From NCBI GenBank assembly GCA_964649095.1, contig CAZYPH010000001.1, forward strand, positions 69,407 to 124,167: DNA of 54,761 bases, read 5' to 3'. The stretch's first letter is position 1. Each line of letters starts with the position of its first letter. The stretch is from an uncultured Oligoflexia bacterium. Lineage in GTDB: Bacteria; Bdellovibrionota; UBA1018; UBA923. The position numbers were made by a program, and so were the translations under genes. The notes under the pieces are model-generated. The model did no database searches, was not told where the DNA came from, and saw nothing but the letters and a program-made list of their open reading frames with translations. This document shows positions 1 through 54,761 of this stretch, in pieces.

Positions 1-26
1 CGTAGGAATGGCAATTAATGTCTTCA
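1..26 (-). CDS. 5' end (9 codons, MKTLIAIPT) of an unidentified gene that runs off the window
   Basis: ATG at 26-24 on the minus strand, 24 nt downstream of the ssb stop. Too short to identify. Confidence 0.15.
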
Positions 27-50
27 TGTATAACTATCTCTGGGCCTGTA

Positions 51-563
51 CTAAAACGGAATGTCTTCGTCAGAAAACGACGGTTCTTCCATACGCACTT
101 GACTAGGTTCATCGGCCGTTGGCGCTGCACCCATGCCACCACCAAATGGTGCTGATTGATTTAAAGCTGCGCCACGATCGTTCGCGTAACCGCCACCGGT
201 ATAACCACCCGAAGTACGCTCTCCGGTGCGTTCATTTGCGCCACCCAAAAATTGAACGGTAGAGGCTACGACTTCGGTCGTATAACGCGTCTGGCCTTCT
301 TTATCTTGCCATTGACGGGTCTGTAGTTTGCCCTCTAAAAAACACTGGCGGCCTTTCGACAAATACTGCCCGCACAGCTCGGCGAGTTTGCCCCAGACCA
401 CAATTTTGTGCCATTCAGTGCGGTCTTGTTTTTGACCGTTTTTATCGGTCCAAGACTCATTGGTAGCTAAAGTGAACGACCCTACCGCTCCACCGCCCTG
501 AGTATGGCGGATTTCTGGATTGGCCCCTAATCTTCCTATTAAAATTACTTTATTTACTGACAT
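51..563 (-). CDS. ssb: Single-stranded DNA-binding protein
   Basis: OB-fold string MSVNKVILIGRLGANPEIR...TEWHKIVVWGKLAE...EGKLQTRQWQDKEGQTRYTTEVV, a Gly-rich linker, and the acidic tail DEDIPF. I take the internal ATG at 563 (MSVNK) as the start rather than the ORF-track start at 626. Confidence 0.95.
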   Translation of the reverse strand: MSVNKVILIGRLGANPEIRHTQGGGAVGSFTLATNESWTDKNGQKQDRTEWHKIVVWGKLAELCGQYLSKGRQCFLEGKLQTRQWQDKEGQTRYTTEVVASTVQFLGGANERTGERTSGGYTGGGYANDRGAALNQSAPFGGGMGAAPTADEPSQVRMEEPSFSDEDIPF

Positions 564-836
564 GAGAGTAAGAATCTTCGATTTGGTGAGGCTTTGGCAA
601 GTCGGCAAATAGTAATCTTTTGGCACTCGTCTAAAACCTAAACACGAAAATTATTATGCGGGATTCGATCCCTACAAAAAAAACGCCCCTAGATCGGGTG
701 TGAGTGTATTATCGCCCCGCTCAGGTTTAATTAAAACAGAATAGAATCTGCGACTTAGACAAAATAATGCTACGGCCCCAATCATGTTATTTTTAATGGC
801 ACAACTGTTGCTTTTAAGGCGCCCGACAGCAGGCCA

Positions 837-890
837 CTCTCTCTCAAGAAATACCTGTTGTTACATTGACCTCTCTTCTCTCTCTCTCTC
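837..890. repeat. Two CT-dinucleotide / polypyrimidine tracts (837-845 CTCTCTCTC; 870-890 CCTCTCTTCTCTCTCTCTCTC)
   Basis: Read directly in the 381-bp non-coding region between ssb and the first AAA_14 gene. Confidence 0.8.
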
Positions 891-944
891 GAACCCTCGT
901 TGGTTTAATTGCTAAAATTAGACTGGCGGGGGTTTTTAATTATG

Positions 945-1008
945 TGAGTAAAATCAGGTTAACCCTACTTTACTCATGAGTAAAATCGACTTAACCTGAT
1001 TTTACTCA
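945..1008. promoter_or_regulatory. Nested palindrome abutting the start codon of the 1008 gene
   Basis: Perfect 18-bp inverted repeat TGAGTAAAATCAGGTTAA (945-962) / TTAACCTGATTTTACTCA (991-1008). It flanks a perfect 16-bp palindrome TTTACTCATGAGTAAA (969-984). The 8-mer TGAGTAAA occurs four times in alternating orientation. The last base of the right arm is the A of ATG 1008. Confidence 0.6.
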
Positions 1009-2186
1009 TGCCTAAATCACACACCACTTCCAGCACCTCAAAACTAGAACCAACCGGACGATTTCTGAACCCCTACATTCAGGATGACCTCAGTCATCGC
1101 AAAATGGTTTTTATTGGTGGGCCCCGACAGGTTGGTAAAACAACGTTGGCGCTGTCCTACCTCGACAAACAAGAAACCCATCCCGCTTATTTAAATTGGG
1201 ATGTCCCAACCACCCGACAACAGCTTTTAAAGGGCGAAATACCAAGTTCGCAACCCTTACTCATCTTTGACGAAATCCATAAATATGCACGCTGGAGGAG
1301 CTTAATAAAGGGCTTCTACGATACGATGAAGTCCCATACGAAGTTCTTGGTCACAGGTTCTGCTCGTTTAGACTACTACCGAAAAGGGGGTGACTCTTTA
1401 GTGGGGCGGTACCACTATTACCGTTTGCACCCCTACTCTCTGCGCGAACTCAGTGCCGAGTGCCAACACAACGACCTGAAACACCTCTTAAAATTCGGGG
1501 GGTTTCCAGAGCCATTAATTCGTGGCGACGAGGTTTTTTTGCGACGTTGGAGCCGAGAGCGCCTACACCGCGTCGTGCAAGAAGATCTTACCAGCTTGCA
1601 TCAAGTAAAAGAACTATCGTTGATCGAACTTTTATTAAGCGCTCTACCTGAACGCGTAGGGTCACCGCTATCCGTAAAAAATCTCAGGGAACTACTTGAA
1701 GTGTCACACGAATCGGTAGAACGCTGGATATCAATATTAGAAAATTTATATATAGTCTTTAGAATATCTCCATACGGGGCACCCAAAATCAGAGCCGTAA
1801 AAAAAGAACAGAAACTGTATTTCTGGGATTGGTCTCAGATCACAGACGAAGGCGCTCGATTCGAAAATCTCGTAGCAAGCCAATTACTAAAGTACTGCCA
1901 CTTCGTCGAAGACACTACTGGACACGCCATGGAACTACGTTTTGTGCGCGACACCGACAAACGAGAAATCGACTTCGTGGTGCTCAAAGATAAAAAGCCA
2001 ATCTTTGCCGTGGAAAGCAAAACCGGTGAAAAACAGCCTAGCGCTGCCGCGCACTACTTTCGAGCTCGTACTCCGATAAGAACCTTCTACCAAGTCCATT
2101 TGGGCGAACGCGACTACGGGGACGCCGCGACAGGCGTACGCGTTTTGCCGTTTAGGTCTTTTTGCAAAGAATTGCAGATGCCATAA
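1008..2186 (+). CDS. AAA+ ATPase of the AAA_14/DUF4143 family (paralog P1)
   Basis: Walker A GGPRQVGKTT, Walker B LLIFDEIHK, sensor-like LVTGSARLD. C-terminal D...ExK string REIDFVVLKDKKPIFAVESK. Shares KEQKLYFWDWS with P4. Confidence 0.85.
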   Translation: MPKSHTTSSTSKLEPTGRFLNPYIQDDLSHRKMVFIGGPRQVGKTTLALSYLDKQETHPAYLNWDVPTTRQQLLKGEIPSSQPLLIFDEIHKYARWRSLIKGFYDTMKSHTKFLVTGSARLDYYRKGGDSLVGRYHYYRLHPYSLRELSAECQHNDLKHLLKFGGFPEPLIRGDEVFLRRWSRERLHRVVQEDLTSLHQVKELSLIELLLSALPERVGSPLSVKNLRELLEVSHESVERWISILENLYIVFRISPYGAPKIRAVKKEQKLYFWDWSQITDEGARFENLVASQLLKYCHFVEDTTGHAMELRFVRDTDKREIDFVVLKDKKPIFAVESKTGEKQPSAAAHYFRARTPIRTFYQVHLGERDYGDAATGVRVLPFRSFCKELQMP

Positions 2187-2189
2187 ATG

Positions 2190-2259
2190 AATCCGAAACT
2201 TTAACCAGCATGTTAAAAAGTATGCCTATTTTTTAACATGCTGGTTAAAATTTCGGATT
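2190..2259. terminator. Very long hairpin between convergent genes (possible bidirectional terminator)
   Basis: Left arm AATCCGAAACTTTAACCAGCATGTTAAAAA (2190-2219) and right arm TTTTTAACATGCTGGTTAAAATTTCGGATT (2230-2259). Arms are 30 bp with 1 mismatch and a 10-nt loop. A/T runs lie within the arms. Confidence 0.5.
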
Positions 2260-2304
2260 TAAGTGAATGACTCATTGCTCGTTAGTCGGTCAACTTCAAC
2301 GCCG

Positions 2305-3501
2305 CTACCCAAAAAACGGCTGCATTCTATGATACCACTCGGCGAGCTCTCGAAACGAAACTACCTGAGTGCCCATCCAACGCCCTAAGGGCTCGCCGCC
2401 ATAAATGAGTACATTGCCGTGCGGACGTGCCTCGGGTTCAATTTTAGCAAAGTTGCTGAGCCCTTTTAGAAAGTCTTGATTCAATGTTGCGGACGATTTG
2501 ATCTCAATCGGTAGAAACATACCGCCCACTTCGATTACGACATCGACTTCATTACCAGAGTGGTCTCGATAAAACGCCATCTGCTCACGGAGGCCGCGAT
2601 TCCAGCGCGCTTTTATCAAGTCCATCACTACTAAATTTTCAAACAATAACCCACGCAAAGGGTGCGATGGCCACTGTTTTGCCGACTCTATCCCCAGCAA
2701 ACAACTCGCAACACCGACATCAAAAAAATAAAGCTTCGGTGATTTCACCAAACGTTTTGAAATATTTTTAAAATACGGACGCACGAGCATAATCACATAA
2801 GAGGCTTCAAGCGCTGACAACCAATGGCGCACGGTCGTAGCTGAAACACCCGCATCATTCGCAAGCTGATCAATGTTAAGCACCTGACCAATACGCCCCG
2901 CACACAAACGCATAAACCGCTGAAACGTACTAAGGTCTCGAATCTGTGTAATTTGTCGAAGGTCCTTTTCTATATAGGTTTCTATATATGCATTGTAGGC
3001 CTGCGTCGGATTTAAAGATTCGACCAACACACGAGGGTAAAACCCCTGATACAACATTTCATCGATTGAGGTGTTCGTTAGACTAGGCCGCCACTCTTCT
3101 AAACTCAGTGGTAGTAATTTTAGAATAGCCACGCGCCCTGCTAGCGACTGCGCCGTAGCGGCTTGCAGCTCGGGTTGATGACTACCCGTCAATATGAACT
3201 GACCTTTTTTTCTTGTTTCATCGACACGCACCTGAATCTCGGACAATAGTTTTGGCACGCGTTGCACTTCGTCGAAAATCGCGCCATCAGGGTATTGATT
3301 CAAAAAACCAACCGGATCGGCCTCAGCAAACTCACGTACATTCAAGGCTTCGAGATTGACGTACGGCTTATCGGTAAAAAGTGTTTTTGCGAGCGTTGTT
3401 TTGCCCGACTGCCGCGGTCCAGAAATTAATAATACGGGGTATTGCTGGGTGTATAATCTAGCTTGTTGAGCCGCAACTCTAGGAATGTCACTCTGAATCA
3501 T
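2305..3501 (-). CDS. AAA+ ATPase of the AAA_14/DUF4143 family (paralog P2)
   Basis: Walker A SGPRQSGKTT, Walker B AIFDEVQR, ILTGSHQPE. C-terminal NEVDVVIEVGGMFLPIEIK (D...ExK). Confidence 0.85.
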   Translation of the reverse strand: MIQSDIPRVAAQQARLYTQQYPVLLISGPRQSGKTTLAKTLFTDKPYVNLEALNVREFAEADPVGFLNQYPDGAIFDEVQRVPKLLSEIQVRVDETRKKGQFILTGSHQPELQAATAQSLAGRVAILKLLPLSLEEWRPSLTNTSIDEMLYQGFYPRVLVESLNPTQAYNAYIETYIEKDLRQITQIRDLSTFQRFMRLCAGRIGQVLNIDQLANDAGVSATTVRHWLSALEASYVIMLVRPYFKNISKRLVKSPKLYFFDVGVASCLLGIESAKQWPSHPLRGLLFENLVVMDLIKARWNRGLREQMAFYRDHSGNEVDVVIEVGGMFLPIEIKSSATLNQDFLKGLSNFAKIEPEARPHGNVLIYGGEPLGRWMGTQVVSFRELAEWYHRMQPFFG

Positions 3502-3681
3502 TTAATAATATTAGCCACTTAATAGAAATTTTGCAAATCCGAAGTTGAAGTGTGGATTTTCATAAAGCAACTTCTGCATTGTCATTGGTGGCGGCGACGG
3601 CGGGGAGGGGCCGCAACCACGCCCAATCACACCATAGGACGGCGGTGATTTGGCCAATAAGCAATCTGCGATTCTAGGCAC

Positions 3682-3713
3682 CAGTTAAAATGCACATGAC
3701 TGCATTTTAACTG
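3682..3713. promoter_or_regulatory. 13-bp perfect inverted repeat in the P2/P3 divergent intergenic region
   Basis: CAGTTAAAATGCA (3682-3694) / TGCATTTTAACTG (3701-3713) with a 6-nt spacer, followed by further TGCAG/TGCAT-containing words. Confidence 0.4.
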
Positions 3714-3860
3714 CAGTCAATTTGCAGTCTACTGCATTCTAACTACGCCAAATATTGAGCCTAAAAATTGGTTTTTAGTTGGGAGTTTCTGTCGTAGCTA
3801 CGCTGGAAGACCAGGGGTCTTTAGGGTTTCGGGTAGATATCCCAGAGTGGGAATGGCCTT

Positions 3861-3974
3861 GTAGAATTTGCATTGGATGCAGATTCTACCTAGAGTTTAT
3901 AGAAAATGCATTCAATGCAGATTCTACCAACTCTTTATAGAATTTGCATCGAGGGTGGGTTCTGCTAAAATCAT
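3861..3974. repeat. Three tandem ~38-bp iteron-like units immediately upstream of the 3981 gene
   Basis: Units start at 3861, 3899 and 3937. Units 1 and 2 are imperfect palindromes (TAGAAwwTGCAT-N3-ATGCAGATTCTA) and match at about 29/38 positions. Unit 3 keeps the left half (ATAGAATTTGCAT) but its right half is degenerate. Confidence 0.6.
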
Positions 3975-3980
3975 GACATC

Positions 3981-5201
3981 ATGCCACACATTCGAGAACG
4001 ACACCTTTTAGAGCCCTTCAAAAAACTAATTCGAAACGCCAGAATCGTTGGCATTCTTGGGCATCGACAGGTGGGTAAAACAACTTTGCTGCAGAGTGTA
4101 GCGAAGGAATACGTCACTCTAGACGACGAAGACACTTATATTGCGGCTAAAACATCGCCAAAAAAATTTATTGCAAGTCTTACTGCCAATCTATCTGGAA
4201 TTGATGAGTGCCAATTGGTGCCTGGTTTGTTTCCAGCAGTAAAAGTACGGGTTGGTACTAGCGCCATTCCGGGGCGCTTTATTTTAAGTGGCTCCGTACG
4301 TTTCACTAGCAGAAGAGCTATTCGAGAGTCTCTCACTGGACGCATTTCTAACATCGAACTCTATCCATTTGTATTGACGGAACTCAATGAAACGCCAAAC
4401 AGTTCTTTTCTTCTAAAGGCACTGCAAATAAAAAATATTGATCATCTGGCTAACGATGCCCAACAGGCTCAGTCACAGCATAATAATCGTAGCAAACTAT
4501 TGTTAAAGTATTTGAGTCAGGGCGGTCTTCCGGGCCTCTTTCATTTAAGAGACCTTGCTACCCAGCAGAATCTTTTACGCAATTTAATGGAAACCATTCT
4601 CGATCGTGATCTGCGTTTGGTTTACAATACAACACTGCCGTATCAACGCATTCTTGAATACTGTCAGATGTTAGCACAGGCCCCGCTTGAGATCGTGCGG
4701 CCCTCGACATTAAAAAAGAGCCTGCGCATTGCAGAGTCGACACAAAAAAATCTGCTGCACGCACTGGAATCGGTCTTTCTCATTCGCCGCATACCAGTTG
4801 AAGGCGACTTTAAAGGCGATCTGTTTTGGTTCGAGGATCAAATTGAACGCAACTACTTTGCCAGACAACCCGCTTGGGATGAAAGCGATTGGACCACACT
4901 CGTCTACCGCAATGCTCGTGCGCAGTTTAATTACCAAGTCGGTGAAGCGAGCCACTTTTTCTGCTATCGCACGCGCGGGGGCGCCAGCGTGCCCCTAGGT
5001 ATTCGAACTAGCAACGGCGCGTTGGGTATGATTCCTGTAAAGTCGCAATCGGACATCAATACGTCGCTCAAACGCTCGGCCGAAAGCTTTCTCAAACGCT
5101 ACAACCACTCTAAAGTTCTATTCCTCACTCGCGAAGGCAAAACATTCGACACCATCAACGACCGCATCGCTATTGTACCTGCGCAGGTGGCGTTGTTTTG
5201 A
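3981..5201 (+). CDS. AAA+ ATPase of the AAA_14/DUF4143 family (paralog P3) with a degenerate C-terminal nuclease-like motif
   Basis: Walker A LGHRQVGKTT, Walker B SGIDECQL, ILSGSVRFT. Where the paralogs have D...ExK, this protein has GASVPLGI...GMIPVKS (D to V, E to P). Confidence 0.8.
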   Translation: MPHIRERHLLEPFKKLIRNARIVGILGHRQVGKTTLLQSVAKEYVTLDDEDTYIAAKTSPKKFIASLTANLSGIDECQLVPGLFPAVKVRVGTSAIPGRFILSGSVRFTSRRAIRESLTGRISNIELYPFVLTELNETPNSSFLLKALQIKNIDHLANDAQQAQSQHNNRSKLLLKYLSQGGLPGLFHLRDLATQQNLLRNLMETILDRDLRLVYNTTLPYQRILEYCQMLAQAPLEIVRPSTLKKSLRIAESTQKNLLHALESVFLIRRIPVEGDFKGDLFWFEDQIERNYFARQPAWDESDWTTLVYRNARAQFNYQVGEASHFFCYRTRGGASVPLGIRTSNGALGMIPVKSQSDINTSLKRSAESFLKRYNHSKVLFLTREGKTFDTINDRIAIVPAQVALF

Positions 5202-5551
5202 GGGGGTTGGCTTTGGGGTGAGAAAAGCTCTCTTAGAGCGGCTGGTAATTTATAAATAGGAAAGATTTACCGTAACTTACTAACTGGCTAACTAACATTT
5301 TTGCTGGGAGGGGCAGATTGCCGCAGAGAACTTTGTTTATGGCGGTCGTGGTTATTAAGAAGGTGGTGATGATGTTCAGTTCTACTTGGAAGAATTCGTG
5401 AGTGTTAATTCGAAGGACTTCATAGGCAAGCTGCAACCCCTTAAAGAAATGGCCAGTCTAATATCAAAAAGCAATACTCATTAGCCAATCTACAGCTTGG
5501 GTAATACCTACCTAGTGAAGATCTTCGAGTCTTACGTCGAGAAGTATATCG

Positions 5552-7552
5552 ATGAATGCTACATCATCTCAACACCGAAAAAATCAGCGAGCTATTCTAA
5601 CTCTTTTGCGCGAATTCTTTATATTTGGGCACGATCTGACGCTGCTCATAGGAAAGGATAGTAAGGCTGTTCATATTGTCGAATTAGATGAGAGTAATCC
5701 CCGAGACCTCACACAATCTCGGGTAATAAAACTCACTTCAAAAAATAATAATTCCACGGACAGTAGAACCATTTCTATCAATGACGTTAGGCAGACGAAC
5801 AAAACCACATCGACTGCAATTCAATTAGAACTCAATAACCATTTTTTTTTAATTCCACTCAATGACTTTTTGAAAGTTAACTCAAATGAATACACTGCAA
5901 CATTTAGCCTGAATGATATTTTAAGCGCAAATCGACGACGACATAAGCGAGCTTCTGAGCCTGCATCATTCTATACGCCAATTTTATTTTACCACGGGGA
6001 TCTAAAAACGTATCCAATACCCGGCTTCGCGCGACTGATCGACTTTGACTCGCACGCCGTATGCGTAAATCTACAATTCTTTACGGTAGTAGAGGAATGT
6101 GAGCTGAAAAACGGCACTCTTCTATTCCAGGAACCATTGCTAGGCCTATATGATCGACAGCAAACGATCGCAAATATTCGCAATTTCTTAAACACTACCC
6201 AAGGGCAATCAACGATCACCAAGGTCGACGCAATTTTAAATGTCAAACGCCTGACCGTTCAGTCTTCAAATATTCCGTCGGTAATTCAACCAAATCGACC
6301 ACTCATGCTAGGGTTCATCTGTCTCTTGCACGAACAAAAAACAATTCATGCGCCCGTTGTCGAATTATTTCGCGATGGCTTTTACATTGATATTTCAGCT
6401 CAGGAGGCCCATTGCCTTCCTTCGCAATTTCAAGTGGATCACGACACCACTAAAATTCGATTTCACGCCATGAAGTTAAATGAACGATTATTTATTAGTT
6501 ATTCTGGCTTAACTTTGGGCAACAAAACAATTTGGTTCAATTTTCTAACTAAGGTGGCACTTGGATACGACCATTGTTTTACGGCAGGGGATTCAAAAAG
6601 AGTCACTCATCTTATGTTTGAGTCGGGCAATTATACATCGAGCGCCCTGCTGCAAATTGCCCTTCTCAACGACGCCTTTCAACACAAATGGCCGCTTGAA
6701 ACCGCCTTTTCACCAACGAAATATCGTTGGTTTGTGCGAAATCAAAATGGCGACTACATAGGTCACACCGCCGCAATACGCGTGTCTGAAAAGTTATGGG
6801 GCGCGATCGACAACATTGGCTCGCAGCAATTCGAAGGTAGCTGGAACGCGCAATTTGTGGCTCGTTTCCTAAGAGCTTTTGCAGAATTAATCGACCACCA
6901 AAATACTGATAGCTATGTGCAGTGGTCATTTGTGCCTTCCGCTGGAGTTTGGCAGAAATTTGATGAGGCCATAAAACGGAGGCCTGAGTTAACTTATACG
7001 CGAGATAGGTTTTGGGTGATGCAAATGCTCAATTATGCGCGCCCCAAAATGAAACCCAAACGTAAATACATCATTCGTCAAACCAACATTGAATCTTTAT
7101 ACACAAACCTAGACTTGATGGATGCGCTCTCCCAAAGCCAAAAGCAATTACTATCGCTTCTTGCTGTAGGTATCCAGCCTGACTCTTCATTTCAGAATGA
7201 TTTTTCTAAGGAGCATGGCTATCAGCTCACCCGATTCTATTATGTTATTGAATGTGCTGAAGTCGGTTCTTTTTTGTTAACGTTTACAAACTATCCGGCG
7301 TGGGCATCTCTACACAAGGGGCATGACTGGGACTATATTTTCCCTTTTTCAATAAGTATTGACCTAAGCGAGGACAGTGAAATTGAACTGCTAGCTGCAA
7401 TTGATGAGACTGTCTTTAAGGCTGGCTGTAGACTTCACGCCTTGGCTATCGTTCATCCAACCCTCCGACTAACACGCGGCGTCTCAATAATAAATTTGAC
7501 GTTACGACCAAGCGCCCTAGCGCTAGCAGCTGAAACAGTGGAGCAACTGTGA
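5552..7552 (+). CDS. 666-aa cytoplasmic protein: YcgR-like PilZN + PilZ-like N-terminal module and a ~430-aa C-terminal region of unknown function
   Basis: aa 14-47 AILTLLREFFIFGHDLTLLIGKDSKAVHIVELDE is PilZN-like. aa 128-133 RRRHKR fits the RxxxR motif. aa 162-170 LIDFDSHAV is a non-canonical version of the (D/N)xSxxG strand. The stop overlaps the next gene's start (GTGA). Confidence 0.65.
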   Translation: MNATSSQHRKNQRAILTLLREFFIFGHDLTLLIGKDSKAVHIVELDESNPRDLTQSRVIKLTSKNNNSTDSRTISINDVRQTNKTTSTAIQLELNNHFFLIPLNDFLKVNSNEYTATFSLNDILSANRRRHKRASEPASFYTPILFYHGDLKTYPIPGFARLIDFDSHAVCVNLQFFTVVEECELKNGTLLFQEPLLGLYDRQQTIANIRNFLNTTQGQSTITKVDAILNVKRLTVQSSNIPSVIQPNRPLMLGFICLLHEQKTIHAPVVELFRDGFYIDISAQEAHCLPSQFQVDHDTTKIRFHAMKLNERLFISYSGLTLGNKTIWFNFLTKVALGYDHCFTAGDSKRVTHLMFESGNYTSSALLQIALLNDAFQHKWPLETAFSPTKYRWFVRNQNGDYIGHTAAIRVSEKLWGAIDNIGSQQFEGSWNAQFVARFLRAFAELIDHQNTDSYVQWSFVPSAGVWQKFDEAIKRRPELTYTRDRFWVMQMLNYARPKMKPKRKYIIRQTNIESLYTNLDLMDALSQSQKQLLSLLAVGIQPDSSFQNDFSKEHGYQLTRFYYVIECAEVGSFLLTFTNYPAWASLHKGHDWDYIFPFSISIDLSEDSEIELLAAIDETVFKAGCRLHALAIVHPTLRLTRGVSIINLTLRPSALALAAETVEQL

Positions 7553-10293
7553 ACAACTGGCGATATTTTATTGCCGTCCTACTTAGCCTCGCTCTATCCT
7601 ATTCGACCAACGCAATTACATATATTTACAATCGAAAATTTACCCCTAACTTTGGCTTCTTAGGAACTATCAGCAACTACGAGGTAAGTTGCGATGAACT
7701 CCCCATTAAATTTAGAGAGAATTGTGCGAGCGCGTACTCAATACCACTCTTGCAAAATACAATTTTGACTTCAATAATGTCTCACACTACAGCCGAGGTT
7801 GGTATCGGTTTCATTTTAAGAGATACCCTATGGTTATGCTACAATGCCGAGCAACATCAACCAATATACGAAAGCTCCTCCTCAACGTTAGGGCCCATTC
7901 GGCATGACCTCTTACTGTACAACACTGCCACCGTTCCAATAAAGGATTGTAGCAATAGACTGTACATAAAACTTAAACACGACGATCGATTTTTCTTTAG
8001 CAGAATTTCTGGCACTTCAGGCCCCCTAACAATCGGCCACCCCGCGATTATTCGCTCCTACAAAAATGCGATCGATTTTTTTTCCTCCTATTTTCGTATT
8101 TTGTTAGCCGGTCTCTGTTTTTTACTCCTTCTCGTTTCTAACGACACACACCGTAAAAAAATACCTGGCTTAAGGCCCTATCGCTGGGCAATCTTCTTTG
8201 TAGCTGTTCACTTCTTTGCCTCAAGTTCGCTTATCGATGTAATCCTACCAACAACATTTTCTATAGGTTTTCTGCTCTTAATGGCTGGTGGGTCAGCTAG
8301 CTTTATTGCACTCATAATCAGCGCACTACAAGTATACTCATCCAAGGCAAGCTCACTTACTACCACCGAGCCTGTTGCAATCAGCACGATTCGGTCTTTT
8401 GTGAATAGTAAGTTTGTTCACTACTTGAATGGCCCGTCGATTCTACTGTTTCTCACCAGCTATTATGCAATTGCCACAGGCTCTCATTACTTACCGATTC
8501 AAACAGCACTAATGATTTCATCCGTCATTGTCGCGCTACTTACGCGTTCAGCAGGCCTGCTGATCTTTTCGGCGCTAGCTATTACGAATATTCTAGCTGC
8601 CTACAATGTGCTACCGGGCCACCCCACTAACTCTGCATCACATTTTCTATTGTTTTTATTCGTAATAGACACCTTTGAAAGCTTGAAAACTAAACAAAGA
8701 TTAATTTATATCGTCAATGAATCGAAGACACATCAAGCGCCCCACTTACTTCTGAGTTTTCTCGTTGAACGATTCAAGATCAAACGTATTTCTACATCGA
8801 TGTTTACCAATTCGTATGAGTTTATTACCCGAAGATTTACTGGTGGCAGCGAACAAACACTGACCGTAGAAAAACGAGTTTCTCGACTAGCTGCCCACGT
8901 TATGACCTCTCGCATTCCACTACTTCGAGTACAAGTTGCCTCAGAAGAATCAAAAATTTTAAAAGGACCCGATGCTAAGTTCTTTATCAAGCGCGGGCAT
9001 GAGTTCTGTATTTTTCCATTGATCTATTCCGAGAAAGCACTAGGAACGCTAAATATTAGTGGATACCCTCGATGGCTTCTCGCTGAACCTATGCAAATGA
9101 ACTTATTCTATAGTCTGATTATCCAGTTAACTGAACCACTTGCAGAATTAAAGTATCGGTCCGATCTTTCTCCAAATATTGATGAGCAACATAAAATTCA
9201 GACCCTCCAAGCTAAGTTTTTGGCTCAACCAAACAGATCCCACGAAAATCTCGTTGTCGCATTTGGTGACATCGCCAAAAGTATCGATGCAACGATAATC
9301 ATTTCCAAAGCCGAACCAGACAATGATCGATTTAGAACATTTTCGTCGCACAACTATACTCAAGATGCTGCAGACTTTCTTGAAACCCATACTCCATCGC
9401 TTAGTAATCGATTAGTAGCCAGTCCAGCCAATATCGCATTTCATCAGAAGAGCGCGGTCTTCATCGGCAATATTTTGAGTATGTTGAGCATCTACCAAGA
9501 GTTTCTTGTAGGCTTATTGAAGCAAAACGAGACCAAGAGCCTATTCGTAAGCCCAATACTAATTAAAGAATCCGACTCGCCATGGGGTTTAGTTTGGCTT
9601 GAATTTCACAATCGTTTTCACCGACCAGAAAGTGATTTGCGTGAGCTAGGTGAATTTGTCACAAAATCATTTACGACCATGCTGTGCGCTCACTTCGACT
9701 ATCGTGAGCAACAGCTTATTAACGAAGAGTTCTCAAGTGCAGTACCTGAATACGTCGTTGCGAAAATCAAACAAAATATTGATCCACGAGAAGTGGAAGA
9801 AGGTTATCTTTTAAACATCGATCTATCGGGCAGCACGAAATTAGCGAATGCAATTGGCAACAAAGATTTTACGAAAATTATTGAGAATCTCACACAAAGA
9901 CTTGAACATAGGCTTTCACTATTTGATTTTCGTCTCCAAATGATAGTTTGGGACTCCTTTGCATTTACTCGAAAACAGGACCGATTGAACTACTTAGATA
10001 CTGTAGTGATCGACGCAATCTTGCATGCCATTGCAGATGAGATAGAGCAACTAAACGCCACTGAGCTCCACGACTACCCTATAAGCTTTCGAGCGATCCT
10101 TAACCATGGGGATACTACGCGGGACTGGAGCAACGGCAACCTAAAACACTGGACTATAGTTGGTAGCGCCTACGCTGAAAGCTGCAAACTAGAGCAAATG
10201 CTAAAACCCGAAACCCAGGTAATTTTGATTGATAAATCCTGTCCTAACTTTTCTAGCACGACAAAGCGCCTATTGATTGATCGGGCCGCCTAA
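7549..10293 (+). CDS. 914-aa membrane receptor: signal peptide, extracytoplasmic domain, ~7 TM helices, two GAF-like domains, C-terminal divergent class III nucleotidyl cyclase-like domain
   Basis: GTG start with GGAG 5 nt upstream. N-terminus MNNWRYFIAVLLSLALSYSTNA. About 7 hydrophobic helices span aa ~176-376. GAF-like ends are CIFPLIYSEKALGTLNISGY and SLFVSPILIKESDSPWGLVWLEF. Cyclase-like motifs are LLNIDLSGST, IVWDSFAF, FRAILNHGD and VGSAYAESCKLE. Confidence 0.75.
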   Translation: MNNWRYFIAVLLSLALSYSTNAITYIYNRKFTPNFGFLGTISNYEVSCDELPIKFRENCASAYSIPLLQNTILTSIMSHTTAEVGIGFILRDTLWLCYNAEQHQPIYESSSSTLGPIRHDLLLYNTATVPIKDCSNRLYIKLKHDDRFFFSRISGTSGPLTIGHPAIIRSYKNAIDFFSSYFRILLAGLCFLLLLVSNDTHRKKIPGLRPYRWAIFFVAVHFFASSSLIDVILPTTFSIGFLLLMAGGSASFIALIISALQVYSSKASSLTTTEPVAISTIRSFVNSKFVHYLNGPSILLFLTSYYAIATGSHYLPIQTALMISSVIVALLTRSAGLLIFSALAITNILAAYNVLPGHPTNSASHFLLFLFVIDTFESLKTKQRLIYIVNESKTHQAPHLLLSFLVERFKIKRISTSMFTNSYEFITRRFTGGSEQTLTVEKRVSRLAAHVMTSRIPLLRVQVASEESKILKGPDAKFFIKRGHEFCIFPLIYSEKALGTLNISGYPRWLLAEPMQMNLFYSLIIQLTEPLAELKYRSDLSPNIDEQHKIQTLQAKFLAQPNRSHENLVVAFGDIAKSIDATIIISKAEPDNDRFRTFSSHNYTQDAADFLETHTPSLSNRLVASPANIAFHQKSAVFIGNILSMLSIYQEFLVGLLKQNETKSLFVSPILIKESDSPWGLVWLEFHNRFHRPESDLRELGEFVTKSFTTMLCAHFDYREQQLINEEFSSAVPEYVVAKIKQNIDPREVEEGYLLNIDLSGSTKLANAIGNKDFTKIIENLTQRLEHRLSLFDFRLQMIVWDSFAFTRKQDRLNYLDTVVIDAILHAIADEIEQLNATELHDYPISFRAILNHGDTTRDWSNGNLKHWTIVGSAYAESCKLEQMLKPETQVILIDKSCPNFSSTTKRLLIDRAA

Positions 10294-11322
10294 AGACTCG
10301 CTAGTTCGCTTCAGCAGGATGTTTGACCAGGTCATACCAGCCCCAAATACCGATACCAACACGATAGCATTAGGCTTAATTTTAGATTGATTTTGACTAA
10401 GAACGGTTACCCAACCGGATGAACTCGTATTCCCGAAACGATCAACATTATATAAATGTTTTTGCTGCGGTAAACCAACTCTATCGATCAATTCCGCCAT
10501 CATCACTAGGTTTGATTGATGCAATACGACGTGATCAACTTGAGCTAAAGTGAGATTATTTTTCCTTAGGATAAGCTCTATCTTTGAAGGCATCTGCGTC
10601 AACACGAACTCCACTACCGCACGACCGTCTTGCTGGAACTTTGGCTCAGAACGCTTCCGTCTATTTACTCTAGGCTTACCTGGTTGTAATTCACCCGTTG
10701 CCATTTCATTGATAGTTAAGTGCGACGTATCGGATGTTCGCAATTCTTGTACAATATCTAAACCTTGCCCACCAATATCCACATCAATCAATTGAAACGC
10801 GCCACTTTCCTTCGAAACGAACAACATGCTCGCGGCATCACCAAACAATATACAAGAACGCCGATCACCATAATCGACGTATCGAGTAAATGCCTCAGCA
10901 TTGAGAACCAAAACATCGTTATAAAAAGTGGTGGACAAAACACTTCTCGCTAGAAAGACAGCATATGCAACGGATGTACAAGCACTTTTCAATTGGAAGA
11001 CTGGTGCCACTAAACCTTCATCTTTTGCAATTAAATTACCTGGATTGGGATAGTGTAAATCATCGTGACTCGCAGCCGATATAATTAAATCAATTTTGGG
11101 CCAATCGTTAACTAATGCTTCGGACTTCCACTTTGCTATGAGCCGCCGCAGTAATTCATATCCTGGTAGGTCACCTTGATAGTCGGTCATACTGCGACGC
11201 TCGATTATCCCAGTTTTCGACAGCACCCACGCAGGGTCCGCATCACAGATACCTTTCAAAAAATGGTTATCAACTATGTGGTCGGGATGATAGTGAGCTA
11301 GGTTCTTCAGATAAATAGACAT
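10270..11322 (-). CDS. 3-oxoacyl-ACP synthase III (FabH/KAS III)-like condensing enzyme, stand-alone
   Basis: Cys-His-Asn triad contexts: QLKSACTSVAYA, VVLHQSN, RFGNTSSSG. Length 350 aa. Overlaps the 3' end of the 7549 gene by 24 nt (convergent). Confidence 0.85.
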   Translation of the reverse strand: MSIYLKNLAHYHPDHIVDNHFLKGICDADPAWVLSKTGIIERRSMTDYQGDLPGYELLRRLIAKWKSEALVNDWPKIDLIISAASHDDLHYPNPGNLIAKDEGLVAPVFQLKSACTSVAYAVFLARSVLSTTFYNDVLVLNAEAFTRYVDYGDRRSCILFGDAASMLFVSKESGAFQLIDVDIGGQGLDIVQELRTSDTSHLTINEMATGELQPGKPRVNRRKRSEPKFQQDGRAVVEFVLTQMPSKIELILRKNNLTLAQVDHVVLHQSNLVMMAELIDRVGLPQQKHLYNVDRFGNTSSSGWVTVLSQNQSKIKPNAIVLVSVFGAGMTWSNILLKRTSESLGGPINQ

Positions 11323-11420
11323 ATATATATATTATCTTATAAATTACCGTGATCAAACAACGGTGATCTGAGTACAAGAAATGAGAACTTCAACTTTGCT
11401 AAACGAACAGACCTAATAGC

Positions 11421-11924
11421 TCACTTCCCCCCACCACCCCTCCCCCCAAAAAACTCCTTAACCCGCTCTTTGGCGAGTTTGGGGTCGAATTTGTATAGGT
11501 AGGGGTCGAAGCCGCAGTGCGGACAGATCAGGCTTTGGCGGGCGCGGGCGCGGTAAAAGAATTCAAATAGCACCCAAATGGGTAGCGATACAAACACACC
11601 CTTCACCCCAAAAAGCGGGTACAAAACAACAAGACAAAAAATAGTAAATACAGATAGTTGTATATAGTGTTTTAACTGTGGCTTGGGCCAATAAAACGAC
11701 CGACGTTCAGCCGAACACAACGGGCAATAGAACGTCCAGAACGGCCTCTTTTGCAAAATAAACGGCAACTCAGAACCCAAAACTCTCTGTGCTTGGCCAT
11801 CCGCCCGTCCGACCAATCCACCAGACCCAGCAGTCACGGCGCTCGGCTTTACACCAGCACTCTCACCAGCGCCTGCGCCATCCTTTTTTACCCCACCACC
11901 GTCTTTTGATTCGCCATCCTGCAT
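11421..11924 (-). CDS. Small membrane protein with two CxxC pairs flanking a TM hairpin; Gly-rich termini
   Basis: CPLCSAERR...(two hydrophobic helices)...CPHCGFDP. No family recognised. The start is uncertain. Confidence 0.45.
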   Translation of the reverse strand: MQDGESKDGGGVKKDGAGAGESAGVKPSAVTAGSGGLVGRADGQAQRVLGSELPFILQKRPFWTFYCPLCSAERRSFYWPKPQLKHYIQLSVFTIFCLVVLYPLFGVKGVFVSLPIWVLFEFFYRARARQSLICPHCGFDPYLYKFDPKLAKERVKEFFGGRGGGGK

Positions 11925-12112
11925 ACTCCTCTATTCTATTACCTTCTCAAACGAAGTCAAAAGTGCGGCCGGTAGGCAAAATATGTGGTATAGCTTGGCG
12001 GACCAGAAAAACAAGGAACACCTCAATCAGCCCACACCGCATCGCGCCATCCAATATAGAACTACTGTGGCCGGTACGGCAGTGGCTTAAACTTTCAGAA
12101 AACACGATATTT

Positions 12113-13582
12113 ATGACAGGCAAGATGTTCTCTACCCCTTACCCCGAATTTTACCGCGCCGTAAGCCATCAGATTCGAGATGATCTTTTGGTTCCGGGAA
12201 AAATCTCACGTTCGATCCTAAAAGAAGTCCTTCAACTGAGCCGCGTATTTACCGAGAATCGAGAGCCGACCTCAAACGATGCATCGTCGCGTTATTTTTT
12301 GGAACAGAAAAACATTCGCGCCTACTGCACCTACTATTTGCCTCTCAATTTTAACAAGCTGCGCAACATACTAAAAGGCGCTGGGTTTCCAAACAAAACG
12401 GCGTTTCAGGCGTTGTTACAACAAGACTCTATTTCGATAGTTGATTTTGTTTCTGGCCCAGCCACTGCGACGTTAGCGCTGCTCGATCTTTTATTATCGC
12501 CTCAAACACAGTCGAATATAAAAACGATATCGATTCACTTGGTAGAGGAAGTCGCCGAGGTTGCCTCGGCCGGCAAAAACATTCTCAACGCCTACCTTAA
12601 TGAAAAAGCACCTGCACTCGAATGGAACATCACCACACAACCCACAGCCGCTTTTTATGCGACGCCTGTGGCGCATGATATTTTCTTAGCAGCCAACGTC
12701 TTCAACGAACTACCGGCCGGCACAGAAGCGTTCGAAGCCGCTTGTTTGCTAGCTCGACACGGCACCCTAATTGTAGAGCCCAGCCACCGAGTACCCACAC
12801 AACGCCTTATTCGACTGCGCGATCGTCTCTTAAAAACAGCGCCCAGCACCCATATATTGGCGCCGTGCACGCACAATAAAAAATGCCCCATGCATCGAAC
12901 CGATAATTGGTGTCATTTTGCAGATGAAAACACCGATGAAATTTTAGAGGCCCTGAGCATGATGATTTTTCGTGATGCGCGGCGTTTTTTAAAATATTCA
13001 TTTCTATTTTTTCAATCAAACCCGCCAGCAGCGAACACCACAACAAACTCAATAGAAAATATTGATACACCTCAACACCATGCCCGCGCCGTAGGCGACC
13101 TCATCCATTCTCGCCGTGGTGGTTTTGCGATCGATGTTTGCGGCGTCTTTGACGACCAACCACAGAAGTTAGAACTCCACATCACCGATGATCTGCCACA
13201 AAGCCTTATCAATAAAATTCGTCGAGGTAGCACACTCCTACTTAGTGAAACACCGAAGGCGACTAACAAACAAAGTGGCCCAAAATCAGTATTCAATGCC
13301 GCGCCGGCATCGCCCTATAAAGTACGCAGCGCCGAGCCTTTTTTAAAACACCAGCCCCGAGGCCCTAAAACTGATAGCGACAAAAATAAAACCCCTCGGA
13401 GCGCCATGGGGCGTCCAGAGGCGATACGTCCTCGATCACAGGATCTGAAGCCGGCACGCCCCGGTCCGGAACGTCCTCGTCGGTCGTTGAACGATCGCCC
13501 TGGCGCGTCGTTAAGTTCTCGTTCACCGATACGTCGAGCAACTCCATTGCCTCGTGTGACACCAAAGAAACCATCGCGATAG
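12113..13582 (+). CDS. Rsm22-like SAM-dependent methyltransferase with a basic/Pro-rich C-terminal tail
   Basis: SAM-binding-like VDFVSGPATATLALLDL, ANVFNELP, and the Cys cluster APCTHNKKCPMHRTDNWCHF. I use the ATG at 12113 (MTGKMF). The ORF-track start at 11789 would overlap the opposite-strand gene and reads as low-complexity sequence. Confidence 0.7.
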   Translation: MTGKMFSTPYPEFYRAVSHQIRDDLLVPGKISRSILKEVLQLSRVFTENREPTSNDASSRYFLEQKNIRAYCTYYLPLNFNKLRNILKGAGFPNKTAFQALLQQDSISIVDFVSGPATATLALLDLLLSPQTQSNIKTISIHLVEEVAEVASAGKNILNAYLNEKAPALEWNITTQPTAAFYATPVAHDIFLAANVFNELPAGTEAFEAACLLARHGTLIVEPSHRVPTQRLIRLRDRLLKTAPSTHILAPCTHNKKCPMHRTDNWCHFADENTDEILEALSMMIFRDARRFLKYSFLFFQSNPPAANTTTNSIENIDTPQHHARAVGDLIHSRRGGFAIDVCGVFDDQPQKLELHITDDLPQSLINKIRRGSTLLLSETPKATNKQSGPKSVFNAAPASPYKVRSAEPFLKHQPRGPKTDSDKNKTPRSAMGRPEAIRPRSQDLKPARPGPERPRRSLNDRPGASLSSRSPIRRATPLPRVTPKKPSR

Positions 13583-14909
13583 GTTCCCCTTTTTGTAGAG
13601 GGACAGCACCGGGAATAAAAAGAACCTCCTGCACCAGATGCTCGGCTAACGTCGCAGACCCTCTAGCGCTGTTTGCATTTCGTGTGCCCTCGGTTTCGGC
13701 CTGCGTCATGGTGCAGACGGCATAAAAGATCGAGTCTAATCCGTTGGTTTTAGCCGCCTCTTCTAACATCGAACGCTGTACTACACTCAACGCACGAATG
13801 CGCTCGTAGTCGAACGCACGCGCTAATATTTCGGGATGTTTACGGATCGTGCCCAAACCAGAACAAGGCGCGTCAATCAACACTACTGTGGGCATGATTG
13901 TCGCACCATCGGCCGAGGCAAAATCGAGGGCATTGTAAGCGCCACAATATACAGATATCTGTATATCTAGAAATTTATCTAAATCTAATTTTTTTATTTT
14001 TGGTAACGTCGACGACTCAAAAATTTCAACCTGTTTAGCATCCGTATCAAACGCCAACCACTCTACCCCACGCGCGTCCATTGGTCCGTTTCGATCATGG
14101 CGTAAAAGCGCCTGTAATCGAGAAAGCACACTCAACGTTTTGGTGCCTTTACCAGAACCTATTTCAATCACCCGCACACGTTTTGAAGTCTTTAACAGAG
14201 TCATCATACGATGGGCCACTTGCTCGCAGAACAGCTGGCTGGCTAGCGATTGGGGTTGGTAGCGTTCAAAATCAATCAGATCGTTAAAAACACAAAACTG
14301 CGCACTGTCTAATTCAAAAGTCTCGACCGGGTGGTCGCGTGACATTTCTTGAAGTGCGCCAATAGTACGTGTCTGAGCGCGACGCTGGGCCTCTTTTTTG
14401 GAAACACTGGTAGACACATCATCAAGCGACGACACCCAAGACAGCGCTCCGACTAGGCCTTCAGGAAATTTTGTAAACGTCAAAAACTCTTGAACCAATG
14501 CCGCACGGTTTTCGATAAAATAATACAGCACTTTAAAACCGAACTGGCTCTCTGGCTTTGAATACGCAGCACTTAAACGCTTCCATTCAGCGCTCAATAC
14601 GTGGGCTGGCACGCCATCGTCAATTTTGTCAAAAAGACACTCGCCACACAACACTAACAACAGGGCCTGTAGGCGCCTGTCGGGCGTCTTTTTGGCAAAA
14701 CGTGAAACGACGTCATTAAAAAATAAATGTAAACGCAAAGCGCGCACTACGGCTCGACGCACCAGTCGTCGCTGCGAGGGTTCAATCGATGCGGCTAAAA
14801 ACGGCTCACCACGTAATACCGCCTCGACAAGTTTTGCAGCCGCTGCGCGTACGTCAGCGCCGCCTAAAGAAACACTAGAACTATTAGATACAATGCGTTT
14901 TTCAGCCAT
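13365..14909 (-). CDS. RsmB/NOL1/NOP2/Sun-family RNA cytosine-C5 methyltransferase
   Basis: VIEIGSGKGTKT (SAM), LIDAPCSGLGTIRKHPE (motif IV), YAVCTMTQAETEG (motif VI), C-terminal EGFYFCRYQF. Start taken at MAEKR (14909). Confidence 0.85.
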   Translation of the reverse strand: MAEKRIVSNSSSVSLGGADVRAAAAKLVEAVLRGEPFLAASIEPSQRRLVRRAVVRALRLHLFFNDVVSRFAKKTPDRRLQALLLVLCGECLFDKIDDGVPAHVLSAEWKRLSAAYSKPESQFGFKVLYYFIENRAALVQEFLTFTKFPEGLVGALSWVSSLDDVSTSVSKKEAQRRAQTRTIGALQEMSRDHPVETFELDSAQFCVFNDLIDFERYQPQSLASQLFCEQVAHRMMTLLKTSKRVRVIEIGSGKGTKTLSVLSRLQALLRHDRNGPMDARGVEWLAFDTDAKQVEIFESSTLPKIKKLDLDKFLDIQISVYCGAYNALDFASADGATIMPTVVLIDAPCSGLGTIRKHPEILARAFDYERIRALSVVQRSMLEEAAKTNGLDSIFYAVCTMTQAETEGTRNANSARGSATLAEHLVQEVLFIPGAVPLQKGEPIAMVSLVSHEAMELLDVSVNENLTTRQGDRSTTDEDVPDRGVPASDPVIEDVSPLDAPWRSEGFYFCRYQF

Positions 14910-14970
14910 TTTTATCACCAATTCAATTCTCAGGCGTTTTTTCGGGACACGAGTAAATTTGCCTACAGGC

Positions 14971-14992
14971 AAAAATACTTCGAAGTTTTTTT
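14971..14992. promoter_or_regulatory. 22-bp palindrome (1 mismatch) in the divergent promoter region upstream of AAA_14 paralog P4
   Basis: AAAAATACTTCGAAGTTTTTTT, with a perfect 10-bp core ACTTCGAAGT, 34-55 bp upstream of ATG 15026. Confidence 0.35.
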
Positions 14993-15025
14993 GCCTGCGG
15001 TCAAAAAAACTCGTATCATAAAACT

Positions 15026-16213
15026 ATGATTATTCGAGCCATTGAGGGCACCATTCGCGATGATCTCAATAAAAAAATGGTTTTACTATCCGGTCCTCGC
15101 CAGTGCGGTAAAACCACGTTAGCCAAAAGTTTATTCTCGAATAAAAAATCGACGTATTATAACTGGGACGTCCTCACCCACCGTCGCCTGATACAGCAAG
15201 GCCAACTCGAGACCAACACCACCTACTGGATCTTTGACGAGCTTCATAAATACCATCGATGGAAGAATTGGCTAAAAGGTATCTATGACCTTGAACACAA
15301 AAATCATTCCATACTAGTGACCGGAAGCGCCAACTTACGCGTCTACAGCCGTGGGGGCGACTCTCTACAAGGGCGCTATTTTGCACACCACTTGCACCCC
15401 TTTACGTTACGAGAGGTCACCGGTAGGCCTGCAATTAGTGATCTCGATAGGATACCACTGCTAGATGAGAGCCCGAAGGCAGCCGATCGTAGTTTATTAG
15501 AAGCGCTGCTTCTCTTTGGCGGATTTCCAGAACCCTTTGTATCGCACTCTAAAACCCACGCCGATCGTTGGCGTCTAAGCTACAGTGAACAACTCATACG
15601 CGACGAAATTCGCAATCTAGAATCGTTAAAAGACCTAGACCGCGTTGAACTCCTTTTTGAGCGCCTGACGGAGACTGTTGGCTCTGTATTGTCGATCAAT
15701 AGCCTACGAGAAGACCTAGAAGTAGCATTTAAGTCTGTAAAAAGTTGGATTGATGTCTTCGACAATCTCTATGCCACATTCCGCATCGCACCGTTCGGCA
15801 CACCACGCATCAAAGCGGTCAAAAAGGAGCAAAAACTCTATTTTTGGGACTGGAGTCGCATCGAAGATCCCGCCAAACGTTTTGAAAATGCCATCGCAGC
15901 GCATCTGTTGAGGCTCGTCGACTGGGCGCGCGACACTCAAGGCCAGAAATGGGAACTACGTTATTTTCGTGACATTAACGGCCGAGAAGTCGATTTCATT
16001 ATCCTTCGCAACGCAAAACCGTGGATGGCAATTGAAGTAAAATCCAGCGAAACCAGCGTGAGCCCGCACCTGAAATACCTGTTGGAGCGTGTGAAAATTC
16101 CGCACGCCTTTCAAGTAAGTCTCGATAGTAAAACCGACTGGAAAACAGAACCCATCAATGGCACGGCGATACGGATGACTAGTGCCACACGCTTTCTGCT
16201 AGCTCTAGCTTAG
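15026..16213 (+). CDS. AAA+ ATPase of the AAA_14/DUF4143 family (paralog P4; closest to P1)
   Basis: SGPRQCGKTT, WIFDELHK, LVTGSANLR, KEQKLYFWDWS, REVDFIILRNAKPWMAIEVK (D...ExK). Confidence 0.85.
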   Translation: MIIRAIEGTIRDDLNKKMVLLSGPRQCGKTTLAKSLFSNKKSTYYNWDVLTHRRLIQQGQLETNTTYWIFDELHKYHRWKNWLKGIYDLEHKNHSILVTGSANLRVYSRGGDSLQGRYFAHHLHPFTLREVTGRPAISDLDRIPLLDESPKAADRSLLEALLLFGGFPEPFVSHSKTHADRWRLSYSEQLIRDEIRNLESLKDLDRVELLFERLTETVGSVLSINSLREDLEVAFKSVKSWIDVFDNLYATFRIAPFGTPRIKAVKKEQKLYFWDWSRIEDPAKRFENAIAAHLLRLVDWARDTQGQKWELRYFRDINGREVDFIILRNAKPWMAIEVKSSETSVSPHLKYLLERVKIPHAFQVSLDSKTDWKTEPINGTAIRMTSATRFLLALA

Positions 16214-16662
16214 TCTTTCTGCCCAACACGCTCACGTGCGATATGTTCTTGAGTCATAATGTAGGGACTATTCGCATCGTCTTTTGTTTTTGCAGCCACT
16301 ACCGGTGGGCAGTACACGCCGCACGCACAGGTGGTCATGAGTGTGGAAGTTAAGCTCTGGTAAACGTCATGCAAGCCGTACATACGTTTTAAATCGCCAC
16401 AACGCGACGTTAGAAAGTAGACATCAAAAAGCTCTTTTAACTTTAAACCAAGTTCGACTTTTGAGAGGCGAATGGCACGTTCGGGCTTGTGAAGTTCGCT
16501 CTCTAAACGACTCGTCAGCTCAATTGAGTTTTCTGTGGCCCCTCCTCGAGCAGGGACAACCATCATGAAAATACTAACGACGACAACCCCCACAAGTAGA
16601 GTTCTCACCGCATTTAGAATCAAATAATTAGTGGGGTGTTTGTTATTACAAACCAATCGCAT
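16210..16662 (-). CDS. Hypothetical protein with an N-terminal TM/signal anchor
   Basis: An ORF in the same orientation as sppA, overlapping the sppA stop by 17 nt. Hydrophobic LLVGVVVVSIFMMVV. No recognisable motif. Confidence 0.4.
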   Translation of the reverse strand: MRLVCNNKHPTNYLILNAVRTLLVGVVVVSIFMMVVPARGGATENSIELTSRLESELHKPERAIRLSKVELGLKLKELFDVYFLTSRCGDLKRMYGLHDVYQSLTSTLMTTCACGVYCPPVVAAKTKDDANSPYIMTQEHIARERVGQKD

Positions 16663-17605
16663 GTGAGTATTGATAAAGTATATTTACTTTCTTTAATATA
16701 TTCGAAAGTGCTAGCACGCCGCCTAGTTGCCTGTTCGACGACTCTTCATCGCTATCATCGGCCCCGAACAATTTTTCAAAGAAGCTTTTCTTCTTAACGT
16801 ATTCGACTACACGGTAGTCGTCGCCAAGCTTGAGGTCCGTAGCCATCGCTTTGATCGTCTTTTCAAAACTGCCCAACTCGTCGACCAAATTTAAACCCTT
16901 GGCTTGTTCACCTGAAAAAATGCGCCCATCAGAAACCTCGACAACTTTTTCCATCGGCAGACCACGACCATCGGCAACCGCTTTTCTAAACTGCCCCAGA
17001 ACGTTATCAACCATCGATTGTAATAACTCTTTTTCTTCTGCCGTCATGGCCCGTGCCGGTGAACCGACGTCTTTAAATTTACCGGTTTTTACGGTTACTG
17101 AGCTGATTTTGGCCCAATCCATTAACTTTGAAACATCGTTGAACTGCATAATCACGCCAATACTACCGGTAATGGTGCCGGGATTAGCATAAATTTTACT
17201 AGCCGCCACCGCCGCATAATACCCACCACTGGCTGCTACCGAAGCTAGCGATGCATAAACTGGGAATGATTTTTTTGCCGTCAAAATATGGTCATAAATT
17301 TCTTGCGAAGGCGCCACAGCACCCCCTGGAGAGTTGATGCGCAAGACCACGCCCTTTACTTGAGGGTCTTCGATTAGCAGATCTAAGTCTTCGATAAACC
17401 GGCGTGAGTCTAAGATAACGCCCTTCAACTCGACGACACCAATTTTATTATGCGAGCCTGAGGCACCCCAGCGCTTCGAAACTATACCACTCTTGTTCTG
17501 GCTAAAAACCCAGTAGCCAATCCCAGCCATCGCAGCTGTCAGAACAACAATGCATACCGAGATAATTGTGATTACGAGAATAATAGATGATCTTTTTGAT
17601 GCCAT
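16646..17605 (-). CDS. sppA: Signal peptide peptidase SppA (36K type)
   Basis: LRINSPGGAVAPSQEIY, AASGGYYAAVAA, GSIGV, SGEQAKGLNLVDELG. Start taken at MASKRSS (17605). Confidence 0.85.
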   Translation of the reverse strand: MASKRSSIILVITIISVCIVVLTAAMAGIGYWVFSQNKSGIVSKRWGASGSHNKIGVVELKGVILDSRRFIEDLDLLIEDPQVKGVVLRINSPGGAVAPSQEIYDHILTAKKSFPVYASLASVAASGGYYAAVAASKIYANPGTITGSIGVIMQFNDVSKLMDWAKISSVTVKTGKFKDVGSPARAMTAEEKELLQSMVDNVLGQFRKAVADGRGLPMEKVVEVSDGRIFSGEQAKGLNLVDELGSFEKTIKAMATDLKLGDDYRVVEYVKKKSFFEKLFGADDSDEESSNRQLGGVLALSNILKKVNILYQYSHAIGL

Positions 17606-17682
17606 GCAACAAGGGTACATGGAGTTCACAAAACCGCGCAATTGCTTTTACAAAAGTGCGCTGACCAGAAGGCAAAAAAAAA

Positions 17683-17709
17683 GCCGGTAATTTCTTACCG
17701 GCTTTTTTT
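17683..17709 (-). terminator. Rho-independent terminator downstream of rpsA (symmetrical, could act in both directions)
   Basis: GCCGGTAA-TTTC-TTACCGGC stem-loop flanked by an A9 run (17674-17682) and a T7 run (17703-17709). Confidence 0.75.
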
Positions 17710-17731
17710 GACACGTTAAAACGTCGTCGAA

Positions 17732-19636
17732 CTACTTCTGATCGTCTTCGTCTTCTTTGTTTAGTAGCCCTTTCAACTGGGCACCAAATACATCACCTAA
17801 AGACGTACGTGTATCACGATTGCCCGAATACTGAGCTACCGCTTTACGCTCTTCAGAGTGTTTCAACTTACGCATAGAAAGACCAATACGACGCTCGCGA
17901 GCATCTAAAGTCGTTACTTCTGCGTGGACAAAATCACCCACTTTTACGTGGTCTGAAGCTTTTTCAACACGATCGTCAGAAAGTTCACTAATGTAAACCA
18001 AACCTTCGATGCCTTCTTCTAATTCTACGAATGCACCAAAGTCGGTTACTTTAGTTACTTTTCCTTCAACGCTTTCACCAACTTTGTATTTGGTTTTTGC
18101 CGTTTCCCAAGGATCACGCTCTAATTGCTTAATACCTAAACTGAATTTTTCAGTTTCTTTGTCGATAGAAAGAACCATCGCTTTAATGCGATCGCCTTTT
18201 TTGAAGCGTTCGCTTGGGTGCGCTACTTTTTTGTTCCACGAAATATCAGAAACGTGGATCAAACCATCAATACCTTCGCCGATGTCGACAAAAATACCAA
18301 AGTCTGTAACTGATTTCACTTCACCATCGATCTCTTTACCTGATGGATACTTCTCTTCTAAGGCGCTCCAAGGATTTTCTTGAAGTTGTTTCAAGCCTAA
18401 CGACAAACGTTTGTTACGTGCGTCGATCTCTAGCACCTGACACTCTACTTCATCACCTGGGTTCAACACTTTTGAAGGGTGTTTTACATCACGCTTCCAG
18501 CTCATTTCACTGACGTGAATCAAACCTTCAATGCCTTCTGATAATTCAACAAAAGCGCCGTAGTCTTTAATCGAAACTACTTTGCCTTTTACACGATCAC
18601 CGACATTGATTTTTTGGGCTAACTCTTCCCACGGATTTGGCGATACTTGTTTTAGACCTAAGCTAATACGCTCTTTCTCGCGGTCGTAACGCAATACTTT
18701 TACGTTAACTTCATCACCCACACTGAACAATTCGCTTGGGTGTTTTACGCGGCCCCAGCTCATGTCAGTGATGTGCAACAAGCCGTCCATGCCACCTAGG
18801 TCGATGAAGGCACCGTATTCTGTGATGTTTTTCACAACACCAGTTACGATTTGCTCTTCTTGCAAGTTCGACAAGGTCTCAGCACGTTGACGCTCTTTCT
18901 CTTGAGCTACAATGGCGCGACGCGACAACACAATGTTGCCACGTTTTTTGTTAAACTTGATGATTTTGAATTTTAATTTTTTGCCTAAAAACTTATCCAA
19001 GTTTTTTACAGGCTTAATATCAATTTGTGAGCCCGGTAAAAACGCTTTAACGCCGATATCAACGCTCAAGCCGCCTTTTACTTTCGCAATCACTGTACCT
19101 TCAACAAGCTGATCATTTTCGCAAGCTTGACTGATTTCATCCCAAGCTTTGATAATCTCTGCTTTGTCTTTAGAAAGAACCATGAAGCCGTTTTCGCCTT
19201 CCATTCTTTCCAAATAAACTTGTAGTGGATCGCCCACTTTTACATCGATAGTACCATCTGGTTTTTTAAACTCTTCAATAGGCACCATACCTTCGCTTTT
19301 GTAACCAATATCAACGGTAACAAAACCCTCAGATACGTTAACGACTAAGCCGTCTACCACTTCACCTTCACGCACATCACCTGTTGCAATGCTCTGTTCG
19401 TAGAGCTGTGCAAAGGAATGCCCATCTTCGGCATACTGTTCTTCTGTGTTTTTGATGTCTTTGGATGGACCTAGATCGAAGGATTCGACCCAACTGTAGG
19501 GATCTTTTGCATCCTTCTTTTTCTTGCCAGCAGTGGCTACTGCCGGATTGTACGAAGCCCCCGCTGTAGTAGTTGTTGTGTTTTTACCACCACGGTTACT
19601 TCCTGATTGCGCACCAGTGTTTGTGCTAATTGCCAT
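17732..19636 (-). CDS. rpsA: 30S ribosomal protein S1
   Basis: Repeated S1 domains (GVVKNITEYGAFIDLGG, GKVVSIKDYGAFVELSEG, GEVKSVTDFGIFVDIGEG, GKVTKVTDFGAFVELEEG). Length 634 aa with an extended N-terminus. Confidence 0.95.
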   Translation of the reverse strand: MAISTNTGAQSGSNRGGKNTTTTTAGASYNPAVATAGKKKKDAKDPYSWVESFDLGPSKDIKNTEEQYAEDGHSFAQLYEQSIATGDVREGEVVDGLVVNVSEGFVTVDIGYKSEGMVPIEEFKKPDGTIDVKVGDPLQVYLERMEGENGFMVLSKDKAEIIKAWDEISQACENDQLVEGTVIAKVKGGLSVDIGVKAFLPGSQIDIKPVKNLDKFLGKKLKFKIIKFNKKRGNIVLSRRAIVAQEKERQRAETLSNLQEEQIVTGVVKNITEYGAFIDLGGMDGLLHITDMSWGRVKHPSELFSVGDEVNVKVLRYDREKERISLGLKQVSPNPWEELAQKINVGDRVKGKVVSIKDYGAFVELSEGIEGLIHVSEMSWKRDVKHPSKVLNPGDEVECQVLEIDARNKRLSLGLKQLQENPWSALEEKYPSGKEIDGEVKSVTDFGIFVDIGEGIDGLIHVSDISWNKKVAHPSERFKKGDRIKAMVLSIDKETEKFSLGIKQLERDPWETAKTKYKVGESVEGKVTKVTDFGAFVELEEGIEGLVYISELSDDRVEKASDHVKVGDFVHAEVTTLDARERRIGLSMRKLKHSEERKAVAQYSGNRDTRTSLGDVFGAQLKGLLNKEDEDDQK

Positions 19637-19731
19637 ATTTTATAGATACCTTCTTTCGTGAATTTTGAACTCTGACTTTATAACGTGGAACCTATCGGAA
19701 CGAAAGGGAAACCTTTTCAACGCTCTAAAGA

Positions 19732-20832
19732 CTATGAAAGGAGGTCTCGCGCTGCTTGGACGACAGACTCCGCCGAGATACTATCCATACACCGAAAGTG
19801 GCGTTTTGGGCACGTTTGAGGGCCATGAGCGCTACAAGGACGGCAGTCGAGGGCTATTACAGGCTCTATGATGCGCCTGCGGTCGGAAAGTGGCTGAAAA
19901 CCAAATGCTGGTATAGTTGGTCCAAAAATGGTCGCAGTAGGTACGTTAAAAGCTGAGGCTAAATGGGTATTTGCGGAATCATTCGTTAAAACAAGTGCGG
20001 CTTTTGAAAAAAGACCCTTTAGTTCACTTAAATTAGTCTGACCAACAAGGTTCTGAACCCTGCTCGTGACTTCTTCAGACAGGCGCTGCATCAGGGTTTT
20101 GGCGATCACTTTTTCACGCTCTCCGGATGGCCCAACCATCACAAACGTAACGTCGTGGAATGACCCTGCTAATTCGCGAATTACCTCAACCCAACGATCG
20201 GCAAACCACATTTTGGTGCCCCAGGCTGTAAAGGGACAAATTAATATATACGGTTTTTTTAATTTAAAAGATTCTGAAACACCTGATTTAGGCGAAGGCA
20301 AATAGGGTAAATAATTCTTATTTGCAATGAGGTTCTTCATAGCGTGGGATTGATTTGGCAAAAGCTCGCAGACTTTTTGGGCGTACGAGAGGCCCGACGC
20401 CAACGGTAGCTGAGGAATCAACTGAAAGTCTAAAAAAGGCGCTAACCAACGACGGTGGAGAACGGCAAAGGCACGCACTTTGCGGCGATTCTTAAACCCA
20501 GCAACACACCACGCAAGCACGGTTGAACGCACCGATGGATGCACAAGCAAAACAGCGTCAAAATCAATAATTTTTAGTGTTTGAACTAAACTCTTAAAAC
20601 TCCGCCACTGCCGAACAAAACTACTCTTATTTTTAACCAATACATGTGTTGCAAGCTTTGGAAAGCCAACCAGCACATCTGCGCCCACACTGGTGGTCAC
20701 TAGGTGAACGGATTTAGTCCCTACGTCATCGACCAATACTTTTAGTAATGGTGTGGTCAATATAATGTCACCTAAAAAAGCGGTCTGAATTACTAAATAT
20801 TTTTTATTGGTACGATGTTCTGAACTAGCCAT
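19732..20832 (-). CDS. Glycosyltransferase family 9 (LPS heptosyltransferase-like)
   Basis: N-terminal KYLVIQTAFLGDIILTTPLL and C-terminal LVLTNDSANTHLASAFNVPTATIFGPT. Start taken at MASSEH (20832). Confidence 0.8.
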   Translation of the reverse strand: MASSEHRTNKKYLVIQTAFLGDIILTTPLLKVLVDDVGTKSVHLVTTSVGADVLVGFPKLATHVLVKNKSSFVRQWRSFKSLVQTLKIIDFDAVLLVHPSVRSTVLAWCVAGFKNRRKVRAFAVLHRRWLAPFLDFQLIPQLPLASGLSYAQKVCELLPNQSHAMKNLIANKNYLPYLPSPKSGVSESFKLKKPYILICPFTAWGTKMWFADRWVEVIRELAGSFHDVTFVMVGPSGEREKVIAKTLMQRLSEEVTSRVQNLVGQTNLSELKGLFSKAALVLTNDSANTHLASAFNVPTATIFGPTIPAFGFQPLSDRRRIIEPVIALDCRPCSAHGPQTCPKRHFRCMDSISAESVVQAARDLLS

Positions 20833-20850
20833 ACGAAAACACCCCAACCA

Positions 20851-22248
20851 TTATTTAGCGGGTTCGGGTTCCGGGGTTTCGTCGCCGCCCATTTTAGTAT
20901 TGATGCTATTTAACAACTGTTTAAACCAAGTGCGCACCCGGTAACGCCGCTTTTGCACGCCACTAACCGGCTTCGGAGCAGCCGTAGTGGTCTCAAACGA
21001 CAGGTCCTCTAAGTAAGGTACCGCTCGCAACGATTCGGGAGCCTGTTTATGATCGCCATTTTTTTCTGCTTTAGCCTGTGCGTCGGGCGAAATTCCAGGG
21101 ATTATCGCCTTTACAACACCCTCTACCCAACCAATACGTACTTTAGCTTCAAACCGAATCGGAAAATGACGCACATCATCGGTATACCAAACAAAGGCAT
21201 CTCCCTGCTGTTGCATGACGCCATTAAATCGCGTCTCGACTTTGACTTTTAAGGCCGGCAAATAACCGTGAGCCCAGCGAATTTCATCGCGTTTGATGAC
21301 GCGAGCGACGGTCTCCCACTGGTTACCATTAGTGGTCATTGGGAACTTGTATTCATGGCCCACTTTTAGATCAAAATTTCTAAGATAATAGAGCGCACTC
21401 AATGCATCTTGCGAAAACGGTACAAGGTCTTTGATGTCTTTCGATTCGTGCACTTCTTTTGTATGCAATCGGTTGTCATAAACATGCACGTATTGCTTAC
21501 GAGCGGCGTGATCGAAAAGCTCTAAGTGTTTTCGAATATGTTTGGTCTCATCCCCAACCAACGTAAATTTGTAGGGAAACCAACCGTCAAAATCGACAAA
21601 ACTTTCGACAGAGTCTTCGGCACGATAGATCAGACTAAAAATCTCGGTCGTACGTGCGGTGCCCTTGATGTGGTAAACTTTGCGTTGATTGATGGTTTTA
21701 AAGGGCAACACCTCAAGGGTAAATTCACCGGCTTTGGTTTTAAGCCACTTCACATCCATCAAAATCTTTTCATCAACCCACAGCGGGTCAACGGCTACGG
21801 TATCACCCCCAGAACCTGGGCGCCTTAACGGAATGGTAAACGACGGATCACGCGCGCCTAGGGGGCTATCACCCACACCCAACGCCGCACTTGGTTTTAT
21901 TTCTGCTGCTGGCAATTTTTTTGACCCTCTCTTTTTGGTGCGTTTTTTCGGGACTACACGCACCACTTCGGGCTTTACGATCGCAACAGGGGGCTGCTCG
22001 ATATTTTTTTTATAATCTTGTACGGCAAAGGCCTGTTCGATCTCTTTTGCTATGTGCAATTCATCTAAATTGTTTAACTCAGTTGAACCATCACGCGTTG
22101 TTTTTTTTGACGCACAACTTGCAGTCACTAACGATATTAACACAAGACACGCTACCACACCGGTAACTCTAGGCAGTGATTGCAATATATTAAATTTTCT
22201 ATATTTAAACATTAGGTTGATTTTATGCCGGATTGACTGGTCGTTCAA
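20851..22248 (-). CDS. Hypothetical envelope protein / probable lipoprotein (possibly DUF3108-like)
   Basis: Signal/lipobox-like VACLVLISLVTASC, a basic Lys-rich linker, and a beta-rich C-terminal half. Alternative start at MFKYRKF (22212). The family assignment is weak. Confidence 0.55.
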   Translation of the reverse strand: MNDQSIRHKINLMFKYRKFNILQSLPRVTGVVACLVLISLVTASCASKKTTRDGSTELNNLDELHIAKEIEQAFAVQDYKKNIEQPPVAIVKPEVVRVVPKKRTKKRGSKKLPAAEIKPSAALGVGDSPLGARDPSFTIPLRRPGSGGDTVAVDPLWVDEKILMDVKWLKTKAGEFTLEVLPFKTINQRKVYHIKGTARTTEIFSLIYRAEDSVESFVDFDGWFPYKFTLVGDETKHIRKHLELFDHAARKQYVHVYDNRLHTKEVHESKDIKDLVPFSQDALSALYYLRNFDLKVGHEYKFPMTTNGNQWETVARVIKRDEIRWAHGYLPALKVKVETRFNGVMQQQGDAFVWYTDDVRHFPIRFEAKVRIGWVEGVVKAIIPGISPDAQAKAEKNGDHKQAPESLRAVPYLEDLSFETTTAAPKPVSGVQKRRYRVRTWFKQLLNSINTKMGGDETPEPEPAK

Positions 22249-22266
22249 CCTACAACATTGACGACA

Positions 22267-23157
22267 TTAGTATTCTATTGCTTTGGAGTTTTTAAATCGG
22301 CGATGCGTCCACAACCACTGTTCGGGGTATTGGCGAATCCACTTTTCAATCAAAGTGGCCAAATGCTGTGTCAATTGCGCAGAATCTGTGAAGTTTTCCA
22401 TACTCACCGCCGGGTGGCAGATCACTTCGACCGATCCATCCTTATGCCGCACTGTTTGTACCGGCAACACAATAGCGTTCGTGCGATCCTGAATCTTTCC
22501 GACAGCATTCAAAGTTTCTGCCTGAGTGCCAAAAAACGCCACTGGAATACCAATTGGCGCCCCAGCATATTGATCTAATACAAAACCCACCGCTTTATTC
22601 GCACGCAACGCCCGCAAAACGGTGGGCATTGTTTTCGGTTCATAGGCCCCATCGACACCAATACTCTTACGTTGTTTTTCAATCGTGGCATGTAACCACG
22701 CCGGTTTTAAGTGTTTCGTAACCATTACTAGAGACACTCCTGATAGCTCAGCCGCAAACGTCAGGAACTCCCAATTCGCCAGATGCGTGCCGACAAACAA
22801 AATACCTAGCCCCAACCGTTGCGCCTGATGAATATGCTCGGCACCGGTTAAAGTAACATGGCGACGCAAGTAACGCCGGTAATGCCCAGGAATGGGTGAA
22901 AACAAATGCAACAACTCGCAAACAGTAAGACCAAAGTGTTTGTAAAATTTTTCAACTAAATCGGCTCGCCCTGGAAAGCAGTAAGTCAAATTGGTTTGAA
23001 CAATTCGGTATTTAAATATTTTAGATTTATATAAAAAAAGCCCGAATAAACGCCCGAAAAAAACTTCTATTGAGCGAGGTAGCAACGAAACTACCAATCC
23101 AACACTGGTGAGAATGAGTCGACCGATAGTACTTAGAAACCAATACCGCCACTGCAT
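22267..23157 (-). CDS. Lipid A biosynthesis late acyltransferase (LpxL/HtrB family)
   Basis: N-terminal TM, HX4(D/E)-type motif VGTHLANWE, C-terminal YPEQWLWTHRRFK. Sits next to lpxK. Confidence 0.75.
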   Translation of the reverse strand: MQWRYWFLSTIGRLILTSVGLVVSLLPRSIEVFFGRLFGLFLYKSKIFKYRIVQTNLTYCFPGRADLVEKFYKHFGLTVCELLHLFSPIPGHYRRYLRRHVTLTGAEHIHQAQRLGLGILFVGTHLANWEFLTFAAELSGVSLVMVTKHLKPAWLHATIEKQRKSIGVDGAYEPKTMPTVLRALRANKAVGFVLDQYAGAPIGIPVAFFGTQAETLNAVGKIQDRTNAIVLPVQTVRHKDGSVEVICHPAVSMENFTDSAQLTQHLATLIEKWIRQYPEQWLWTHRRFKNSKAIEY

Positions 23158-23159
23158 AA

Positions 23160-24104
23160 CTACCCAATGCCAACGACTCGATTGAGTGCCGCTAATAGCG
23201 TGTCGGGATTACTCACTTCAAGTGCCACGTCGACATAATGCAAGTGCGGAATGCGGTGCGGAACCAATTTCACATAATCTTTCAAAGTTGTTAACAACGG
23301 CCTCTCTCGAGATATCTTTAACAAATGTTGCACGTCGCTCTTTTGATAGCGATAGTGGTCTGCAAAGACTTGGCCGCGATCGAACGCAACGTGATTATCA
23401 GAAAGAAACTGAAAAAAACGTTGCGGGTTACCGATGCCGCAAAAAGCAAAATACTTGCTCGCATAAAACGGATCATCTTGTTTATTCATCGGTGTCGGCA
23501 CAATACCCTGCAAGCGATACTCTGAAGAAAGGTAATCGCTAGGAATCAATTCTTTTACCCCAAAACCTAATTTGATATCACACGTGTGCTGTACTTTAGA
23601 AAAATCTCGTTTGACGGTTTTTACGCCAAAATGATGCACCAATATTTTTAAATCAGACTTAATTTTAAACTGCTGCAGGCCATCATCGAAAATCACACAA
23701 TCGGGCAACTGTTTACCCGACGCAAAACAATGTTCATAAAGCGCATCCACCCGATGTTTACCCACTACAACAGACAGCCCTGGGCACTTTTTTAGCAAAA
23801 CTTGAGCTTCGTCAGGGGCATGGGCTCGCGCTGCTTGTTCGTAACTTGTAAAAATCGCTGTTGTAGTTTCAAACTCGGGCGCCCCGTAACCACGCATTGC
23901 AACAACTACTTTTTTTTGAACTTTTAAGAGATGGTTCGCCAAATAGGCGACAACTTCTGTTTTACCCACTCCGCCGGCTTGAATATTACCCACAACAATG
24001 CTGGGCACGGGCAATGTGACCTGTTTATTCGCGTAAAATCGACGCGCAACGTGGTTTACGGTCGACCAAAGCAGGCTAGCAAACTGATTTATATATAATT
24101 TCAT
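23160..24104 (-). CDS. lpxK: Tetraacyldisaccharide 4'-kinase
   Basis: P-loop VGNIQAGGVGKTEVV, length 314 aa, position between lpxB and the late acyltransferase. Confidence 0.85.
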   Translation of the reverse strand: MKLYINQFASLLWSTVNHVARRFYANKQVTLPVPSIVVGNIQAGGVGKTEVVAYLANHLLKVQKKVVVAMRGYGAPEFETTTAIFTSYEQAARAHAPDEAQVLLKKCPGLSVVVGKHRVDALYEHCFASGKQLPDCVIFDDGLQQFKIKSDLKILVHHFGVKTVKRDFSKVQHTCDIKLGFGVKELIPSDYLSSEYRLQGIVPTPMNKQDDPFYASKYFAFCGIGNPQRFFQFLSDNHVAFDRGQVFADHYRYQKSDVQHLLKISRERPLLTTLKDYVKLVPHRIPHLHYVDVALEVSNPDTLLAALNRVVGIG

Positions 24105-24128
24105 AGATATTTTTTATTATATATATAC

Positions 24129-25448
24129 CTAACTAACCAAATCAACTATATGTTTTGCAATTTCATCAGCTGGAGATTTAAAACCTCCTGATAATATCTC
24201 ACGTAACGAGGCAACACGTGCGTGGTTTTGTCGAAATCTTTCCGGAGCCCTTAATAAACCCTCTGATATCTGGTCGGGCGTGCCTGTCTTTAAAATACAC
24301 TCTTCAAAAACAGGCTGGCGCCCTGTGAGTGCATCGTCAAACGATGATGCCAACACAAGATTACCAAGCCCAATATACCCGCCATAACGCACAATGTACT
24401 TGTAGATAAAACGGGAACTCAACGACATGTCGTAAGAAACTACGTGAGGCAAACCTAAAGCTGCGGCCTCTAATGTGCTCGTGCCCGACTTGATAAGACC
24501 GACGTCTGAAGCTTTGAGTACCTGATAGTTGCCATCGGCGCTAACAAATCGAACCGGCACCTCGACGTCATGCATTATCTTGAGAACGTCTCCAAAATGT
24601 TGTTTTACAAAACTAACATCTAGGTGTGCTGGTAGCGGAACCACTACAGCCGCATCCTCTAACGGCGATTGACGTTCGAGTCTCTTTGCAAAATATAAAA
24701 CCAACGCATCGCGAAATGTTTTTGTGTGGTGTTTGATTTCGGAGTGACGGCTTCCTAAAAAACACGCAACCACGTGTGTGGTGTCGTTTAATTGCAACGC
24801 CTCACGGGCAGTCTTTCTGGATAAACTCCAGGGAATTTGCTCTACGATGGGGTTACCGACGTAAGAGGCATTCACCCCACACGCCTCGAGAAACTGGGCT
24901 TCAAAGGGTAATATCGTGAGCACGCGATCAACTAATTGCTGTAACTTAAACACGCGGTGCGTGCGCCACACCCATACTTTTGGGGGAATAAGATAAACAA
25001 CAGGTACTGAAAAAAACTTAAATAAGGCGGCTAAACGAAGATTAATGGCGCTACCATCGATCAAAAGCGCGCAATCAGGCAAAGCCGCACCGTTTTGTTT
25101 AAGCTTCGACAGCTCGGTCTCGATTAAGACTTCTAAACGCCGACGATTAGGCCATTTTGAGGCCAATTCACTAACCCCACCCATCACACTGAATTGCGAC
25201 AAGTGCATGAAAAGTTCGGCACCACTAGCACGAAGCGCGTCACCACCTAGTGCTTTAAAATAAGTCAGTTCACGGCCTTGCGACTTTAATTTCTCTTTAA
25301 GAGCCGTAACAACAGCCGCACCATGCATATCGGCACTGGCCTCTGAAGCCGAAACAAATAATTTCAACGGTACGTTCCTAACGATAAATGCCTTTTGTCG
25401 ACTGCCTAACAAACTCAATAAACGACTGCACCACGTCGTGGGAACCAA
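24129..25448 (-). CDS. lpxB: Lipid-A-disaccharide synthase
   Basis: FVSASEASADMHGAAVV near the N-terminus and SGTSTLEAAALGLPHVVSY. The ORF-track ATG (25448) overlaps lpxA by 71 nt. A TTG at 25367 just before KLFVSASEASAD is an alternative start. Confidence 0.85.
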   Translation of the reverse strand: MVPTTWCSRLLSLLGSRQKAFIVRNVPLKLFVSASEASADMHGAAVVTALKEKLKSQGRELTYFKALGGDALRASGAELFMHLSQFSVMGGVSELASKWPNRRRLEVLIETELSKLKQNGAALPDCALLIDGSAINLRLAALFKFFSVPVVYLIPPKVWVWRTHRVFKLQQLVDRVLTILPFEAQFLEACGVNASYVGNPIVEQIPWSLSRKTAREALQLNDTTHVVACFLGSRHSEIKHHTKTFRDALVLYFAKRLERQSPLEDAAVVVPLPAHLDVSFVKQHFGDVLKIMHDVEVPVRFVSADGNYQVLKASDVGLIKSGTSTLEAAALGLPHVVSYDMSLSSRFIYKYIVRYGGYIGLGNLVLASSFDDALTGRQPVFEECILKTGTPDQISEGLLRAPERFRQNHARVASLREILSGGFKSPADEIAKHIVDLVS

Positions 25449-26181
25449 GCTCGCTCTCTAAACGACGTAGGGATTCCTCTTTTTCTAATGACTTGTCTTT
25501 AAAATACAGTCGATTGACCTCTTGAAGGGCTGTAATGGCCTCGCCTGAAAACCCACGCCGCTTTAAACCAACGATGTTGATACCCAGAATTTCAAAATTA
25601 TTATTAGTGCCACGCCCCATGACAAATCGCGGGACATCGCGATCAACACCACTGCAGCCGCCTACATAGGAATGGGCCCCAATACGTTTAAACTGTGCAA
25701 TGGCGGACGACCCGCCGATAATGGCCCAATCTTCAATCAAAACATGCCCTGCAATTTGCACAGAATTCGCAATAACAGTGTGGCTCTGCACAGTGGTGTC
25801 GTGCCCCAGATGCACATAAGCCATCAAAAGATTTTGATCACCCACACGCGTCACACCACCACCGCCATCTGTGCCGATGTTAATAGTTACGGATTCACGA
25901 ATCGTGTTGTGATTGCCAATGACCACACTGGTTTTTTCACCGTCGTACTTTAAGTCTTGAGGTACAGCGCCGATGACCGAGAATGGAAAAAAAATATTCC
26001 CCTCGCCCACTCGCACTTGGTTTTCCATCACGACATGACTTTTTAAAACGTTGCGAGGGCCCAACTCGACGCCATTACCCACAATGCAGTACGGACCGAC
26101 TACACACGAATCGTGAATTTTGGCTTTTGGAGCAATGATCGCCGTCGGGTGTATATAACCCGCATCAATAGTTTCCATCAT
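25378..26181 (-). CDS. lpxA: Acyl-ACP--UDP-N-acetylglucosamine O-acyltransferase
   Basis: IHPTAIIAPKAKIHDSCVVGPYCIVG hexapeptide repeats and the C-terminal helical domain LKRRGFSGEAITALQEVNRLYF. Confidence 0.9.
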   Translation of the reverse strand: MMETIDAGYIHPTAIIAPKAKIHDSCVVGPYCIVGNGVELGPRNVLKSHVVMENQVRVGEGNIFFPFSVIGAVPQDLKYDGEKTSVVIGNHNTIRESVTINIGTDGGGGVTRVGDQNLLMAYVHLGHDTTVQSHTVIANSVQIAGHVLIEDWAIIGGSSAIAQFKRIGAHSYVGGCSGVDRDVPRFVMGRGTNNNFEILGINIVGLKRRGFSGEAITALQEVNRLYFKDKSLEKEESLRRLESELGSHDVVQSFIEFVRQSTKGIYR

Positions 26182-26185
26182 AACT

Positions 26186-26731
26186 CTACTTTTTAATTGA
26201 TACCTGAGCCATAAATTCAGCCTCAGCAGCTAATTTAGACTCCACAAAAATCTCACCGATAAAACTCCAGAATCCTGACCGCGTCGACTTCACACGAACA
26301 TGAATATCCATTTGGTCACCCGGACGAATCGGGCGCCTGAAACGTGCGCCATCACAACTGATAAGTGCGACATCAATCTGCGGAATGATACCCTTGTACT
26401 CCACATAGAAAAACGGCATCGACACAAAACCGGCGGCTTGTGCCATGGCCTCTAGCGATAACACGCCAGGTAGCACTGGACGGCTTGGAAAATGCCCTAC
26501 AAAGTGCGACTCATTAATTGTTACGTTCTTTAACGCTCGCACGCGGCTACCGGCCTTAGCCTTATCTAATTGCTCGAGCGACATATCCATTGAAAGCGGC
26601 GCTCCGGGTGCTAATTCACAAATACGATCGATAAAAAGAAACGGATATTTATGCGGCAAAACAGCCATGACTTGATCGATGTCTAATGATTGTGTGTTTA
26701 ACCAATCTATTTTTTGTACTTCTTCTGTCAT
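26186..26731 (-). CDS. fabZ: 3-hydroxyacyl-ACP dehydratase
   Basis: [13 protein letters not shown] and [23 protein letters not shown]. Confidence 0.95.
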
Positions 26732-28029
26732 AAATTTTCTTTACTTCGAGTCGGTCGACTATCGAGTCCTAATTGTTTTTCAACCGCTTTGAGTCGATTG
26801 CGTAAATCTTTAATAGAATCCAAACCTACTACAAAACGCCACCATTCTTGACGCGGTTTAACAGGCAACGTTCCAGCATAAGTTTGTTTACCGGGCAAAT
26901 CTTTAGATACGTTACCGCGGGCACCAACTATGGCTCCATCACCAATGTGCACTTTGTCCGCCACACCCACACTACCCGCTAGAATAACTTGATGGCCAAT
27001 TTTACAGCTTCCGGCCAGGCCCACTTGCCCACAAATGAAGGCGTGTTGCCCAATCTCAACGTTATGAGCCACCTGAACCTGATTATCAATTTTGGTACCA
27101 TTGCCGATAACGGTGTCGGAAAGTGTTCCACGATCAATTGCCGTGCACGCCCCAATTTCCACATCGTTACCAATCACGACACGCCCAAGATGGACAATTT
27201 TCAACGCTCCTCGCGGCGATGGTGCATATCCAAAACCATCCACACCGACACAAGCCCCAGAATGGATTCTAGTGCGATCACCCACGACCACTCGTGGATA
27301 AATGGTGGCGTTTGAGAACACCACGACATCACAACCCAACTGGGTTTCGCGCCCAACCACACTTCTGGGATGACAATACGTACGCTCACCAATCTTAGCA
27401 CCAACGCCTACGTGGCATCCGGCACCGATATGACTATGTTCTGCTAAGCTAACTCCGGCTTCAATAACTGCTCCGGGCCCGATATAGCTTGTTTTAGGCA
27501 CTTTCACCGAGGCGTCTACCCAGGCGCCGTTTGACGTGGTGACAAAATTCTGTTGCGTTGGAGTATAACCCCCAGCACCCTCAAATTGGTCAGGCCACTG
27601 ACGACTAACTAAGTGCGTAAAATAGGCCAACGCCTGATACGCATCGGGCACCCAAAGAATGGACGCATTGAACTCATATTGTGAAAAGAGACCACGCAAG
27701 GACTCCGACGCAACAATAAACAAATTACTTAGCGCCGACTTTTGAGGTTGCTGAGTCGCTACCGCAGCAAGAAATTCTTTAGCGATCGAATCAGAGTTGA
27801 GGAAGCCAATACTTTTGGCTTCTGTGGTTGTATGATCATTGCTAAGAGCCGAAAAAAAATGGGGCGTGGTTACACGCCCCATGTCGATTACGCTAAAAAT
27901 ACGTACACTAGAAATTCCTGAGACACCTGCCTGAGCAGTGCTTACAGTTGTTACGTGCGACCTACCGAAAGCCTCGTCTAAACAACTCAGGTACGACGAC
28001 AGTTGAAGTGGTGATTGAAACCTAACCAT
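26728..28029 (-). CDS. lpxD: UDP-3-O-acylglucosamine N-acyltransferase
   Basis: Long left-handed beta-helix hexapeptide region ([13 protein letters not shown]...[16 protein letters not shown]...) and a C-terminal coiled tail. Position between skp and fabZ. The N-domain looks longer than usual. Confidence 0.85.
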
Positions 28030-28561
28030 TCTTCTTATTAAAAGTCTTAACCACCTCGTCGGTCAAATCATCTTTTGGTTGTACAAATAAAACACTATTT
28101 TCATTCTTATCTAACACCATAGTAAAGCCCTGCCCTTTAGCGACTTCTTCTACTACGCCACGCAAACGGCCGATGATAGGCTCGGTCAAATCACGCTCGC
28201 GTTTTTGCATTTCCATTTGAGACTTACCTACCAACTCACGGTACTTCATGATTTTTTCCTGAAGCTCTGCTTGTTTTTTACCCTGAGCCTCAGCACTCAA
28301 AACCAAGTTCTTTTTCTTAAATTCTTCGGTCAGTTTTTTGATGCTCTCTTCTTCACTTTGAAGTTGTGTTTTTTTCTCGTTAAATTCCTTCTCTAACTGT
28401 GATTTGGCTTTTTTGCCGGCATCGACCGTTTGAAGGGCTTTTTGCATATCAACGACGGCGATTTTTACGTCGGCCTTCGCTACTTGTACGCCTAAAAATA
28501 AAGCCGCACTAGCTACTACGGTAGCTAATGAAAAGGCTGAAGTTGTTTTGGTTATTTTCAT
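28022..28561 (-). CDS. skp: Periplasmic chaperone Skp/OmpH
   Basis: Signal peptide, [12 protein letters not shown], a Lys/Glu/Gln-rich coiled region. Lies between bamA and lpxD. Confidence 0.8.
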
Positions 28562-28592
28562 TCTGATCTCTCCTTAAAATTACACTTGGTAT

Positions 28593-31037
28593 CTAAAACG
28601 GTGGGCCAATAAAGAATTGAAACACGTACGGATCGTCAAATGGTCTAGGATTTAGCGGAAAACCCCACTCAAAACGTAACGGACCTATCGGTGAAAACCA
28701 TCGTAAACCGAAACCGACGTCTTTACGAATTTCTGTTGAAGCGAATAGATCGTTAAACGAGCTAGTTGCACTACCAGCATCGAAGAACGTTACAAATTTT
28801 AAGCCGGCCTCTTTAACTAAAGGCATTTCGACTTCTGCAATATAGTTCCACTGCGACTTTGCGCCTAGTGGCGAGCCGAAACGTGATCTTGGGCTCACAC
28901 TAAGTTGGTTGTAGCCTTTTAGGTTGTTCGGGCCGCCCAAATAGAATTTCTCTGCTGGTGGGATATTTTTGTCTTCTCGAGTTTGAAAAATATGGCCTAA
29001 CTCGGCCTTGGTTCGAAACACCAAACCCCACGCAATGGGGTGGTAAAAACGCACATCACCAAGCAATTTTGCAAAGTGTTTATTGGCGCCCAACCCGCCC
29101 AACTCTCCGGTGGCCGCGGAGTAATAACCTTTGGTCGTTTCAAAACGATTGTTCCGGCGATCGTAAGCGAGCCCCAACTGCATGCTAGAAAGATTACCAA
29201 TATCATCACTAAAGTTCAGTTCAGGGTCGCGGGCTAATTGAATGTCATCTAGGCGTAGATGCTCAAATTTGTAGGTATTTGAAATATAAAGATCATCCAC
29301 AATCGGATACCCGAAGCGCACGGCACCCCCACTACGTAGGGTGAGATAACGATTAGGAATGGGGCTAACGACATAGAAAATATCGGTGCCGGCCGACCAC
29401 AACGTATCTAAGAAGTAGGGCTCTGTGAAACTAATCGAAAGACTGCGGGACAGACGATTGGCCGAGTATTGGCCCTGCAACGAAAGATTTTGCCCCCGTC
29501 CGAAGAGGTTATTTTCAGCCACCGTTGTGGTCATGAAGAAACCTTGCAGACTGCCGTAACCCATACCTAACGAAACGGTACCGGTGCTGCGTTCCTTGAT
29601 CGAAATTTCAAGGTCAACAATACTTGGGTTGTCTTTGCGTGTGACCGAATTGACCACTACCTCGCCTTGGCCAAAAAATCCGAGACGCTCAACACGCTCT
29701 TTGGAAATGCGCAATCGAGACCCATTGTACAACTCACCTTCATGGACGCGTAGTTCTCGACGAATGACTTTATCGCGTGTCTTTGCGTTGCCTAATATAT
29801 TGATCTGACCGAAATGGGCCAATTCGCCCTTTTCAAAGTCATAACGAATATCGACGACTTTTTCGTCGTCACGAATATTGGCGCGTGGGTTGACGTTAAC
29901 AAACGCATATCCGAGGTCTTGATATTTTTCGGTGAGTAACTGGATGTCGTCGTTACGTCCTGAAATAGAAAAGGTCTCGCCTTTAATCAGGTGAAGGTCT
30001 TTGCTCAACTCGTCTTTGGTAAAAAGTAAATCTCCGCCGAAATCGATGTCGCCTACTTTATACTGCTCACCCTCTTCGATACGAATCGAAATAAACAATG
30101 ATTTTTTATCTTCACTTACCGTAACAACGGGCGTGTCGACCTGCGCTTTGACATAACCTTCGTTCGCGTAGAAGTAGCGAATCATCTGTAGATCTTGTTT
30201 AAACGCCGACTCTTTAAAACTACCAGAGCTCGTCAACCACGAGAAAAAACTGCCCTCTTTGGTTGAGCGCATGATGTCTTTGAGTTTTTGGTCTGAGAAT
30301 TTTTTGTTATTTAGGAACGTAATCTTTTTGATGCGTACTTTTTCAAAGTCGTTCACCCGGTAGATTAAATTGACCTCGTCTTTTTTGTCCGACTTCTGAA
30401 CATCGTAAGAAACACGAGCCAGATAAAAACCTTTGTCTTCGTAGTGTTTTTGAATAGCCGCAACATCTTCTTTAACTTTGGTGATATCTAGAATGGCATA
30501 TTCTTTTAGTTTGATAACTTCTTTGAGGTCTTTCGAAGCAATCTGATCGTTGCCTTCGAAATCAATTTTCACCACCGTCGGATGCTCTTTAACGATGAAG
30601 GTAAGAACGCGGTCTGAATAATCCGCCTGAATATCGTCGAAATAACCTAAGTTATGTAACGCGCGAATGTCTTCAGCGATGCGCTCTTTCGACAAGGAAT
30701 CACCTACTTTAGATTTTAGTTTGGCGATAATCGCATCGGCTTCGATTTTTTTATTACCTCGGATGGCAATTGATTTAATGCCACTGCCGTCATCTGGCTG
30801 ACTCAGCGTTGGTGAGCGTAACAGAGATTTTTTTTCTGCTGCTGCACGGCCTTTGGAAGGCTTTGCATAAGAAGACGCTGAAAACAAAGCCGCCAAAAAA
30901 GATACGGACAAAATTACAAAGACGGCCGGACTAAGACAACGCCGCGCCCCGACTCGGGATAAAACAATGCGCCTGCTTATTTTTTTGAAATCAAAAGAAC
31001 AACTACCTAAAGCAATTAACCAGGGATGGAGATTCAT
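28593..31037 (-). CDS. bamA: Outer membrane protein assembly factor BamA
   Basis: 814 aa with POTRA-like repeats (IKSIAIRGNKKI..., VVKIDFEGNDQI..., IKKITFLNNKKF...) and a C-terminal beta-barrel ending FQFFIGPPF. Confidence 0.9.
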   Translation of the reverse strand: MNLHPWLIALGSCSFDFKKISRRIVLSRVGARRCLSPAVFVILSVSFLAALFSASSYAKPSKGRAAAEKKSLLRSPTLSQPDDGSGIKSIAIRGNKKIEADAIIAKLKSKVGDSLSKERIAEDIRALHNLGYFDDIQADYSDRVLTFIVKEHPTVVKIDFEGNDQIASKDLKEVIKLKEYAILDITKVKEDVAAIQKHYEDKGFYLARVSYDVQKSDKKDEVNLIYRVNDFEKVRIKKITFLNNKKFSDQKLKDIMRSTKEGSFFSWLTSSGSFKESAFKQDLQMIRYFYANEGYVKAQVDTPVVTVSEDKKSLFISIRIEEGEQYKVGDIDFGGDLLFTKDELSKDLHLIKGETFSISGRNDDIQLLTEKYQDLGYAFVNVNPRANIRDDEKVVDIRYDFEKGELAHFGQINILGNAKTRDKVIRRELRVHEGELYNGSRLRISKERVERLGFFGQGEVVVNSVTRKDNPSIVDLEISIKERSTGTVSLGMGYGSLQGFFMTTTVAENNLFGRGQNLSLQGQYSANRLSRSLSISFTEPYFLDTLWSAGTDIFYVVSPIPNRYLTLRSGGAVRFGYPIVDDLYISNTYKFEHLRLDDIQLARDPELNFSDDIGNLSSMQLGLAYDRRNNRFETTKGYYSAATGELGGLGANKHFAKLLGDVRFYHPIAWGLVFRTKAELGHIFQTREDKNIPPAEKFYLGGPNNLKGYNQLSVSPRSRFGSPLGAKSQWNYIAEVEMPLVKEAGLKFVTFFDAGSATSSFNDLFASTEIRKDVGFGLRWFSPIGPLRFEWGFPLNPRPFDDPYVFQFFIGPPF

Positions 31038-31095
31038 GCGTATAAAGAAAAGGTATATTTTTTTAATAGGATGTTCGTCAAACTCAAATATCGAT

Positions 31096-31773
31096 TCACT
31101 GAATTACCACACCATCACGCATTTCGACGATGCGCCCCATTTTTTGAGCGACTTTCATGTCATGAGTGACAATAACTAACGACGTTTTTTTGGCGCGATT
31201 GAGCTCTAAGAGCAGATCCATCAGGAGCGAACCATTCTCCGAATCTAAGTTACCAGTGATTTCATCGCCCAAAATAACTTCGGGCTGCATCAGCATAGCG
31301 CGCGCAATCGCGACACGCTGACTCTCGCCGCCGGATAATTCGCTCGGCAGGTGGTGCATGCGGTGGCCCAGGCCGACGTTCGTAAGTAGTTGTTTGGCAA
31401 TAGGCTCAATCACGTCGCGATGGCGCTCAGCTATTTGACCTGGCAATAAAACATTCTCTAACGCTGTGAACTCGGGAAGTAGATAATGGAACTGAAATAC
31501 AAAACCTAATTTACGATTGCGGTAATCAGCACGTTGGTTTTCATTTTTTTGAAATAAATTTTGTTGCTCATGCAAAATTGTGCCTGAAGTTGGCGGCTCT
31601 AAAAGACCTAATAAATGAAGGAATGTCGATTTACCCGCGCCCGAGCTACCCACAATCGCTACAGTTTCACCGCGAGTTAAAGCAAAGGAAACACCACGTA
31701 ACACAGGGATGTTTTGCGTCCCCCGGTTAAACGACTTAAAAACGTTGTTTGCTGTAATAATAGTGTCTATCAA
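31096..31773 (-). CDS. lolD: Lipoprotein-releasing ABC transporter ATP-binding protein
   Basis: Walker A GSSGAGKST, signature LSGGESQRVAIARA, Walker B ILGDEITGNLD. Adjacent to an FtsX-type permease. Confidence 0.8.
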   Translation of the reverse strand: MIDTIITANNVFKSFNRGTQNIPVLRGVSFALTRGETVAIVGSSGAGKSTFLHLLGLLEPPTSGTILHEQQNLFQKNENQRADYRNRKLGFVFQFHYLLPEFTALENVLLPGQIAERHRDVIEPIAKQLLTNVGLGHRMHHLPSELSGGESQRVAIARAMLMQPEVILGDEITGNLDSENGSLLMDLLLELNRAKKTSLVIVTHDMKVAQKMGRIVEMRDGVVIQ

Positions 31774-31782
31774 ACAAACCCC

Positions 31783-32994
31783 TTAATCTTGTTTCAAGGC
31801 ATCGATGATGGCTCTGCGACTCACACGCAAACTAGGCCAAACCGTCGCACTTACGGCAATAACCAACGCCGCAATTAAAATAACTGCGATTTCAGTTAGA
31901 CGCATTTCAACCGGAAACTTGGAGAACATGTAAATTTGAGCCGGTAAATCGAGTATGGTTTTGTGCTTTAATAAAAATAGGCCGCCCAATCCTAAAATAC
32001 TACCTAGAAAGACACCCAACGACGCAACCAAAACACCGACTAATAACCAAAGCTGAAATATTTTAGAACGACGTAATCCGATTGCTTGTAACATCGCAAT
32101 CGACTTTCGTTTTTCGTAAACCAACATTAAAACCAAACTAACCACATTGAAACTCGCCACAAAAACAATGGCTAATAATAAAATACCAATGACCACTTTT
32201 TCTAACGCCAGCGCATATAAAATATTGCGGTTCAACGTAGACCAATCGCGGGCTCGAATCGGGTATAAATATTTTTCATTTAATACTGAAGCAATCTGAT
32301 TACTCGTAGCCGCTGAGCGGGTTAAGATTTTAAACGCGTTCACTTGATTTGGGAGGGCTAGAATATTTTGCAAGGTACTTAGGTTGGTCACTGCGTATTT
32401 AGAATCGTATTCGTACATCCCTAACGAAACAATGCCCGTGACCACCAATGGTTTTACCACCGCTTCGGCGTCATGAAAGGGCACCGTAAATTGTACGGTG
32501 CTACCGAGGGACAATTTTAATTTCTCCGCAATAACGCTGCCGATAGCAATCTCATTTTGACCCTCAACACTTGGCAAACGTCCTGAAATGACACGCTGAC
32601 TAATTTCAGAAACTTTATGAACGGCATCCATGTCGACGCCCTCTAAAACCACACCCATTGATTTTTTGTGTGTCAACATGCCCTCAGTGAACAAGTAGGC
32701 TGCGGCAGCAACAATATCAGGAGAGGTCGCTAACAAATCTTTTTTAAATTTTTCGGGATCTGAAATGGTCTTTGATTTTGCGAAAAGCAATATATGACCG
32801 TGAAACGCGGTTTGGGTGCGACGAATTTCGGTTTCAAAACCGTTCATGACCGACGTGACAATAACTAACGATGCCACCCCGAGAGCAACCCCAATAATGG
32901 CAATAAACGCCAAAAACCGAGTCGATTTTTTTGTCGCGGAACCAGAAAGACGATCTACCCCCAATAAAAATCGCCTAACTAATTTTGCAATCAT
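31783..32994 (-). CDS. Lipoprotein-releasing system permease (LolC/LolE, FtsX/MacB-type)
   Basis: 403 aa: N-terminal TM, large periplasmic domain, three C-terminal TMs (FtsX-like). Confidence 0.75.
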   Translation of the reverse strand: MIAKLVRRFLLGVDRLSGSATKKSTRFLAFIAIIGVALGVASLVIVTSVMNGFETEIRRTQTAFHGHILLFAKSKTISDPEKFKKDLLATSPDIVAAAAYLFTEGMLTHKKSMGVVLEGVDMDAVHKVSEISQRVISGRLPSVEGQNEIAIGSVIAEKLKLSLGSTVQFTVPFHDAEAVVKPLVVTGIVSLGMYEYDSKYAVTNLSTLQNILALPNQVNAFKILTRSAATSNQIASVLNEKYLYPIRARDWSTLNRNILYALALEKVVIGILLLAIVFVASFNVVSLVLMLVYEKRKSIAMLQAIGLRRSKIFQLWLLVGVLVASLGVFLGSILGLGGLFLLKHKTILDLPAQIYMFSKFPVEMRLTEIAVILIAALVIAVSATVWPSLRVSRRAIIDALKQD

Positions 32995-34595
32995 GATTCG
33001 TTTATAGACTCGTGCTCTAATCCAGCGTGGTGCGCGCGCGGTTTCATTTGAGGGAATAAAATCACATCGCGGATGCTGGCACTATCCGTGAACAACATCA
33101 CGAGACGGTCGATACCAATACCCTGACCTGCGGTTGGTGGCATACCTTGTTCGAGTGCTGCTAAAAAGTCTTCGTCAATATCACACGCCTCTTCGTTGCC
33201 ACGCGCTTTTTCTTCGGCTTGGTGCTCAAAGCGAATACGCTGATCTACAGGGTCGTTGAGCTCAGAAAACGCATTGGCTACTTCGCGACCAAAAATAAAA
33301 AGCTCAAAACGATCGACCACGCTGGGGTCCACATCGTTGCGTCGTGAAAGAGGTGACACACTTGTGGGATACTGTGTAATGAAAGTTGGTTGAATCAGTT
33401 GTGCTTCTACTTCGTTGTCAAAAATACTCATCCAGTCGTGACCTAGGGTTTGACTGTCGTCATAATGGAATTTTTTTGAATCTAAGTAGCGACGTACTAC
33501 CGCCTGATCATGAAGCGCCTCGAGCGCAGGTAACGAGCCCGACTGCGCCGCAAATTCTGCGAAGCCACTGAGTTTTAAAATGGATTCTTTTACAGTTAAA
33601 CGCTGCCAAGGGCCGGCAAAACTAATATTTGTGCCTTGATAACTAATCTCGAGTGAACCTTTAACGGTTTGGGCCAAACCTTGAAACAGCTCTTCGGTTA
33701 GCACCATCAAATCTTCGTAGGTGGCATAGGCCCAGTAAAACTCAATCGATGAAAACTCGGGATTGTGTTTGATGCTAATGCCTTCATTACGGAACTGGCG
33801 ATTTAATTCGTAAACACGCTCAAAACCGCCAACAATCAATCGCTTTAAATGCAGCTCTGGCGCGATACGCAGCGAGAGCTCTAAATCTAAAGCATTGTGA
33901 TGCGTCATGAATGGCTTTGCCGCTGCCCCGCCTGCAATTTGATGGAGCATGGGTGTGTCGACTTCCAAAAAATCGCGTTGATCAAAAAAATTACGAATAT
34001 AAGAGATAATTTTAGTGCGCGCGCGAAATGTGTCACGTACGGCGGGATTCATAATTAAATCCACACTGCGGTTACGGTAACGCAACTCGACATCAGAGAG
34101 CCCATGAAATTTCTCAGGCAAAGGCCGTAGTGACTTTGTTAACACAACAAACTGCGTTGCATGGATCGACAACTCATTTGTTTTTGTGCGAAATACATGA
34201 CCTTCTATATATATAATATCGCTAATATCTGTGAAATTCTTGTAATGATCAAACTGTGTGACTAACGAATCTTTTGAAACGAAAACTTGAATCAACCCCG
34301 TGCGATCTTGAATACGTACGAACCCGCCTTTACCGAAATCTCGAATCGCCATGACACGGCCAGATACGGTGACGTGGGGTTTTGTGCCTTCTAATTCTTC
34401 TCGTGAAGTGTGTTCGTAGCGTTCATGCAGATCAGCAGCCAAAGCCGTAGGTTTGACGCCATTGCGATAGGGGTTCAACCCCAACGCCCGCATCGCTTTG
34501 GATTTTTCAAAACGAACCAACATCTGTTCGTTTGTGATCATTGTTTTAGGCAATGTTTTAGCCAACGCCGAAAGCGTCTCTTGAGAAGTAGACAT
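32991..34595 (-). CDS. lysS: Lysine--tRNA ligase (class II)
   Basis: FRNEGISIKHNPEFSSIEFYWAYATYEDLM and PPTAGQGIGIDRLVMLFTD. ATG 34595 (MSTSQ) is preferred over TTG 34607. Confidence 0.95.
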   Translation of the reverse strand: MSTSQETLSALAKTLPKTMITNEQMLVRFEKSKAMRALGLNPYRNGVKPTALAADLHERYEHTSREELEGTKPHVTVSGRVMAIRDFGKGGFVRIQDRTGLIQVFVSKDSLVTQFDHYKNFTDISDIIYIEGHVFRTKTNELSIHATQFVVLTKSLRPLPEKFHGLSDVELRYRNRSVDLIMNPAVRDTFRARTKIISYIRNFFDQRDFLEVDTPMLHQIAGGAAAKPFMTHHNALDLELSLRIAPELHLKRLIVGGFERVYELNRQFRNEGISIKHNPEFSSIEFYWAYATYEDLMVLTEELFQGLAQTVKGSLEISYQGTNISFAGPWQRLTVKESILKLSGFAEFAAQSGSLPALEALHDQAVVRRYLDSKKFHYDDSQTLGHDWMSIFDNEVEAQLIQPTFITQYPTSVSPLSRRNDVDPSVVDRFELFIFGREVANAFSELNDPVDQRIRFEHQAEEKARGNEEACDIDEDFLAALEQGMPPTAGQGIGIDRLVMLFTDSASIRDVILFPQMKPRAHHAGLEHESINES

Positions 34596-34609
34596 ATGTA
34601 CTATCAACC

Positions 34610-35533
34610 TTAGTGGTGCAGCGACTCTAAGTAACGCTCAGCATCGAGTGCTGCCATACAGCCCGAGCCTGCAGCTGTGATCGCCTGCCGATAAATATGA
34701 TCCTGCACATCGCCTGCAGCGAATACGCCTGGAATATTGGTTTTTGAAGAATGCGATTGGGTGATTAAATACCCATTGGCATCGGTCTCTAACTGACCTT
34801 TAAATAATTTTGTGTTGGGGGAATGCCCGATCGCTACAAAAACGCCGGTAACTTTGAGCGTTTCGGTCGCACCTGTAGTGGCGTCTTTGATTAGCAACCC
34901 CTCTACATCTTCGGCGCCTAACACGTCTTCTACCAAGGCATTGTAACGCACCGTGATTTTTGGATTCTTCAAAACACGGTCTTGCATAATTTTACTGGCA
35001 CGCAATTGGTCACGACGATGCACCAGCGTAACGGACTTTGCAAAACGCGTTAAAAAATGCGCTTCTTCGCATGCTGAATCACCACCGCCAATTACAGCAA
35101 TGTCATGCCCACGAAAGAAAAAACCATCGCAGGTGGCACAGGTAGAAACCCCCTTGCCCATGAGACGTGATTCATTTTTTAAGCCTAATAGATTCGCCGA
35201 AGCGCCTGTTGAAATAATAACGGCTTGGGCCTGAAGCGTTTCTTTCGCTGTTTTTAGTGTTTTGATTGGTGATTTAAGATCAGCCTCCACCACCTCGCCA
35301 ACGACAAACCGCGCTCCGAATCGCTCGGCTTGTGCGCGAAACTGCAGCATGAGTTCAGGGCCCATTACGCCTTTGGGAAAACCCGGAAAATTTTCTACTT
35401 CAGAAGTAATCGTCAACTGACCGCCTGCTTGCATGCCCTCCACAACGAGAGGATTCAAGTTGGCGCGCGCTGCATAAATGGCTGCCGTTAATCCGGCAGG
35501 GCCTGTACCTAAGATGATAATATTTTCTGCCAT
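34610..35533 (-). CDS. trxB: Thioredoxin-disulfide reductase
   Basis: ILGTGPAG, redox site CATCDGFF, GGGDSACEEA. Confidence 0.95.
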   Translation of the reverse strand: MAENIIILGTGPAGLTAAIYAARANLNPLVVEGMQAGGQLTITSEVENFPGFPKGVMGPELMLQFRAQAERFGARFVVGEVVEADLKSPIKTLKTAKETLQAQAVIISTGASANLLGLKNESRLMGKGVSTCATCDGFFFRGHDIAVIGGGDSACEEAHFLTRFAKSVTLVHRRDQLRASKIMQDRVLKNPKITVRYNALVEDVLGAEDVEGLLIKDATTGATETLKVTGVFVAIGHSPNTKLFKGQLETDANGYLITQSHSSKTNIPGVFAAGDVQDHIYRQAITAAGSGCMAALDAERYLESLHH

Positions 35534-35571
35534 ATGTTTTTTGAATTTGCTTGGGGGTGTGGGAGCTAGAA

Positions 35572-35769
35572 CTATCTTAAACCAGACTTGCCTTCGAGCT
35601 CTTGCCGAATCGCTTCAACGTCAACAAACGTTGCTGCATCAGCATCATCGGGAAGGGCCTTCAATAGTTTGTCATTTTCTACTTTGGTGGAAACACCTTT
35701 CGCAGAAAGACGGTTAATCATACGAATGTCATTTTTTTTGTCATGAATTGCATCGGATAGTGTTGCCAT
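35572..35769 (-). CDS. Small (65 aa) hypothetical protein
   Basis: An ORF that fills the gap between the rhomboid gene and trxB in the same orientation. No motif recognised. Confidence 0.35.
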   Translation of the reverse strand: MATLSDAIHDKKNDIRMINRLSAKGVSTKVENDKLLKALPDDADAATFVDVEAIRQELEGKSGLR

Positions 35770-35798
35770 AGACCCTTAGATCTACAACAAGTTTTGGT

Positions 35799-36509
35799 TT
35801 AGTGAAAGGTGGGACCTGTATTTCGTTTGTTAGAATCGGTATTAGACCGATCGGCATTGTGAACCATTTTGAGGTGGTTCGCCTTACGTCGGGTGGTGCC
35901 CTTACCACCGCCGCCTCTTTGGCGGACGCGAGCTAGATAAAGTAAGTAGGCAAAACCGGTGATCATACCGCCTAAGTGACACGCACTGGCCGCCGCTGAG
36001 TTTGAATAAAAGATGGTTGAGATGAATTCAATCGCCCCCAGTAACAATACAAAATATTTAGCTTTTATAGGAAAGAGCATCATAAACAGCATCGTGCGTT
36101 CCGCAAACAAGATGCCGTAGGCCGTTAAAAGACCGTAAATGGCGCCACTTGAGCCTATCATGAGTGCGCCAGTACCCACACCCAACAACGCCAACACGAG
36201 GTAGACCACACCACCCGATAGGGCCGTCAGAGCCGTAAATGATAAAAAGATTTTAGGACCCCAAAGCGCCTCGAGCTCGCTACCGATCATGTAAAAAACA
36301 AGCGCGTTGAATACGAGGTGCATCAATTCGGCATGAAAAAATGGGTACGTGGCTAAACGCCAAAACTGCCAGGGTACTGAGGGCAGCACACCAAAAAATA
36401 AACTCAAAGACTGGCCCACGAGTTTTAATGCCACTAAATCGAGCACGAACAAAACCACTAAAACAATTAACAGACGTTTCACCCAAGGGGTCAGTGGTAT
36501 GGGGGTCAT
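35799..36509 (-). CDS. Rhomboid-family intramembrane serine protease
   Basis: HAELMHLVFN, catalytic GSSGAIYGLL, and HLGGMITG in a polytopic membrane protein. Confidence 0.85.
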   Translation of the reverse strand: MTPIPLTPWVKRLLIVLVVLFVLDLVALKLVGQSLSLFFGVLPSVPWQFWRLATYPFFHAELMHLVFNALVFYMIGSELEALWGPKIFLSFTALTALSGGVVYLVLALLGVGTGALMIGSSGAIYGLLTAYGILFAERTMLFMMLFPIKAKYFVLLLGAIEFISTIFYSNSAAASACHLGGMITGFAYLLYLARVRQRGGGGKGTTRRKANHLKMVHNADRSNTDSNKRNTGPTFH

Positions 36510-36549
36510 AAATTTAGTGATCCTATAAATTAAATTAGTTTACAAACTA

Positions 36550-37011
36550 TTAGGGCGCATTTTTTTGTGCGATCTCTATTAGTATGCCGCCAGTTGAAGT
36601 GGGGTGCAAAAAGTTTACTAAAGTATTGTGGGCACCCGGTTTGGGCTCAGCGTAAATCAAACGCACACCGGCGTTGATAAGGCGCTGCGACATTATTTCG
36701 ATGTCACTAACAACAAATGACAAGTGATGCACACCGGAGCCTTTTTTGGCTAAAAATCGGCGCACGACGTTTTCGGGATTATTAGCCTCGTCCGGCAAGG
36801 TCTCGAGAATTTCAATTTTGGCGCTCGGACCTGGGGTTTTTACAAAGTGTGTCATGACACCCTGACTGGGCACGGCCTCTTGGCCGGCATCTAGAAGATT
36901 GAGAAGACTTAGGACCCGCTTCAATTGTGGAATATTGTCCGTAACGATGGCGATGTGATCTAAATAAATTGTATTTATATTTGGTGTAGTCATGAAACGA
37001 TCGTATACCAC
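36550..37011 (-). CDS. VOC-family enzyme, probably methylmalonyl-CoA epimerase
   Basis: LDHIAIVT..., GVHHLSFVV, GGILIEI. The GTG at 37011 or the ATG at 36993 could be the start. Confidence 0.65.
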   Translation of the reverse strand: MVYDRFMTTPNINTIYLDHIAIVTDNIPQLKRVLSLLNLLDAGQEAVPSQGVMTHFVKTPGPSAKIEILETLPDEANNPENVVRRFLAKKGSGVHHLSFVVSDIEIMSQRLINAGVRLIYAEPKPGAHNTLVNFLHPTSTGGILIEIAQKNAP

Positions 37012-37032
37012 GACTGCAGGTCTGAAAACGGA

Positions 37033-37072
37033 TTCGACGGGTAGGATTAGGACTTGAGACCTTCCCGTCGAA
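37033..37072 (-). terminator. Hairpin downstream of the Gly-rich protein gene
   Basis: TTCGACGGGTAGG (37033-37045) / CCTTCCCGTCGAA (37060-37072), 13-bp arms with 1 mismatch. On the minus-strand transcript it is followed by a U-containing tail (AUCCGUUUUC). Confidence 0.45.
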
Positions 37073-37082
37073 ACTCGTTTTT

Positions 37083-39527
37083 CTATAGATTAGGAATAGT
37101 TGGAATACCGCCCGCGCCGCCTGTACCAGGATTGGTTGGGTTCACAGGAGGTGGTGGCGCTGTAACAGCCGGCCCTGAAGCCCCAGGCACACTTATTACA
37201 GGCGGCGTTACTTGTCCGCCAAAACCAATTTGCCCTGCCGCAGAATACGCATACTGTTGATAAATTTGGGCATAACGTGTTTGAAGTTCGGTTGCCTGGG
37301 CGTTGAGCTGCTGCATTTGTTCGGAATAATACGCCGTGCGACGCTGCTGATCTTGTACGGCCGCCATTTGGGCTAGGTAATATTGCTGAGATTGCTGCCA
37401 GCCCTGTTGCATCATTGGATTCATGGGGTTCATGCCACCGTTCACAAAACCAGCCCCGCCGACACCGTAACCTGGCATTCCAGGGAAGTTATTGTAGGCA
37501 CCAGGGAAACCGTTCATACCGATGGGCATACCGCCGGGGAACGTACCCACTGGACCACCAGGGAACGTGCCGGGCCAACCGCCAGCGTTAAAACCGCCGG
37601 GCATCATGCCAGGGAAGCCGGCACCTGGGAAACCAGCGCCGGGAAATCCGGCTCCGGGGAATCCCGCACCTGGGAAACCTACTCCGACGCCGCCGGGTAT
37701 CATAGGCATGCCTGGGTACCCGCCCCCGATGGCTCCGGGGAAACCTCCGTTAAAACCAGCACCAACCCCCGGGAAGCCGCCATTAAAACCACCGGGCATT
37801 ACGCCGGGGAACCCTGCGCCCGGGAAACCAGCTCCAGGAAAACCACCGTTGAAACCAGCGTTAAAACCTCCGGGCATCATGCCAGGGAAGCCCGCGCCCG
37901 GGAAACCAGCTCCAGGAAAACCACCGTTGAAACCGGCATTAAAACCACCGGGCATCATTCCAGGAAAACCGCCGTTAAAACCGGCGCCCATCATACCGGG
38001 CATCATACCTGGGAAGCCGCCATTAAAGCCTGCGCCCATCATTCCAGGAATGCCGCCACCCATCATGCTGGGCATACCCATATAGGCGCCCGCCATGGGG
38101 TAGCCGCCCATCGGAAAGCCGTTAAAACCTGGAGTACCGCCACCGGTAAAATACGGCATGGAGTTCCATGGGCCCGCTACTAGGCCGCCGCCCGCACCGG
38201 GAAACAAACCGCCATTAGGGAACATGCCAGGAAGGCCCACGCCGATGCCACCCGTCCAGCCAAACTGCCCAGCACCGCCATAGGGGTTTAGAGGCATTCC
38301 AAGGCCTGACAAACCACCCAGCATGCCGGGACCACCATAGCCCCCCATCATGGGGCCGCCCAAACCAAAACCGCCACCCACACCGGGGAATACGCCTGGC
38401 ATACCGCCATAGAGGCCGCCCATCATACCTGGGAACATGCCGTTGTAACCAAACGGCGACCCCGTGACGCCCATCCCGGGATATCCCACTCCACCAATGT
38501 ACAGGCCACCGCCAAAACCACCGCCGCCACCCAAGGCGCCCATGAGGCCGCCAAGACCACCCATCATAGCAGCACTTAGGCCGCTACCATACTGGCCCCC
38601 CATCGCACCCATGGGGTTTGGTGGAAAATACGGCACACCCTCAGCGATCGAGTTCTGCATGTATTGGTTGTACGAATTTGTATAATTTTGTTGGGCCGTC
38701 TGAAAATTGCGGTAGCCCAAGTACGAATTAAGGCCACCTAAAATCATCGACCCACCCAAACCGATACCTTGCATAACGCGCTCGAAAGTCGATGGCTGGC
38801 GCGGGGTCAACTGGATGCCATACACGTCTTGAATACGCTGCAACTCGGTAGTGGTGCGTTCTCGCGCCGCACAATCGGGACAGTTCGTATTGACTTCTTC
38901 TAATTCGGTTTCAAGCGATGTGATGCGCTCGGTAGCTTCTTCTAACTCGGATTCGATTTCGCGGATGCGGGCCTGCTTCGCGCGGATTTGAACTTGGTTG
39001 TCGACTTTGTAACAGCGCATGATGTCGGCGCGTGTATCAGCGCCCTGTGCCAAATCGAGACAAGGTTGTTTCTGAAAAATCTTTAAACAAATATCAGCCT
39101 GAGAAGGTGATCCCACATAACATAAATTACCTCGAGAGCCGGGTGGCGTTCCAGACACTGCTGATGCAGGTGAAGGAGACGGGTCCTCTTTACATTCACT
39201 GCCGGTCACAGGCTCCATATTACAAAGACGCGCATGTCTTTGACAGGCATCAACGTTACAATCGGTCTGCTCGCCAACAGGGGCGGTAGCGGATTGTAGT
39301 CGTCGAACCTCACGTTGTAGCCTCGATTTTTCTTGGCGTAAGTTGGTTTGGCTTTGGCGTGTTTCGCGCATCTCGCGATTGACGCGTCGGTATTCGGTAA
39401 GATTCGTAGCGTGCGCCGTCAGCGGCACTACTAAAAACAGCAACGCTGCTCGAAAAGTAGCTGCCATGGCCAATCTATAACGATCGGCATTTGTATTGTG
39501 TGGTTTAGTCTCGGTATGATTTTTCAT
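37083..39527 (-). CDS. 814-aa secreted protein: signal peptide, coiled-coil/Cys-containing N-terminal third, ~430-aa uncharged Gly/Pro/Met/Phe-rich repeat region, Gln-rich coiled C-terminus
   Basis: Signal-like AALLFLVVPLTAHA. Heptad-like LRQEKSRLQREVRRLQ and IESELEEATERITSLETELEE. Repeats GFPGAGFPGAGFPGMMPGGFNAGFNGG. I found no D/E/K/R between about aa 297 and 725. Confidence 0.8.
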   Translation of the reverse strand: MKNHTETKPHNTNADRYRLAMAATFRAALLFLVVPLTAHATNLTEYRRVNREMRETRQSQTNLRQEKSRLQREVRRLQSATAPVGEQTDCNVDACQRHARLCNMEPVTGSECKEDPSPSPASAVSGTPPGSRGNLCYVGSPSQADICLKIFQKQPCLDLAQGADTRADIMRCYKVDNQVQIRAKQARIREIESELEEATERITSLETELEEVNTNCPDCAARERTTTELQRIQDVYGIQLTPRQPSTFERVMQGIGLGGSMILGGLNSYLGYRNFQTAQQNYTNSYNQYMQNSIAEGVPYFPPNPMGAMGGQYGSGLSAAMMGGLGGLMGALGGGGGFGGGLYIGGVGYPGMGVTGSPFGYNGMFPGMMGGLYGGMPGVFPGVGGGFGLGGPMMGGYGGPGMLGGLSGLGMPLNPYGGAGQFGWTGGIGVGLPGMFPNGGLFPGAGGGLVAGPWNSMPYFTGGGTPGFNGFPMGGYPMAGAYMGMPSMMGGGIPGMMGAGFNGGFPGMMPGMMGAGFNGGFPGMMPGGFNAGFNGGFPGAGFPGAGFPGMMPGGFNAGFNGGFPGAGFPGAGFPGVMPGGFNGGFPGVGAGFNGGFPGAIGGGYPGMPMIPGGVGVGFPGAGFPGAGFPGAGFPGAGFPGMMPGGFNAGGWPGTFPGGPVGTFPGGMPIGMNGFPGAYNNFPGMPGYGVGGAGFVNGGMNPMNPMMQQGWQQSQQYYLAQMAAVQDQQRRTAYYSEQMQQLNAQATELQTRYAQIYQQYAYSAAGQIGFGGQVTPPVISVPGASGPAVTAPPPPVNPTNPGTGGAGGIPTIPNL
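37816..37971. repeat. Tandem 78-bp (26-codon) repeat inside the Gly-rich gene, with more degenerate copies on both sides
   Basis: Units start at 37816 and 37894 (GCGCCCGGGAAACCAGCTCCAGGAAAACCACCGTTGAAACC...), roughly 90% identical by eye. They encode GFPGMMPGGFNAGFNGGFPGAGFPGA. Confidence 0.8.
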
Positions 39528-39774
39528 CTTAAAACGTCCTTATTTTAAGCAGGCGTATCAACGTTAATTGTGAACCAAGTTTACAAAATTAGCGAGAGGA
39601 GAAGCGGCGGAGCCAAAACACACTTTCACGCCACTAGGTATTTTTTTCGCATCGCGCTGAACCTAACCAAACCTCGTCGCACAAAAGATTTAATATATTT
39701 AAAAGCCGGAATATGCATTTTTCTAAATATTAATAGCCGTTTCAAATTAATAAACTTTCTCGTATTGTGAAAAC

Positions 39775-41493
39775 GTGTCAGCACAGCGGCAAAAAATTCC
39801 TAGTACGTTCTCGACTCAAGCGTATAAACGGCTTTATTCGTTTAATCAGCATCCCCTCAAACAGTTTTGCGAACATCCCGACGACGCGCGGGCCAGCATT
39901 GTTGCCGAATTGATGCAGACGTACCCGCAAGATTCCCACGCGAATATCGTTTTTGATTTTATAAAAGCCGAGTCCGCACGATTGAAGCGCCCCAATGACC
40001 CACTGCGCGATCAACTGGATGAGAGTTTTTTGGCCCTAGTAAAAGAAGCCGCTACCACGGCCAGCCGACGGCCCGAGGTCGGATCGCTGCCCAACGAAAC
40101 TCAGAATTTTACAGAGATTTTAGAACACATCATCCATTACCATTTAGATGAAGTACTTAGTAGTTTTAGTAAAAACGTGTATCGGTTAGCGACGAAAGTA
40201 GTGCCTAATATTTTACGCGGCGTTTTACGCACGGTATCCGTACAGCAGCTATCGAAAGACCTTTTTGTTTCAGAAAACTTAAGAAGTCGTGTGCAGATTT
40301 CTGGTTGCATCGATCGCGTGCGCCACCTCTCGACATTAGGCACTGTGGTGTTAGTACCCACCCACTATAGCAACCTCGACTCGTTATTGATCGGTTGGGC
40401 GCTCTATGAAATTGGCCTTCCGCCATTTGCGTACGGCGCTGGTTTAAATTTGTTTCGTAATCCGGTGTTTGGTTTTTTTATGAACAACTTGGGGGCGTAT
40501 AAAATTGATCGTAAAAAAACGCACCCACTGTACAAAGATATCATCCGTATTTTTTCACAAACAGCTATGGAACGCGGCTGTCATAGTTTGTTTTTTCCGG
40601 GTGGTGGGCGCTCTAGATCAGGCGCTATGGAGAGTCGTTTAAAATTAGGCCTCTTAGGATCAGCCGTCGACGCTGCCAATCGTAATGTTTTATCCGACGG
40701 CGCTAAAATTTTTATCGTGCCCTGCACGTTGTCGTACCACTCCGTCATTGAAGCGAAGTCTTTAATTGAATCGCACTTGCAATTGGCGCCCTCGATGCAA
40801 CGCAACTTTGCCGAACAAGATGCCGATGAATGGGGTAGCCTTACTAGTTTTATGCGTTTTGCTTGGAAGTTTTTCAAAGCCAACTCAACCATAAAAGTGC
40901 ACTTCGCCGAAGCCTTTGACGTTTTGGGCAACAGCGTGGACGACGCCGGCCAAAGTTATAGCCAAACGGGTGCGCCGGTTGATTACACATCGTATTTCAA
41001 AGGCCTCGGCACACACCAAAAACTAGCCCTGACCTTTGACGAACAGCGCAATCGTGAATACACGCGCCAGTTGGGCCTGCGTGTGATTGAAAGTTTTAAA
41101 CGCCATTCGATTCTGTTGAGTAGTCATTTTGTGGCGTATTCTTTTTTTGAGTGGCTACGAAAAGAAAAAAGCCACTCCGGCGACGACAAAACACTTTTAG
41201 GATTAGACCGCGTCGAAACTACGATGAGTGTTTCGGCCTTTTTGCCTTATTTTGCGGAACGCCTCGAACACCTGCGCCACCTACCCCATGCGCCTTTATT
41301 AGATGAGGTATTGGCCACAAGCTCCGCCGAAGACGCCCTACACCACGGCATACGACAACTCGGCATCTACCATATCAACCAACCCTTGGTGATTAATAAC
41401 AACACCCTCTACTCTGAAGATATGCATTTATTATTATATTATCGTAACCGTGCATTTGGTTATGGCATTGAGGGTGGGGAGAGGTGGATTTAG
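39775..41493 (+). CDS. PlsB-like glycerol-3-phosphate / lysophospholipid acyltransferase
   Basis: HX4D motif VPTHYSNLDSLL, GAYKIDRKK, FFPGGGRSRSG. GTG start. Confidence 0.7.
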   Translation: MSAQRQKIPSTFSTQAYKRLYSFNQHPLKQFCEHPDDARASIVAELMQTYPQDSHANIVFDFIKAESARLKRPNDPLRDQLDESFLALVKEAATTASRRPEVGSLPNETQNFTEILEHIIHYHLDEVLSSFSKNVYRLATKVVPNILRGVLRTVSVQQLSKDLFVSENLRSRVQISGCIDRVRHLSTLGTVVLVPTHYSNLDSLLIGWALYEIGLPPFAYGAGLNLFRNPVFGFFMNNLGAYKIDRKKTHPLYKDIIRIFSQTAMERGCHSLFFPGGGRSRSGAMESRLKLGLLGSAVDAANRNVLSDGAKIFIVPCTLSYHSVIEAKSLIESHLQLAPSMQRNFAEQDADEWGSLTSFMRFAWKFFKANSTIKVHFAEAFDVLGNSVDDAGQSYSQTGAPVDYTSYFKGLGTHQKLALTFDEQRNREYTRQLGLRVIESFKRHSILLSSHFVAYSFFEWLRKEKSHSGDDKTLLGLDRVETTMSVSAFLPYFAERLEHLRHLPHAPLLDEVLATSSAEDALHHGIRQLGIYHINQPLVINNNTLYSEDMHLLLYYRNRAFGYGIEGGERWI

Positions 41494-41511
41494 CGATCTC
41501 AAAACTCACTG

Positions 41512-42762
41512 CTATGGTTTTAGGATCAGCTTAGAATTCCGCTTTATCAATTTTGTATAATATTTTTGAATAGCGTAGACACTCGCGCATTCGCCATATT
41601 GATTCTTGAAGCGATCGATCGACTCTTCAACGGCCCCGGGTAACTTTCGTATTATGTCGCGAACAAGCTCCATATACGCCGCCGGACTGACCCTAGATAA
41701 CGAAAAAACTGCTTGCCAGTGAGATGGCAAAACAGTTCCTGAGTCAAACTGCCCTGCGACTGCCATCGCCAACTTATGACTGAGATTGGGGTAAAAACGC
41801 GTCGCTACCAAATCATAGAACGGCGCCAATCGCCATCGCCCCGCACTACTTCTTAAGAGGGACAGATTTTTAGCGTGGCCATCACAATTTCCGGTTAAGA
41901 CATTGAGAATTTGCCATTTTAAAATAGCATCGAGATCCTCAACTACCGAATCCGAGCGTTCTTCGATCAAACGACAACAGTCGATAAAACTCGGCCCGCC
42001 CTCAGTTTCATACTTGCGTTGATACGGAACCGCTAGGGCCTGACAAAAGTCCTCTTGATGGAGTCGACTCCACTGACCATTAATCTGTTGGCGGTCATAG
42101 CGGCCAACCACAAGAACAAAATTTTCACCTATTTTGACCAACTCAGCGTCGACTGTTGGAACCCCTAGTGCTGCGTACACTTGGGTTTGAATCCATTCAT
42201 TCTCAGGAACCCTCTGAAATCTGCGCGGGTTTGGTTTTAAGATATGCGTCGTAGGCTGGAAGCCTAAAGGTCGGTAGAAACGTTTGTGTTTATATATCAA
42301 TGGAAGTTTATTTTGGGCCCCTGCAAGAGAAAAACGTAGGCCACCCTTGAGCTGTAAACTCAAGATACCTGCGGAGTCATTCTTAAACCATGCCGCCAAC
42401 ATCGCAGTTGAAACTTCCTCTAAATCACTTTTTTCAGTCGAATCGTGCTCCTCATTTGTAATGACCAAAGCGCCCGCACAGTCGTGACCTATGCGCAGCA
42501 ACAACTCAAAATCATTGTCTACTGAAATGCCAAGCTTTTGACACAAAGCGCTTCGCGGATTGCCTTCTGGTAAAAGATTTCCAAAAAAAATTTGAGCCTC
42601 TCGGTGGTACACTCGAGAATCTTTCTTTAACGAGGCTGAAATCGCGAAACCCTCGTCAGAATCTAACCACTGCTGCGAGTACTGAAAACAAAACCCATCC
42701 TGCGTTTCATCTAGGACCCCAACCAGTTGGGGTGGAGACCAAACCCATAAGCGACGTTTCAC
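41512..42762 (-). CDS. hipA: Type II toxin HipA-family serine/threonine kinase
   Basis: DCAGAL, SLAGAQNKLPL, catalytic-loop NCDGHAKNLSL. 4-nt overlap with the upstream HTH gene. Confidence 0.9.
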   Translation of the reverse strand: MKRRLWVWSPPQLVGVLDETQDGFCFQYSQQWLDSDEGFAISASLKKDSRVYHREAQIFFGNLLPEGNPRSALCQKLGISVDNDFELLLRIGHDCAGALVITNEEHDSTEKSDLEEVSTAMLAAWFKNDSAGILSLQLKGGLRFSLAGAQNKLPLIYKHKRFYRPLGFQPTTHILKPNPRRFQRVPENEWIQTQVYAALGVPTVDAELVKIGENFVLVVGRYDRQQINGQWSRLHQEDFCQALAVPYQRKYETEGGPSFIDCCRLIEERSDSVVEDLDAILKWQILNVLTGNCDGHAKNLSLLRSSAGRWRLAPFYDLVATRFYPNLSHKLAMAVAGQFDSGTVLPSHWQAVFSLSRVSPAAYMELVRDIIRKLPGAVEESIDRFKNQYGECASVYAIQKYYTKLIKRNSKLILKP

Positions 42763-43061
42763 TCGACCACCCTAGGCACAATCTGGATAGCAAGGTTTAA
42801 TCGATGAATTACCTGCAATACTTTTCCTAAAGGAAACGAATCGCGTGAGCCGTTTTCTAATTGATATAAAAACCGACGACTCACTCCCGAACGCGCTGCT
42901 AACTCGGCTTGTGTCAGCTTGCGTTTGCGGCGTTCAAGCCGAATTTTTTCACCAAGCGCCTCAACACCACGAATAAAAGTCGCCTTGGAGGGGTCTGCCT
43001 TTATTTCATCGATTTGATCCATATATGGATCATTTTCATACAAACAACCGACCTTTGTCAA
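42759..43061 (-). CDS. hipB: HipB-like XRE-family HTH antitoxin
   Basis: LTQAELAARSGVSRRFLYQLENG. Alternative start at MDQIDE (43022). Confidence 0.8.
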   Translation of the reverse strand: MTKVGCLYENDPYMDQIDEIKADPSKATFIRGVEALGEKIRLERRKRKLTQAELAARSGVSRRFLYQLENGSRDSFPLGKVLQVIHRLNLAIQIVPRVVE

Positions 43062-43063
43062 AT

Positions 43064-43130
43064 TGATCTAGATATGGATCATATCAAACAAAACAAGACC
43101 ACTAAAGCCATATGATCTAGATATAGATCA
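43064..43130. promoter_or_regulatory. Two copies of an 18-bp operator-like box upstream of hipB
   Basis: TGATCTAGATATGGATCA (43064-43081) and TGATCTAGATATAGATCA (43113-43130), 49 bp centre to centre. Each has TGATC...GATCA dyad ends. Confidence 0.6.
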
Positions 43131-43226
43131 AAGTGTATTACTACGCCTCAAACTTAATGATTTCTAATGTTTAGACCTATAACATTTAGAAGAACCCCAC
43201 ATGAAACCCTTATTCCGGAGGCGCTG

Positions 43227-44006
43227 ATGCGCAAAATTTCTTCAAAGGTCGTGCTGGCCTTTTTTGTATCTGCAGTCGTTATTGTAGGTGCTTTTTTGTA
43301 TATACAGAAATTTAGATCTTCTAGGGAGTATGTATCGCCGCGGGTTGGTGATGTCGTTGAAACTATTTATGGCCTAGGCACGGTGACGGCCGATCAGGAA
43401 TACCACTTGCGTGTGGCGGTCACGTCAGAGGTTAGAAAACTTTTTGTGCAAGAGGGGCATACGGTCGCTAAAAACACACCTCTCATTCGACTCGACGACA
43501 ACACGTTTAAGTCGCCCTTAGATGGCGTCGTCACCCGCATCGCGTTTAAAGAAGGCGAACTTGTTGCACCGCAAGTGCCGGTTTTAACCGTTACGAATCT
43601 TGCACGCCTGTATCTGGAAGTTAGCCTCGAGCAACAATCCACGTTACGCGTAAAACGTGGGCAACCTGTTTATATTTCGTTCGAAAGCATGCGAAATGAA
43701 AAACTCACTGGTGAAGTGGCCACGATTTATCCGCGAGAAAATCAGTTCATTGTACGCGTCGAAATCAAAGACTGGCCCGCAATGAACATTCTGCCAGGCA
43801 TGACGGCCGACGTAGCTATCTTGGTGGGTGAAAAAAAACAAGTGCTACTTATCCCAGTTAAAAGCATTATCGCCGGTCAGGCGACACGACGTCGCGACGG
43901 TCGCAATGAAAAGATTCGTGTAAAACTAGGGTCTATGGATGGCGAATGGGCCGAAGTACTAAGTAATGATTTGCTACCAAGTGATCAGATACTAGTGAGG
44001 CACTAA
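43227..44006 (+). CDS. HlyD/MacA-type periplasmic adaptor (short form)
   Basis: N-terminal TM, lipoyl-like VRKLFVQEGHTVAKNTPLIRLDD...SPLDGVVTRIAFKEGELV. GGAGG lies 6 nt before ATG 43227. Confidence 0.8.
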   Translation: MRKISSKVVLAFFVSAVVIVGAFLYIQKFRSSREYVSPRVGDVVETIYGLGTVTADQEYHLRVAVTSEVRKLFVQEGHTVAKNTPLIRLDDNTFKSPLDGVVTRIAFKEGELVAPQVPVLTVTNLARLYLEVSLEQQSTLRVKRGQPVYISFESMRNEKLTGEVATIYPRENQFIVRVEIKDWPAMNILPGMTADVAILVGEKKQVLLIPVKSIIAGQATRRRDGRNEKIRVKLGSMDGEWAEVLSNDLLPSDQILVRH

Positions 44007-44007
44007 C

Positions 44008-45258
44008 ATGCTGTTTCTTGCCATTCGTCATTTGATCAGTCGAAAAAAACAGTCGTTATTAACGTTTGCAGGCATCGTTCTAGGCACCGCGGCGTATGTC
44101 GCGATTTCGGGTATGATGTTAGGCTTTCAAACGTTTATTTTAGACCAACTTGTAAACAACGACTCACACCTGCGCATTCAAGCGCGTGAAGAGATTCTCA
44201 CCACTCAAGTTTTAAACGACGCGCTCTTTGAAAAAGACACGGTGATTTCGTGGCTCCGCCCACCCTCAGGACGTAAAGACAATTCGTTTATATTGGCGCC
44301 GCAACAATGGATTGATCGTTTGAACAACGACGATCGCATTTTAGCCGCATCGCCACAGCTTATCATTCAAGGCATTGCAACCTATGGCGCGCAAACAGTT
44401 GCGGTGAGTCTGGTCGGCTCAGAACCTGAAAAACAAAAACGTGTTTCCAATATTGAATCGTACATGCTTCAGGGCAAGTTCTCGGACATTGGCAACACCG
44501 GCAACCGCGTCATCATTGGCAGTGAACTCGCGCAAAGACTGGGCATTAACGTGGGCTCAAATATTCTCTTGAGTTCGGGCAAACAAGTGCCCCAGCCTTT
44601 TAAAGTCGTGGGTCTTTTTCGCTTAGGCGTCAAAACACTGGATGAGACTAGAATTTTTGCAGCCCTCAAAGACACACAACAACTAAATCAAACACCAAGC
44701 CGCATCTCAGACATCGCGGTGCGATTGATCGATGTGAACTTAGCAAACGATCTGGCCACATCATTTAATTTGTATGCTCAAGAAAAAGTACAAAGTTGGG
44801 ATCAAGCCAACGAAGGCATTATGTCAGTCTTTAAAACTCAAGACATCGTCCGCAACGCCATGACGGTTTCGATTTTGATTGTCGCAGGGTTTAGCATCTA
44901 CAATATTTTAAGTTTAGCAGTAACGCATAAACGCCGAGAGATTGCGATACTAAGGTCAATAGGGTTTGAACCCTGGGACATCACTAAACTCTTTCTCATT
45001 CAAGGGGTGATCTTAGGTTTTTTCGGCGGATTACTAGGCGCGGCCCTTGGGCTTTTGATTTCGTACATTATGTCGAATATTGAAGTGTCTTCGAATCGAG
45101 GTTTAGGCGGAAACACCATGATGGTTTCGTTTAATGTTTGGATTTATATTAAAGCGTTTTTTCTTGCGCTGATTTCCTCGAGTTTTTCGGGATTTTTTCC
45201 GGCACGCGCGGCCGGGAGACTCGAGCCCATTGATATTATCCGTGGTGAAGATAGTTAG
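44008..45258 (+). CDS. ABC transporter permease, MacB/LolE (FtsX) type
   Basis: 416 aa: TM1, periplasmic domain, three C-terminal TMs. HKRREIAILRSIG motif. Confidence 0.8.
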   Translation: MLFLAIRHLISRKKQSLLTFAGIVLGTAAYVAISGMMLGFQTFILDQLVNNDSHLRIQAREEILTTQVLNDALFEKDTVISWLRPPSGRKDNSFILAPQQWIDRLNNDDRILAASPQLIIQGIATYGAQTVAVSLVGSEPEKQKRVSNIESYMLQGKFSDIGNTGNRVIIGSELAQRLGINVGSNILLSSGKQVPQPFKVVGLFRLGVKTLDETRIFAALKDTQQLNQTPSRISDIAVRLIDVNLANDLATSFNLYAQEKVQSWDQANEGIMSVFKTQDIVRNAMTVSILIVAGFSIYNILSLAVTHKRREIAILRSIGFEPWDITKLFLIQGVILGFFGGLLGAALGLLISYIMSNIEVSSNRGLGGNTMMVSFNVWIYIKAFFLALISSSFSGFFPARAAGRLEPIDIIRGEDS

Positions 45259-45296
45259 AAGACGTTTAAACAACGGGCTAATTGGGAAACAAATTT

Positions 45297-45959
45297 ATGT
45301 CGATCGAGATGATTCAAATTCGAAAAAGTTTTGGAGAACCGCCAACGCACGTACTGAAAGGCATTGATGGAAATATTCAAAATGGCGAGATGATTTCGAT
45401 TGCCGGGCGCTCAGGCTCGGGCAAAAGCACGCTACTTTATATTATTAGTAGCCTTGATCGCCCCACATCAGGCGAAGTGCGTGTGGATGGTATTTCGTTA
45501 GCGAGTTTAGATTCGACGCAATTGCACCAGTTTCGTAACCAAAAAATGGGTTTCGTATTTCAATTCCACCATCTATTGCCCGAGCTGACGGCTTTGGAAA
45601 ATATTTTGATGCCGACGCTTAAATCAGATAGCGATTTTGACTTTAAATCGCGCGCGCACGGTCTACTTAGTGAGTTCGGATTAGAAGACAAATGGAATCG
45701 CATTCCAAGCAAACTCTCTGGCGGCGAACAACAACGTGTTGCTATTGCACGGGCGCTGATCATGAACCCGCCGATCGTATTTGCCGATGAACCCACGGGC
45801 AACTTAGATTCGGTCAATGCTGAAATTGTGATGAAACTATTTTTACGCATCAATCAAGAGCGTGGCACGACGATCGTGTACGTGACGCACGACCATGAGT
45901 TTGCACGTATGGCGTCGCGACAGATACAACTTATTGATGGCGTTGTGGTGCATGGGTAA
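45297..45959 (+). CDS. ABC transporter ATP-binding protein (MacB/LolD-like)
   Basis: GRSGSGKST, LSGGEQQRVAIARA, VFADEPTGNLD. ATG 45297 is preferred over TTG 45282. Confidence 0.9.
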   Translation: MSIEMIQIRKSFGEPPTHVLKGIDGNIQNGEMISIAGRSGSGKSTLLYIISSLDRPTSGEVRVDGISLASLDSTQLHQFRNQKMGFVFQFHHLLPELTALENILMPTLKSDSDFDFKSRAHGLLSEFGLEDKWNRIPSKLSGGEQQRVAIARALIMNPPIVFADEPTGNLDSVNAEIVMKLFLRINQERGTTIVYVTHDHEFARMASRQIQLIDGVVVHG

Positions 45960-45964
45960 AAAGC

Positions 45965-47113
45965 TTAACCTTTGAAGCAGTGGGCTAGGCTGTGCACGGA
46001 ATACACATAGATATTTTTCTCGAGTTTATAATCTTTTTTTCCAGGATAAATCACCACGAGCCTATCGAGATTTAACAACTCGCGCGCCATTACCATCGAT
46101 TTTGTCATCACTGGAGCGTCTTGATATTTGATTTCAAAACCAATTTTTTTACCGCCTTTCAGAACCAAAAGATCTAACTCTGCCTGAGCGTGCACACTCC
46201 AAAAATAACACTCTTCGAGTTGGTGCATTTGTATGAGCTGCTCTAACACAAACCCCTCCCACGACGCGCCTAACTTTGGATGGGTCACTAACTGCTTTTT
46301 ATTTTCTAAAGTCAAAAGCGTATGCAAAATACCGCTGTCGCGAAAATAGATTTTGGGGCTCTTCACTTGACGCTTCGCAATGTTTGCATACCAAGGCTTA
46401 AGCTCACGCACCATGAAGGTACCAACCAAGATATCGAGATATTTTCGCACCGTGGGATGCGTGAGTTGTAGTGATTGACCCAACTCGGACGCATTAAAAA
46501 TTTGCCCATGATGGTGCGTCAACATCTGCCAAAAGCGCCTCATGTGATTGGCGGGAATTTGAAAACCCAATTGAGGAATATCTCGTTCGAGATACGTTGA
46601 GATATATTCATTTCTCCAGATATAACTTTTCTTCTCGGTAGTCGCGAGATACGACACGGGAAAACCACCCCGCAGCCATAACCTTTCTATTCTATCATCG
46701 CCGGTCTCTTGAAGAGAAAATGGGGCCACTTCGATATAGGAAATACGTCCAGCCAATGTCTCGGTAGATTGCTGTATGAGCTCACGCGACGCACTGCCTA
46801 AGATTAGAATTTTTCGTTTTCGTTGATGGAGATCGATGTAACTACGCAGGTACGCAAACAATTCTGGCAGTCGTTGCACTTCATCAATGACGATTAACGA
46901 TTTTGACGTGGCATTTTCTAACGCCATGATCGGATTTTGTAGTCTTGCTAAGTCGACTGGGTTTTCTAGATCAAAAAAATCGACCTCTTTAAATTTTTTT
47001 GAGTAGTGGCGCGCAATGGTAGTCTTTCCGGATTGCCGCGGCCCCAATAGAGCCACTACCGGATGCATGGCAAAGGCATCTTGAATTTTCTTAAGTAGTT
47101 TTTTTCTTTCCAC
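45965..47113 (-). CDS. AAA+ ATPase of the AAA_14/DUF4143 family (paralog P5)
   Basis: LGPRQSGKTT, IVIDEVQR, LILGSASRE, AELDLLVLKGGKKIGFEIK (D...ExK). GTG start. Confidence 0.85.
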   Translation of the reverse strand: MERKKLLKKIQDAFAMHPVVALLGPRQSGKTTIARHYSKKFKEVDFFDLENPVDLARLQNPIMALENATSKSLIVIDEVQRLPELFAYLRSYIDLHQRKRKILILGSASRELIQQSTETLAGRISYIEVAPFSLQETGDDRIERLWLRGGFPVSYLATTEKKSYIWRNEYISTYLERDIPQLGFQIPANHMRRFWQMLTHHHGQIFNASELGQSLQLTHPTVRKYLDILVGTFMVRELKPWYANIAKRQVKSPKIYFRDSGILHTLLTLENKKQLVTHPKLGASWEGFVLEQLIQMHQLEECYFWSVHAQAELDLLVLKGGKKIGFEIKYQDAPVMTKSMVMARELLNLDRLVVIYPGKKDYKLEKNIYVYSVHSLAHCFKG

Positions 47114-47126
47114 GTTTTAAATGTAC

Positions 47127-47205
47127 CATGAAAATTGAAAGGGGACCTTTCAATTTTCATGAACGCAATAAAGATATATTGAAAGGGGACCTTTCAATTT
47201 TCATG
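47127..47205. promoter_or_regulatory. 35-bp palindrome plus a second 28-bp copy upstream of P5
   Basis: CATGAAAATTGAAAGG-GGA-CCTTTCAATTTTCATG (47127-47161) has 16-bp perfect arms. ATTGAAAGGGGACCTTTCAATTTTCATG repeats at 47178-47205, 44 bp further on. Confidence 0.6.
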
Positions 47206-47228
47206 GGCATGTGAGCGCTAAAAAAATG

Positions 47229-48500
47229 TCAATACTTTGACTTTGTGGCCATGTGACCGCAAAACCAGGCTGCCACAGCCAATAGGCAGAGGCTGGAATA
47301 GACCGACAGATAGTCGTGTTTGAAAAGATCGGGATAGATTTGGTCACTGATCAAATTATGCCCGGGCTCGGCCGTCGTACCTATGACACCGGCGGCAATT
47401 ACTGTTGAGACACTGAACAGCAGACTAAGCAAAAATAACGGACTGATCTGGGGCTCTTTCAAATTTACGAACCCCACACTTAAAAATGGCAACATCGGAA
47501 TCAGATAACGTGGGCCAATACACCAGCCCCCGTGCCATTGGTTGAAACAGACGTTAAAACCCACAAAAACACATACAACCGAAAATGCTAGCCAGACTTC
47601 TTCACGGCGCGTTCCCTGACGCAACAAACGCCCCATACCAAGCACAGCAAAAATCAAAACGGGTGACAGTATAAAAAGGCCCTTTTTAAAATCGAAAAAT
47701 AAATCCCAAAACACTTTTAATTTAGGTGTGCCCAGAACGCCAAAAAGTTTAGGTCCGAGATCGCGAAACTCTGGATTTTGATACACTTGTGGCAACGTCA
47801 AATACCCGCCAAAACAAGACTTATGATAGAGACCAAACAAGAAAAGACCAGGCAGCCCACCGAGAGCAAACAGTACTAACGCGCGCGCACCAAAACGGCG
47901 CAAGAGCACGATAATAAAAAATGGAATCGTAAAGGCACACGAGTATTCGGTGAGGACGGCAGCGCTCATCCAAAACCCACTCCACAACGGCGACGTTCTT
48001 TGTACGAGCGCAAAATAGGCAAAAAACAAAAACGCTGCAGCCGTTTGGTGGCCCCAAATAGAATACGCATACGGCAGCGCCATCGTACCCAGCGAATAAG
48101 CGATGGTGGCATACATAGCCGTCATAGGTGTCGTTCGAGCCAGTAGAAAAAAGAAAAAAACGACCGCCAACGCAACAGCTGGAACGACCGAGACAAAAAA
48201 ATTAGTAAACCGCTCTTCACGAATCCAACGCGACAACCGCAACGTTCTCGACAACGCCAGTGCCGGCACCCCGAGGAGTGACACACCCGGAGCTTTATTC
48301 GAATAATAATGGCCATCATACAACGACCAATCGGGCGTGGCCTCGGGCGCTAAACCATCGATACTAAAAACGCCTCGCGAAACAATCGAGTCGGTCACAG
48401 CAAAACGTGTGAGTTGGTTCACACCTCCATGACCAGGACCAAACGCATACACAGCCAGAACAAAACAAAAAAACGCGATAAACCATCGTGAAATCGGCAT
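47229..48500 (-). CDS. Polytopic membrane protein, GT-C-fold glycosyltransferase-like (ArnT/PMT-like)
   Basis: More than 10 hydrophobic helices. First loop DSIVSRGVFSIDG...YDGHYYSNKAPG. Start taken at MPISRWF (48500). Confidence 0.55.
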   Translation of the reverse strand: MPISRWFIAFFCFVLAVYAFGPGHGGVNQLTRFAVTDSIVSRGVFSIDGLAPEATPDWSLYDGHYYSNKAPGVSLLGVPALALSRTLRLSRWIREERFTNFFVSVVPAVALAVVFFFFLLARTTPMTAMYATIAYSLGTMALPYAYSIWGHQTAAAFLFFAYFALVQRTSPLWSGFWMSAAVLTEYSCAFTIPFFIIVLLRRFGARALVLFALGGLPGLFLFGLYHKSCFGGYLTLPQVYQNPEFRDLGPKLFGVLGTPKLKVFWDLFFDFKKGLFILSPVLIFAVLGMGRLLRQGTRREEVWLAFSVVCVFVGFNVCFNQWHGGWCIGPRYLIPMLPFLSVGFVNLKEPQISPLFLLSLLFSVSTVIAAGVIGTTAEPGHNLISDQIYPDLFKHDYLSVYSSLCLLAVAAWFCGHMATKSKY

Positions 48501-48642
48501 GTTTTTTAACGTAGTGCTTCGAGCATTTAATGAAAAGTGAACTCTTAAAAATATTGAAAGACTCAAAGTGCGCCATGCATCGCGCCATAAACTAAGATTA
48601 TTTACCTCTTAACCAAACCAGACCTTCATGCCACCATAAATC

Positions 48643-50880
48643 ATGTTTAAAAAATCCGTTTTCAAATCACTGGCGCTGTCATTAGTGGTTTGCGTTTGTG
48701 CGACGTGGGGCTTTGCCGAACCGGCAGTTTACATTCTAGATACACCCACACTGAACAGTCTCGAAGGTGCAGGCTTTAGTTTAAATGAAACTCTAGGGCA
48801 GACGAAATCACTCAGCCGCACGTCCGATCTGTACAAAACAAACGAAGCCTATCGTAGTTTTGCAGAGACCATCGGTAAATCACTTCCGCATGATGCTACA
48901 ACAGATCAGCTTCCTGATACGATTCCAGAGAACGCAGGCGACGTGCCCGACATGGTGCGGCGATTACGTGGTTTCGAAGATAAAGGATCTCGATCAGACA
49001 AAGATCTCAAGGGCGGCTTCATCATTCGTCGCACGGCCAACAATTCACAGTACCCCTATTTAGTAGAACGCGACGGTGACGAGCCACGCCACTTTGATAC
49101 CCGTTGGCTGAACTCGGACTACGCCTACATGAAGTTGATTGCCATCGCCAACCGCATGGACCGCAAAGACATTACAAAAGACTCTTGCGGTGAGGTCCGC
49201 TTTCTTTATCGATTGAGTTATAAATCGAAAAAATCGAGTTCGAGTCTACCGTTTTTTGTAAACGTGGTGCATCAGTATCCGAAACAAGAGACCTGCGCGG
49301 GTTTTGCCAAATCGTGGAATGTATCCACAACCGACGCCACAGCATTAAGAAGTGGCCCCTTAAAAAATCTTTCGCTCCGACAACTCGAAGTTAATTTTCA
49401 ATCGCTGCGCTTTACGTCGGGTTACATGCACGATTTTGGTGGTCAGGCCATGTACATGCAGCGCGTATTTCGCAAAAAAGGCTCGAGACTTGAACCGGTC
49501 GAGCTTGAGAACACCCCCGATGTTCTTGCGATCAAAAATGATCCGGCCCTATTAAAACAATTTGTTGAATATTTGAAGAAGCCCGAGAACCTCACCCGAC
49601 TAGATAACGGTGTTTTGAACATCAATTTTGATCCAAAGTTTTTGGCCAAGTTTTCTGTCTCCTGGTCGACATTGGGGCGAGCCCGAACAGCGAATCGCCC
49701 CTACACCGAAATATTCCGTGAGAATCGTGCTCTCGTTGAATCGATTAATATATCAAAATTAAAATATATAAAAAACCATGACGCACTCGTAGAACGACTG
49801 AACAATATGACGTGTATGGGTTGCCATCAGGCTGGTGGCACGGCGGGCTTTCATGTGCTCGGCAAGGCGGATGACGCGTTTTCGCATCCGTTCAATCGGC
49901 AAGAGCAAGCCCTGTCTCCGCACGCTACCGCCGAGATTTCGCGAAGAGTGGCGTGGTTAAAAAAAGTGGCTGCTGGTGAAGAGCCCAATCCCTTTCGACA
50001 GCACTCCACATTTTCAAGTGCGGACTGGGGTACGATTTCCGGCATTCCGAAATTCTCGAATTTAAACGTCGGTCAGCTCTGTTTTGCTGAAGCCGACACG
50101 TTTTCTCAGCAACCGGTTTGTGGCGATGCAAATGGCCGCGCGGTCGCGTGTCAAAAGACGGTATCTACGTTTGGGAAAAACGTCTTATTAGGTGAATGCG
50201 TTTTAAAAGAAGTGGTACGTGCCGCTGGGCATGCCTGTTGGAAGGGCGAAATTATAGAAAGTACCGAGAGTCTAATGACACACCCTGAGCGCCATCCCCC
50301 TAGCTTTAACTTCTTTGCCTTCGAAGATAAGTGGAAACTTTCAGGCGAAATTTTTAAAGATGCTAAACCCTATGGGTGTGTGCTGCCGCAAAGCGGTGCC
50401 CCACTGGGCCGCATGAGTCGGCGGTGTTCGTTAGAAGAAGAAAACTTCGAAGTCGACTTCAGCAAAGGCATTCCCGACGAACTTTGCGCCAATCAAGGTG
50501 GTTCTGGTTTTGATATGTGCGCGGCGAGTGGCGACTCTGGCGCCTGTCTTGAAACAAAAGTGGCGCGGTCGATGCTCGACACCTGCAGTGAAACGCGCTT
50601 TTGTCGTGAAGATTACATCTGTCAGAAATTTCCCGACTACCACAAGATCAGCGAAAAAGATTACGTACGGAAAAAGGGCGACCAACTGATTAACGTGAGC
50701 CACCCTTCGAAGATTCGTGGTGACGCGCTGGCAGAAGCGCGTCGGCGGGGCATTGGCTTTTGTGTCCCTACCTATTTTCTTTTCAACATGCGGTTAGATG
50801 GCCATCCAAGCCCTATCACGGGGCTTGCACCAGGCGAGCCTAAGTATGATCGCAGCCAACCACTTCGGGGGTACCAATGA
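48643..50880 (+). CDS. 745-aa secreted Cys-rich protein of unknown function with a single CXXCH motif
   Basis: Signal peptide MFKKSVFKSLALSLVVCVCATWGFA. CMGCH at aa 391-395 (nt 49813-49827). Many Cys in the C-terminal 260 aa. ATGA overlap with the next gene. Confidence 0.75.
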   Translation: MFKKSVFKSLALSLVVCVCATWGFAEPAVYILDTPTLNSLEGAGFSLNETLGQTKSLSRTSDLYKTNEAYRSFAETIGKSLPHDATTDQLPDTIPENAGDVPDMVRRLRGFEDKGSRSDKDLKGGFIIRRTANNSQYPYLVERDGDEPRHFDTRWLNSDYAYMKLIAIANRMDRKDITKDSCGEVRFLYRLSYKSKKSSSSLPFFVNVVHQYPKQETCAGFAKSWNVSTTDATALRSGPLKNLSLRQLEVNFQSLRFTSGYMHDFGGQAMYMQRVFRKKGSRLEPVELENTPDVLAIKNDPALLKQFVEYLKKPENLTRLDNGVLNINFDPKFLAKFSVSWSTLGRARTANRPYTEIFRENRALVESINISKLKYIKNHDALVERLNNMTCMGCHQAGGTAGFHVLGKADDAFSHPFNRQEQALSPHATAEISRRVAWLKKVAAGEEPNPFRQHSTFSSADWGTISGIPKFSNLNVGQLCFAEADTFSQQPVCGDANGRAVACQKTVSTFGKNVLLGECVLKEVVRAAGHACWKGEIIESTESLMTHPERHPPSFNFFAFEDKWKLSGEIFKDAKPYGCVLPQSGAPLGRMSRRCSLEEENFEVDFSKGIPDELCANQGGSGFDMCAASGDSGACLETKVARSMLDTCSETRFCREDYICQKFPDYHKISEKDYVRKKGDQLINVSHPSKIRGDALAEARRRGIGFCVPTYFLFNMRLDGHPSPITGLAPGEPKYDRSQPLRGYQ

Positions 50881-52736
50881 AAATTATTTATATACTACTG
50901 CTATTTACTTCAGCCACTATTGGCCTCGCTCAAGACTACGCGTTTGATGACGCCCACAATCATGACGGCACGCATGTCGAGGGTCAAAACGACTGCGGCA
51001 GCAACTATATGTTCCCGGGCGATATAGCACGACTGGGCTCACACTCATTCTTGATTTTGGGCGAAGATGGCCCTGAGCATTTACTACTCGACCACCGCTC
51101 GGGCACCCCGCCGCACACGTACCAATTCATTTTGAGAGTTCGCGTAGATTCTAGTGAAATGGCTACCTATCGTAAGCTATTGAAAGAAACGAAAGTGGCG
51201 TTACCTGCCGTCACTACGATCTACTTTGACAAAACAGGTAAACAGATCGACCGCACGTTTTTTTGTTTACCTGATTTGAAGAAAATTTTTGGGCCCGAAC
51301 AAAAACCAGACGATGCGTACGCGAAGTTGTTTCCCATTCGTGCCTCGTGGCAAAAAGATGCCGATTTTGAAGGTGCGTTTCCAATCAAACAAACGGTCGT
51401 GCCCGAAGACCCTCTTGTTATCGAACGCAAAGATGGTGAAATCGTATTGTATCGGTATTTACCCTCGTATTTAGAACAATCGAGCTTTCGAAAAATGCTC
51501 AAGAGTAAAGGCAGCGCCTTCACCGCACTATTGAGCCACGCCCCGATTCGTGCGGACGACTCAGTAGAGAACGCAGCGAAGAGATCGTCGTATATTAAAG
51601 CGGGTGCGTTCGATTCAAACGGTGAAACGTGCCAGAGCGATTACTATTTAAAGAGCGTGCGCCCACCAAAAACAAAACATGGTTTTTTATTACTCGCGGA
51701 AAGTGGCAAAAACGGGGTTTTGGCGACGCACCTTTATGACCAGTCGCCGCAGAACTATCAGACGACACTAACGTTTGAACTTTCTGACGAACAAATGAAA
51801 CTCTTTCGCAAACTACGGCAAGAATCGAAAACACCGCTTTTGTTTATGCCCTCACAGTATTTTTGCATGCCTGAAATAAAAGACCTCATAAAACGCCAAG
51901 CATTATCGCTAGACGGCGCGCTCTACACAAATACAGCCTATGAAGAGTTTAAGTTAGGCCAACAGGCTGGAGAATTAAAACTAACCAGTGATAAAATCAA
52001 AGTGCTTGTGAACCGCACGCTGCAAAGTTTGATGAACCCTCAGGCCGTGGCGCGTGATGTGTTCGGCGTGGTTGATATTAAGTCGATTAATTCTGATATT
52101 TTTGTCGAGGCCGCCTATGCCAGTGATTGGAATTTTATCGGCAGCCCTGTGGAGGGCTACAAAGCCAATAAGTGTTATTTAACTTCAAAAGCGGCGCAGG
52201 CCTTGAGTGCGGTGCAGAAGGACGTCGCCGAGCAAGGTTATGCGTTGTTAGTGTTTGATTGTTACCGACCACAACGCGCCGTGAATCAGTTTGTGCGTTG
52301 GACGCAAAATGTGAACGACTCTAAAATGCAGGCAACTTTTTACCCCGACGAACCCAAAAAAGATTTAATCAAACGTGGTTATATTGACTCGAAGTCGGGC
52401 CATAGTCGCGCTAGTACAATTGATCTCACGCTGGTGCGTGTTGATAAATTTCAGTCAAAAGACTTTTCGCAAAAGGCGAAAGCCGTCAGCGACTGCCGTC
52501 AGTCTGGGCGGGTGGTAGATACCGGCCAGGTCGACATGGGCACGGCCTTTGATTGTTTCAGCGAGCGCGCCTATACGGCGAACACCGCCATTTCAAACGA
52601 AGCGCAGCAGAACCGGCAACTGCTAAAATCAGCGATGGAAAAACACGGTTTTACCAACTACGCAAAAGAGTGGTGGCATTTTGTGTTGAAAGACGAGCCT
52701 TACAAAAATGATTATTTTGATTTTGAGGTGGAGTGA
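50877..52736 (+). CDS. Secreted fusion protein: two copies of an unknown ~190-aa domain plus a C-terminal VanX/DdpX-type D-Ala-D-Ala dipeptidase (peptidase M15)
   Basis: Signal MKIIYILLLFTSATIGLAQD. Dipeptidase motifs LLVFDCYRPQRAV, SGHSRASTIDLTL, DMGTAFDCF, KEWWHF. Confidence 0.85.
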   Translation: MKIIYILLLFTSATIGLAQDYAFDDAHNHDGTHVEGQNDCGSNYMFPGDIARLGSHSFLILGEDGPEHLLLDHRSGTPPHTYQFILRVRVDSSEMATYRKLLKETKVALPAVTTIYFDKTGKQIDRTFFCLPDLKKIFGPEQKPDDAYAKLFPIRASWQKDADFEGAFPIKQTVVPEDPLVIERKDGEIVLYRYLPSYLEQSSFRKMLKSKGSAFTALLSHAPIRADDSVENAAKRSSYIKAGAFDSNGETCQSDYYLKSVRPPKTKHGFLLLAESGKNGVLATHLYDQSPQNYQTTLTFELSDEQMKLFRKLRQESKTPLLFMPSQYFCMPEIKDLIKRQALSLDGALYTNTAYEEFKLGQQAGELKLTSDKIKVLVNRTLQSLMNPQAVARDVFGVVDIKSINSDIFVEAAYASDWNFIGSPVEGYKANKCYLTSKAAQALSAVQKDVAEQGYALLVFDCYRPQRAVNQFVRWTQNVNDSKMQATFYPDEPKKDLIKRGYIDSKSGHSRASTIDLTLVRVDKFQSKDFSQKAKAVSDCRQSGRVVDTGQVDMGTAFDCFSERAYTANTAISNEAQQNRQLLKSAMEKHGFTNYAKEWWHFVLKDEPYKNDYFDFEVE

Positions 52737-52926
52737 ATTTCTCAGTCGCGAAACAGAGCTCAAATACTCGGATAGTCGGGCGTGCGCTAATTGATCGAAG
52801 CACCATGCTTTCGAATCAGAGCAGCCCACTTTTGATTCACAGTTTTGTCCTGATGTGGCCATCTGCTTGAGACAGAGATAATCATGGACCCTGACGAACC
52901 GCCCCAGTTAGGGTTGGCGCCGCGTT

Positions 52927-53157
52927 TCAGCAATCCTCAGCTATAGCTACACAGTCAAGAACATACGCAGAGTAAAGACCATTCCACTGTGCGCCACGAT
53001 AACACTCCCCGTTATTGGGTTGCGCCTTTACTAGGGCTTTACCTAATGCACTGCATGTTTTGCACGCTTGCAAGTCGCCGACATAACACATGCAGATCTT
53101 CGATACATTGCCGTGAGTGGCAGCGAACCCTGCTAGAAGTAATAAAATTTTTTTCAT
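52927..53157 (-). CDS. Possible small secreted Cys-rich protein (76 aa, 7 Cys)
   Basis: Signal-like MKKILLLLAGFAATHG followed by CMC...C..C...C...C...C. The RBS is weak. Confidence 0.35.
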   Translation of the reverse strand: MKKILLLLAGFAATHGNVSKICMCYVGDLQACKTCSALGKALVKAQPNNGECYRGAQWNGLYSAYVLDCVAIAEDC

Positions 53158-53258
53158 TGTTCAGCCCATGTTACCGATATTGTTGATGCCGGTCTTATCA
53201 GGGACAGAGGGGTTTGATGGCCGAAAATTCAAACAGAAAATATTTATACCTACAACTA

Positions 53259-53288
53259 CTAAAATCAGCGATGGAAAAACAGGGTTTT
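53259..53288 (+). repeat. 30-bp copy (1 mismatch) of nt 52624-52653, which lie in the 3' part of the dipeptidase gene
   Basis: CTAAAATCAGCGATGGAAAAACA[C/G]GGTTTTAC. Weaker same-length similarity (ttcaaac...caact) extends about 30 bp further 5'. Confidence 0.85.
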
Positions 53289-54281
53289 ACTTAGCGAGAG
53301 GAATAGCGTCAATCTAAATGCCGTCTTAAAGCGACTCCAACACATTCTATCAACGTGATCAGATAGTTGAACAAAGCGGATAATAAGCCGATATGCGTAG
53401 TGGTCGACGACCATTCAGGTCTCCCCCAGTCTCTCAAAAATATCTTTAATGTAAAACACGCGGCGGCCGATCAGACGTTTGGAATGCGATGAAAACACTA
53501 CTCTCCAGCCGCCGAATGCGGCAAAAAATAGCAAGCTTAGCAGTAGGCCTAAGCATTGTACCGGCATTGGCGGCGCATGCTGATTTTGCGGGGGACCACT
53601 CACATGTCCGGATTCCATCGTGTACACAAAACCAAGATAACCAGCTAGCTGCGTTGGTCTACTCTCCTGCCGAGATTCGAGCGATTAGCAGGCTTCCTCC
53701 CTCACAGGAGTACGGCATCCTCGTCCGACGATCAGGGCGTTTCTGCTGTGAAATTCCTGCCCGGCGTGGACGATTAATTCCAACTGGCAGCGATGCCTTT
53801 TGTCGGCACACCACTCTGCGAGCACGCCAGAGAGCGGCTCAAACAAACGAAGACGACGGTCAATTGCGGTGCTCTGAAACATGGTCGAGAGAACTCGCTC
53901 GTTTTCAGAATCCACCGCCAGACGGCTCAGCGCCCTCGACTCGAGACGTTTGTGACAAAGTGACTCAATGGCGCAGAGGGTACTACCGAAACTGCCAGCC
54001 ACCCAACGAGCGCCAAATAATTCCAGGCGCAAGCTCTGCATCGAATGCGGTCTACAACGCACGGTTTTTAGCCTGCCGCTGCCAGTACAACCTAGACGCT
54101 GGAAATCCACCCCATCAGAACCAAAGCCCCGAAAATGCACGAAACTTCAACGCAGGGCCTTATGGGGGGCGCCTTCCCCATAACGAAACCTGTCGGTCGT
54201 ATTTGCAACCACGCTTACCTGCACCAGCACCGATGCATGCTACCCCGCCAGGCGCGCCCGCAGGTGAAGAAGCTACTAGTG

Positions 54282-54653
54282 ATGTCGGGGGATAAGCCGC
54301 ATGGAAAGGCCCTACCAGCTCGAAACTCAAGACACCTTTACGATTTTTTTCAGCTCCTGAATTCAGCAATTAAAACGCGCGCTCTGAAAGACTTGGATTT
54401 GCTCGAACACGTCGCCAAACAGAACAGCATCTATTTCGCCGCGAGCTGGGCGAGTTATAAAACTGCCAGAAAAGGAACTTTGAAGCTCTCTCCGCCGGAT
54501 CGTGTTCTTGAAGGGCTTAAAAAAGATTACAAGCAAATGGAGGCGATGTTCTACCGAACGGAACGCCCAAAGTGGGAATTGATGCTGAAAACTATCGCGG
54601 AATTTGAGCTAGAGTTCAATGAAGCCGTCGATACCAACTCAGCTCGACACTGA
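54282..54653 (+). CDS. Hypothetical protein (~123 aa), start uncertain
   Basis: The ordinary-looking residue composition begins around MSGDKPHG. The upstream part of ORF 54135-54653 overlaps other ORFs and looks non-coding. Confidence 0.3.
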   Translation: MSGDKPHGKALPARNSRHLYDFFQLLNSAIKTRALKDLDLLEHVAKQNSIYFAASWASYKTARKGTLKLSPPDRVLEGLKKDYKQMEAMFYRTERPKWELMLKTIAEFELEFNEAVDTNSARH

Positions 54654-54706
54654 TTTACCCACCGTCTAGTGAGAAGAGCCCATTTTTTTGATGAAAACTT
54701 TAAGAT

Positions 54707-54761
54707 TGGCGTCCCCACGGGGATTCGAACCCCGGTTACCGCCGTGAAAGGGCGATGTCCT
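54707..54761 (-). tRNA. tRNA-Glu (anticodon UUC), 3' 55 nt; the 5' part lies beyond the window
   Basis: The reverse complement AGGACATCGCCCTTTCACGGCGGTAACCGGGGTTCGAATCCCCGTGGGGACGCCA contains the anticodon loop CTTTCAC, the T-arm CGGGG-TTCGAAT-CCCCG, acceptor strand and CCA. It is near-identical in layout to the E. coli tRNA-Glu as I remember it. Confidence 0.85.

What the first reader, a model, noticed from the sequence alone, without database searches (positions are those of the whole stretch)
5552..11322. AT-richer three-gene island: PilZ-like protein coupled to a 7TM-GAF-GAF-cyclase-like receptor, with a convergent orphan KAS III. Best candidate for an uncharacterised signalling system.
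Seen in the sequence:
- (i) ORFs 5552-7552 and 7549-10293 share a GTGA overlap, with GGAG 5 nt upstream of the GTG. This implies translational coupling and probably fixed stoichiometry.
- (ii) The KAS III-like gene converges on the receptor gene and overlaps its 3' end by 24 nt.
- (iii) The block looks visibly more AT-rich than the flanking rRNA methyltransferase and ssb DNA, and it directly follows three AAA_14/DUF4143 genes.

Inference: a sensor with an extracytoplasmic domain and a cyclase-like output is paired with a large protein whose only recognisable part is a nucleotide-second-messenger receptor fold (PilZ). PilZ normally reads c-di-GMP made by GGDEF enzymes, not the products of class III cyclases, so this pairing is not a textbook producer/receptor pair. 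The adjacent KAS III could supply an acyl or polyketide-type small molecule. I cannot tell whether this is signalling, envelope remodelling or a conflict/defence module.
Basis: partly seen in the sequence, partly recalled or inferred. Interest (0 to 1): 0.75.

Follow-up and report, generated by a model that had tools for sequence, protein, structure and literature searches.

The report
Coupled PilZ protein and cyclase-like receptor
Two overlapping genes encode a membrane receptor with an unusual cyclase-like output and a partner carrying a second-messenger-binding (PilZ) fold, usually beside a fatty-acid-type condensing enzyme; this is a conserved but unstudied bacterial signalling module, seen in Bdellovibrionales-type genomes where a source organism is named.

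Summary
The three ORFs, the GTGA overlap with GGAG 5 nt upstream, the 24-nt convergent overlap and the AT-richer composition (42.1% vs 46.6% GC, the lowest 6.2-kb stretch of the window) are all present.

The domain calls could not be reproduced with Pfam, NCBIfam or PADLOC on the window proteins. Deeper methods support them.
- **Gene A (666 aa):** its N-terminal half folds like YcgR/MrkH-type PilZN-PilZ c-di-GMP receptors and keeps RRxxxR. Its C-terminal ~340 aa match nothing known.
- **Gene B (914 aa):** it belongs to a family of about 115 clusters. The architecture is signal peptide, four-Cys periplasmic domain, 7TM, GAF, GAF and a class III cyclase-homology domain.
- **Cyclase-like active site:** both metal aspartates are kept, but the catalytic Asn is Ala and the Arg is Lys across the family.

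A and B are adjacent in all 10 other contexts examined, with an NTGA overlap in 9, down to 19% identity. The one histidine-kinase-output variant lacks A. KAS III, with an intact Cys-His-Asn triad, accompanies the closer clade in three different gene orders.

My best reading is an uncharacterised receptor/effector second-messenger module. No chemistry has been shown. I rate it a new variant of a known kind.

The parts
5202..5551 (+). 350-nt intergenic region upstream of gene A. It presumably holds the promoter and leader, but nothing is defined.
   Evidence: No ORF of 80 aa or more. No + strand sigma-70-like site passes the scan here. No Rfam family at gathering score.
5552..7552 (+). Gene A, 666 aa, cytosolic. 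Order of parts: N-terminal helix, PilZN-like barrel, PilZ-like barrel, third beta-barrel, novel C-terminal domain.
   Evidence: ORF. No TM segment. Homologues lie directly upstream of B in L001, L004, L006, L007, L008, L009, L010 and L013.
5627..6241 (+). PilZN-like (aa 26-118) plus PilZ-like (aa 124-230) beta-barrels
   Evidence: AF2 model with pLDDT about 65-80. Foldseek top hits are MrkH, PlzA, PP4397, YcgR, MotI, VCA0042 and Alg44 PilZ. No Pfam or PDB-sequence hit.
5933..5950 (+). RRxxxR motif (R128 R129 x3 R133), the PilZ phosphate/guanine-binding loop
   Evidence: Kept in all five window-clade A sequences that cover the site. R129 and R133 are also kept in the distant L009 copy. It sits in a low-pLDDT loop just before a barrel strand.
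6041..6058 (+). Position of PilZ motif II. The window has D164-F-D166-S-H-A169 where canonical PilZ has (D/N)xSxxG.
   Evidence: Alignments. The distant homologues L009 (DKSPDG) and L013 (DVSKNG) carry the canonical form.
6299..6499 (+). Third beta-barrel (aa 250-316)
   Evidence: AF2 secondary structure, pLDDT about 65-72. The segment is conserved as far as L009.
6539..7549 (+). Novel C-terminal domain (aa 330-666). Conserved motifs: LMxESGNY, TKYRWLVRD, GHTAGxRVSExLWAAIDNIGSQ, VQWTFxPxAGVW, NYPxWASLNKTHDW.
   Evidence: It is the most conserved part of A. No Pfam hit for any of 7 homologues at E<=10. A profile search against PDB sequences found nothing. It is not cyclase-like. The AF2 model here has pLDDT below 50.
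7540..7552 (+). Translational-coupling junction: GGAG, 5-nt spacer, then a GTG start overlapping the TGA stop
   Evidence: An NTGA overlap is present at the A/B junction of L001, L004, L006, L007, L008, L009 and L010. Gene coordinates show the same in L013 and the JGI contig.
7549..10293 (+). Gene B, 914 aa, a membrane receptor
   Evidence: ORF. An exhaustive HMMER search found 115 representatives at E<=1e-3, most of them 880-990 aa and aligned end to end.
7549..8043 (+). Signal peptide (aa 1-22) and periplasmic beta-rich domain (aa 23-165) with four conserved Cys (48, 59, 97, 134)
   Evidence: Hydrophobic N-terminus ending STNA. The Cys are kept in 66-69 of 78 family members, and most of the rest are truncated. 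Beta strands appear in the low-confidence model. No DISMED or other Pfam hit.
8041..8721 (+). Seven transmembrane helices (aa about 165-391)
   Evidence: Hydropathy peaks and AF2 helices at 165-196, 209-232, 235-264, 295-309, 312-330, 335-351 and 362-391. The first cytoplasmic loop (aa 197-214) has 5 Lys/Arg. No 7TMR-DISM_7TM Pfam hit.
8734..9126 (+). GAF-A (aa 396-526)
   Evidence: Pfam GAF hits in homologues P0015 (E=4e-8) and P0118 map to this segment. The window protein itself gets no direct hit.
9232..9684 (+). GAF-B (aa 562-712)
   Evidence: Pfam GAF/GAF_2 hits in P0018, P0020, P0022, P0031, P0041 and P0055 map here. In total 31 of 55 members hit GAF.
9811..10245 (+). Non-canonical class III cyclase-homology domain (aa 755-899). 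Family-wide motifs: DLxGST, WDAF, RxCxxxGD(I/T)(S/T)R, WTIxGxAMAxxxKLExxxK.
   Evidence: Family profile against PDB sequences: RhoGC 6aoa E=2.3e-7, 5oyh, CyaB 3r5g 2e-5, Ma1120, sGC. Foldseek: Rv1900c CHD E=1.5e-4 with 21% identity, CyaC, mammalian AC, sGC, PycC. Residue statistics over 77 members.
10270..11322 (-). KAS III (FabH-like) condensing enzyme, 350 aa, convergent with B
   Evidence: Pfam ACP_syn_III (5e-16) and ACP_syn_III_C (8e-21). It scores 186.9 against the best NCBIfam KAS III model (NF006829), whose cut-off is 249, and is below the cut-off of every NCBIfam model hit. The Cys115-His268-Asn298 triad is kept in all 6 cluster-linked copies. The best solved relatives are FabH enzymes (E about 4e-32) and PqsD (1e-24).

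Best explanation
Genes A and B encode a fixed-ratio, membrane-associated second-messenger module, and KAS III is an accessory of the window's clade.

Shown:
- B is a receptor built as signal peptide, four-Cys periplasmic domain, seven TM helices, two GAF domains and a C-terminal domain homologous to class III nucleotidyl cyclases.
- A is a cytosolic protein whose N-terminal half has the PilZN-PilZ fold of YcgR/MrkH-type c-di-GMP receptors and keeps RRxxxR. Its C-terminal ~340 aa form a conserved domain of unknown fold.
- The two genes are translationally coupled in nearly every genome that has them.

Inferred:
- B senses a periplasmic or membrane cue, possibly integrated with a small ligand on its GAF domains.
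- B switches its cyclase-like domain, which binds an NTP-metal substrate through the invariant Asp758/Asp802/Arg848/Lys886 set. It makes a nucleotide product using non-canonical catalytic residues (Ala876 and Lys880 in place of Asn and Arg, plus the family-specific Gly854-Asp855).
- A, held next to B, reads that local nucleotide signal through its PilZ module and passes it to its C-terminal effector domain.
- In the window's clade, the active KAS III makes a beta-ketoacyl-derived small molecule that is either the cue sensed by B or the substrate or product of the output step.

The nucleotide's identity, the effector's activity and the KAS III product are all unknown.
For: - A/B adjacency holds in all 10 other contexts examined. 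An NTGA overlap is present in 9 of them, with B identity down to 19%. L005 has a 4-nt gap instead.
- A homology is confirmed in L001, L004, L006, L007, L010, L009 and L013.
- The one family member with a histidine-kinase output instead of the cyclase-like domain (P0015) has no A-like neighbour.
- PilZN-PilZ fold and the RRxxxR motif.
- Cyclase-homology domain.
- Nine residues are conserved in 77 of 77 members, including both metal Asp, Arg848, Lys880, Glu882 and Lys886. This argues for a working site rather than a decayed one.
- GAF domains.
- Periplasmic Cys and 7TM topology.
- KAS III is kept next to A-B in three gene orders: convergent downstream (window, L001, L006, JGI contig), co-directional upstream (L007) and co-directional downstream (L008, L010). 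Its catalytic triad is intact, and its sequence identity between loci rises and falls with that of A and B.
Against: - No Pfam, NCBIfam, PADLOC or PDB-sequence hit for A or B themselves.
- The PilZ call rests on a medium-confidence model built from a 3-sequence alignment, plus a short motif.
- PilZ motif II is DxDxxA, not DxSxxG, in the window's clade. c-di-GMP binding may therefore be altered or lost.
- The cyclase-like domain lacks the transition-state Asn and Arg and the usual base-specifying pair. Ordinary cAMP or cGMP synthesis is doubtful.
- No class III cyclase product is known to bind PilZ.
- The link between A and the cyclase-type output rests on a single histidine-kinase-output counter-example.
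- KAS III is absent from the distant clade (L009, L013, L005).
- Nothing was measured.
Confidence: 0.4

Rival explanations
1. Cross-talk rather than a private producer/receptor pair. A reads the global c-di-GMP pool made by ordinary GGDEF enzymes. As a docked adaptor it gates the cyclase-like output of B, or B's conformational state gates A's effector domain. Any product of B acts on other receptors.
For: - The distant-clade A proteins (L009, L013) carry the canonical PilZ pair RxxxR plus DxSxxG, typical of c-di-GMP binders.
- A stand-alone GGDEF gene and a PP2C protein with a cNMP-binding domain lie in the conserved neighbourhood of L007 and L013.
- cAMP/c-di-GMP convergence is documented in Bdellovibrio for the cAMP-sensing EAL enzyme Bd1971 (PMC6717892, found).
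- Translational coupling fits a stable complex equally well.
Against: - Motif II is not canonical in the window's clade.
- It does not explain why the cyclase-like site is so unusual yet invariant.
- The evidence here cannot separate this from the best explanation.
Confidence: 0.3
2. A lipid or envelope-remodelling module. The nucleotide-type domains are structural relics: a pseudo-cyclase and a ligand-less PilZ fold. B acts as a sensor/scaffold that controls an enzymatic C-terminal domain of A working together with KAS III on acyl chains.
For: - The catalytic Asn and Arg of cyclases are missing.
- Motif II of PilZ is altered precisely in the six A sequences of the KAS III-linked clade, five of them seen next to a KAS III gene, and canonical in the two KAS-less ones.
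- KAS III is the most conserved of the three proteins.
- The window lies near lipid A genes (LpxB, LpxK, a lipid A acyltransferase).
Against: - Both metal Asp, Arg848 and Lys886 are kept in 77 of 77 members, and RRxxxR is kept. Relics would drift.
- The A-B pair exists without KAS III in the distant clade, with A's C-terminal domain still conserved.
- No acyltransferase, thioesterase or other enzyme signature was detected in A.
Confidence: 0.15
3. An anti-phage or conflict module of the Pycsar/CBASS type: a cyclase makes a signal on infection and A is the killing effector. It would have been acquired horizontally as an AT-rich island beside candidate defence ATPases.
For: - The module is lower in GC than its flanks in all six long loci, by 1.1 to 7.9 points.
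- An IS remnant lies next to it in L001.
- The upstream AAA_14/DUF4143 genes hit PADLOC PDC-S01.
- The PycC cUMP synthase is among the fold matches.
Against: - No PADLOC hit for A, B or KAS III.
- No relative in viral contigs or plasmids.
- B has a signal peptide, a periplasmic domain, 7TM and two GAF domains. That is the build of an environmental receptor, not a cytosolic infection sensor.
- The locus is syntenic between relatives (window/L006, L007/L013).
- AAA_14 paralogues are scattered through the window, with five copies.
Confidence: 0.05

Closest known systems
YcgR / MrkH / PlzA / PP4397-type PilZN-PilZ c-di-GMP receptors
   Same: Two consecutive beta-barrels. RRxxxR sits in the loop before the second barrel. 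These are the best fold matches. Both are cytosolic proteins that act through protein contacts.
   Different: - A is three times longer, with a third barrel and a conserved ~340-aa domain of unknown fold.
- Motif II is DxDxxA in the window's clade.
- No PilZ profile hit.
- A is encoded overlapping a cyclase-like receptor gene, not a flagellar, fimbrial or polysaccharide gene.
GAF-regulated class III adenylyl/guanylyl cyclases (for example cyanobacterial CyaB1/CyaB2; solved relatives Rv1900c, CyaC, RhoGC, P. aeruginosa CyaB)
   Same: Tandem GAF domains upstream of a cyclase-homology domain with the beta-alpha-alpha-beta-beta-alpha-beta fold. Both metal-binding Asp and the phosphate-binding Arg/Lys are present.
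   Different: - The transition-state Asn is Ala (69 of 77) and the Arg is Lys (77 of 77).
- The base-specifying positions are Met798/Thr869 and vary across the family.
- Family-specific invariant Trp801, Gly854-Asp855 and Trp868.
- Below Pfam's threshold in all 55 members scanned.
- Fused to a signal peptide, a Cys-rich periplasmic domain and 7TM.
7TMR-DISM receptors (7TM receptors with diverse intracellular signalling modules)
   Same: An N-terminal extracytoplasmic domain, seven TM helices and interchangeable cytoplasmic outputs. One member of the family, P0015, has a histidine-kinase output.
   Different: No hit to 7TMR-DISM_7TM or DISMED profiles. This is an analogy of architecture only. 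I compared against my own knowledge of the family, not a solved example.
KAS III-type signal and secondary-metabolite synthases (PqsD of PQS synthesis, PpyS photopyrone synthase, DarB dialkylresorcinol synthase) and housekeeping FabH
   Same: Thiolase-fold condensing enzyme with the Cys-His-Asn triad. FabH and PqsD are among the solved relatives. The gene sits in a signalling context rather than a fab operon.
   Different: - Below the cut-off of every NCBIfam model it hits, including the best KAS III model (186.9 against 249) and DarB.
- It carries a family-specific insertion (about aa 195-230).
- Its product is unknown.
- The roles of PpyS and DarB in signalling are from my own knowledge, not tested here.
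Bd1971, the cAMP-sensing c-di-GMP phosphodiesterase of Bdellovibrio (PMC6717892)
   Same: A precedent, in the Bdellovibrio group where one family member was found, for wiring cyclic mononucleotide and c-di-GMP signalling into one unit.
   Different: Bd1971 is a single soluble protein (cNMP-binding domain plus EAL). It has no PilZ, no cyclase-like domain and no membrane receptor.
Pycsar (PycC cyclase plus effector) defence systems
   Same: A class III-type cyclase fold encoded next to a protein that would read its product.
   Different: No PADLOC hit. B is a large periplasm-sensing receptor. A has neither a cNMP-binding domain nor a TIR or TM effector.

Membership tests
PilZ domain (PF07238) | Match to the family profile | tested here: not met
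   No Pfam hit at E<=10 for the window protein or any of 9 A homologues. A profile of the region against PDB sequences finds no PilZ protein.
PilZ domain (PF07238) | Beta-barrel fold superposable on solved PilZ domains | tested here: met
   Foldseek hits: MrkH E=5e-6, PlzA, PP4397, YcgR, MotI, VCA0042 and Alg44 PilZ (TM about 0.5 on the single domain), at prob 0.97-1.0 for most and 0.63-0.85 for MotI and VCA0042. The model region has pLDDT of only 65-80, from a 3-sequence alignment.
PilZ domain (PF07238) | RRxxxR motif before the barrel | tested here: met
   R128-R129-x3-R133 is kept in all five window-clade sequences that cover the site. RxxxR is kept in L009, L010 and L013.
PilZ domain (PF07238) | (D/N)xSxxG motif about 20-30 residues downstream | tested here: not met
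   The window has D164-F-D166-S-H-A169, and all six clade sequences lack the Ser and Gly. The canonical form is present in the distant homologues L009 and L013.
PilZ domain (PF07238) | Binds c-di-GMP | not testable with these tools
   Needs a binding assay.
Class III nucleotidyl cyclase (Guanylate_cyc, PF00211) | Match to the family profile at Pfam's threshold | tested here: not met
   No hit for the window protein. Of 55 family members, one hits, below threshold (P0020, 17.9 bits against a cut-off of 21.9).
Class III nucleotidyl cyclase (Guanylate_cyc, PF00211) | Homology to solved cyclase homology domains (sequence profile and fold) | tested here: met
   A profile of 25 members hits RhoGC at 2.3e-7, 5oyh at 6e-7 and CyaB at 2e-5. 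Foldseek hits Rv1900c CHD at 1.5e-4, and the top 50 are almost all cyclases. The model region has pLDDT of only 55-72.
Class III nucleotidyl cyclase (Guanylate_cyc, PF00211) | Two metal-binding aspartates | tested here: met
   D758 and D802 align with the cyclase Asp pair and are kept in 77 of 77 members.
Class III nucleotidyl cyclase (Guanylate_cyc, PF00211) | Transition-state Asn and Arg (the GxxxNxxxR motif) | tested here: not met
   Asn is replaced by Ala876 (69 of 77; Asn in 1). Arg is replaced by Lys880 (77 of 77).
Class III nucleotidyl cyclase (Guanylate_cyc, PF00211) | Base-specifying pair (Lys/Asp for ATP, Glu/Cys for GTP) | tested here: not met
   The aligned positions are Met798 (variable across the family) and Thr869 (Thr/Ser/Ala/Gly).
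Class III nucleotidyl cyclase (Guanylate_cyc, PF00211) | Makes a 3',5'-cyclic nucleotide | not testable with these tools
   Needs an enzyme assay.
GAF domain (PF01590/PF13185) | Match to the family profile | tested here: inconclusive
   The window protein has no hit. Among full-length homologues, 31 of 55 hit GAF (best 7.5e-12) and 24 hit GAF_2. The hits map to B 396-526 and 562-712. Membership is by transitive homology.
7TMR-DISM receptors | Match to the 7TMR-DISM_7TM and DISMED1/2 profiles | tested here: not met
   No Pfam hit. Only the general plan is shared: an extracytoplasmic domain, 7TM and variable outputs.
KAS III / FabH | ACP_syn_III and ACP_syn_III_C domains | tested here: met
   5.3e-16 and 8.1e-21, both above the cut-offs.
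KAS III / FabH | Cys-His-Asn catalytic triad | tested here: met
   C115, H268 and N298 are kept in all six cluster-linked copies.
KAS III / FabH | Housekeeping FabH orthology (NCBIfam cut-offs) | tested here: not met
   The best score, 186.9 bits against NF006829, is below that model's cut-off of 249. TIGR00747 scores 146.3 against 292.1.
Known anti-phage systems (PADLOC-DB, including Pycsar and CBASS) | Match to any defence-protein model | tested here: not met
   No hit for A, B or KAS III at E<=1.

The most novel reading that the evidence does not exclude
The non-canonical cyclase-homology domain of B (metal Asp pair kept, Asn to Ala, Arg to Lys, extra invariant Gly-Asp) may make a nucleotide messenger that a PilZ fold can read. 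That could be c-di-GMP, another dinucleotide or a linear nucleotide made on a class III cyclase scaffold. A would be its dedicated, stoichiometric receptor, driving a new ~340-aa effector domain. In the window's clade the altered PilZ motif II and the recruited KAS III would mark a switch of ligand or cue. This would be a new synthase class for a PilZ ligand and a self-contained three-part signal-synthase/receptor/effector circuit.
Probability: 0.2. Interest if true: 0.85.

Novelty: new variant of a known kind. Interest (0 to 1): 0.62.

Why it matters
PilZ proteins are the classic readers of c-di-GMP, which is made by GGDEF enzymes. Class III cyclases make cAMP or cGMP, which other folds read.

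This module breaks that pattern in three ways:
- A PilZ-fold protein is translationally coupled to a class III-type domain across a family of about 115 sequence clusters.
- The domain's active site is both strongly conserved and non-canonical.
- The pairing appears to be lost in the one variant whose output is a histidine kinase.

Each possible outcome would be new for bacterial second-messenger biology. The domain may make a PilZ ligand by a new route. The pair may be a hard-wired junction between two messenger systems. Or both folds may have been reused for something else.

The module also contains a ~340-aa domain with no detectable relatives and a dedicated KAS III whose product may be a signal. 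Both are directly testable with recombinant proteins.

The family appears to be concentrated in Bdellovibrionales-type predatory bacteria, where receptor signalling is poorly understood. That taxonomic reading rests on one NCBI name.

Tried and rejected
Led nowhere or gave negatives:
- Direct Pfam, NCBIfam and PADLOC scans, and a PDB-sequence search, of A and B gave no hits even at E<=10.
- The word-indexed homologue search found only 1-2 relatives each. The family became visible only with the exhaustive HMMER search.
- The genome-collection scan found only the pond MAG already in hand. Two metagenome scans and one viral scan found nothing. tblastn against plasmids found nothing.
- AlphaFold models were weak because only 2-3 sequences were allowed in the alignment. 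A had mean pLDDT 49, with the C-terminal half unusable. B had mean pLDDT 38, with only aa 750-855 usable.
- Three-sequence profiles of GAF-A and GAF-B against PDB gave nothing.
- A profile of A's PilZ region against PDB gave nothing.
- For A's C-terminal domain, a profile against PDB and Pfam scans of 7 homologues gave nothing.
- There is no excess of promoter-like or terminator-like sites in 5100-11600, and no Rfam element.
- Literature searches for a PilZ/cyclase-homology pair or a PilZ/KAS III cluster found nothing relevant.

Hypotheses rejected:
- A's C-terminal domain as a 'C2-like' cyclase half that would supply the missing Asn and Arg: hhalign prob 1.2%.
- The 396-aa ORF in the KAS slot of L013 as a diverged KAS III: prob 0.2%.
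- The recurrent downstream histidine kinases as a conserved fourth component: they share only the kinase core, and the window has none.
- The AAA_14/DUF4143 genes as part of the module: five scattered paralogues occur in the window.
- The 24-nt convergent overlap as a conserved regulatory feature: it is specific to the window copy.

Full report
**1. Observation**

The three ORFs exist as described: A at 5552-7552 (+, 666 aa), B at 7549-10293 (+, 914 aa, GTG start) and a KAS III gene at 10270-11322 (-, 350 aa).

- The A/B junction reads GGAG-caact-GTGA. The start of B overlaps the stop of A by 4 nt, with a Shine-Dalgarno-like GGAG 5 nt upstream.
- KAS III and B overlap tail-to-tail by 24 nt.
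- The block 5202-11420 is 42.1% GC against 46.6% for the rest of the window. It is the lowest of all 6.2-kb sliding windows, and no non-overlapping window falls below 43.9%.
- Third codon positions are also lower, at 40-41% against 44-53% in the flanking genes.
- Upstream are three AAA_14/DUF4143 genes and ssb. Downstream are Rsm22/RsmB-type methyltransferase genes.

**2. Direct annotation fails**

Pfam gives no hit for A or B at any E-value up to 10. PADLOC gives nothing at E<=1. NCBIfam gives nothing for B and only a noise-level match for A (E=0.11). Phmmer against all PDB sequences gives only noise-level matches (E 0.24 and 0.5). Only the third gene is recognisable.

- It has ACP_syn_III plus ACP_syn_III_C domains.
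- It is FabH-like but scores below the cut-off of every NCBIfam model it hits. The best KAS III model gives 186.9 bits against a cut-off of 249.
- Its Cys115-His268-Asn298 triad is intact.

The deeper tests below reverse that.

**3. Gene B**

The word-indexed search found only one relative. An exhaustive HMMER search of 1.84 billion cluster representatives found 115 with E<=1e-3 and 90 with E<=1e-10. Most are 880-990 aa and aligned end to end.

- **GAF domains.** Of 55 members scanned, 31 hit Pfam GAF (best 7.5e-12) and 24 hit GAF_2. One hits Guanylate_cyc below threshold. Mapped through the family alignment, the GAF hits fall on B 396-526 and 562-712, and the cyclase hit on B 755-899.
- **Cyclase-homology domain, by sequence.** A 25-sequence profile of the C-terminal domain matches solved class III cyclases: RhoGC guanylyl cyclase at 2.3e-7, 5oyh at 6e-7, P. 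aeruginosa CyaB at 2e-5, then Ma1120, soluble guanylyl cyclase and mycobacterial cyclases.
- **Cyclase-homology domain, by fold.** The AlphaFold model of B is poor overall (mean pLDDT 38). Residues 750-855 reach 55-72 with the beta-alpha-alpha-beta-beta-alpha-beta order. Foldseek's top 50 are almost all cyclase homology domains, led by Rv1900c at E=1.5e-4 with 21% identity.
- **Membrane part.** B starts with a signal peptide (aa 1-22), followed by a beta-rich domain with four Cys kept in 66-69 of 78 members. Seven hydrophobic helices lie between aa 165 and 391, and the first cytoplasmic loop (aa 197-214) carries 5 Lys/Arg.

**4. The cyclase-like site is unusual and fixed**

I aligned the domain to RhoGC and Rv1900c and counted residues over 77 members.

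| Position in B | Role in canonical class III cyclases | State in the family |
|---|---|---|
| Asp758, Asp802 | metal-binding pair | 77 of 77 |
| Arg848, Gly854, Lys880, Glu882, Lys886 | conserved positions; Lys880 replaces the Arg | 77 of 77 |
| Ala876 | transition-state Asn | Ala in 69 of 77, Asn in 1 |
| Met798, Thr869 | base-specifying pair | variable; not Lys/Asp or Glu/Cys |
| Trp801, Asp855, Trp868 | none; family-specific | 73-75 of 77 |

A site conserved to this degree at about 17% overall identity is under selection. It is not the canonical cAMP/cGMP-forming site. The chemistry is unknown.

**5. Gene A**

The AlphaFold model, built from a 3-sequence alignment, is usable only for aa 1-330 (pLDDT about 65-80). 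It shows an N-terminal helix followed by three beta-barrels.

- Foldseek's best matches are the two-barrel PilZN-PilZ c-di-GMP receptors: MrkH (5e-6, prob 1.0), PlzA, PP4397, YcgR, MotI and VCA0042. Single PilZ domains such as Alg44 also match.
- The loop before the second barrel carries N127-R128-R129-x3-R133, the PilZ RRxxxR motif. It is kept in all five window-clade sequences that cover the site.
- The second PilZ motif, (D/N)xSxxG, is D164-x-D166-x-x-A169 in the window, and similarly altered in all six sequences of its clade.
- The distant homologues have the canonical form: DKSPDG in L009 and DVSKNG in L013.
- No PilZ profile hit was obtained for any homologue.

'PilZ-like' therefore rests on fold plus motif.

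Residues 330-666 are the best-conserved part of A (motifs LMxESGNY, TKYRWLVRD, GHTAGxRVSExLWAAIDNIGSQ, NYPxWASLNKTHDW). They match nothing in Pfam or PDB and are not cyclase-like. The model there is unusable.

**6. Gene neighbourhoods**

I examined ten further contexts of cyclase-type B genes.

| Locus | Gene upstream of B | A/B junction | KAS III |
|---|---|---|---|
| L001 (pond MAG) | A, 36% identical | TTGA overlap, same GGAGCAACT box | convergent downstream |
| JGI 4.6-kb contig | partial ORF, similarity not tested | 4-nt overlap | convergent downstream |
| L004 | A-like C-terminus, E=2e-34 | ATGA overlap | not seen (SBP_bac_5 gene downstream; contig ends upstream) |
| L006 | A | ATGA overlap | convergent downstream |
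| L007 | A | ATGA overlap | co-directional upstream |
| L008 | A | ATGA overlap | co-directional downstream |
| L010/L011 | A | ATGA overlap | co-directional downstream |
| L009 | A', prob 95%, E=2.4e-8 | GTGA overlap | none |
| L013 (Bdellovibrionales MAG) | A', prob 99.3% | 4-nt overlap | none |
| L005 | weakly A-like, prob 50% | 4-nt gap | none |

- Junction sequences are shown.
- L006's flanks (AAA_14 upstream, RsmB and Peptidase_S49 downstream) are syntenic with the window.
- The one family member with a HisKA/HATPase output instead of the cyclase-like domain (P0015) has no A-like gene upstream.
- KAS III is adjacent in all seven window-clade contexts where both sides could be seen, in three different gene orders.
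- KAS III identity between loci tracks that of A and B. For L001-L006 the values are 40/40/63% for A/B/KAS. For window-L010 they are 25/27/36%.
- The catalytic triad of KAS III is kept in all six copies examined.

I conclude that A-B is the ancient core, tied to the cyclase-like output. KAS III is a stable accessory of one clade.

**7. Composition and mobility**

The module is lower in GC than its flanks in all six long loci, by 1.1 to 7.9 points. In L001 the drop from 50.7% to 40.0% starts exactly at gene A, and a frame-shifted ISL3-like transposase remnant follows KAS III.

Three findings argue against a mobile island:
- The locus is syntenic between relatives (window/L006 and L007/L013).
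- No relative was found in viral contigs or plasmids.
- No defence model matches.

I read this as old horizontal spread or intrinsic bias, not a mobile defence island.

**8. Mechanism**

Shown:
- a receptor with a periplasmic Cys-rich domain, 7TM, two GAF domains and a non-canonical cyclase-homology domain;
- a translationally coupled cytosolic partner with a PilZN-PilZ fold and a novel domain;
- co-inheritance with an active KAS III in one clade.

Inferred (best explanation, confidence 0.4): B converts an extracytoplasmic or membrane cue, possibly with a GAF ligand, into a nucleotide product of its cyclase-like domain. A, made in fixed ratio and probably docked to B, reads the product through PilZ and drives its C-terminal effector. 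KAS III supplies the cue or takes part in the output.

Rivals:
- Cross-talk, in which A reads global c-di-GMP and gates B (0.3).
- A lipid or envelope module in which both nucleotide folds are relics (0.15).
- A defence module (0.05).

The evidence here does not separate the first two. The loss of canonical PilZ motif II exactly in the KAS-linked clade is unexplained.

**9. Comparison and novelty**

The parts belong to known kinds: the PilZ fold, GAF, class III cyclase-homology domains and KAS III. Membership tests fail for several defining features:
- no PilZ or Guanylate_cyc profile hit;
- no DxSxxG motif;
- no catalytic Asn and Arg;
- no base-specifying pair;
- the KAS III gene falls below FabH cut-offs.

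NCBI names one member only 'GAF domain-containing protein [Bdellovibrionales bacterium]'. Four literature searches found no description of a PilZ/cyclase-homology pair or of a PilZ/KAS III cluster. The nearest precedent for cNMP/c-di-GMP convergence in this group is the cAMP-sensing EAL enzyme Bd1971 (PMC6717892).

I rate the finding a new variant of a known kind, interest 0.62. There is a 0.2 chance of the more novel reading, that a class III-fold enzyme makes the ligand of its own PilZ partner.

Noticed in passing
window 1008-2186(+), 2305-3501(-), 3981-5201(+), 15026-16213(+), 45965-47113(-): Five AAA_14/DUF4143 ATPase paralogues are scattered through the window. The first three hit the PADLOC candidate system PDC-S01 (up to E=1.6e-100). 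One AAA_14 gene also sits directly upstream of gene A in the syntenic locus L006.
   Followed up: partly
window 37083-39527 (-): A GC-rich outlier (about 57.7% against 46%). It is an 814-aa ORF with no Pfam hit. It has an N-terminal hydrophobic segment, a coiled-coil-like region and a very long Gly/Pro/Met/Phe-rich repeat (GFPGAGFPGMMPGGFNAGFNGG...).
   Followed up: partly
window 41512-42762 (-): A HipA-type toxin kinase gene (HipA_C plus Couple_hipA). I did not look for a partner antitoxin.
   Followed up: no
window 11421-11924 (-) and 11789-13582 (+): A 167-aa ORF with weak CxxC zinc-ribbon-like matches lies between KAS III and the Rsm22-like methyltransferase. It overlaps the longest possible start of the latter, so one of the two start calls is probably wrong.
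   Followed up: no
window 54710-54761 (-): A partial tRNA is cut by the end of the window (Rfam, 33.7 bits). ARAGORN finds no complete tRNA in the window.
   Followed up: no
L001 15694-17546: A 1.85-kb stretch with no called gene lies right after KAS III in the pond MAG. It holds a frame-shifted remnant of what looks like an ISL3-type transposase (my reading of the translated frames; no search was run on it). The GC content drops from 50.7% to 40.0% exactly at the start of gene A.
   Followed up: partly
L001 17547-18764, L005 3413-5266, L007 10691-12466, L008 4517-5854, L010 5880-7616 and 7655-9433, L013 10844-12589: A membrane histidine kinase lies convergent just downstream of B or KAS III in six of the ten other contexts. 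These kinases share only the kinase core, apart from the syntenic pair L007/L013 and the L010 paralogues. There is none in the window or in L006.
   Followed up: partly
L007 4974-5999 versus L013 4938-6128: Two loci have identical flanks; L013 is a Bdellovibrionales MAG and L007 is an unnamed metagenome contig. The slot before gene A holds KAS III in L007 and an unrelated 396-aa ORF with no Pfam hit in L013. The A/B pairs at the same site belong to different clades of the family.
   Followed up: partly
A-family alignments (window aa 164-169; L009, L013): PilZ motif II is non-canonical (DxDxxA-like) in all six A proteins of the KAS III-linked clade, five of which were seen next to a KAS III gene. 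It is canonical DxSxxG in the two A proteins without KAS III. This co-variation is unexplained.
   Followed up: partly
P0015 / L012 1060-3858: One family member keeps the periplasmic domain, 7TM and GAF region but ends in HisKA/HATPase_c instead of the cyclase-like domain. The sensor module is therefore reused with different outputs.
   Followed up: partly

What the first reader, a model, noticed from the sequence alone, without database searches (positions are those of the whole stretch)
37413..38630. About 430 consecutive residues without a single charged amino acid: a secreted Gly/Pro/Met/Phe-rich, elastomer-like or FG-like bacterial protein
Between about aa 297 and 725 of the 814-aa protein I found no D, E, K or R. 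The stretch consists of G, P, M, F, A, N, Y, V repeats (GFPGAGFPGAG, GMMPGGFNAGFNGG, GGLGGLMGALGGGGGFGGG). It is flanked by a signal peptide plus a coiled-coil/Cys-containing N-terminal third and a Gln-rich heptad-like C-terminus ending in a Pro-rich tail. The composition recalls animal elastomeric proteins (abductin is Gly/Met/Phe-rich; elastin has PG repeats) and cohesive FG domains. This is analogy, not homology. In a periplasmic or surface location it could form a gel, mesh or phase-separated layer anchored by the coiled coils.
Basis: partly seen in the sequence, partly recalled or inferred. Interest (0 to 1): 0.65.

Follow-up and report, generated by a model that had tools for sequence, protein, structure and literature searches.

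The report
Charge-free glycine-rich secreted bacterial protein
A real, transcribed and conserved gene of uncultured wastewater and groundwater bacteria encodes an exported protein whose central ~430 residues contain no charged amino acid; its make-up resembles animal rubber-like proteins and nuclear-pore gel domains, which I have not found described for a bacterial envelope, but its function is only inferred.

Summary
ORF 37083-39527 (-) encodes 814 aa, and residues 297-725 (429 aa) have no D, E, K, R, H or C (G 37%, P 13%, M 10.5%, F 9.6%).

It is a real gene. An exhaustive profile search of 1.84 billion representative proteins found a tiny, unnamed family. At least seven full-length members share one architecture:
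- a Sec signal peptide;
- a helical hairpin with a 10-Cys tip;
- a 240-440 aa charge-free Gly/Pro/Met/aromatic region;
- a Gln/Tyr-rich helix and a Gly/Pro/Thr tail.

The repeat units differ in every ortholog, yet composition is held constant (charged 0-1.2%, aromatics 12-15.5%).

Within the species, 38 of 40 variants are synonymous and length variants are in frame. Seven metatranscriptomes hold its RNA; none holds the length-matched neighbour bamA. AlphaFold gives pLDDT below 50 for residues 303-707.

The gene heads a co-directional envelope-biogenesis array (lol, bamA, skp, lpx). In six genomes it is followed by a glyoxalase-like gene and a rhomboid protease gene.

My best reading (about 0.4) is a cohesive, elastic disordered network in the periplasm or at the surface, cross-linked by the helical modules. 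It resembles FG domains and elastomers physically but belongs to neither family. Localisation and material behaviour are untested.

The parts
37083..39527 (-). Whole gene, 814 aa plus stop. ATG at 39527-39525; AAGGA ribosome-binding site at 39541-39537.
   Evidence: Homologues with the same architecture.
39717..39745 (-). Sigma-70-like promoter match (TTGAAA-17-AAAAAT) in the 247-nt divergent intergenic region. Weak consensus match only.
   Evidence: The number of matches in the region is no higher than in shuffles.
39408..39527 (-). Signal peptide, aa 1-40: basic n-region, hydrophobic AALLFLVVPL, then T-A-H-A|T. No lipobox Cys and no twin-arginine motif.
   Evidence: AxA-type sites occur at the equivalent place in most homologues.
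39291..39407 (-). Helix 1 of the hairpin, aa 41-79, highly charged.
   Evidence: AF2 pLDDT 91-98. Sub-threshold DivIC coiled-coil hit.
39012..39275 (-). Cys-rich tip, aa 85-172. Six Cys are kept across the N-domain alignments (C90, C95, C102, C147, C156, C172: all invariant in A5; four invariant and two near-invariant in A4); C112 and C136 are present in most. The window protein has a low-confidence insert at aa 105-141.
38820..39011 (-). Helix 2 of the hairpin (aa 173-215), the CPDC motif (C216, C219), and helix 219-236.
   Evidence: AF2 pLDDT 96-98. CPxC is conserved in most members.
38640..38801 (-). Conserved R-x-P-S-T-F-E motif, a Gly-rich hydrophobic island (aa 250-272), and a Gln/Asn/Tyr-rich helix (aa 273-296).
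   Evidence: A crude Hessa-scale sum gives +4 to +6 kcal/mol, so it is not a clear membrane helix.
37353..38639 (-). Charge-free low-complexity region, aa 297-725 (429 aa). Predicted disordered.
38490..38582 (-). Conserved island inside the low-complexity region, aa 316-346 (glycine-zipper-like GGLGGLMGALGG...GGGLYIGG). It carries the 19-nt, nearly all synonymous allele patch.
38151..38294 (-). Second conserved island, aa 412-459 (NPYGG..G.TGGIGVGLPGMFPNGGLFPGAGGG..GPWNSMPY). Shared with P0001, P0003, L004 and L005.
37612..38042 (-). Tandem-repeat core (DNA periods 15, 48 and 78 nt; 76-89% matches) encoding GFPGA, GFNGG and PGMMPGG units. A population variant with an in-frame loss of 54 nt lies at 37892-37978.
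37251..37418 (-). Gln/Tyr-rich C-terminal helix, aa 704-759, with the conserved WQ.SQQYY ... YYS.. ... RY.Q.. motifs.
37086..37250 (-). Gly/Pro/Thr-rich tail, aa 760-814, uncharged and predicted disordered. It ends in Leu; 5 of 7 full-length relatives end in Phe.
36550..37011 (-). Conserved downstream neighbour: Glyoxalase_4 (VOC) protein. It lies 0-72 nt after the target in six genomes and is probably co-transcribed.
35799..36509 (-). Conserved downstream neighbour: rhomboid intramembrane serine protease.

Best explanation
The gene encodes a well-transcribed, Sec-exported envelope protein built from three kinds of module.

1. An N-terminal antiparallel alpha-helical hairpin. Its tip is stapled by about four disulfides and it ends in a CPxC motif.
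2. A charge-free, intrinsically disordered region of about 430 residues. It consists of Gly/Pro spacers carrying a constant density of aromatic (F/Y/W, about 14%) and Met (about 10%) side chains.
3. A Gln/Tyr-rich amphipathic helix followed by a Gly/Pro/Thr tail.

Proposed mechanism (inferred): the helical modules oligomerise and act as anchors or cross-links. The uncharged regions stick to each other through aromatic and methionine contacts. Their high Gly+Pro content keeps them disordered and non-amyloid. Together they would form a cohesive, hydrated, elastic network (gel or elastomer) in the periplasm or on the cell surface of a diderm, LPS-making bacterium.

Shown here: the composition and its conservation, purifying selection, in-frame repeat turnover, transcription, predicted disorder, signal-peptide and Cys patterns, and the genomic context.

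Inferred only: the compartment, self-association, material properties and physiological role.
For: Composition is selected, not sequence.
- Seven full-length members have charge-free regions of 237-439 aa with 0-3 charged residues. Across them G is 30-44%, P 7-14%, M 8-15%, F+Y+W 12.3-15.5% and FILVM 22-28%.
- Their repeat units are unrelated: GFPGA/GFNGG, GYGMPPGMGMG, GGGYPMM, GGSPF and others.

Purifying selection.
- 38 of 40 population variants are synonymous.
- A second assembly of the same species has 0 differences in 4959 nt of flanking genes. It has 19 differences in the low-complexity region, 17 at third codon positions, with a single V347A change.
- Length variants are in frame: +54 aa in L012 versus P0002 and -54 nt in run X6.

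Expression. 7 RNA runs from 3 studies hold 100%-identical fragments. No RNA run holds words of the equally long bamA.

Export.
- AxA signal-peptidase sites are found in most members.
- An even set of 10 Cys is conserved in the N-domain.
- Extra Cys pairs occur in the C-terminal tails of P0001, P0004 and L005.
- No segment after the signal peptide scores as a membrane helix.

Disorder. AF2 gives pLDDT below 50 and no secondary structure for aa 303-707. The hairpin helices have pLDDT above 90.

Physical plausibility.
- Charge depletion plus hydrophobic stickers is what makes Nup98 FG domains phase-separate. Those have about 2.5% charged residues and FILVM 13-17% (PMC4283134). This region is even less charged and more hydrophobic.
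- Gly+Pro content is in the range reported for elastomeric rather than amyloid proteins (PMC5424786). 2P+G is 0.61-0.70 in 6 of 7 members; the 0.6 line is recalled from Rauscher et al. 2006 and was not verified here.

Context. The gene heads a 22-kb co-directional array of outer-membrane biogenesis genes: lolCD, bamA, skp, lpxD/A/B/K and a heptosyltransferase.
Against: - No experiment or proteomic evidence is available. Localisation is inferred from sequence rules only; no dedicated signal-peptide or topology predictor was run.
- The conserved Gly-rich hydrophobic island (aa 250-272) could be a weak membrane helix, which would put the low-complexity region in the cytoplasm.
- P0003 falls below the Gly+Pro line (2P+G 0.43).
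- Conserved sequence islands inside the low-complexity region (aa 316-346, 412-459) suggest specific partners or structure, not only bulk material behaviour.
- The RNA evidence rests on assembled contigs of metatranscriptomes, without strand or depth information.
- Co-location with envelope-biogenesis genes is weak evidence, because the order of these housekeeping genes is inherited within the lineage.
Confidence: 0.4

Rival explanations
1. Type I membrane protein. After signal-peptide cleavage, the conserved Gly-rich hydrophobic segment (aa 250-272) acts as a stop-transfer helix. The Cys-rich hairpin is then periplasmic. The charge-free region and the Gln-rich helix are cytoplasmic and form a membrane-attached condensate or scaffold. 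The adjacent rhomboid protease might cleave this helix, which is rich in helix-destabilising residues.
For: - The segment is conserved, uncharged and about 22 residues long. It is flanked by R-x-P-S-T-F-E-[KR] and G-Y-[KR].
- AF2 draws it as a helix.
- A rhomboid gene follows the target in six genomes.
- Short family members stop just before this segment.
Against: - The Hessa-scale sum for the segment is +4 to +6 kcal/mol, against +1 to +4 for the signal peptides. The Kyte-Doolittle mean is only 0.87.
- Paired Cys in the C-terminal tails of three orthologues fit an oxidising compartment.
- AF2 confidence for aa 255-272 is below 50.
- Synteny with the rhomboid gene may simply be inherited gene order.
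Confidence: 0.12
2. Methionine-based buffer. The exported Met-rich region serves as a sacrificial sink for oxidants (HOCl, H2O2), repaired by periplasmic methionine sulfoxide reductases. Alternatively it acts as a sponge for soft metal ions (Cu(I), Ag(I)) through MM, MxM and MxxM motifs.
For: - Met is 8-15% of the region in all seven members.
- Met-pair motifs occur at 2.6-5.5 per 100 residues.
- From my own knowledge, not checked here: periplasmic Met-rich scavenger peptides (MrpX) and Met-motif Cu(I) sites (CusF, Ctr1, CueO/PcoA loops) exist.
Against: - No msrP/Q, cop, cus or pco genes were seen in the window or in the related loci.
- No His, Cys or Asp accompany the Met residues.
- The longest repeat arrays of the window protein (GFPGAG) and of L004 (GGSPF) lack Met.
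- A sink does not explain the equally constant aromatic and Gly/Pro content, nor the helical end modules.
Confidence: 0.1
3. ATP-independent periplasmic holdase. The flexible Gly/Met/Phe-rich region binds unfolded outer-membrane proteins or lipoproteins in transit. This would be analogous to the GGM tails of GroEL and the G/F and G/M regions of Hsp40.
For: - Gly-Met-rich tails of chaperonins and the G/M region of Sis1 are known elements of chaperone systems (titles and abstracts only: PMC11978752, PMC12615815, PMC11722011). That they contact clients is my own knowledge.
- The gene lies in one array with lolCD, bamA and skp.
Against: - The resemblance is purely compositional, and the known elements are 13-80 residues long, not 430.
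- Strong cohesiveness would compete with client binding.
- Rapid repeat turnover and length polymorphism fit a bulk material better than a chaperone.
Confidence: 0.07
4. Non-functional or unconstrained repeat expansion: a junk low-complexity insert in an otherwise ordinary coiled-coil protein, or a mis-called ORF.
For: Tandem DNA repeats are present, and assemblies break inside the gene.
Against: - The region is present and charge-free in all full-length members despite 22-32% identity in the N-domain.
- Composition is held within narrow limits.
- 38 of 40 and 18 of 19 variants are synonymous.
- Indels are in frame.
- RNA was detected.
Confidence: 0.02

Closest known systems
Cohesive FG-repeat domains of Nup98-type nucleoporins (GLFG domains)
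   Same: Both are several hundred residues of predicted disorder, almost devoid of charged residues (Nup98 about 2.5%, here 0%). Both have regularly spaced aromatic 'stickers' in Gly-rich uncharged spacers. In both, composition is conserved more than sequence, and the domain is attached to structured anchoring modules. The homologue in L004 carries about 26 tandem GGSPF units.
   Different: There is no homology. This protein is bacterial and Sec-exported. Its spacers are Gly/Pro/Met/Ala rather than Ser/Thr/Asn/Gln. FILVM is 22-28% against 13-17%. The window protein has few true FG dipeptides (0.9 per 100 residues), with Phe mostly in GF-P/N contexts. No transport receptors or pore scaffold are known.
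Abductin (bivalve hinge-ligament elastomer)
   Same: Both are secreted (signal peptide) and rich in Gly, Met and Phe with few charges. Both have a Cys- or Tyr-bearing N-terminal part and a presumed random-coil repeat domain.
   Different: Abductin is about 116 aa and is built from GGFGGMGGGX decapeptides, with about 58% Gly and 1% Pro (PMC9999432). This region is 429 aa, with 37% Gly and 13% Pro, and has different repeats. There is no homology.
Elastin and other Pro/Gly-rich elastomers (resilin, flagelliform silk)
   Same: High combined Pro+Gly content with hydrophobic side chains. Repeats contain PG and GXG. Predicted disorder. Terminal modules could act as cross-links.
   Different: No VPGVG, GPGGX or resilin-type repeats. 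No Lys for lysyl-oxidase-type cross-links. The candidate cross-linking modules sit only at the two ends rather than alternating along the chain.
Gly/Met-rich chaperone elements (GroEL (GGM)4M tail; Sis1/DnaJB G/F and G/M regions)
   Same: Uncharged, flexible Gly/Met(/Phe) sequence in bacteria.
   Different: Those elements are cytoplasmic, 13-80 residues long and part of ATP-driven chaperone systems. This region is exported and 430 residues long.
Extended periplasmic proteins with low-complexity regions (TonB, TolA) — comparison from my own knowledge, not checked here
   Same: Envelope proteins with long non-globular regions anchored at the ends.
   Different: TonB and TolA regions are highly charged (Pro-Glu/Pro-Lys; Ala/Lys/Glu). 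This region has no charge at all and is expected to be cohesive rather than extended and repulsive.

Membership tests
FG nucleoporin cohesive domain | Dense FG motifs (GLFG, FxFG, PSFG and similar; several per 100 residues) | tested here: not met
   The window protein has 0.9 FG per 100 residues, although G[FYW] is 8.9 per 100. L004 has 6.5 FG per 100 residues.
FG nucleoporin cohesive domain | Extreme depletion of charged residues in a long disordered domain | tested here: met
   0 charged residues in 429 aa. Across 7 members, 0-1.2%. AF2 pLDDT is below 50 for aa 303-707.
FG nucleoporin cohesive domain | Homology to, or anchorage in, a nuclear pore scaffold; binding of transport receptors | tested here: not met
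   No Pfam, NCBIfam, PDB or Foldseek relation. The gene is bacterial and has a signal peptide. Receptor binding cannot be tested with these tools.
Abductin | Tandem GGFGGMGGGX decapeptides, about 58% Gly and about 1% Pro | tested here: not met
   Repeat units here are GFPGA, GFNGG and PGMMPGG. Gly is 37% and Pro 13%. Abductin values are from PMC9999432.
Elastomeric proteins (Pro/Gly composition rule) | Combined Pro and Gly content above the elastomer/amyloid threshold | tested here: met
   2P+G is 0.62 for the window protein and 0.61-0.70 in 6 of 7 members; P0003 is 0.43. The concept is from PMC5424786. The numerical line 0.6 is recalled, not verified.
Elastomeric proteins (Pro/Gly composition rule) | Covalent or physical cross-links and reversible elasticity | not testable with these tools
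DivIC/FtsB septum initiator (PF04977) | Pfam score above the gathering cut-off | tested here: not met
   22.5 bits against a cut-off of 28.9, aa 29-79 only. This is a generic match to a hydrophobic segment followed by a coiled coil.
Glycine-zipper 2TM outer-membrane lipoproteins (SlyB/Rick_17kDa type) | Match to the Pfam glycine-zipper models; lipobox | tested here: not met
   No Pfam hit even at E up to 10 for the aa 243-346 fragments of three members. There is no Cys at the signal-peptide cleavage site.
GlyGly-CTERM / rhombosortase substrates | C-terminal Gly-Gly motif, membrane helix and basic cluster | tested here: not met
   The C-terminus is an uncharged Gly/Pro/Thr tail without a hydrophobic helix or basic residues. 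The neighbouring protease matches the general Rhomboid model.
Met-motif Cu(I)-binding regions (CueO/PcoA loops, CusF, Ctr1 Mets motifs) | MxM/MxxM motifs with copper-homeostasis gene context | tested here: inconclusive
   The motifs are present at 2.6-5.5 per 100 residues. No cop, cus or pco genes are nearby. Metal binding cannot be tested here.

The most novel reading that the evidence does not exclude
Bacteria of this lineage build an extracytoplasmic, membrane-less protein phase. This would be a charge-free, FG-like or elastomer-like gel in the periplasm or on the surface, cross-linked by disulfide-stapled coiled-coil modules. It would give the envelope elasticity or a selective, protease- and charge-insensitive barrier. 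That would be a convergent bacterial counterpart of nuclear-pore FG phases and animal elastomers.
Probability: 0.3. Interest if true: 0.85.

Novelty: new variant of a known kind. Interest (0 to 1): 0.65.

Why it matters
Charge-depleted, aromatic-studded disordered domains are the material basis of the nuclear-pore barrier and of animal rubber-like proteins. I found no bacterial exported protein of this type in the family libraries or in the literature searches.

A conserved, selected and transcribed example opens several lines of work:
- It would extend condensate and elastomer biology to the bacterial envelope, a compartment without ATP.
- It offers a natural sequence series, with different repeats but the same composition, for testing sticker-and-spacer rules.
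- It may provide a new recombinant biomaterial.

There is also a practical point. The 429-residue region has no Lys or Arg, so it yields no tryptic peptides. Proteins of this kind are therefore nearly invisible to standard proteomics.

Tried and rejected
Searches that gave nothing useful:
- Pfam and NCBIfam gave only sub-threshold coiled-coil matches or nothing.
- The PDB sequence search returned only chance matches to Fab heavy chains, E at least 0.18.
- Foldseek of the N-domain model against the PDB gave only generic helical hairpins (Vipp1/PspA and similar), E at least 0.076.
- The word-indexed protein search found one homologue with the whole protein, none with the N-terminal 317 aa alone, and only P0009 with the 12-sequence profile. 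No source names any member.
- The first genome scan (A1) chose poor patterns and confirmed nothing. A five-sequence alignment was too divergent to scan. The second scan (A3) gave L003-L005.
- L006 (Berkelbacteria) is a spurious 16-residue match and was not recovered by the family profile.
- The metagenome scan added only L012.
- Contigs of the short-form members are too short to give context.
- The glycine-zipper idea found no Pfam support.
- Rfam found no RNA element near the gene.
- The family profile found no paralogue in the window or the loci.
- The exact window protein is not in the gene-position index.

Taxonomy could not be resolved. The only label available is the NCBI title 'Deltaproteobacteria bacterium' on the related groundwater MAGs.

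Ideas considered and set aside:
- Tat export: there is no twin-arginine motif.
- Lipoprotein: there is no lipobox.
- Coding on the + strand: contradicted by the homologues and by the third-position variant pattern.
Full report
**1. The observation**

The finding lies in ORF 37083..39527 on the minus strand. It encodes 814 aa, starts at an ATG, and has an AAGGA ribosome-binding site 9 nt upstream.

Translation shows charged residues at E296 and D726 and none between them. Residues 297-725 (429 aa, window 37353..38639) lack D, E, K and R, and also H and C. The composition of this run is G 36.8%, P 13.1%, M 10.5%, F 9.6%, A 6.8%, N 4.9% and Y 3.7%. The commonest pentapeptides are GFPGA (x10), GFNGG (x6) and FPGMM (x5).

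This is far beyond chance. The rest of the protein is 20% charged, which gives P about 10^-41.6 for 429 charge-free residues. The next-longest charge-free run among 42 window ORFs is 50 aa, in a polytopic membrane protein.

**2. It is a real gene under selection**

*Homologues.* A word-indexed search found one homologue, P0001 (876 aa). A profile of the two sequences was then scored against all 1.84 billion representative proteins. Only 16 hits reached E below 0.001.

- Four hits are full-length proteins with the same architecture (P0001-P0004).
- Two are truncated (P0011, P0015).
- Seven are short proteins of 165-235 aa that consist only of the signal peptide and the N-terminal module.
- The other three hits (P0008, P0014, P0016) matched only profile positions inside the repeat region and were not retrieved or examined.

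Genome and metagenome scans added L005 (902 aa), L004 (689 aa), a partial copy in L003, and L012 (693 aa). None carries a Pfam domain or a source name.

*Composition is conserved, sequence is not.* In seven full-length members the central region is 237-439 aa long and has 0-3 charged residues, mostly at its edges. The ranges are narrow: G 30-44%, P 7-14%, M 8-15%, F+Y+W 12.3-15.5% and FILVM 22-28%.

The repeat units themselves are unrelated:

- GFPGA/GFNGG in the window protein;
- GYGMPPGMGMG in P0001;
- GGGYPMM in P0002;
- GMGxGYGMS in P0003;
- GGGGIIVGGGGGFPGG..MMPPMYPGG in P0004;
- GYPGMGMG and GGGYPGFGGGFP in L005;
- about 26 tandem GGSPF in L004.

Composition is therefore conserved while sequence turns over.

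*Variation within species.* P0002 and the L012 protein are identical except for an in-frame block of 54 aa of repeats. For the window species itself:

- Metagenome contigs show 40 listed single-nucleotide variants, of which 38 are synonymous and 2 conservative (Y604F, V347A).
- One in-frame variant loses 54 nt at 37892-37978.
- A second assembly, L013, has no difference in 4959 nt of four flanking genes. It has 19 differences in codons 310-361, of which 17 are at third positions and one changes an amino acid.

This is strong purifying selection on the low-complexity region. It also confirms the minus-strand frame.

*Transcription.* Seven RNA (metatranscriptome) runs from three studies hold 108-259-nt contigs that are 100% identical to the gene. 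In the same runs, no genuine contig lies on the other roughly 17 kb examined; the only other piece is a 37-nt match at 45712-45748 in X26, which I take to be chance. As a control I queried the equally long neighbour bamA (2445 nt), and no RNA run holds it.

**3. Anatomy**

*N-terminus.* It has a basic n-region, a hydrophobic core and T-A-H-A|T. Equivalent AxA sites occur in most relatives. There is no lipobox and no twin-arginine motif.

*N-terminal module.* AlphaFold2 with a 12-sequence alignment predicts, with pLDDT above 90, two long antiparallel helices (36-79 and 173-215). They bracket a Cys-rich tip at aa 85-172. Six Cys (C90, C95, C102, C147, C156, C172) are invariant in the 12-sequence N-domain alignment; in the 14-sequence alignment four are invariant and two near-invariant. 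Most members have exactly ten Cys, including a CPxC motif right after helix 2. Foldseek finds no specific fold relative.

*Linker elements.* Next come a conserved R-x-P-S-T-F-E motif, a Gly-rich hydrophobic island (aa 250-272) and a Gln/Asn/Tyr-rich helix.

*Charge-free region.* It contains two conserved islands. The first is aa 316-346 (GGLGGLMGALGG...GGGLYIGG). The second is aa 412-459 (NPYGG...TGGIGVGLPGMFPNGGLFPGAGGG..GPWNSMPY). AlphaFold2 on the full length gives pLDDT of about 30 and no secondary structure for aa 303-707.

*C-terminus.* A Gln/Tyr-rich helix (704-759) carries the conserved WQ.SQQYY and YYS..(x)..RY.Q.. motifs. An uncharged Gly/Pro/Thr tail follows. In 5 of 7 full-length relatives this tail ends in Phe, and in three it carries extra Cys pairs.

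**4. Context**

The gene is the first of a 22-kb co-directional array: glyoxalase-like (VOC) gene, rhomboid, trxB, lysS, lolC, lolD, bamA, skp, lpxD, lpxA, lpxB, lpxK, a lipid A acyltransferase, DUF3108, a heptosyltransferase and rpsA (skp is assigned by its position in the window and its match to the OmpH gene of L001). Upstream, a PlsB-like acyltransferase is transcribed divergently.

The trio target, glyoxalase, rhomboid is kept in six genomes: the window, L001, L002/L012, L003, L005 and L008. This holds even where the outer flanks differ. Two members (L004, L007) sit elsewhere.

The neighbours are 74-78% (TrxB) and 60-67% (LysS) identical between these genomes. The target N-domain is only 22-32% identical. 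It therefore evolves much faster than the housekeeping genes next to it.

The organism is uncultured. Its DNA occurs in wastewater and activated-sludge metagenomes. The related MAGs are titled 'Deltaproteobacteria bacterium'. I could not place it more finely.

**5. How it most likely works**

*Shown:* an exported-type leader, an even and conserved Cys set, predicted disorder, constant sticker density, selection and transcription.

*Inferred:* the whole mature protein is outside the cytoplasm. The helical hairpin and the C-terminal helix oligomerise and serve as anchors or cross-links. The charge-free regions cohere through aromatic and Met contacts. The high Gly+Pro content keeps them disordered.

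Two published comparisons make this physically plausible.

- Nup98 FG domains have about 2.5% charged residues and FILVM 13-17%, and they phase-separate spontaneously (PMC4283134). This region has no charges and FILVM 28%.
- Elastomeric proteins are separated from amyloid-formers by high Pro+Gly content (PMC5424786). 2P+G is 0.61-0.70 in six of seven members. The 0.6 line is from memory.

I put about 0.4 on a cohesive, elastic network in the periplasm or at the surface.

*Rivals:*

- A type I membrane protein with a cytoplasmic low-complexity region, possibly a rhomboid substrate (0.12). The hydrophobic island scores +4 to +6 kcal/mol on a crude Hessa sum, so it is a poor membrane helix.
- A Met-based oxidant or Cu(I) buffer (0.10).
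- A holdase resembling the GroEL GGM tails (0.07).
- Unconstrained repeats (0.02), contradicted by section 2.

The remaining probability is 'something else', for example a secreted adhesive or coat component.

**6. Comparison with what is known**

It works most like a cohesive FG domain or a Pro/Gly elastomer, but it is a member of neither.

- FG-motif density is not met in the window protein (0.9 per 100 residues).
- Abductin's decapeptide and its 58% Gly / 1% Pro composition are not met.
- No homology to any family was detected.
- The sub-threshold DivIC hit is a generic coiled-coil match.

**7. Verdict**

This is a genuine, rare, unnamed protein family with an extreme and evidently selected composition, in an envelope context. 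Its function is unproven. I rate it a new variant of a known physical kind (cohesive or elastomeric low-complexity protein) in a setting where I found none described. Interest 0.65.

Noticed in passing
L004:9383-11452: A family member from a groundwater MAG carries about 26 perfect tandem GGSPF units. This is a true FG-type repeat, in a genomic context that lacks the glyoxalase and rhomboid neighbours.
   Followed up: partly
window 38445-38598 (codons 310-361): Two alleles differ at 19 of about 155 nt, nearly all synonymously, while 4959 nt of flanking genes are identical between assemblies. All four DNA runs examined carry the non-window allele. This could be a recombination or gene-conversion tract, or a strain chimera in one of the assemblies.
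   Followed up: partly
L001:7422-7904, L005:12215-12640, L008:6590-6952, L012:9901-10389: A small gene sits on the opposite strand between the glyoxalase and rhomboid genes in four related loci; it has weak PilZ hits in L001 and L008 and is assigned by position in L005 and L012. It is absent from the window, where the gap is only 40 nt.
   Followed up: no
window 17732-39527 (- strand): A 22-kb co-directional array of envelope-biogenesis genes headed by the target: rhomboid, trxB, lysS, lolCD, bamA, skp, lpxD/A/B/K, a lipid A acyltransferase, DUF3108, a heptosyltransferase and rpsA.
   Followed up: partly
window 1008-2186, 2305-3501, 3981-5201, 15026-16213, 45965-47113: Five paralogous AAA_14 ATPase genes in one 55-kb window; four also carry DUF4143 (3981-5201 matched AAA_14 only).
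   Followed up: no
window 5552-7552, 7549-10293, 47229-48566, 48643-50880: Four large ORFs (666, 914, 445 and 745 aa) without family matches. The first three gave no Pfam hit; the fourth gave no NCBIfam hit and was not scanned against Pfam.
   Followed up: no
window 41512-42762 (-): A HipA-family toxin kinase gene (HipA N-terminal domain, YjjJ-like) lies next to the divergent acyltransferase gene. No partner antitoxin was looked for.
   Followed up: no
window 37383-38183 and 37522-38085 (+): Long + strand ORFs (266 and 187 aa, Pro/Lys/Gly-rich) overlap the repeat region. They are frame artefacts of the repeats, not genes.
   Followed up: yes
window 54710-54761 (-): The 3' part of a tRNA gene is cut off by the end of the window (Rfam 33.7 bits). 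ARAGORN does not call it.
   Followed up: no
P0005, P0006, P0007, P0009, P0010, P0012, P0013: Stand-alone short proteins (165-235 aa) consist only of the signal peptide, the helical hairpin, the Cys-rich tip and (except in P0006 and P0013) the CPxC motif. The N-terminal module is therefore an independent unnamed periplasmic domain family.
   Followed up: partly
C-termini of P0001, P0002, P0003, L004, L005: Five of seven full-length relatives end in Phe after a Gly/Thr-rich tail; the window protein ends in Leu and P0004 in Val. This is reminiscent of C-terminal signals read by outer-membrane assembly or PDZ proteases. It remains unexplained.
   Followed up: no
L012:6502-7005 (-): A 167-aa Cys/Tyr/Gln-rich putative lipoprotein lies just upstream of the target homologue. 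A 167-aa gene is called at the same relative position in L002 (7144-7647, -).
   Followed up: no
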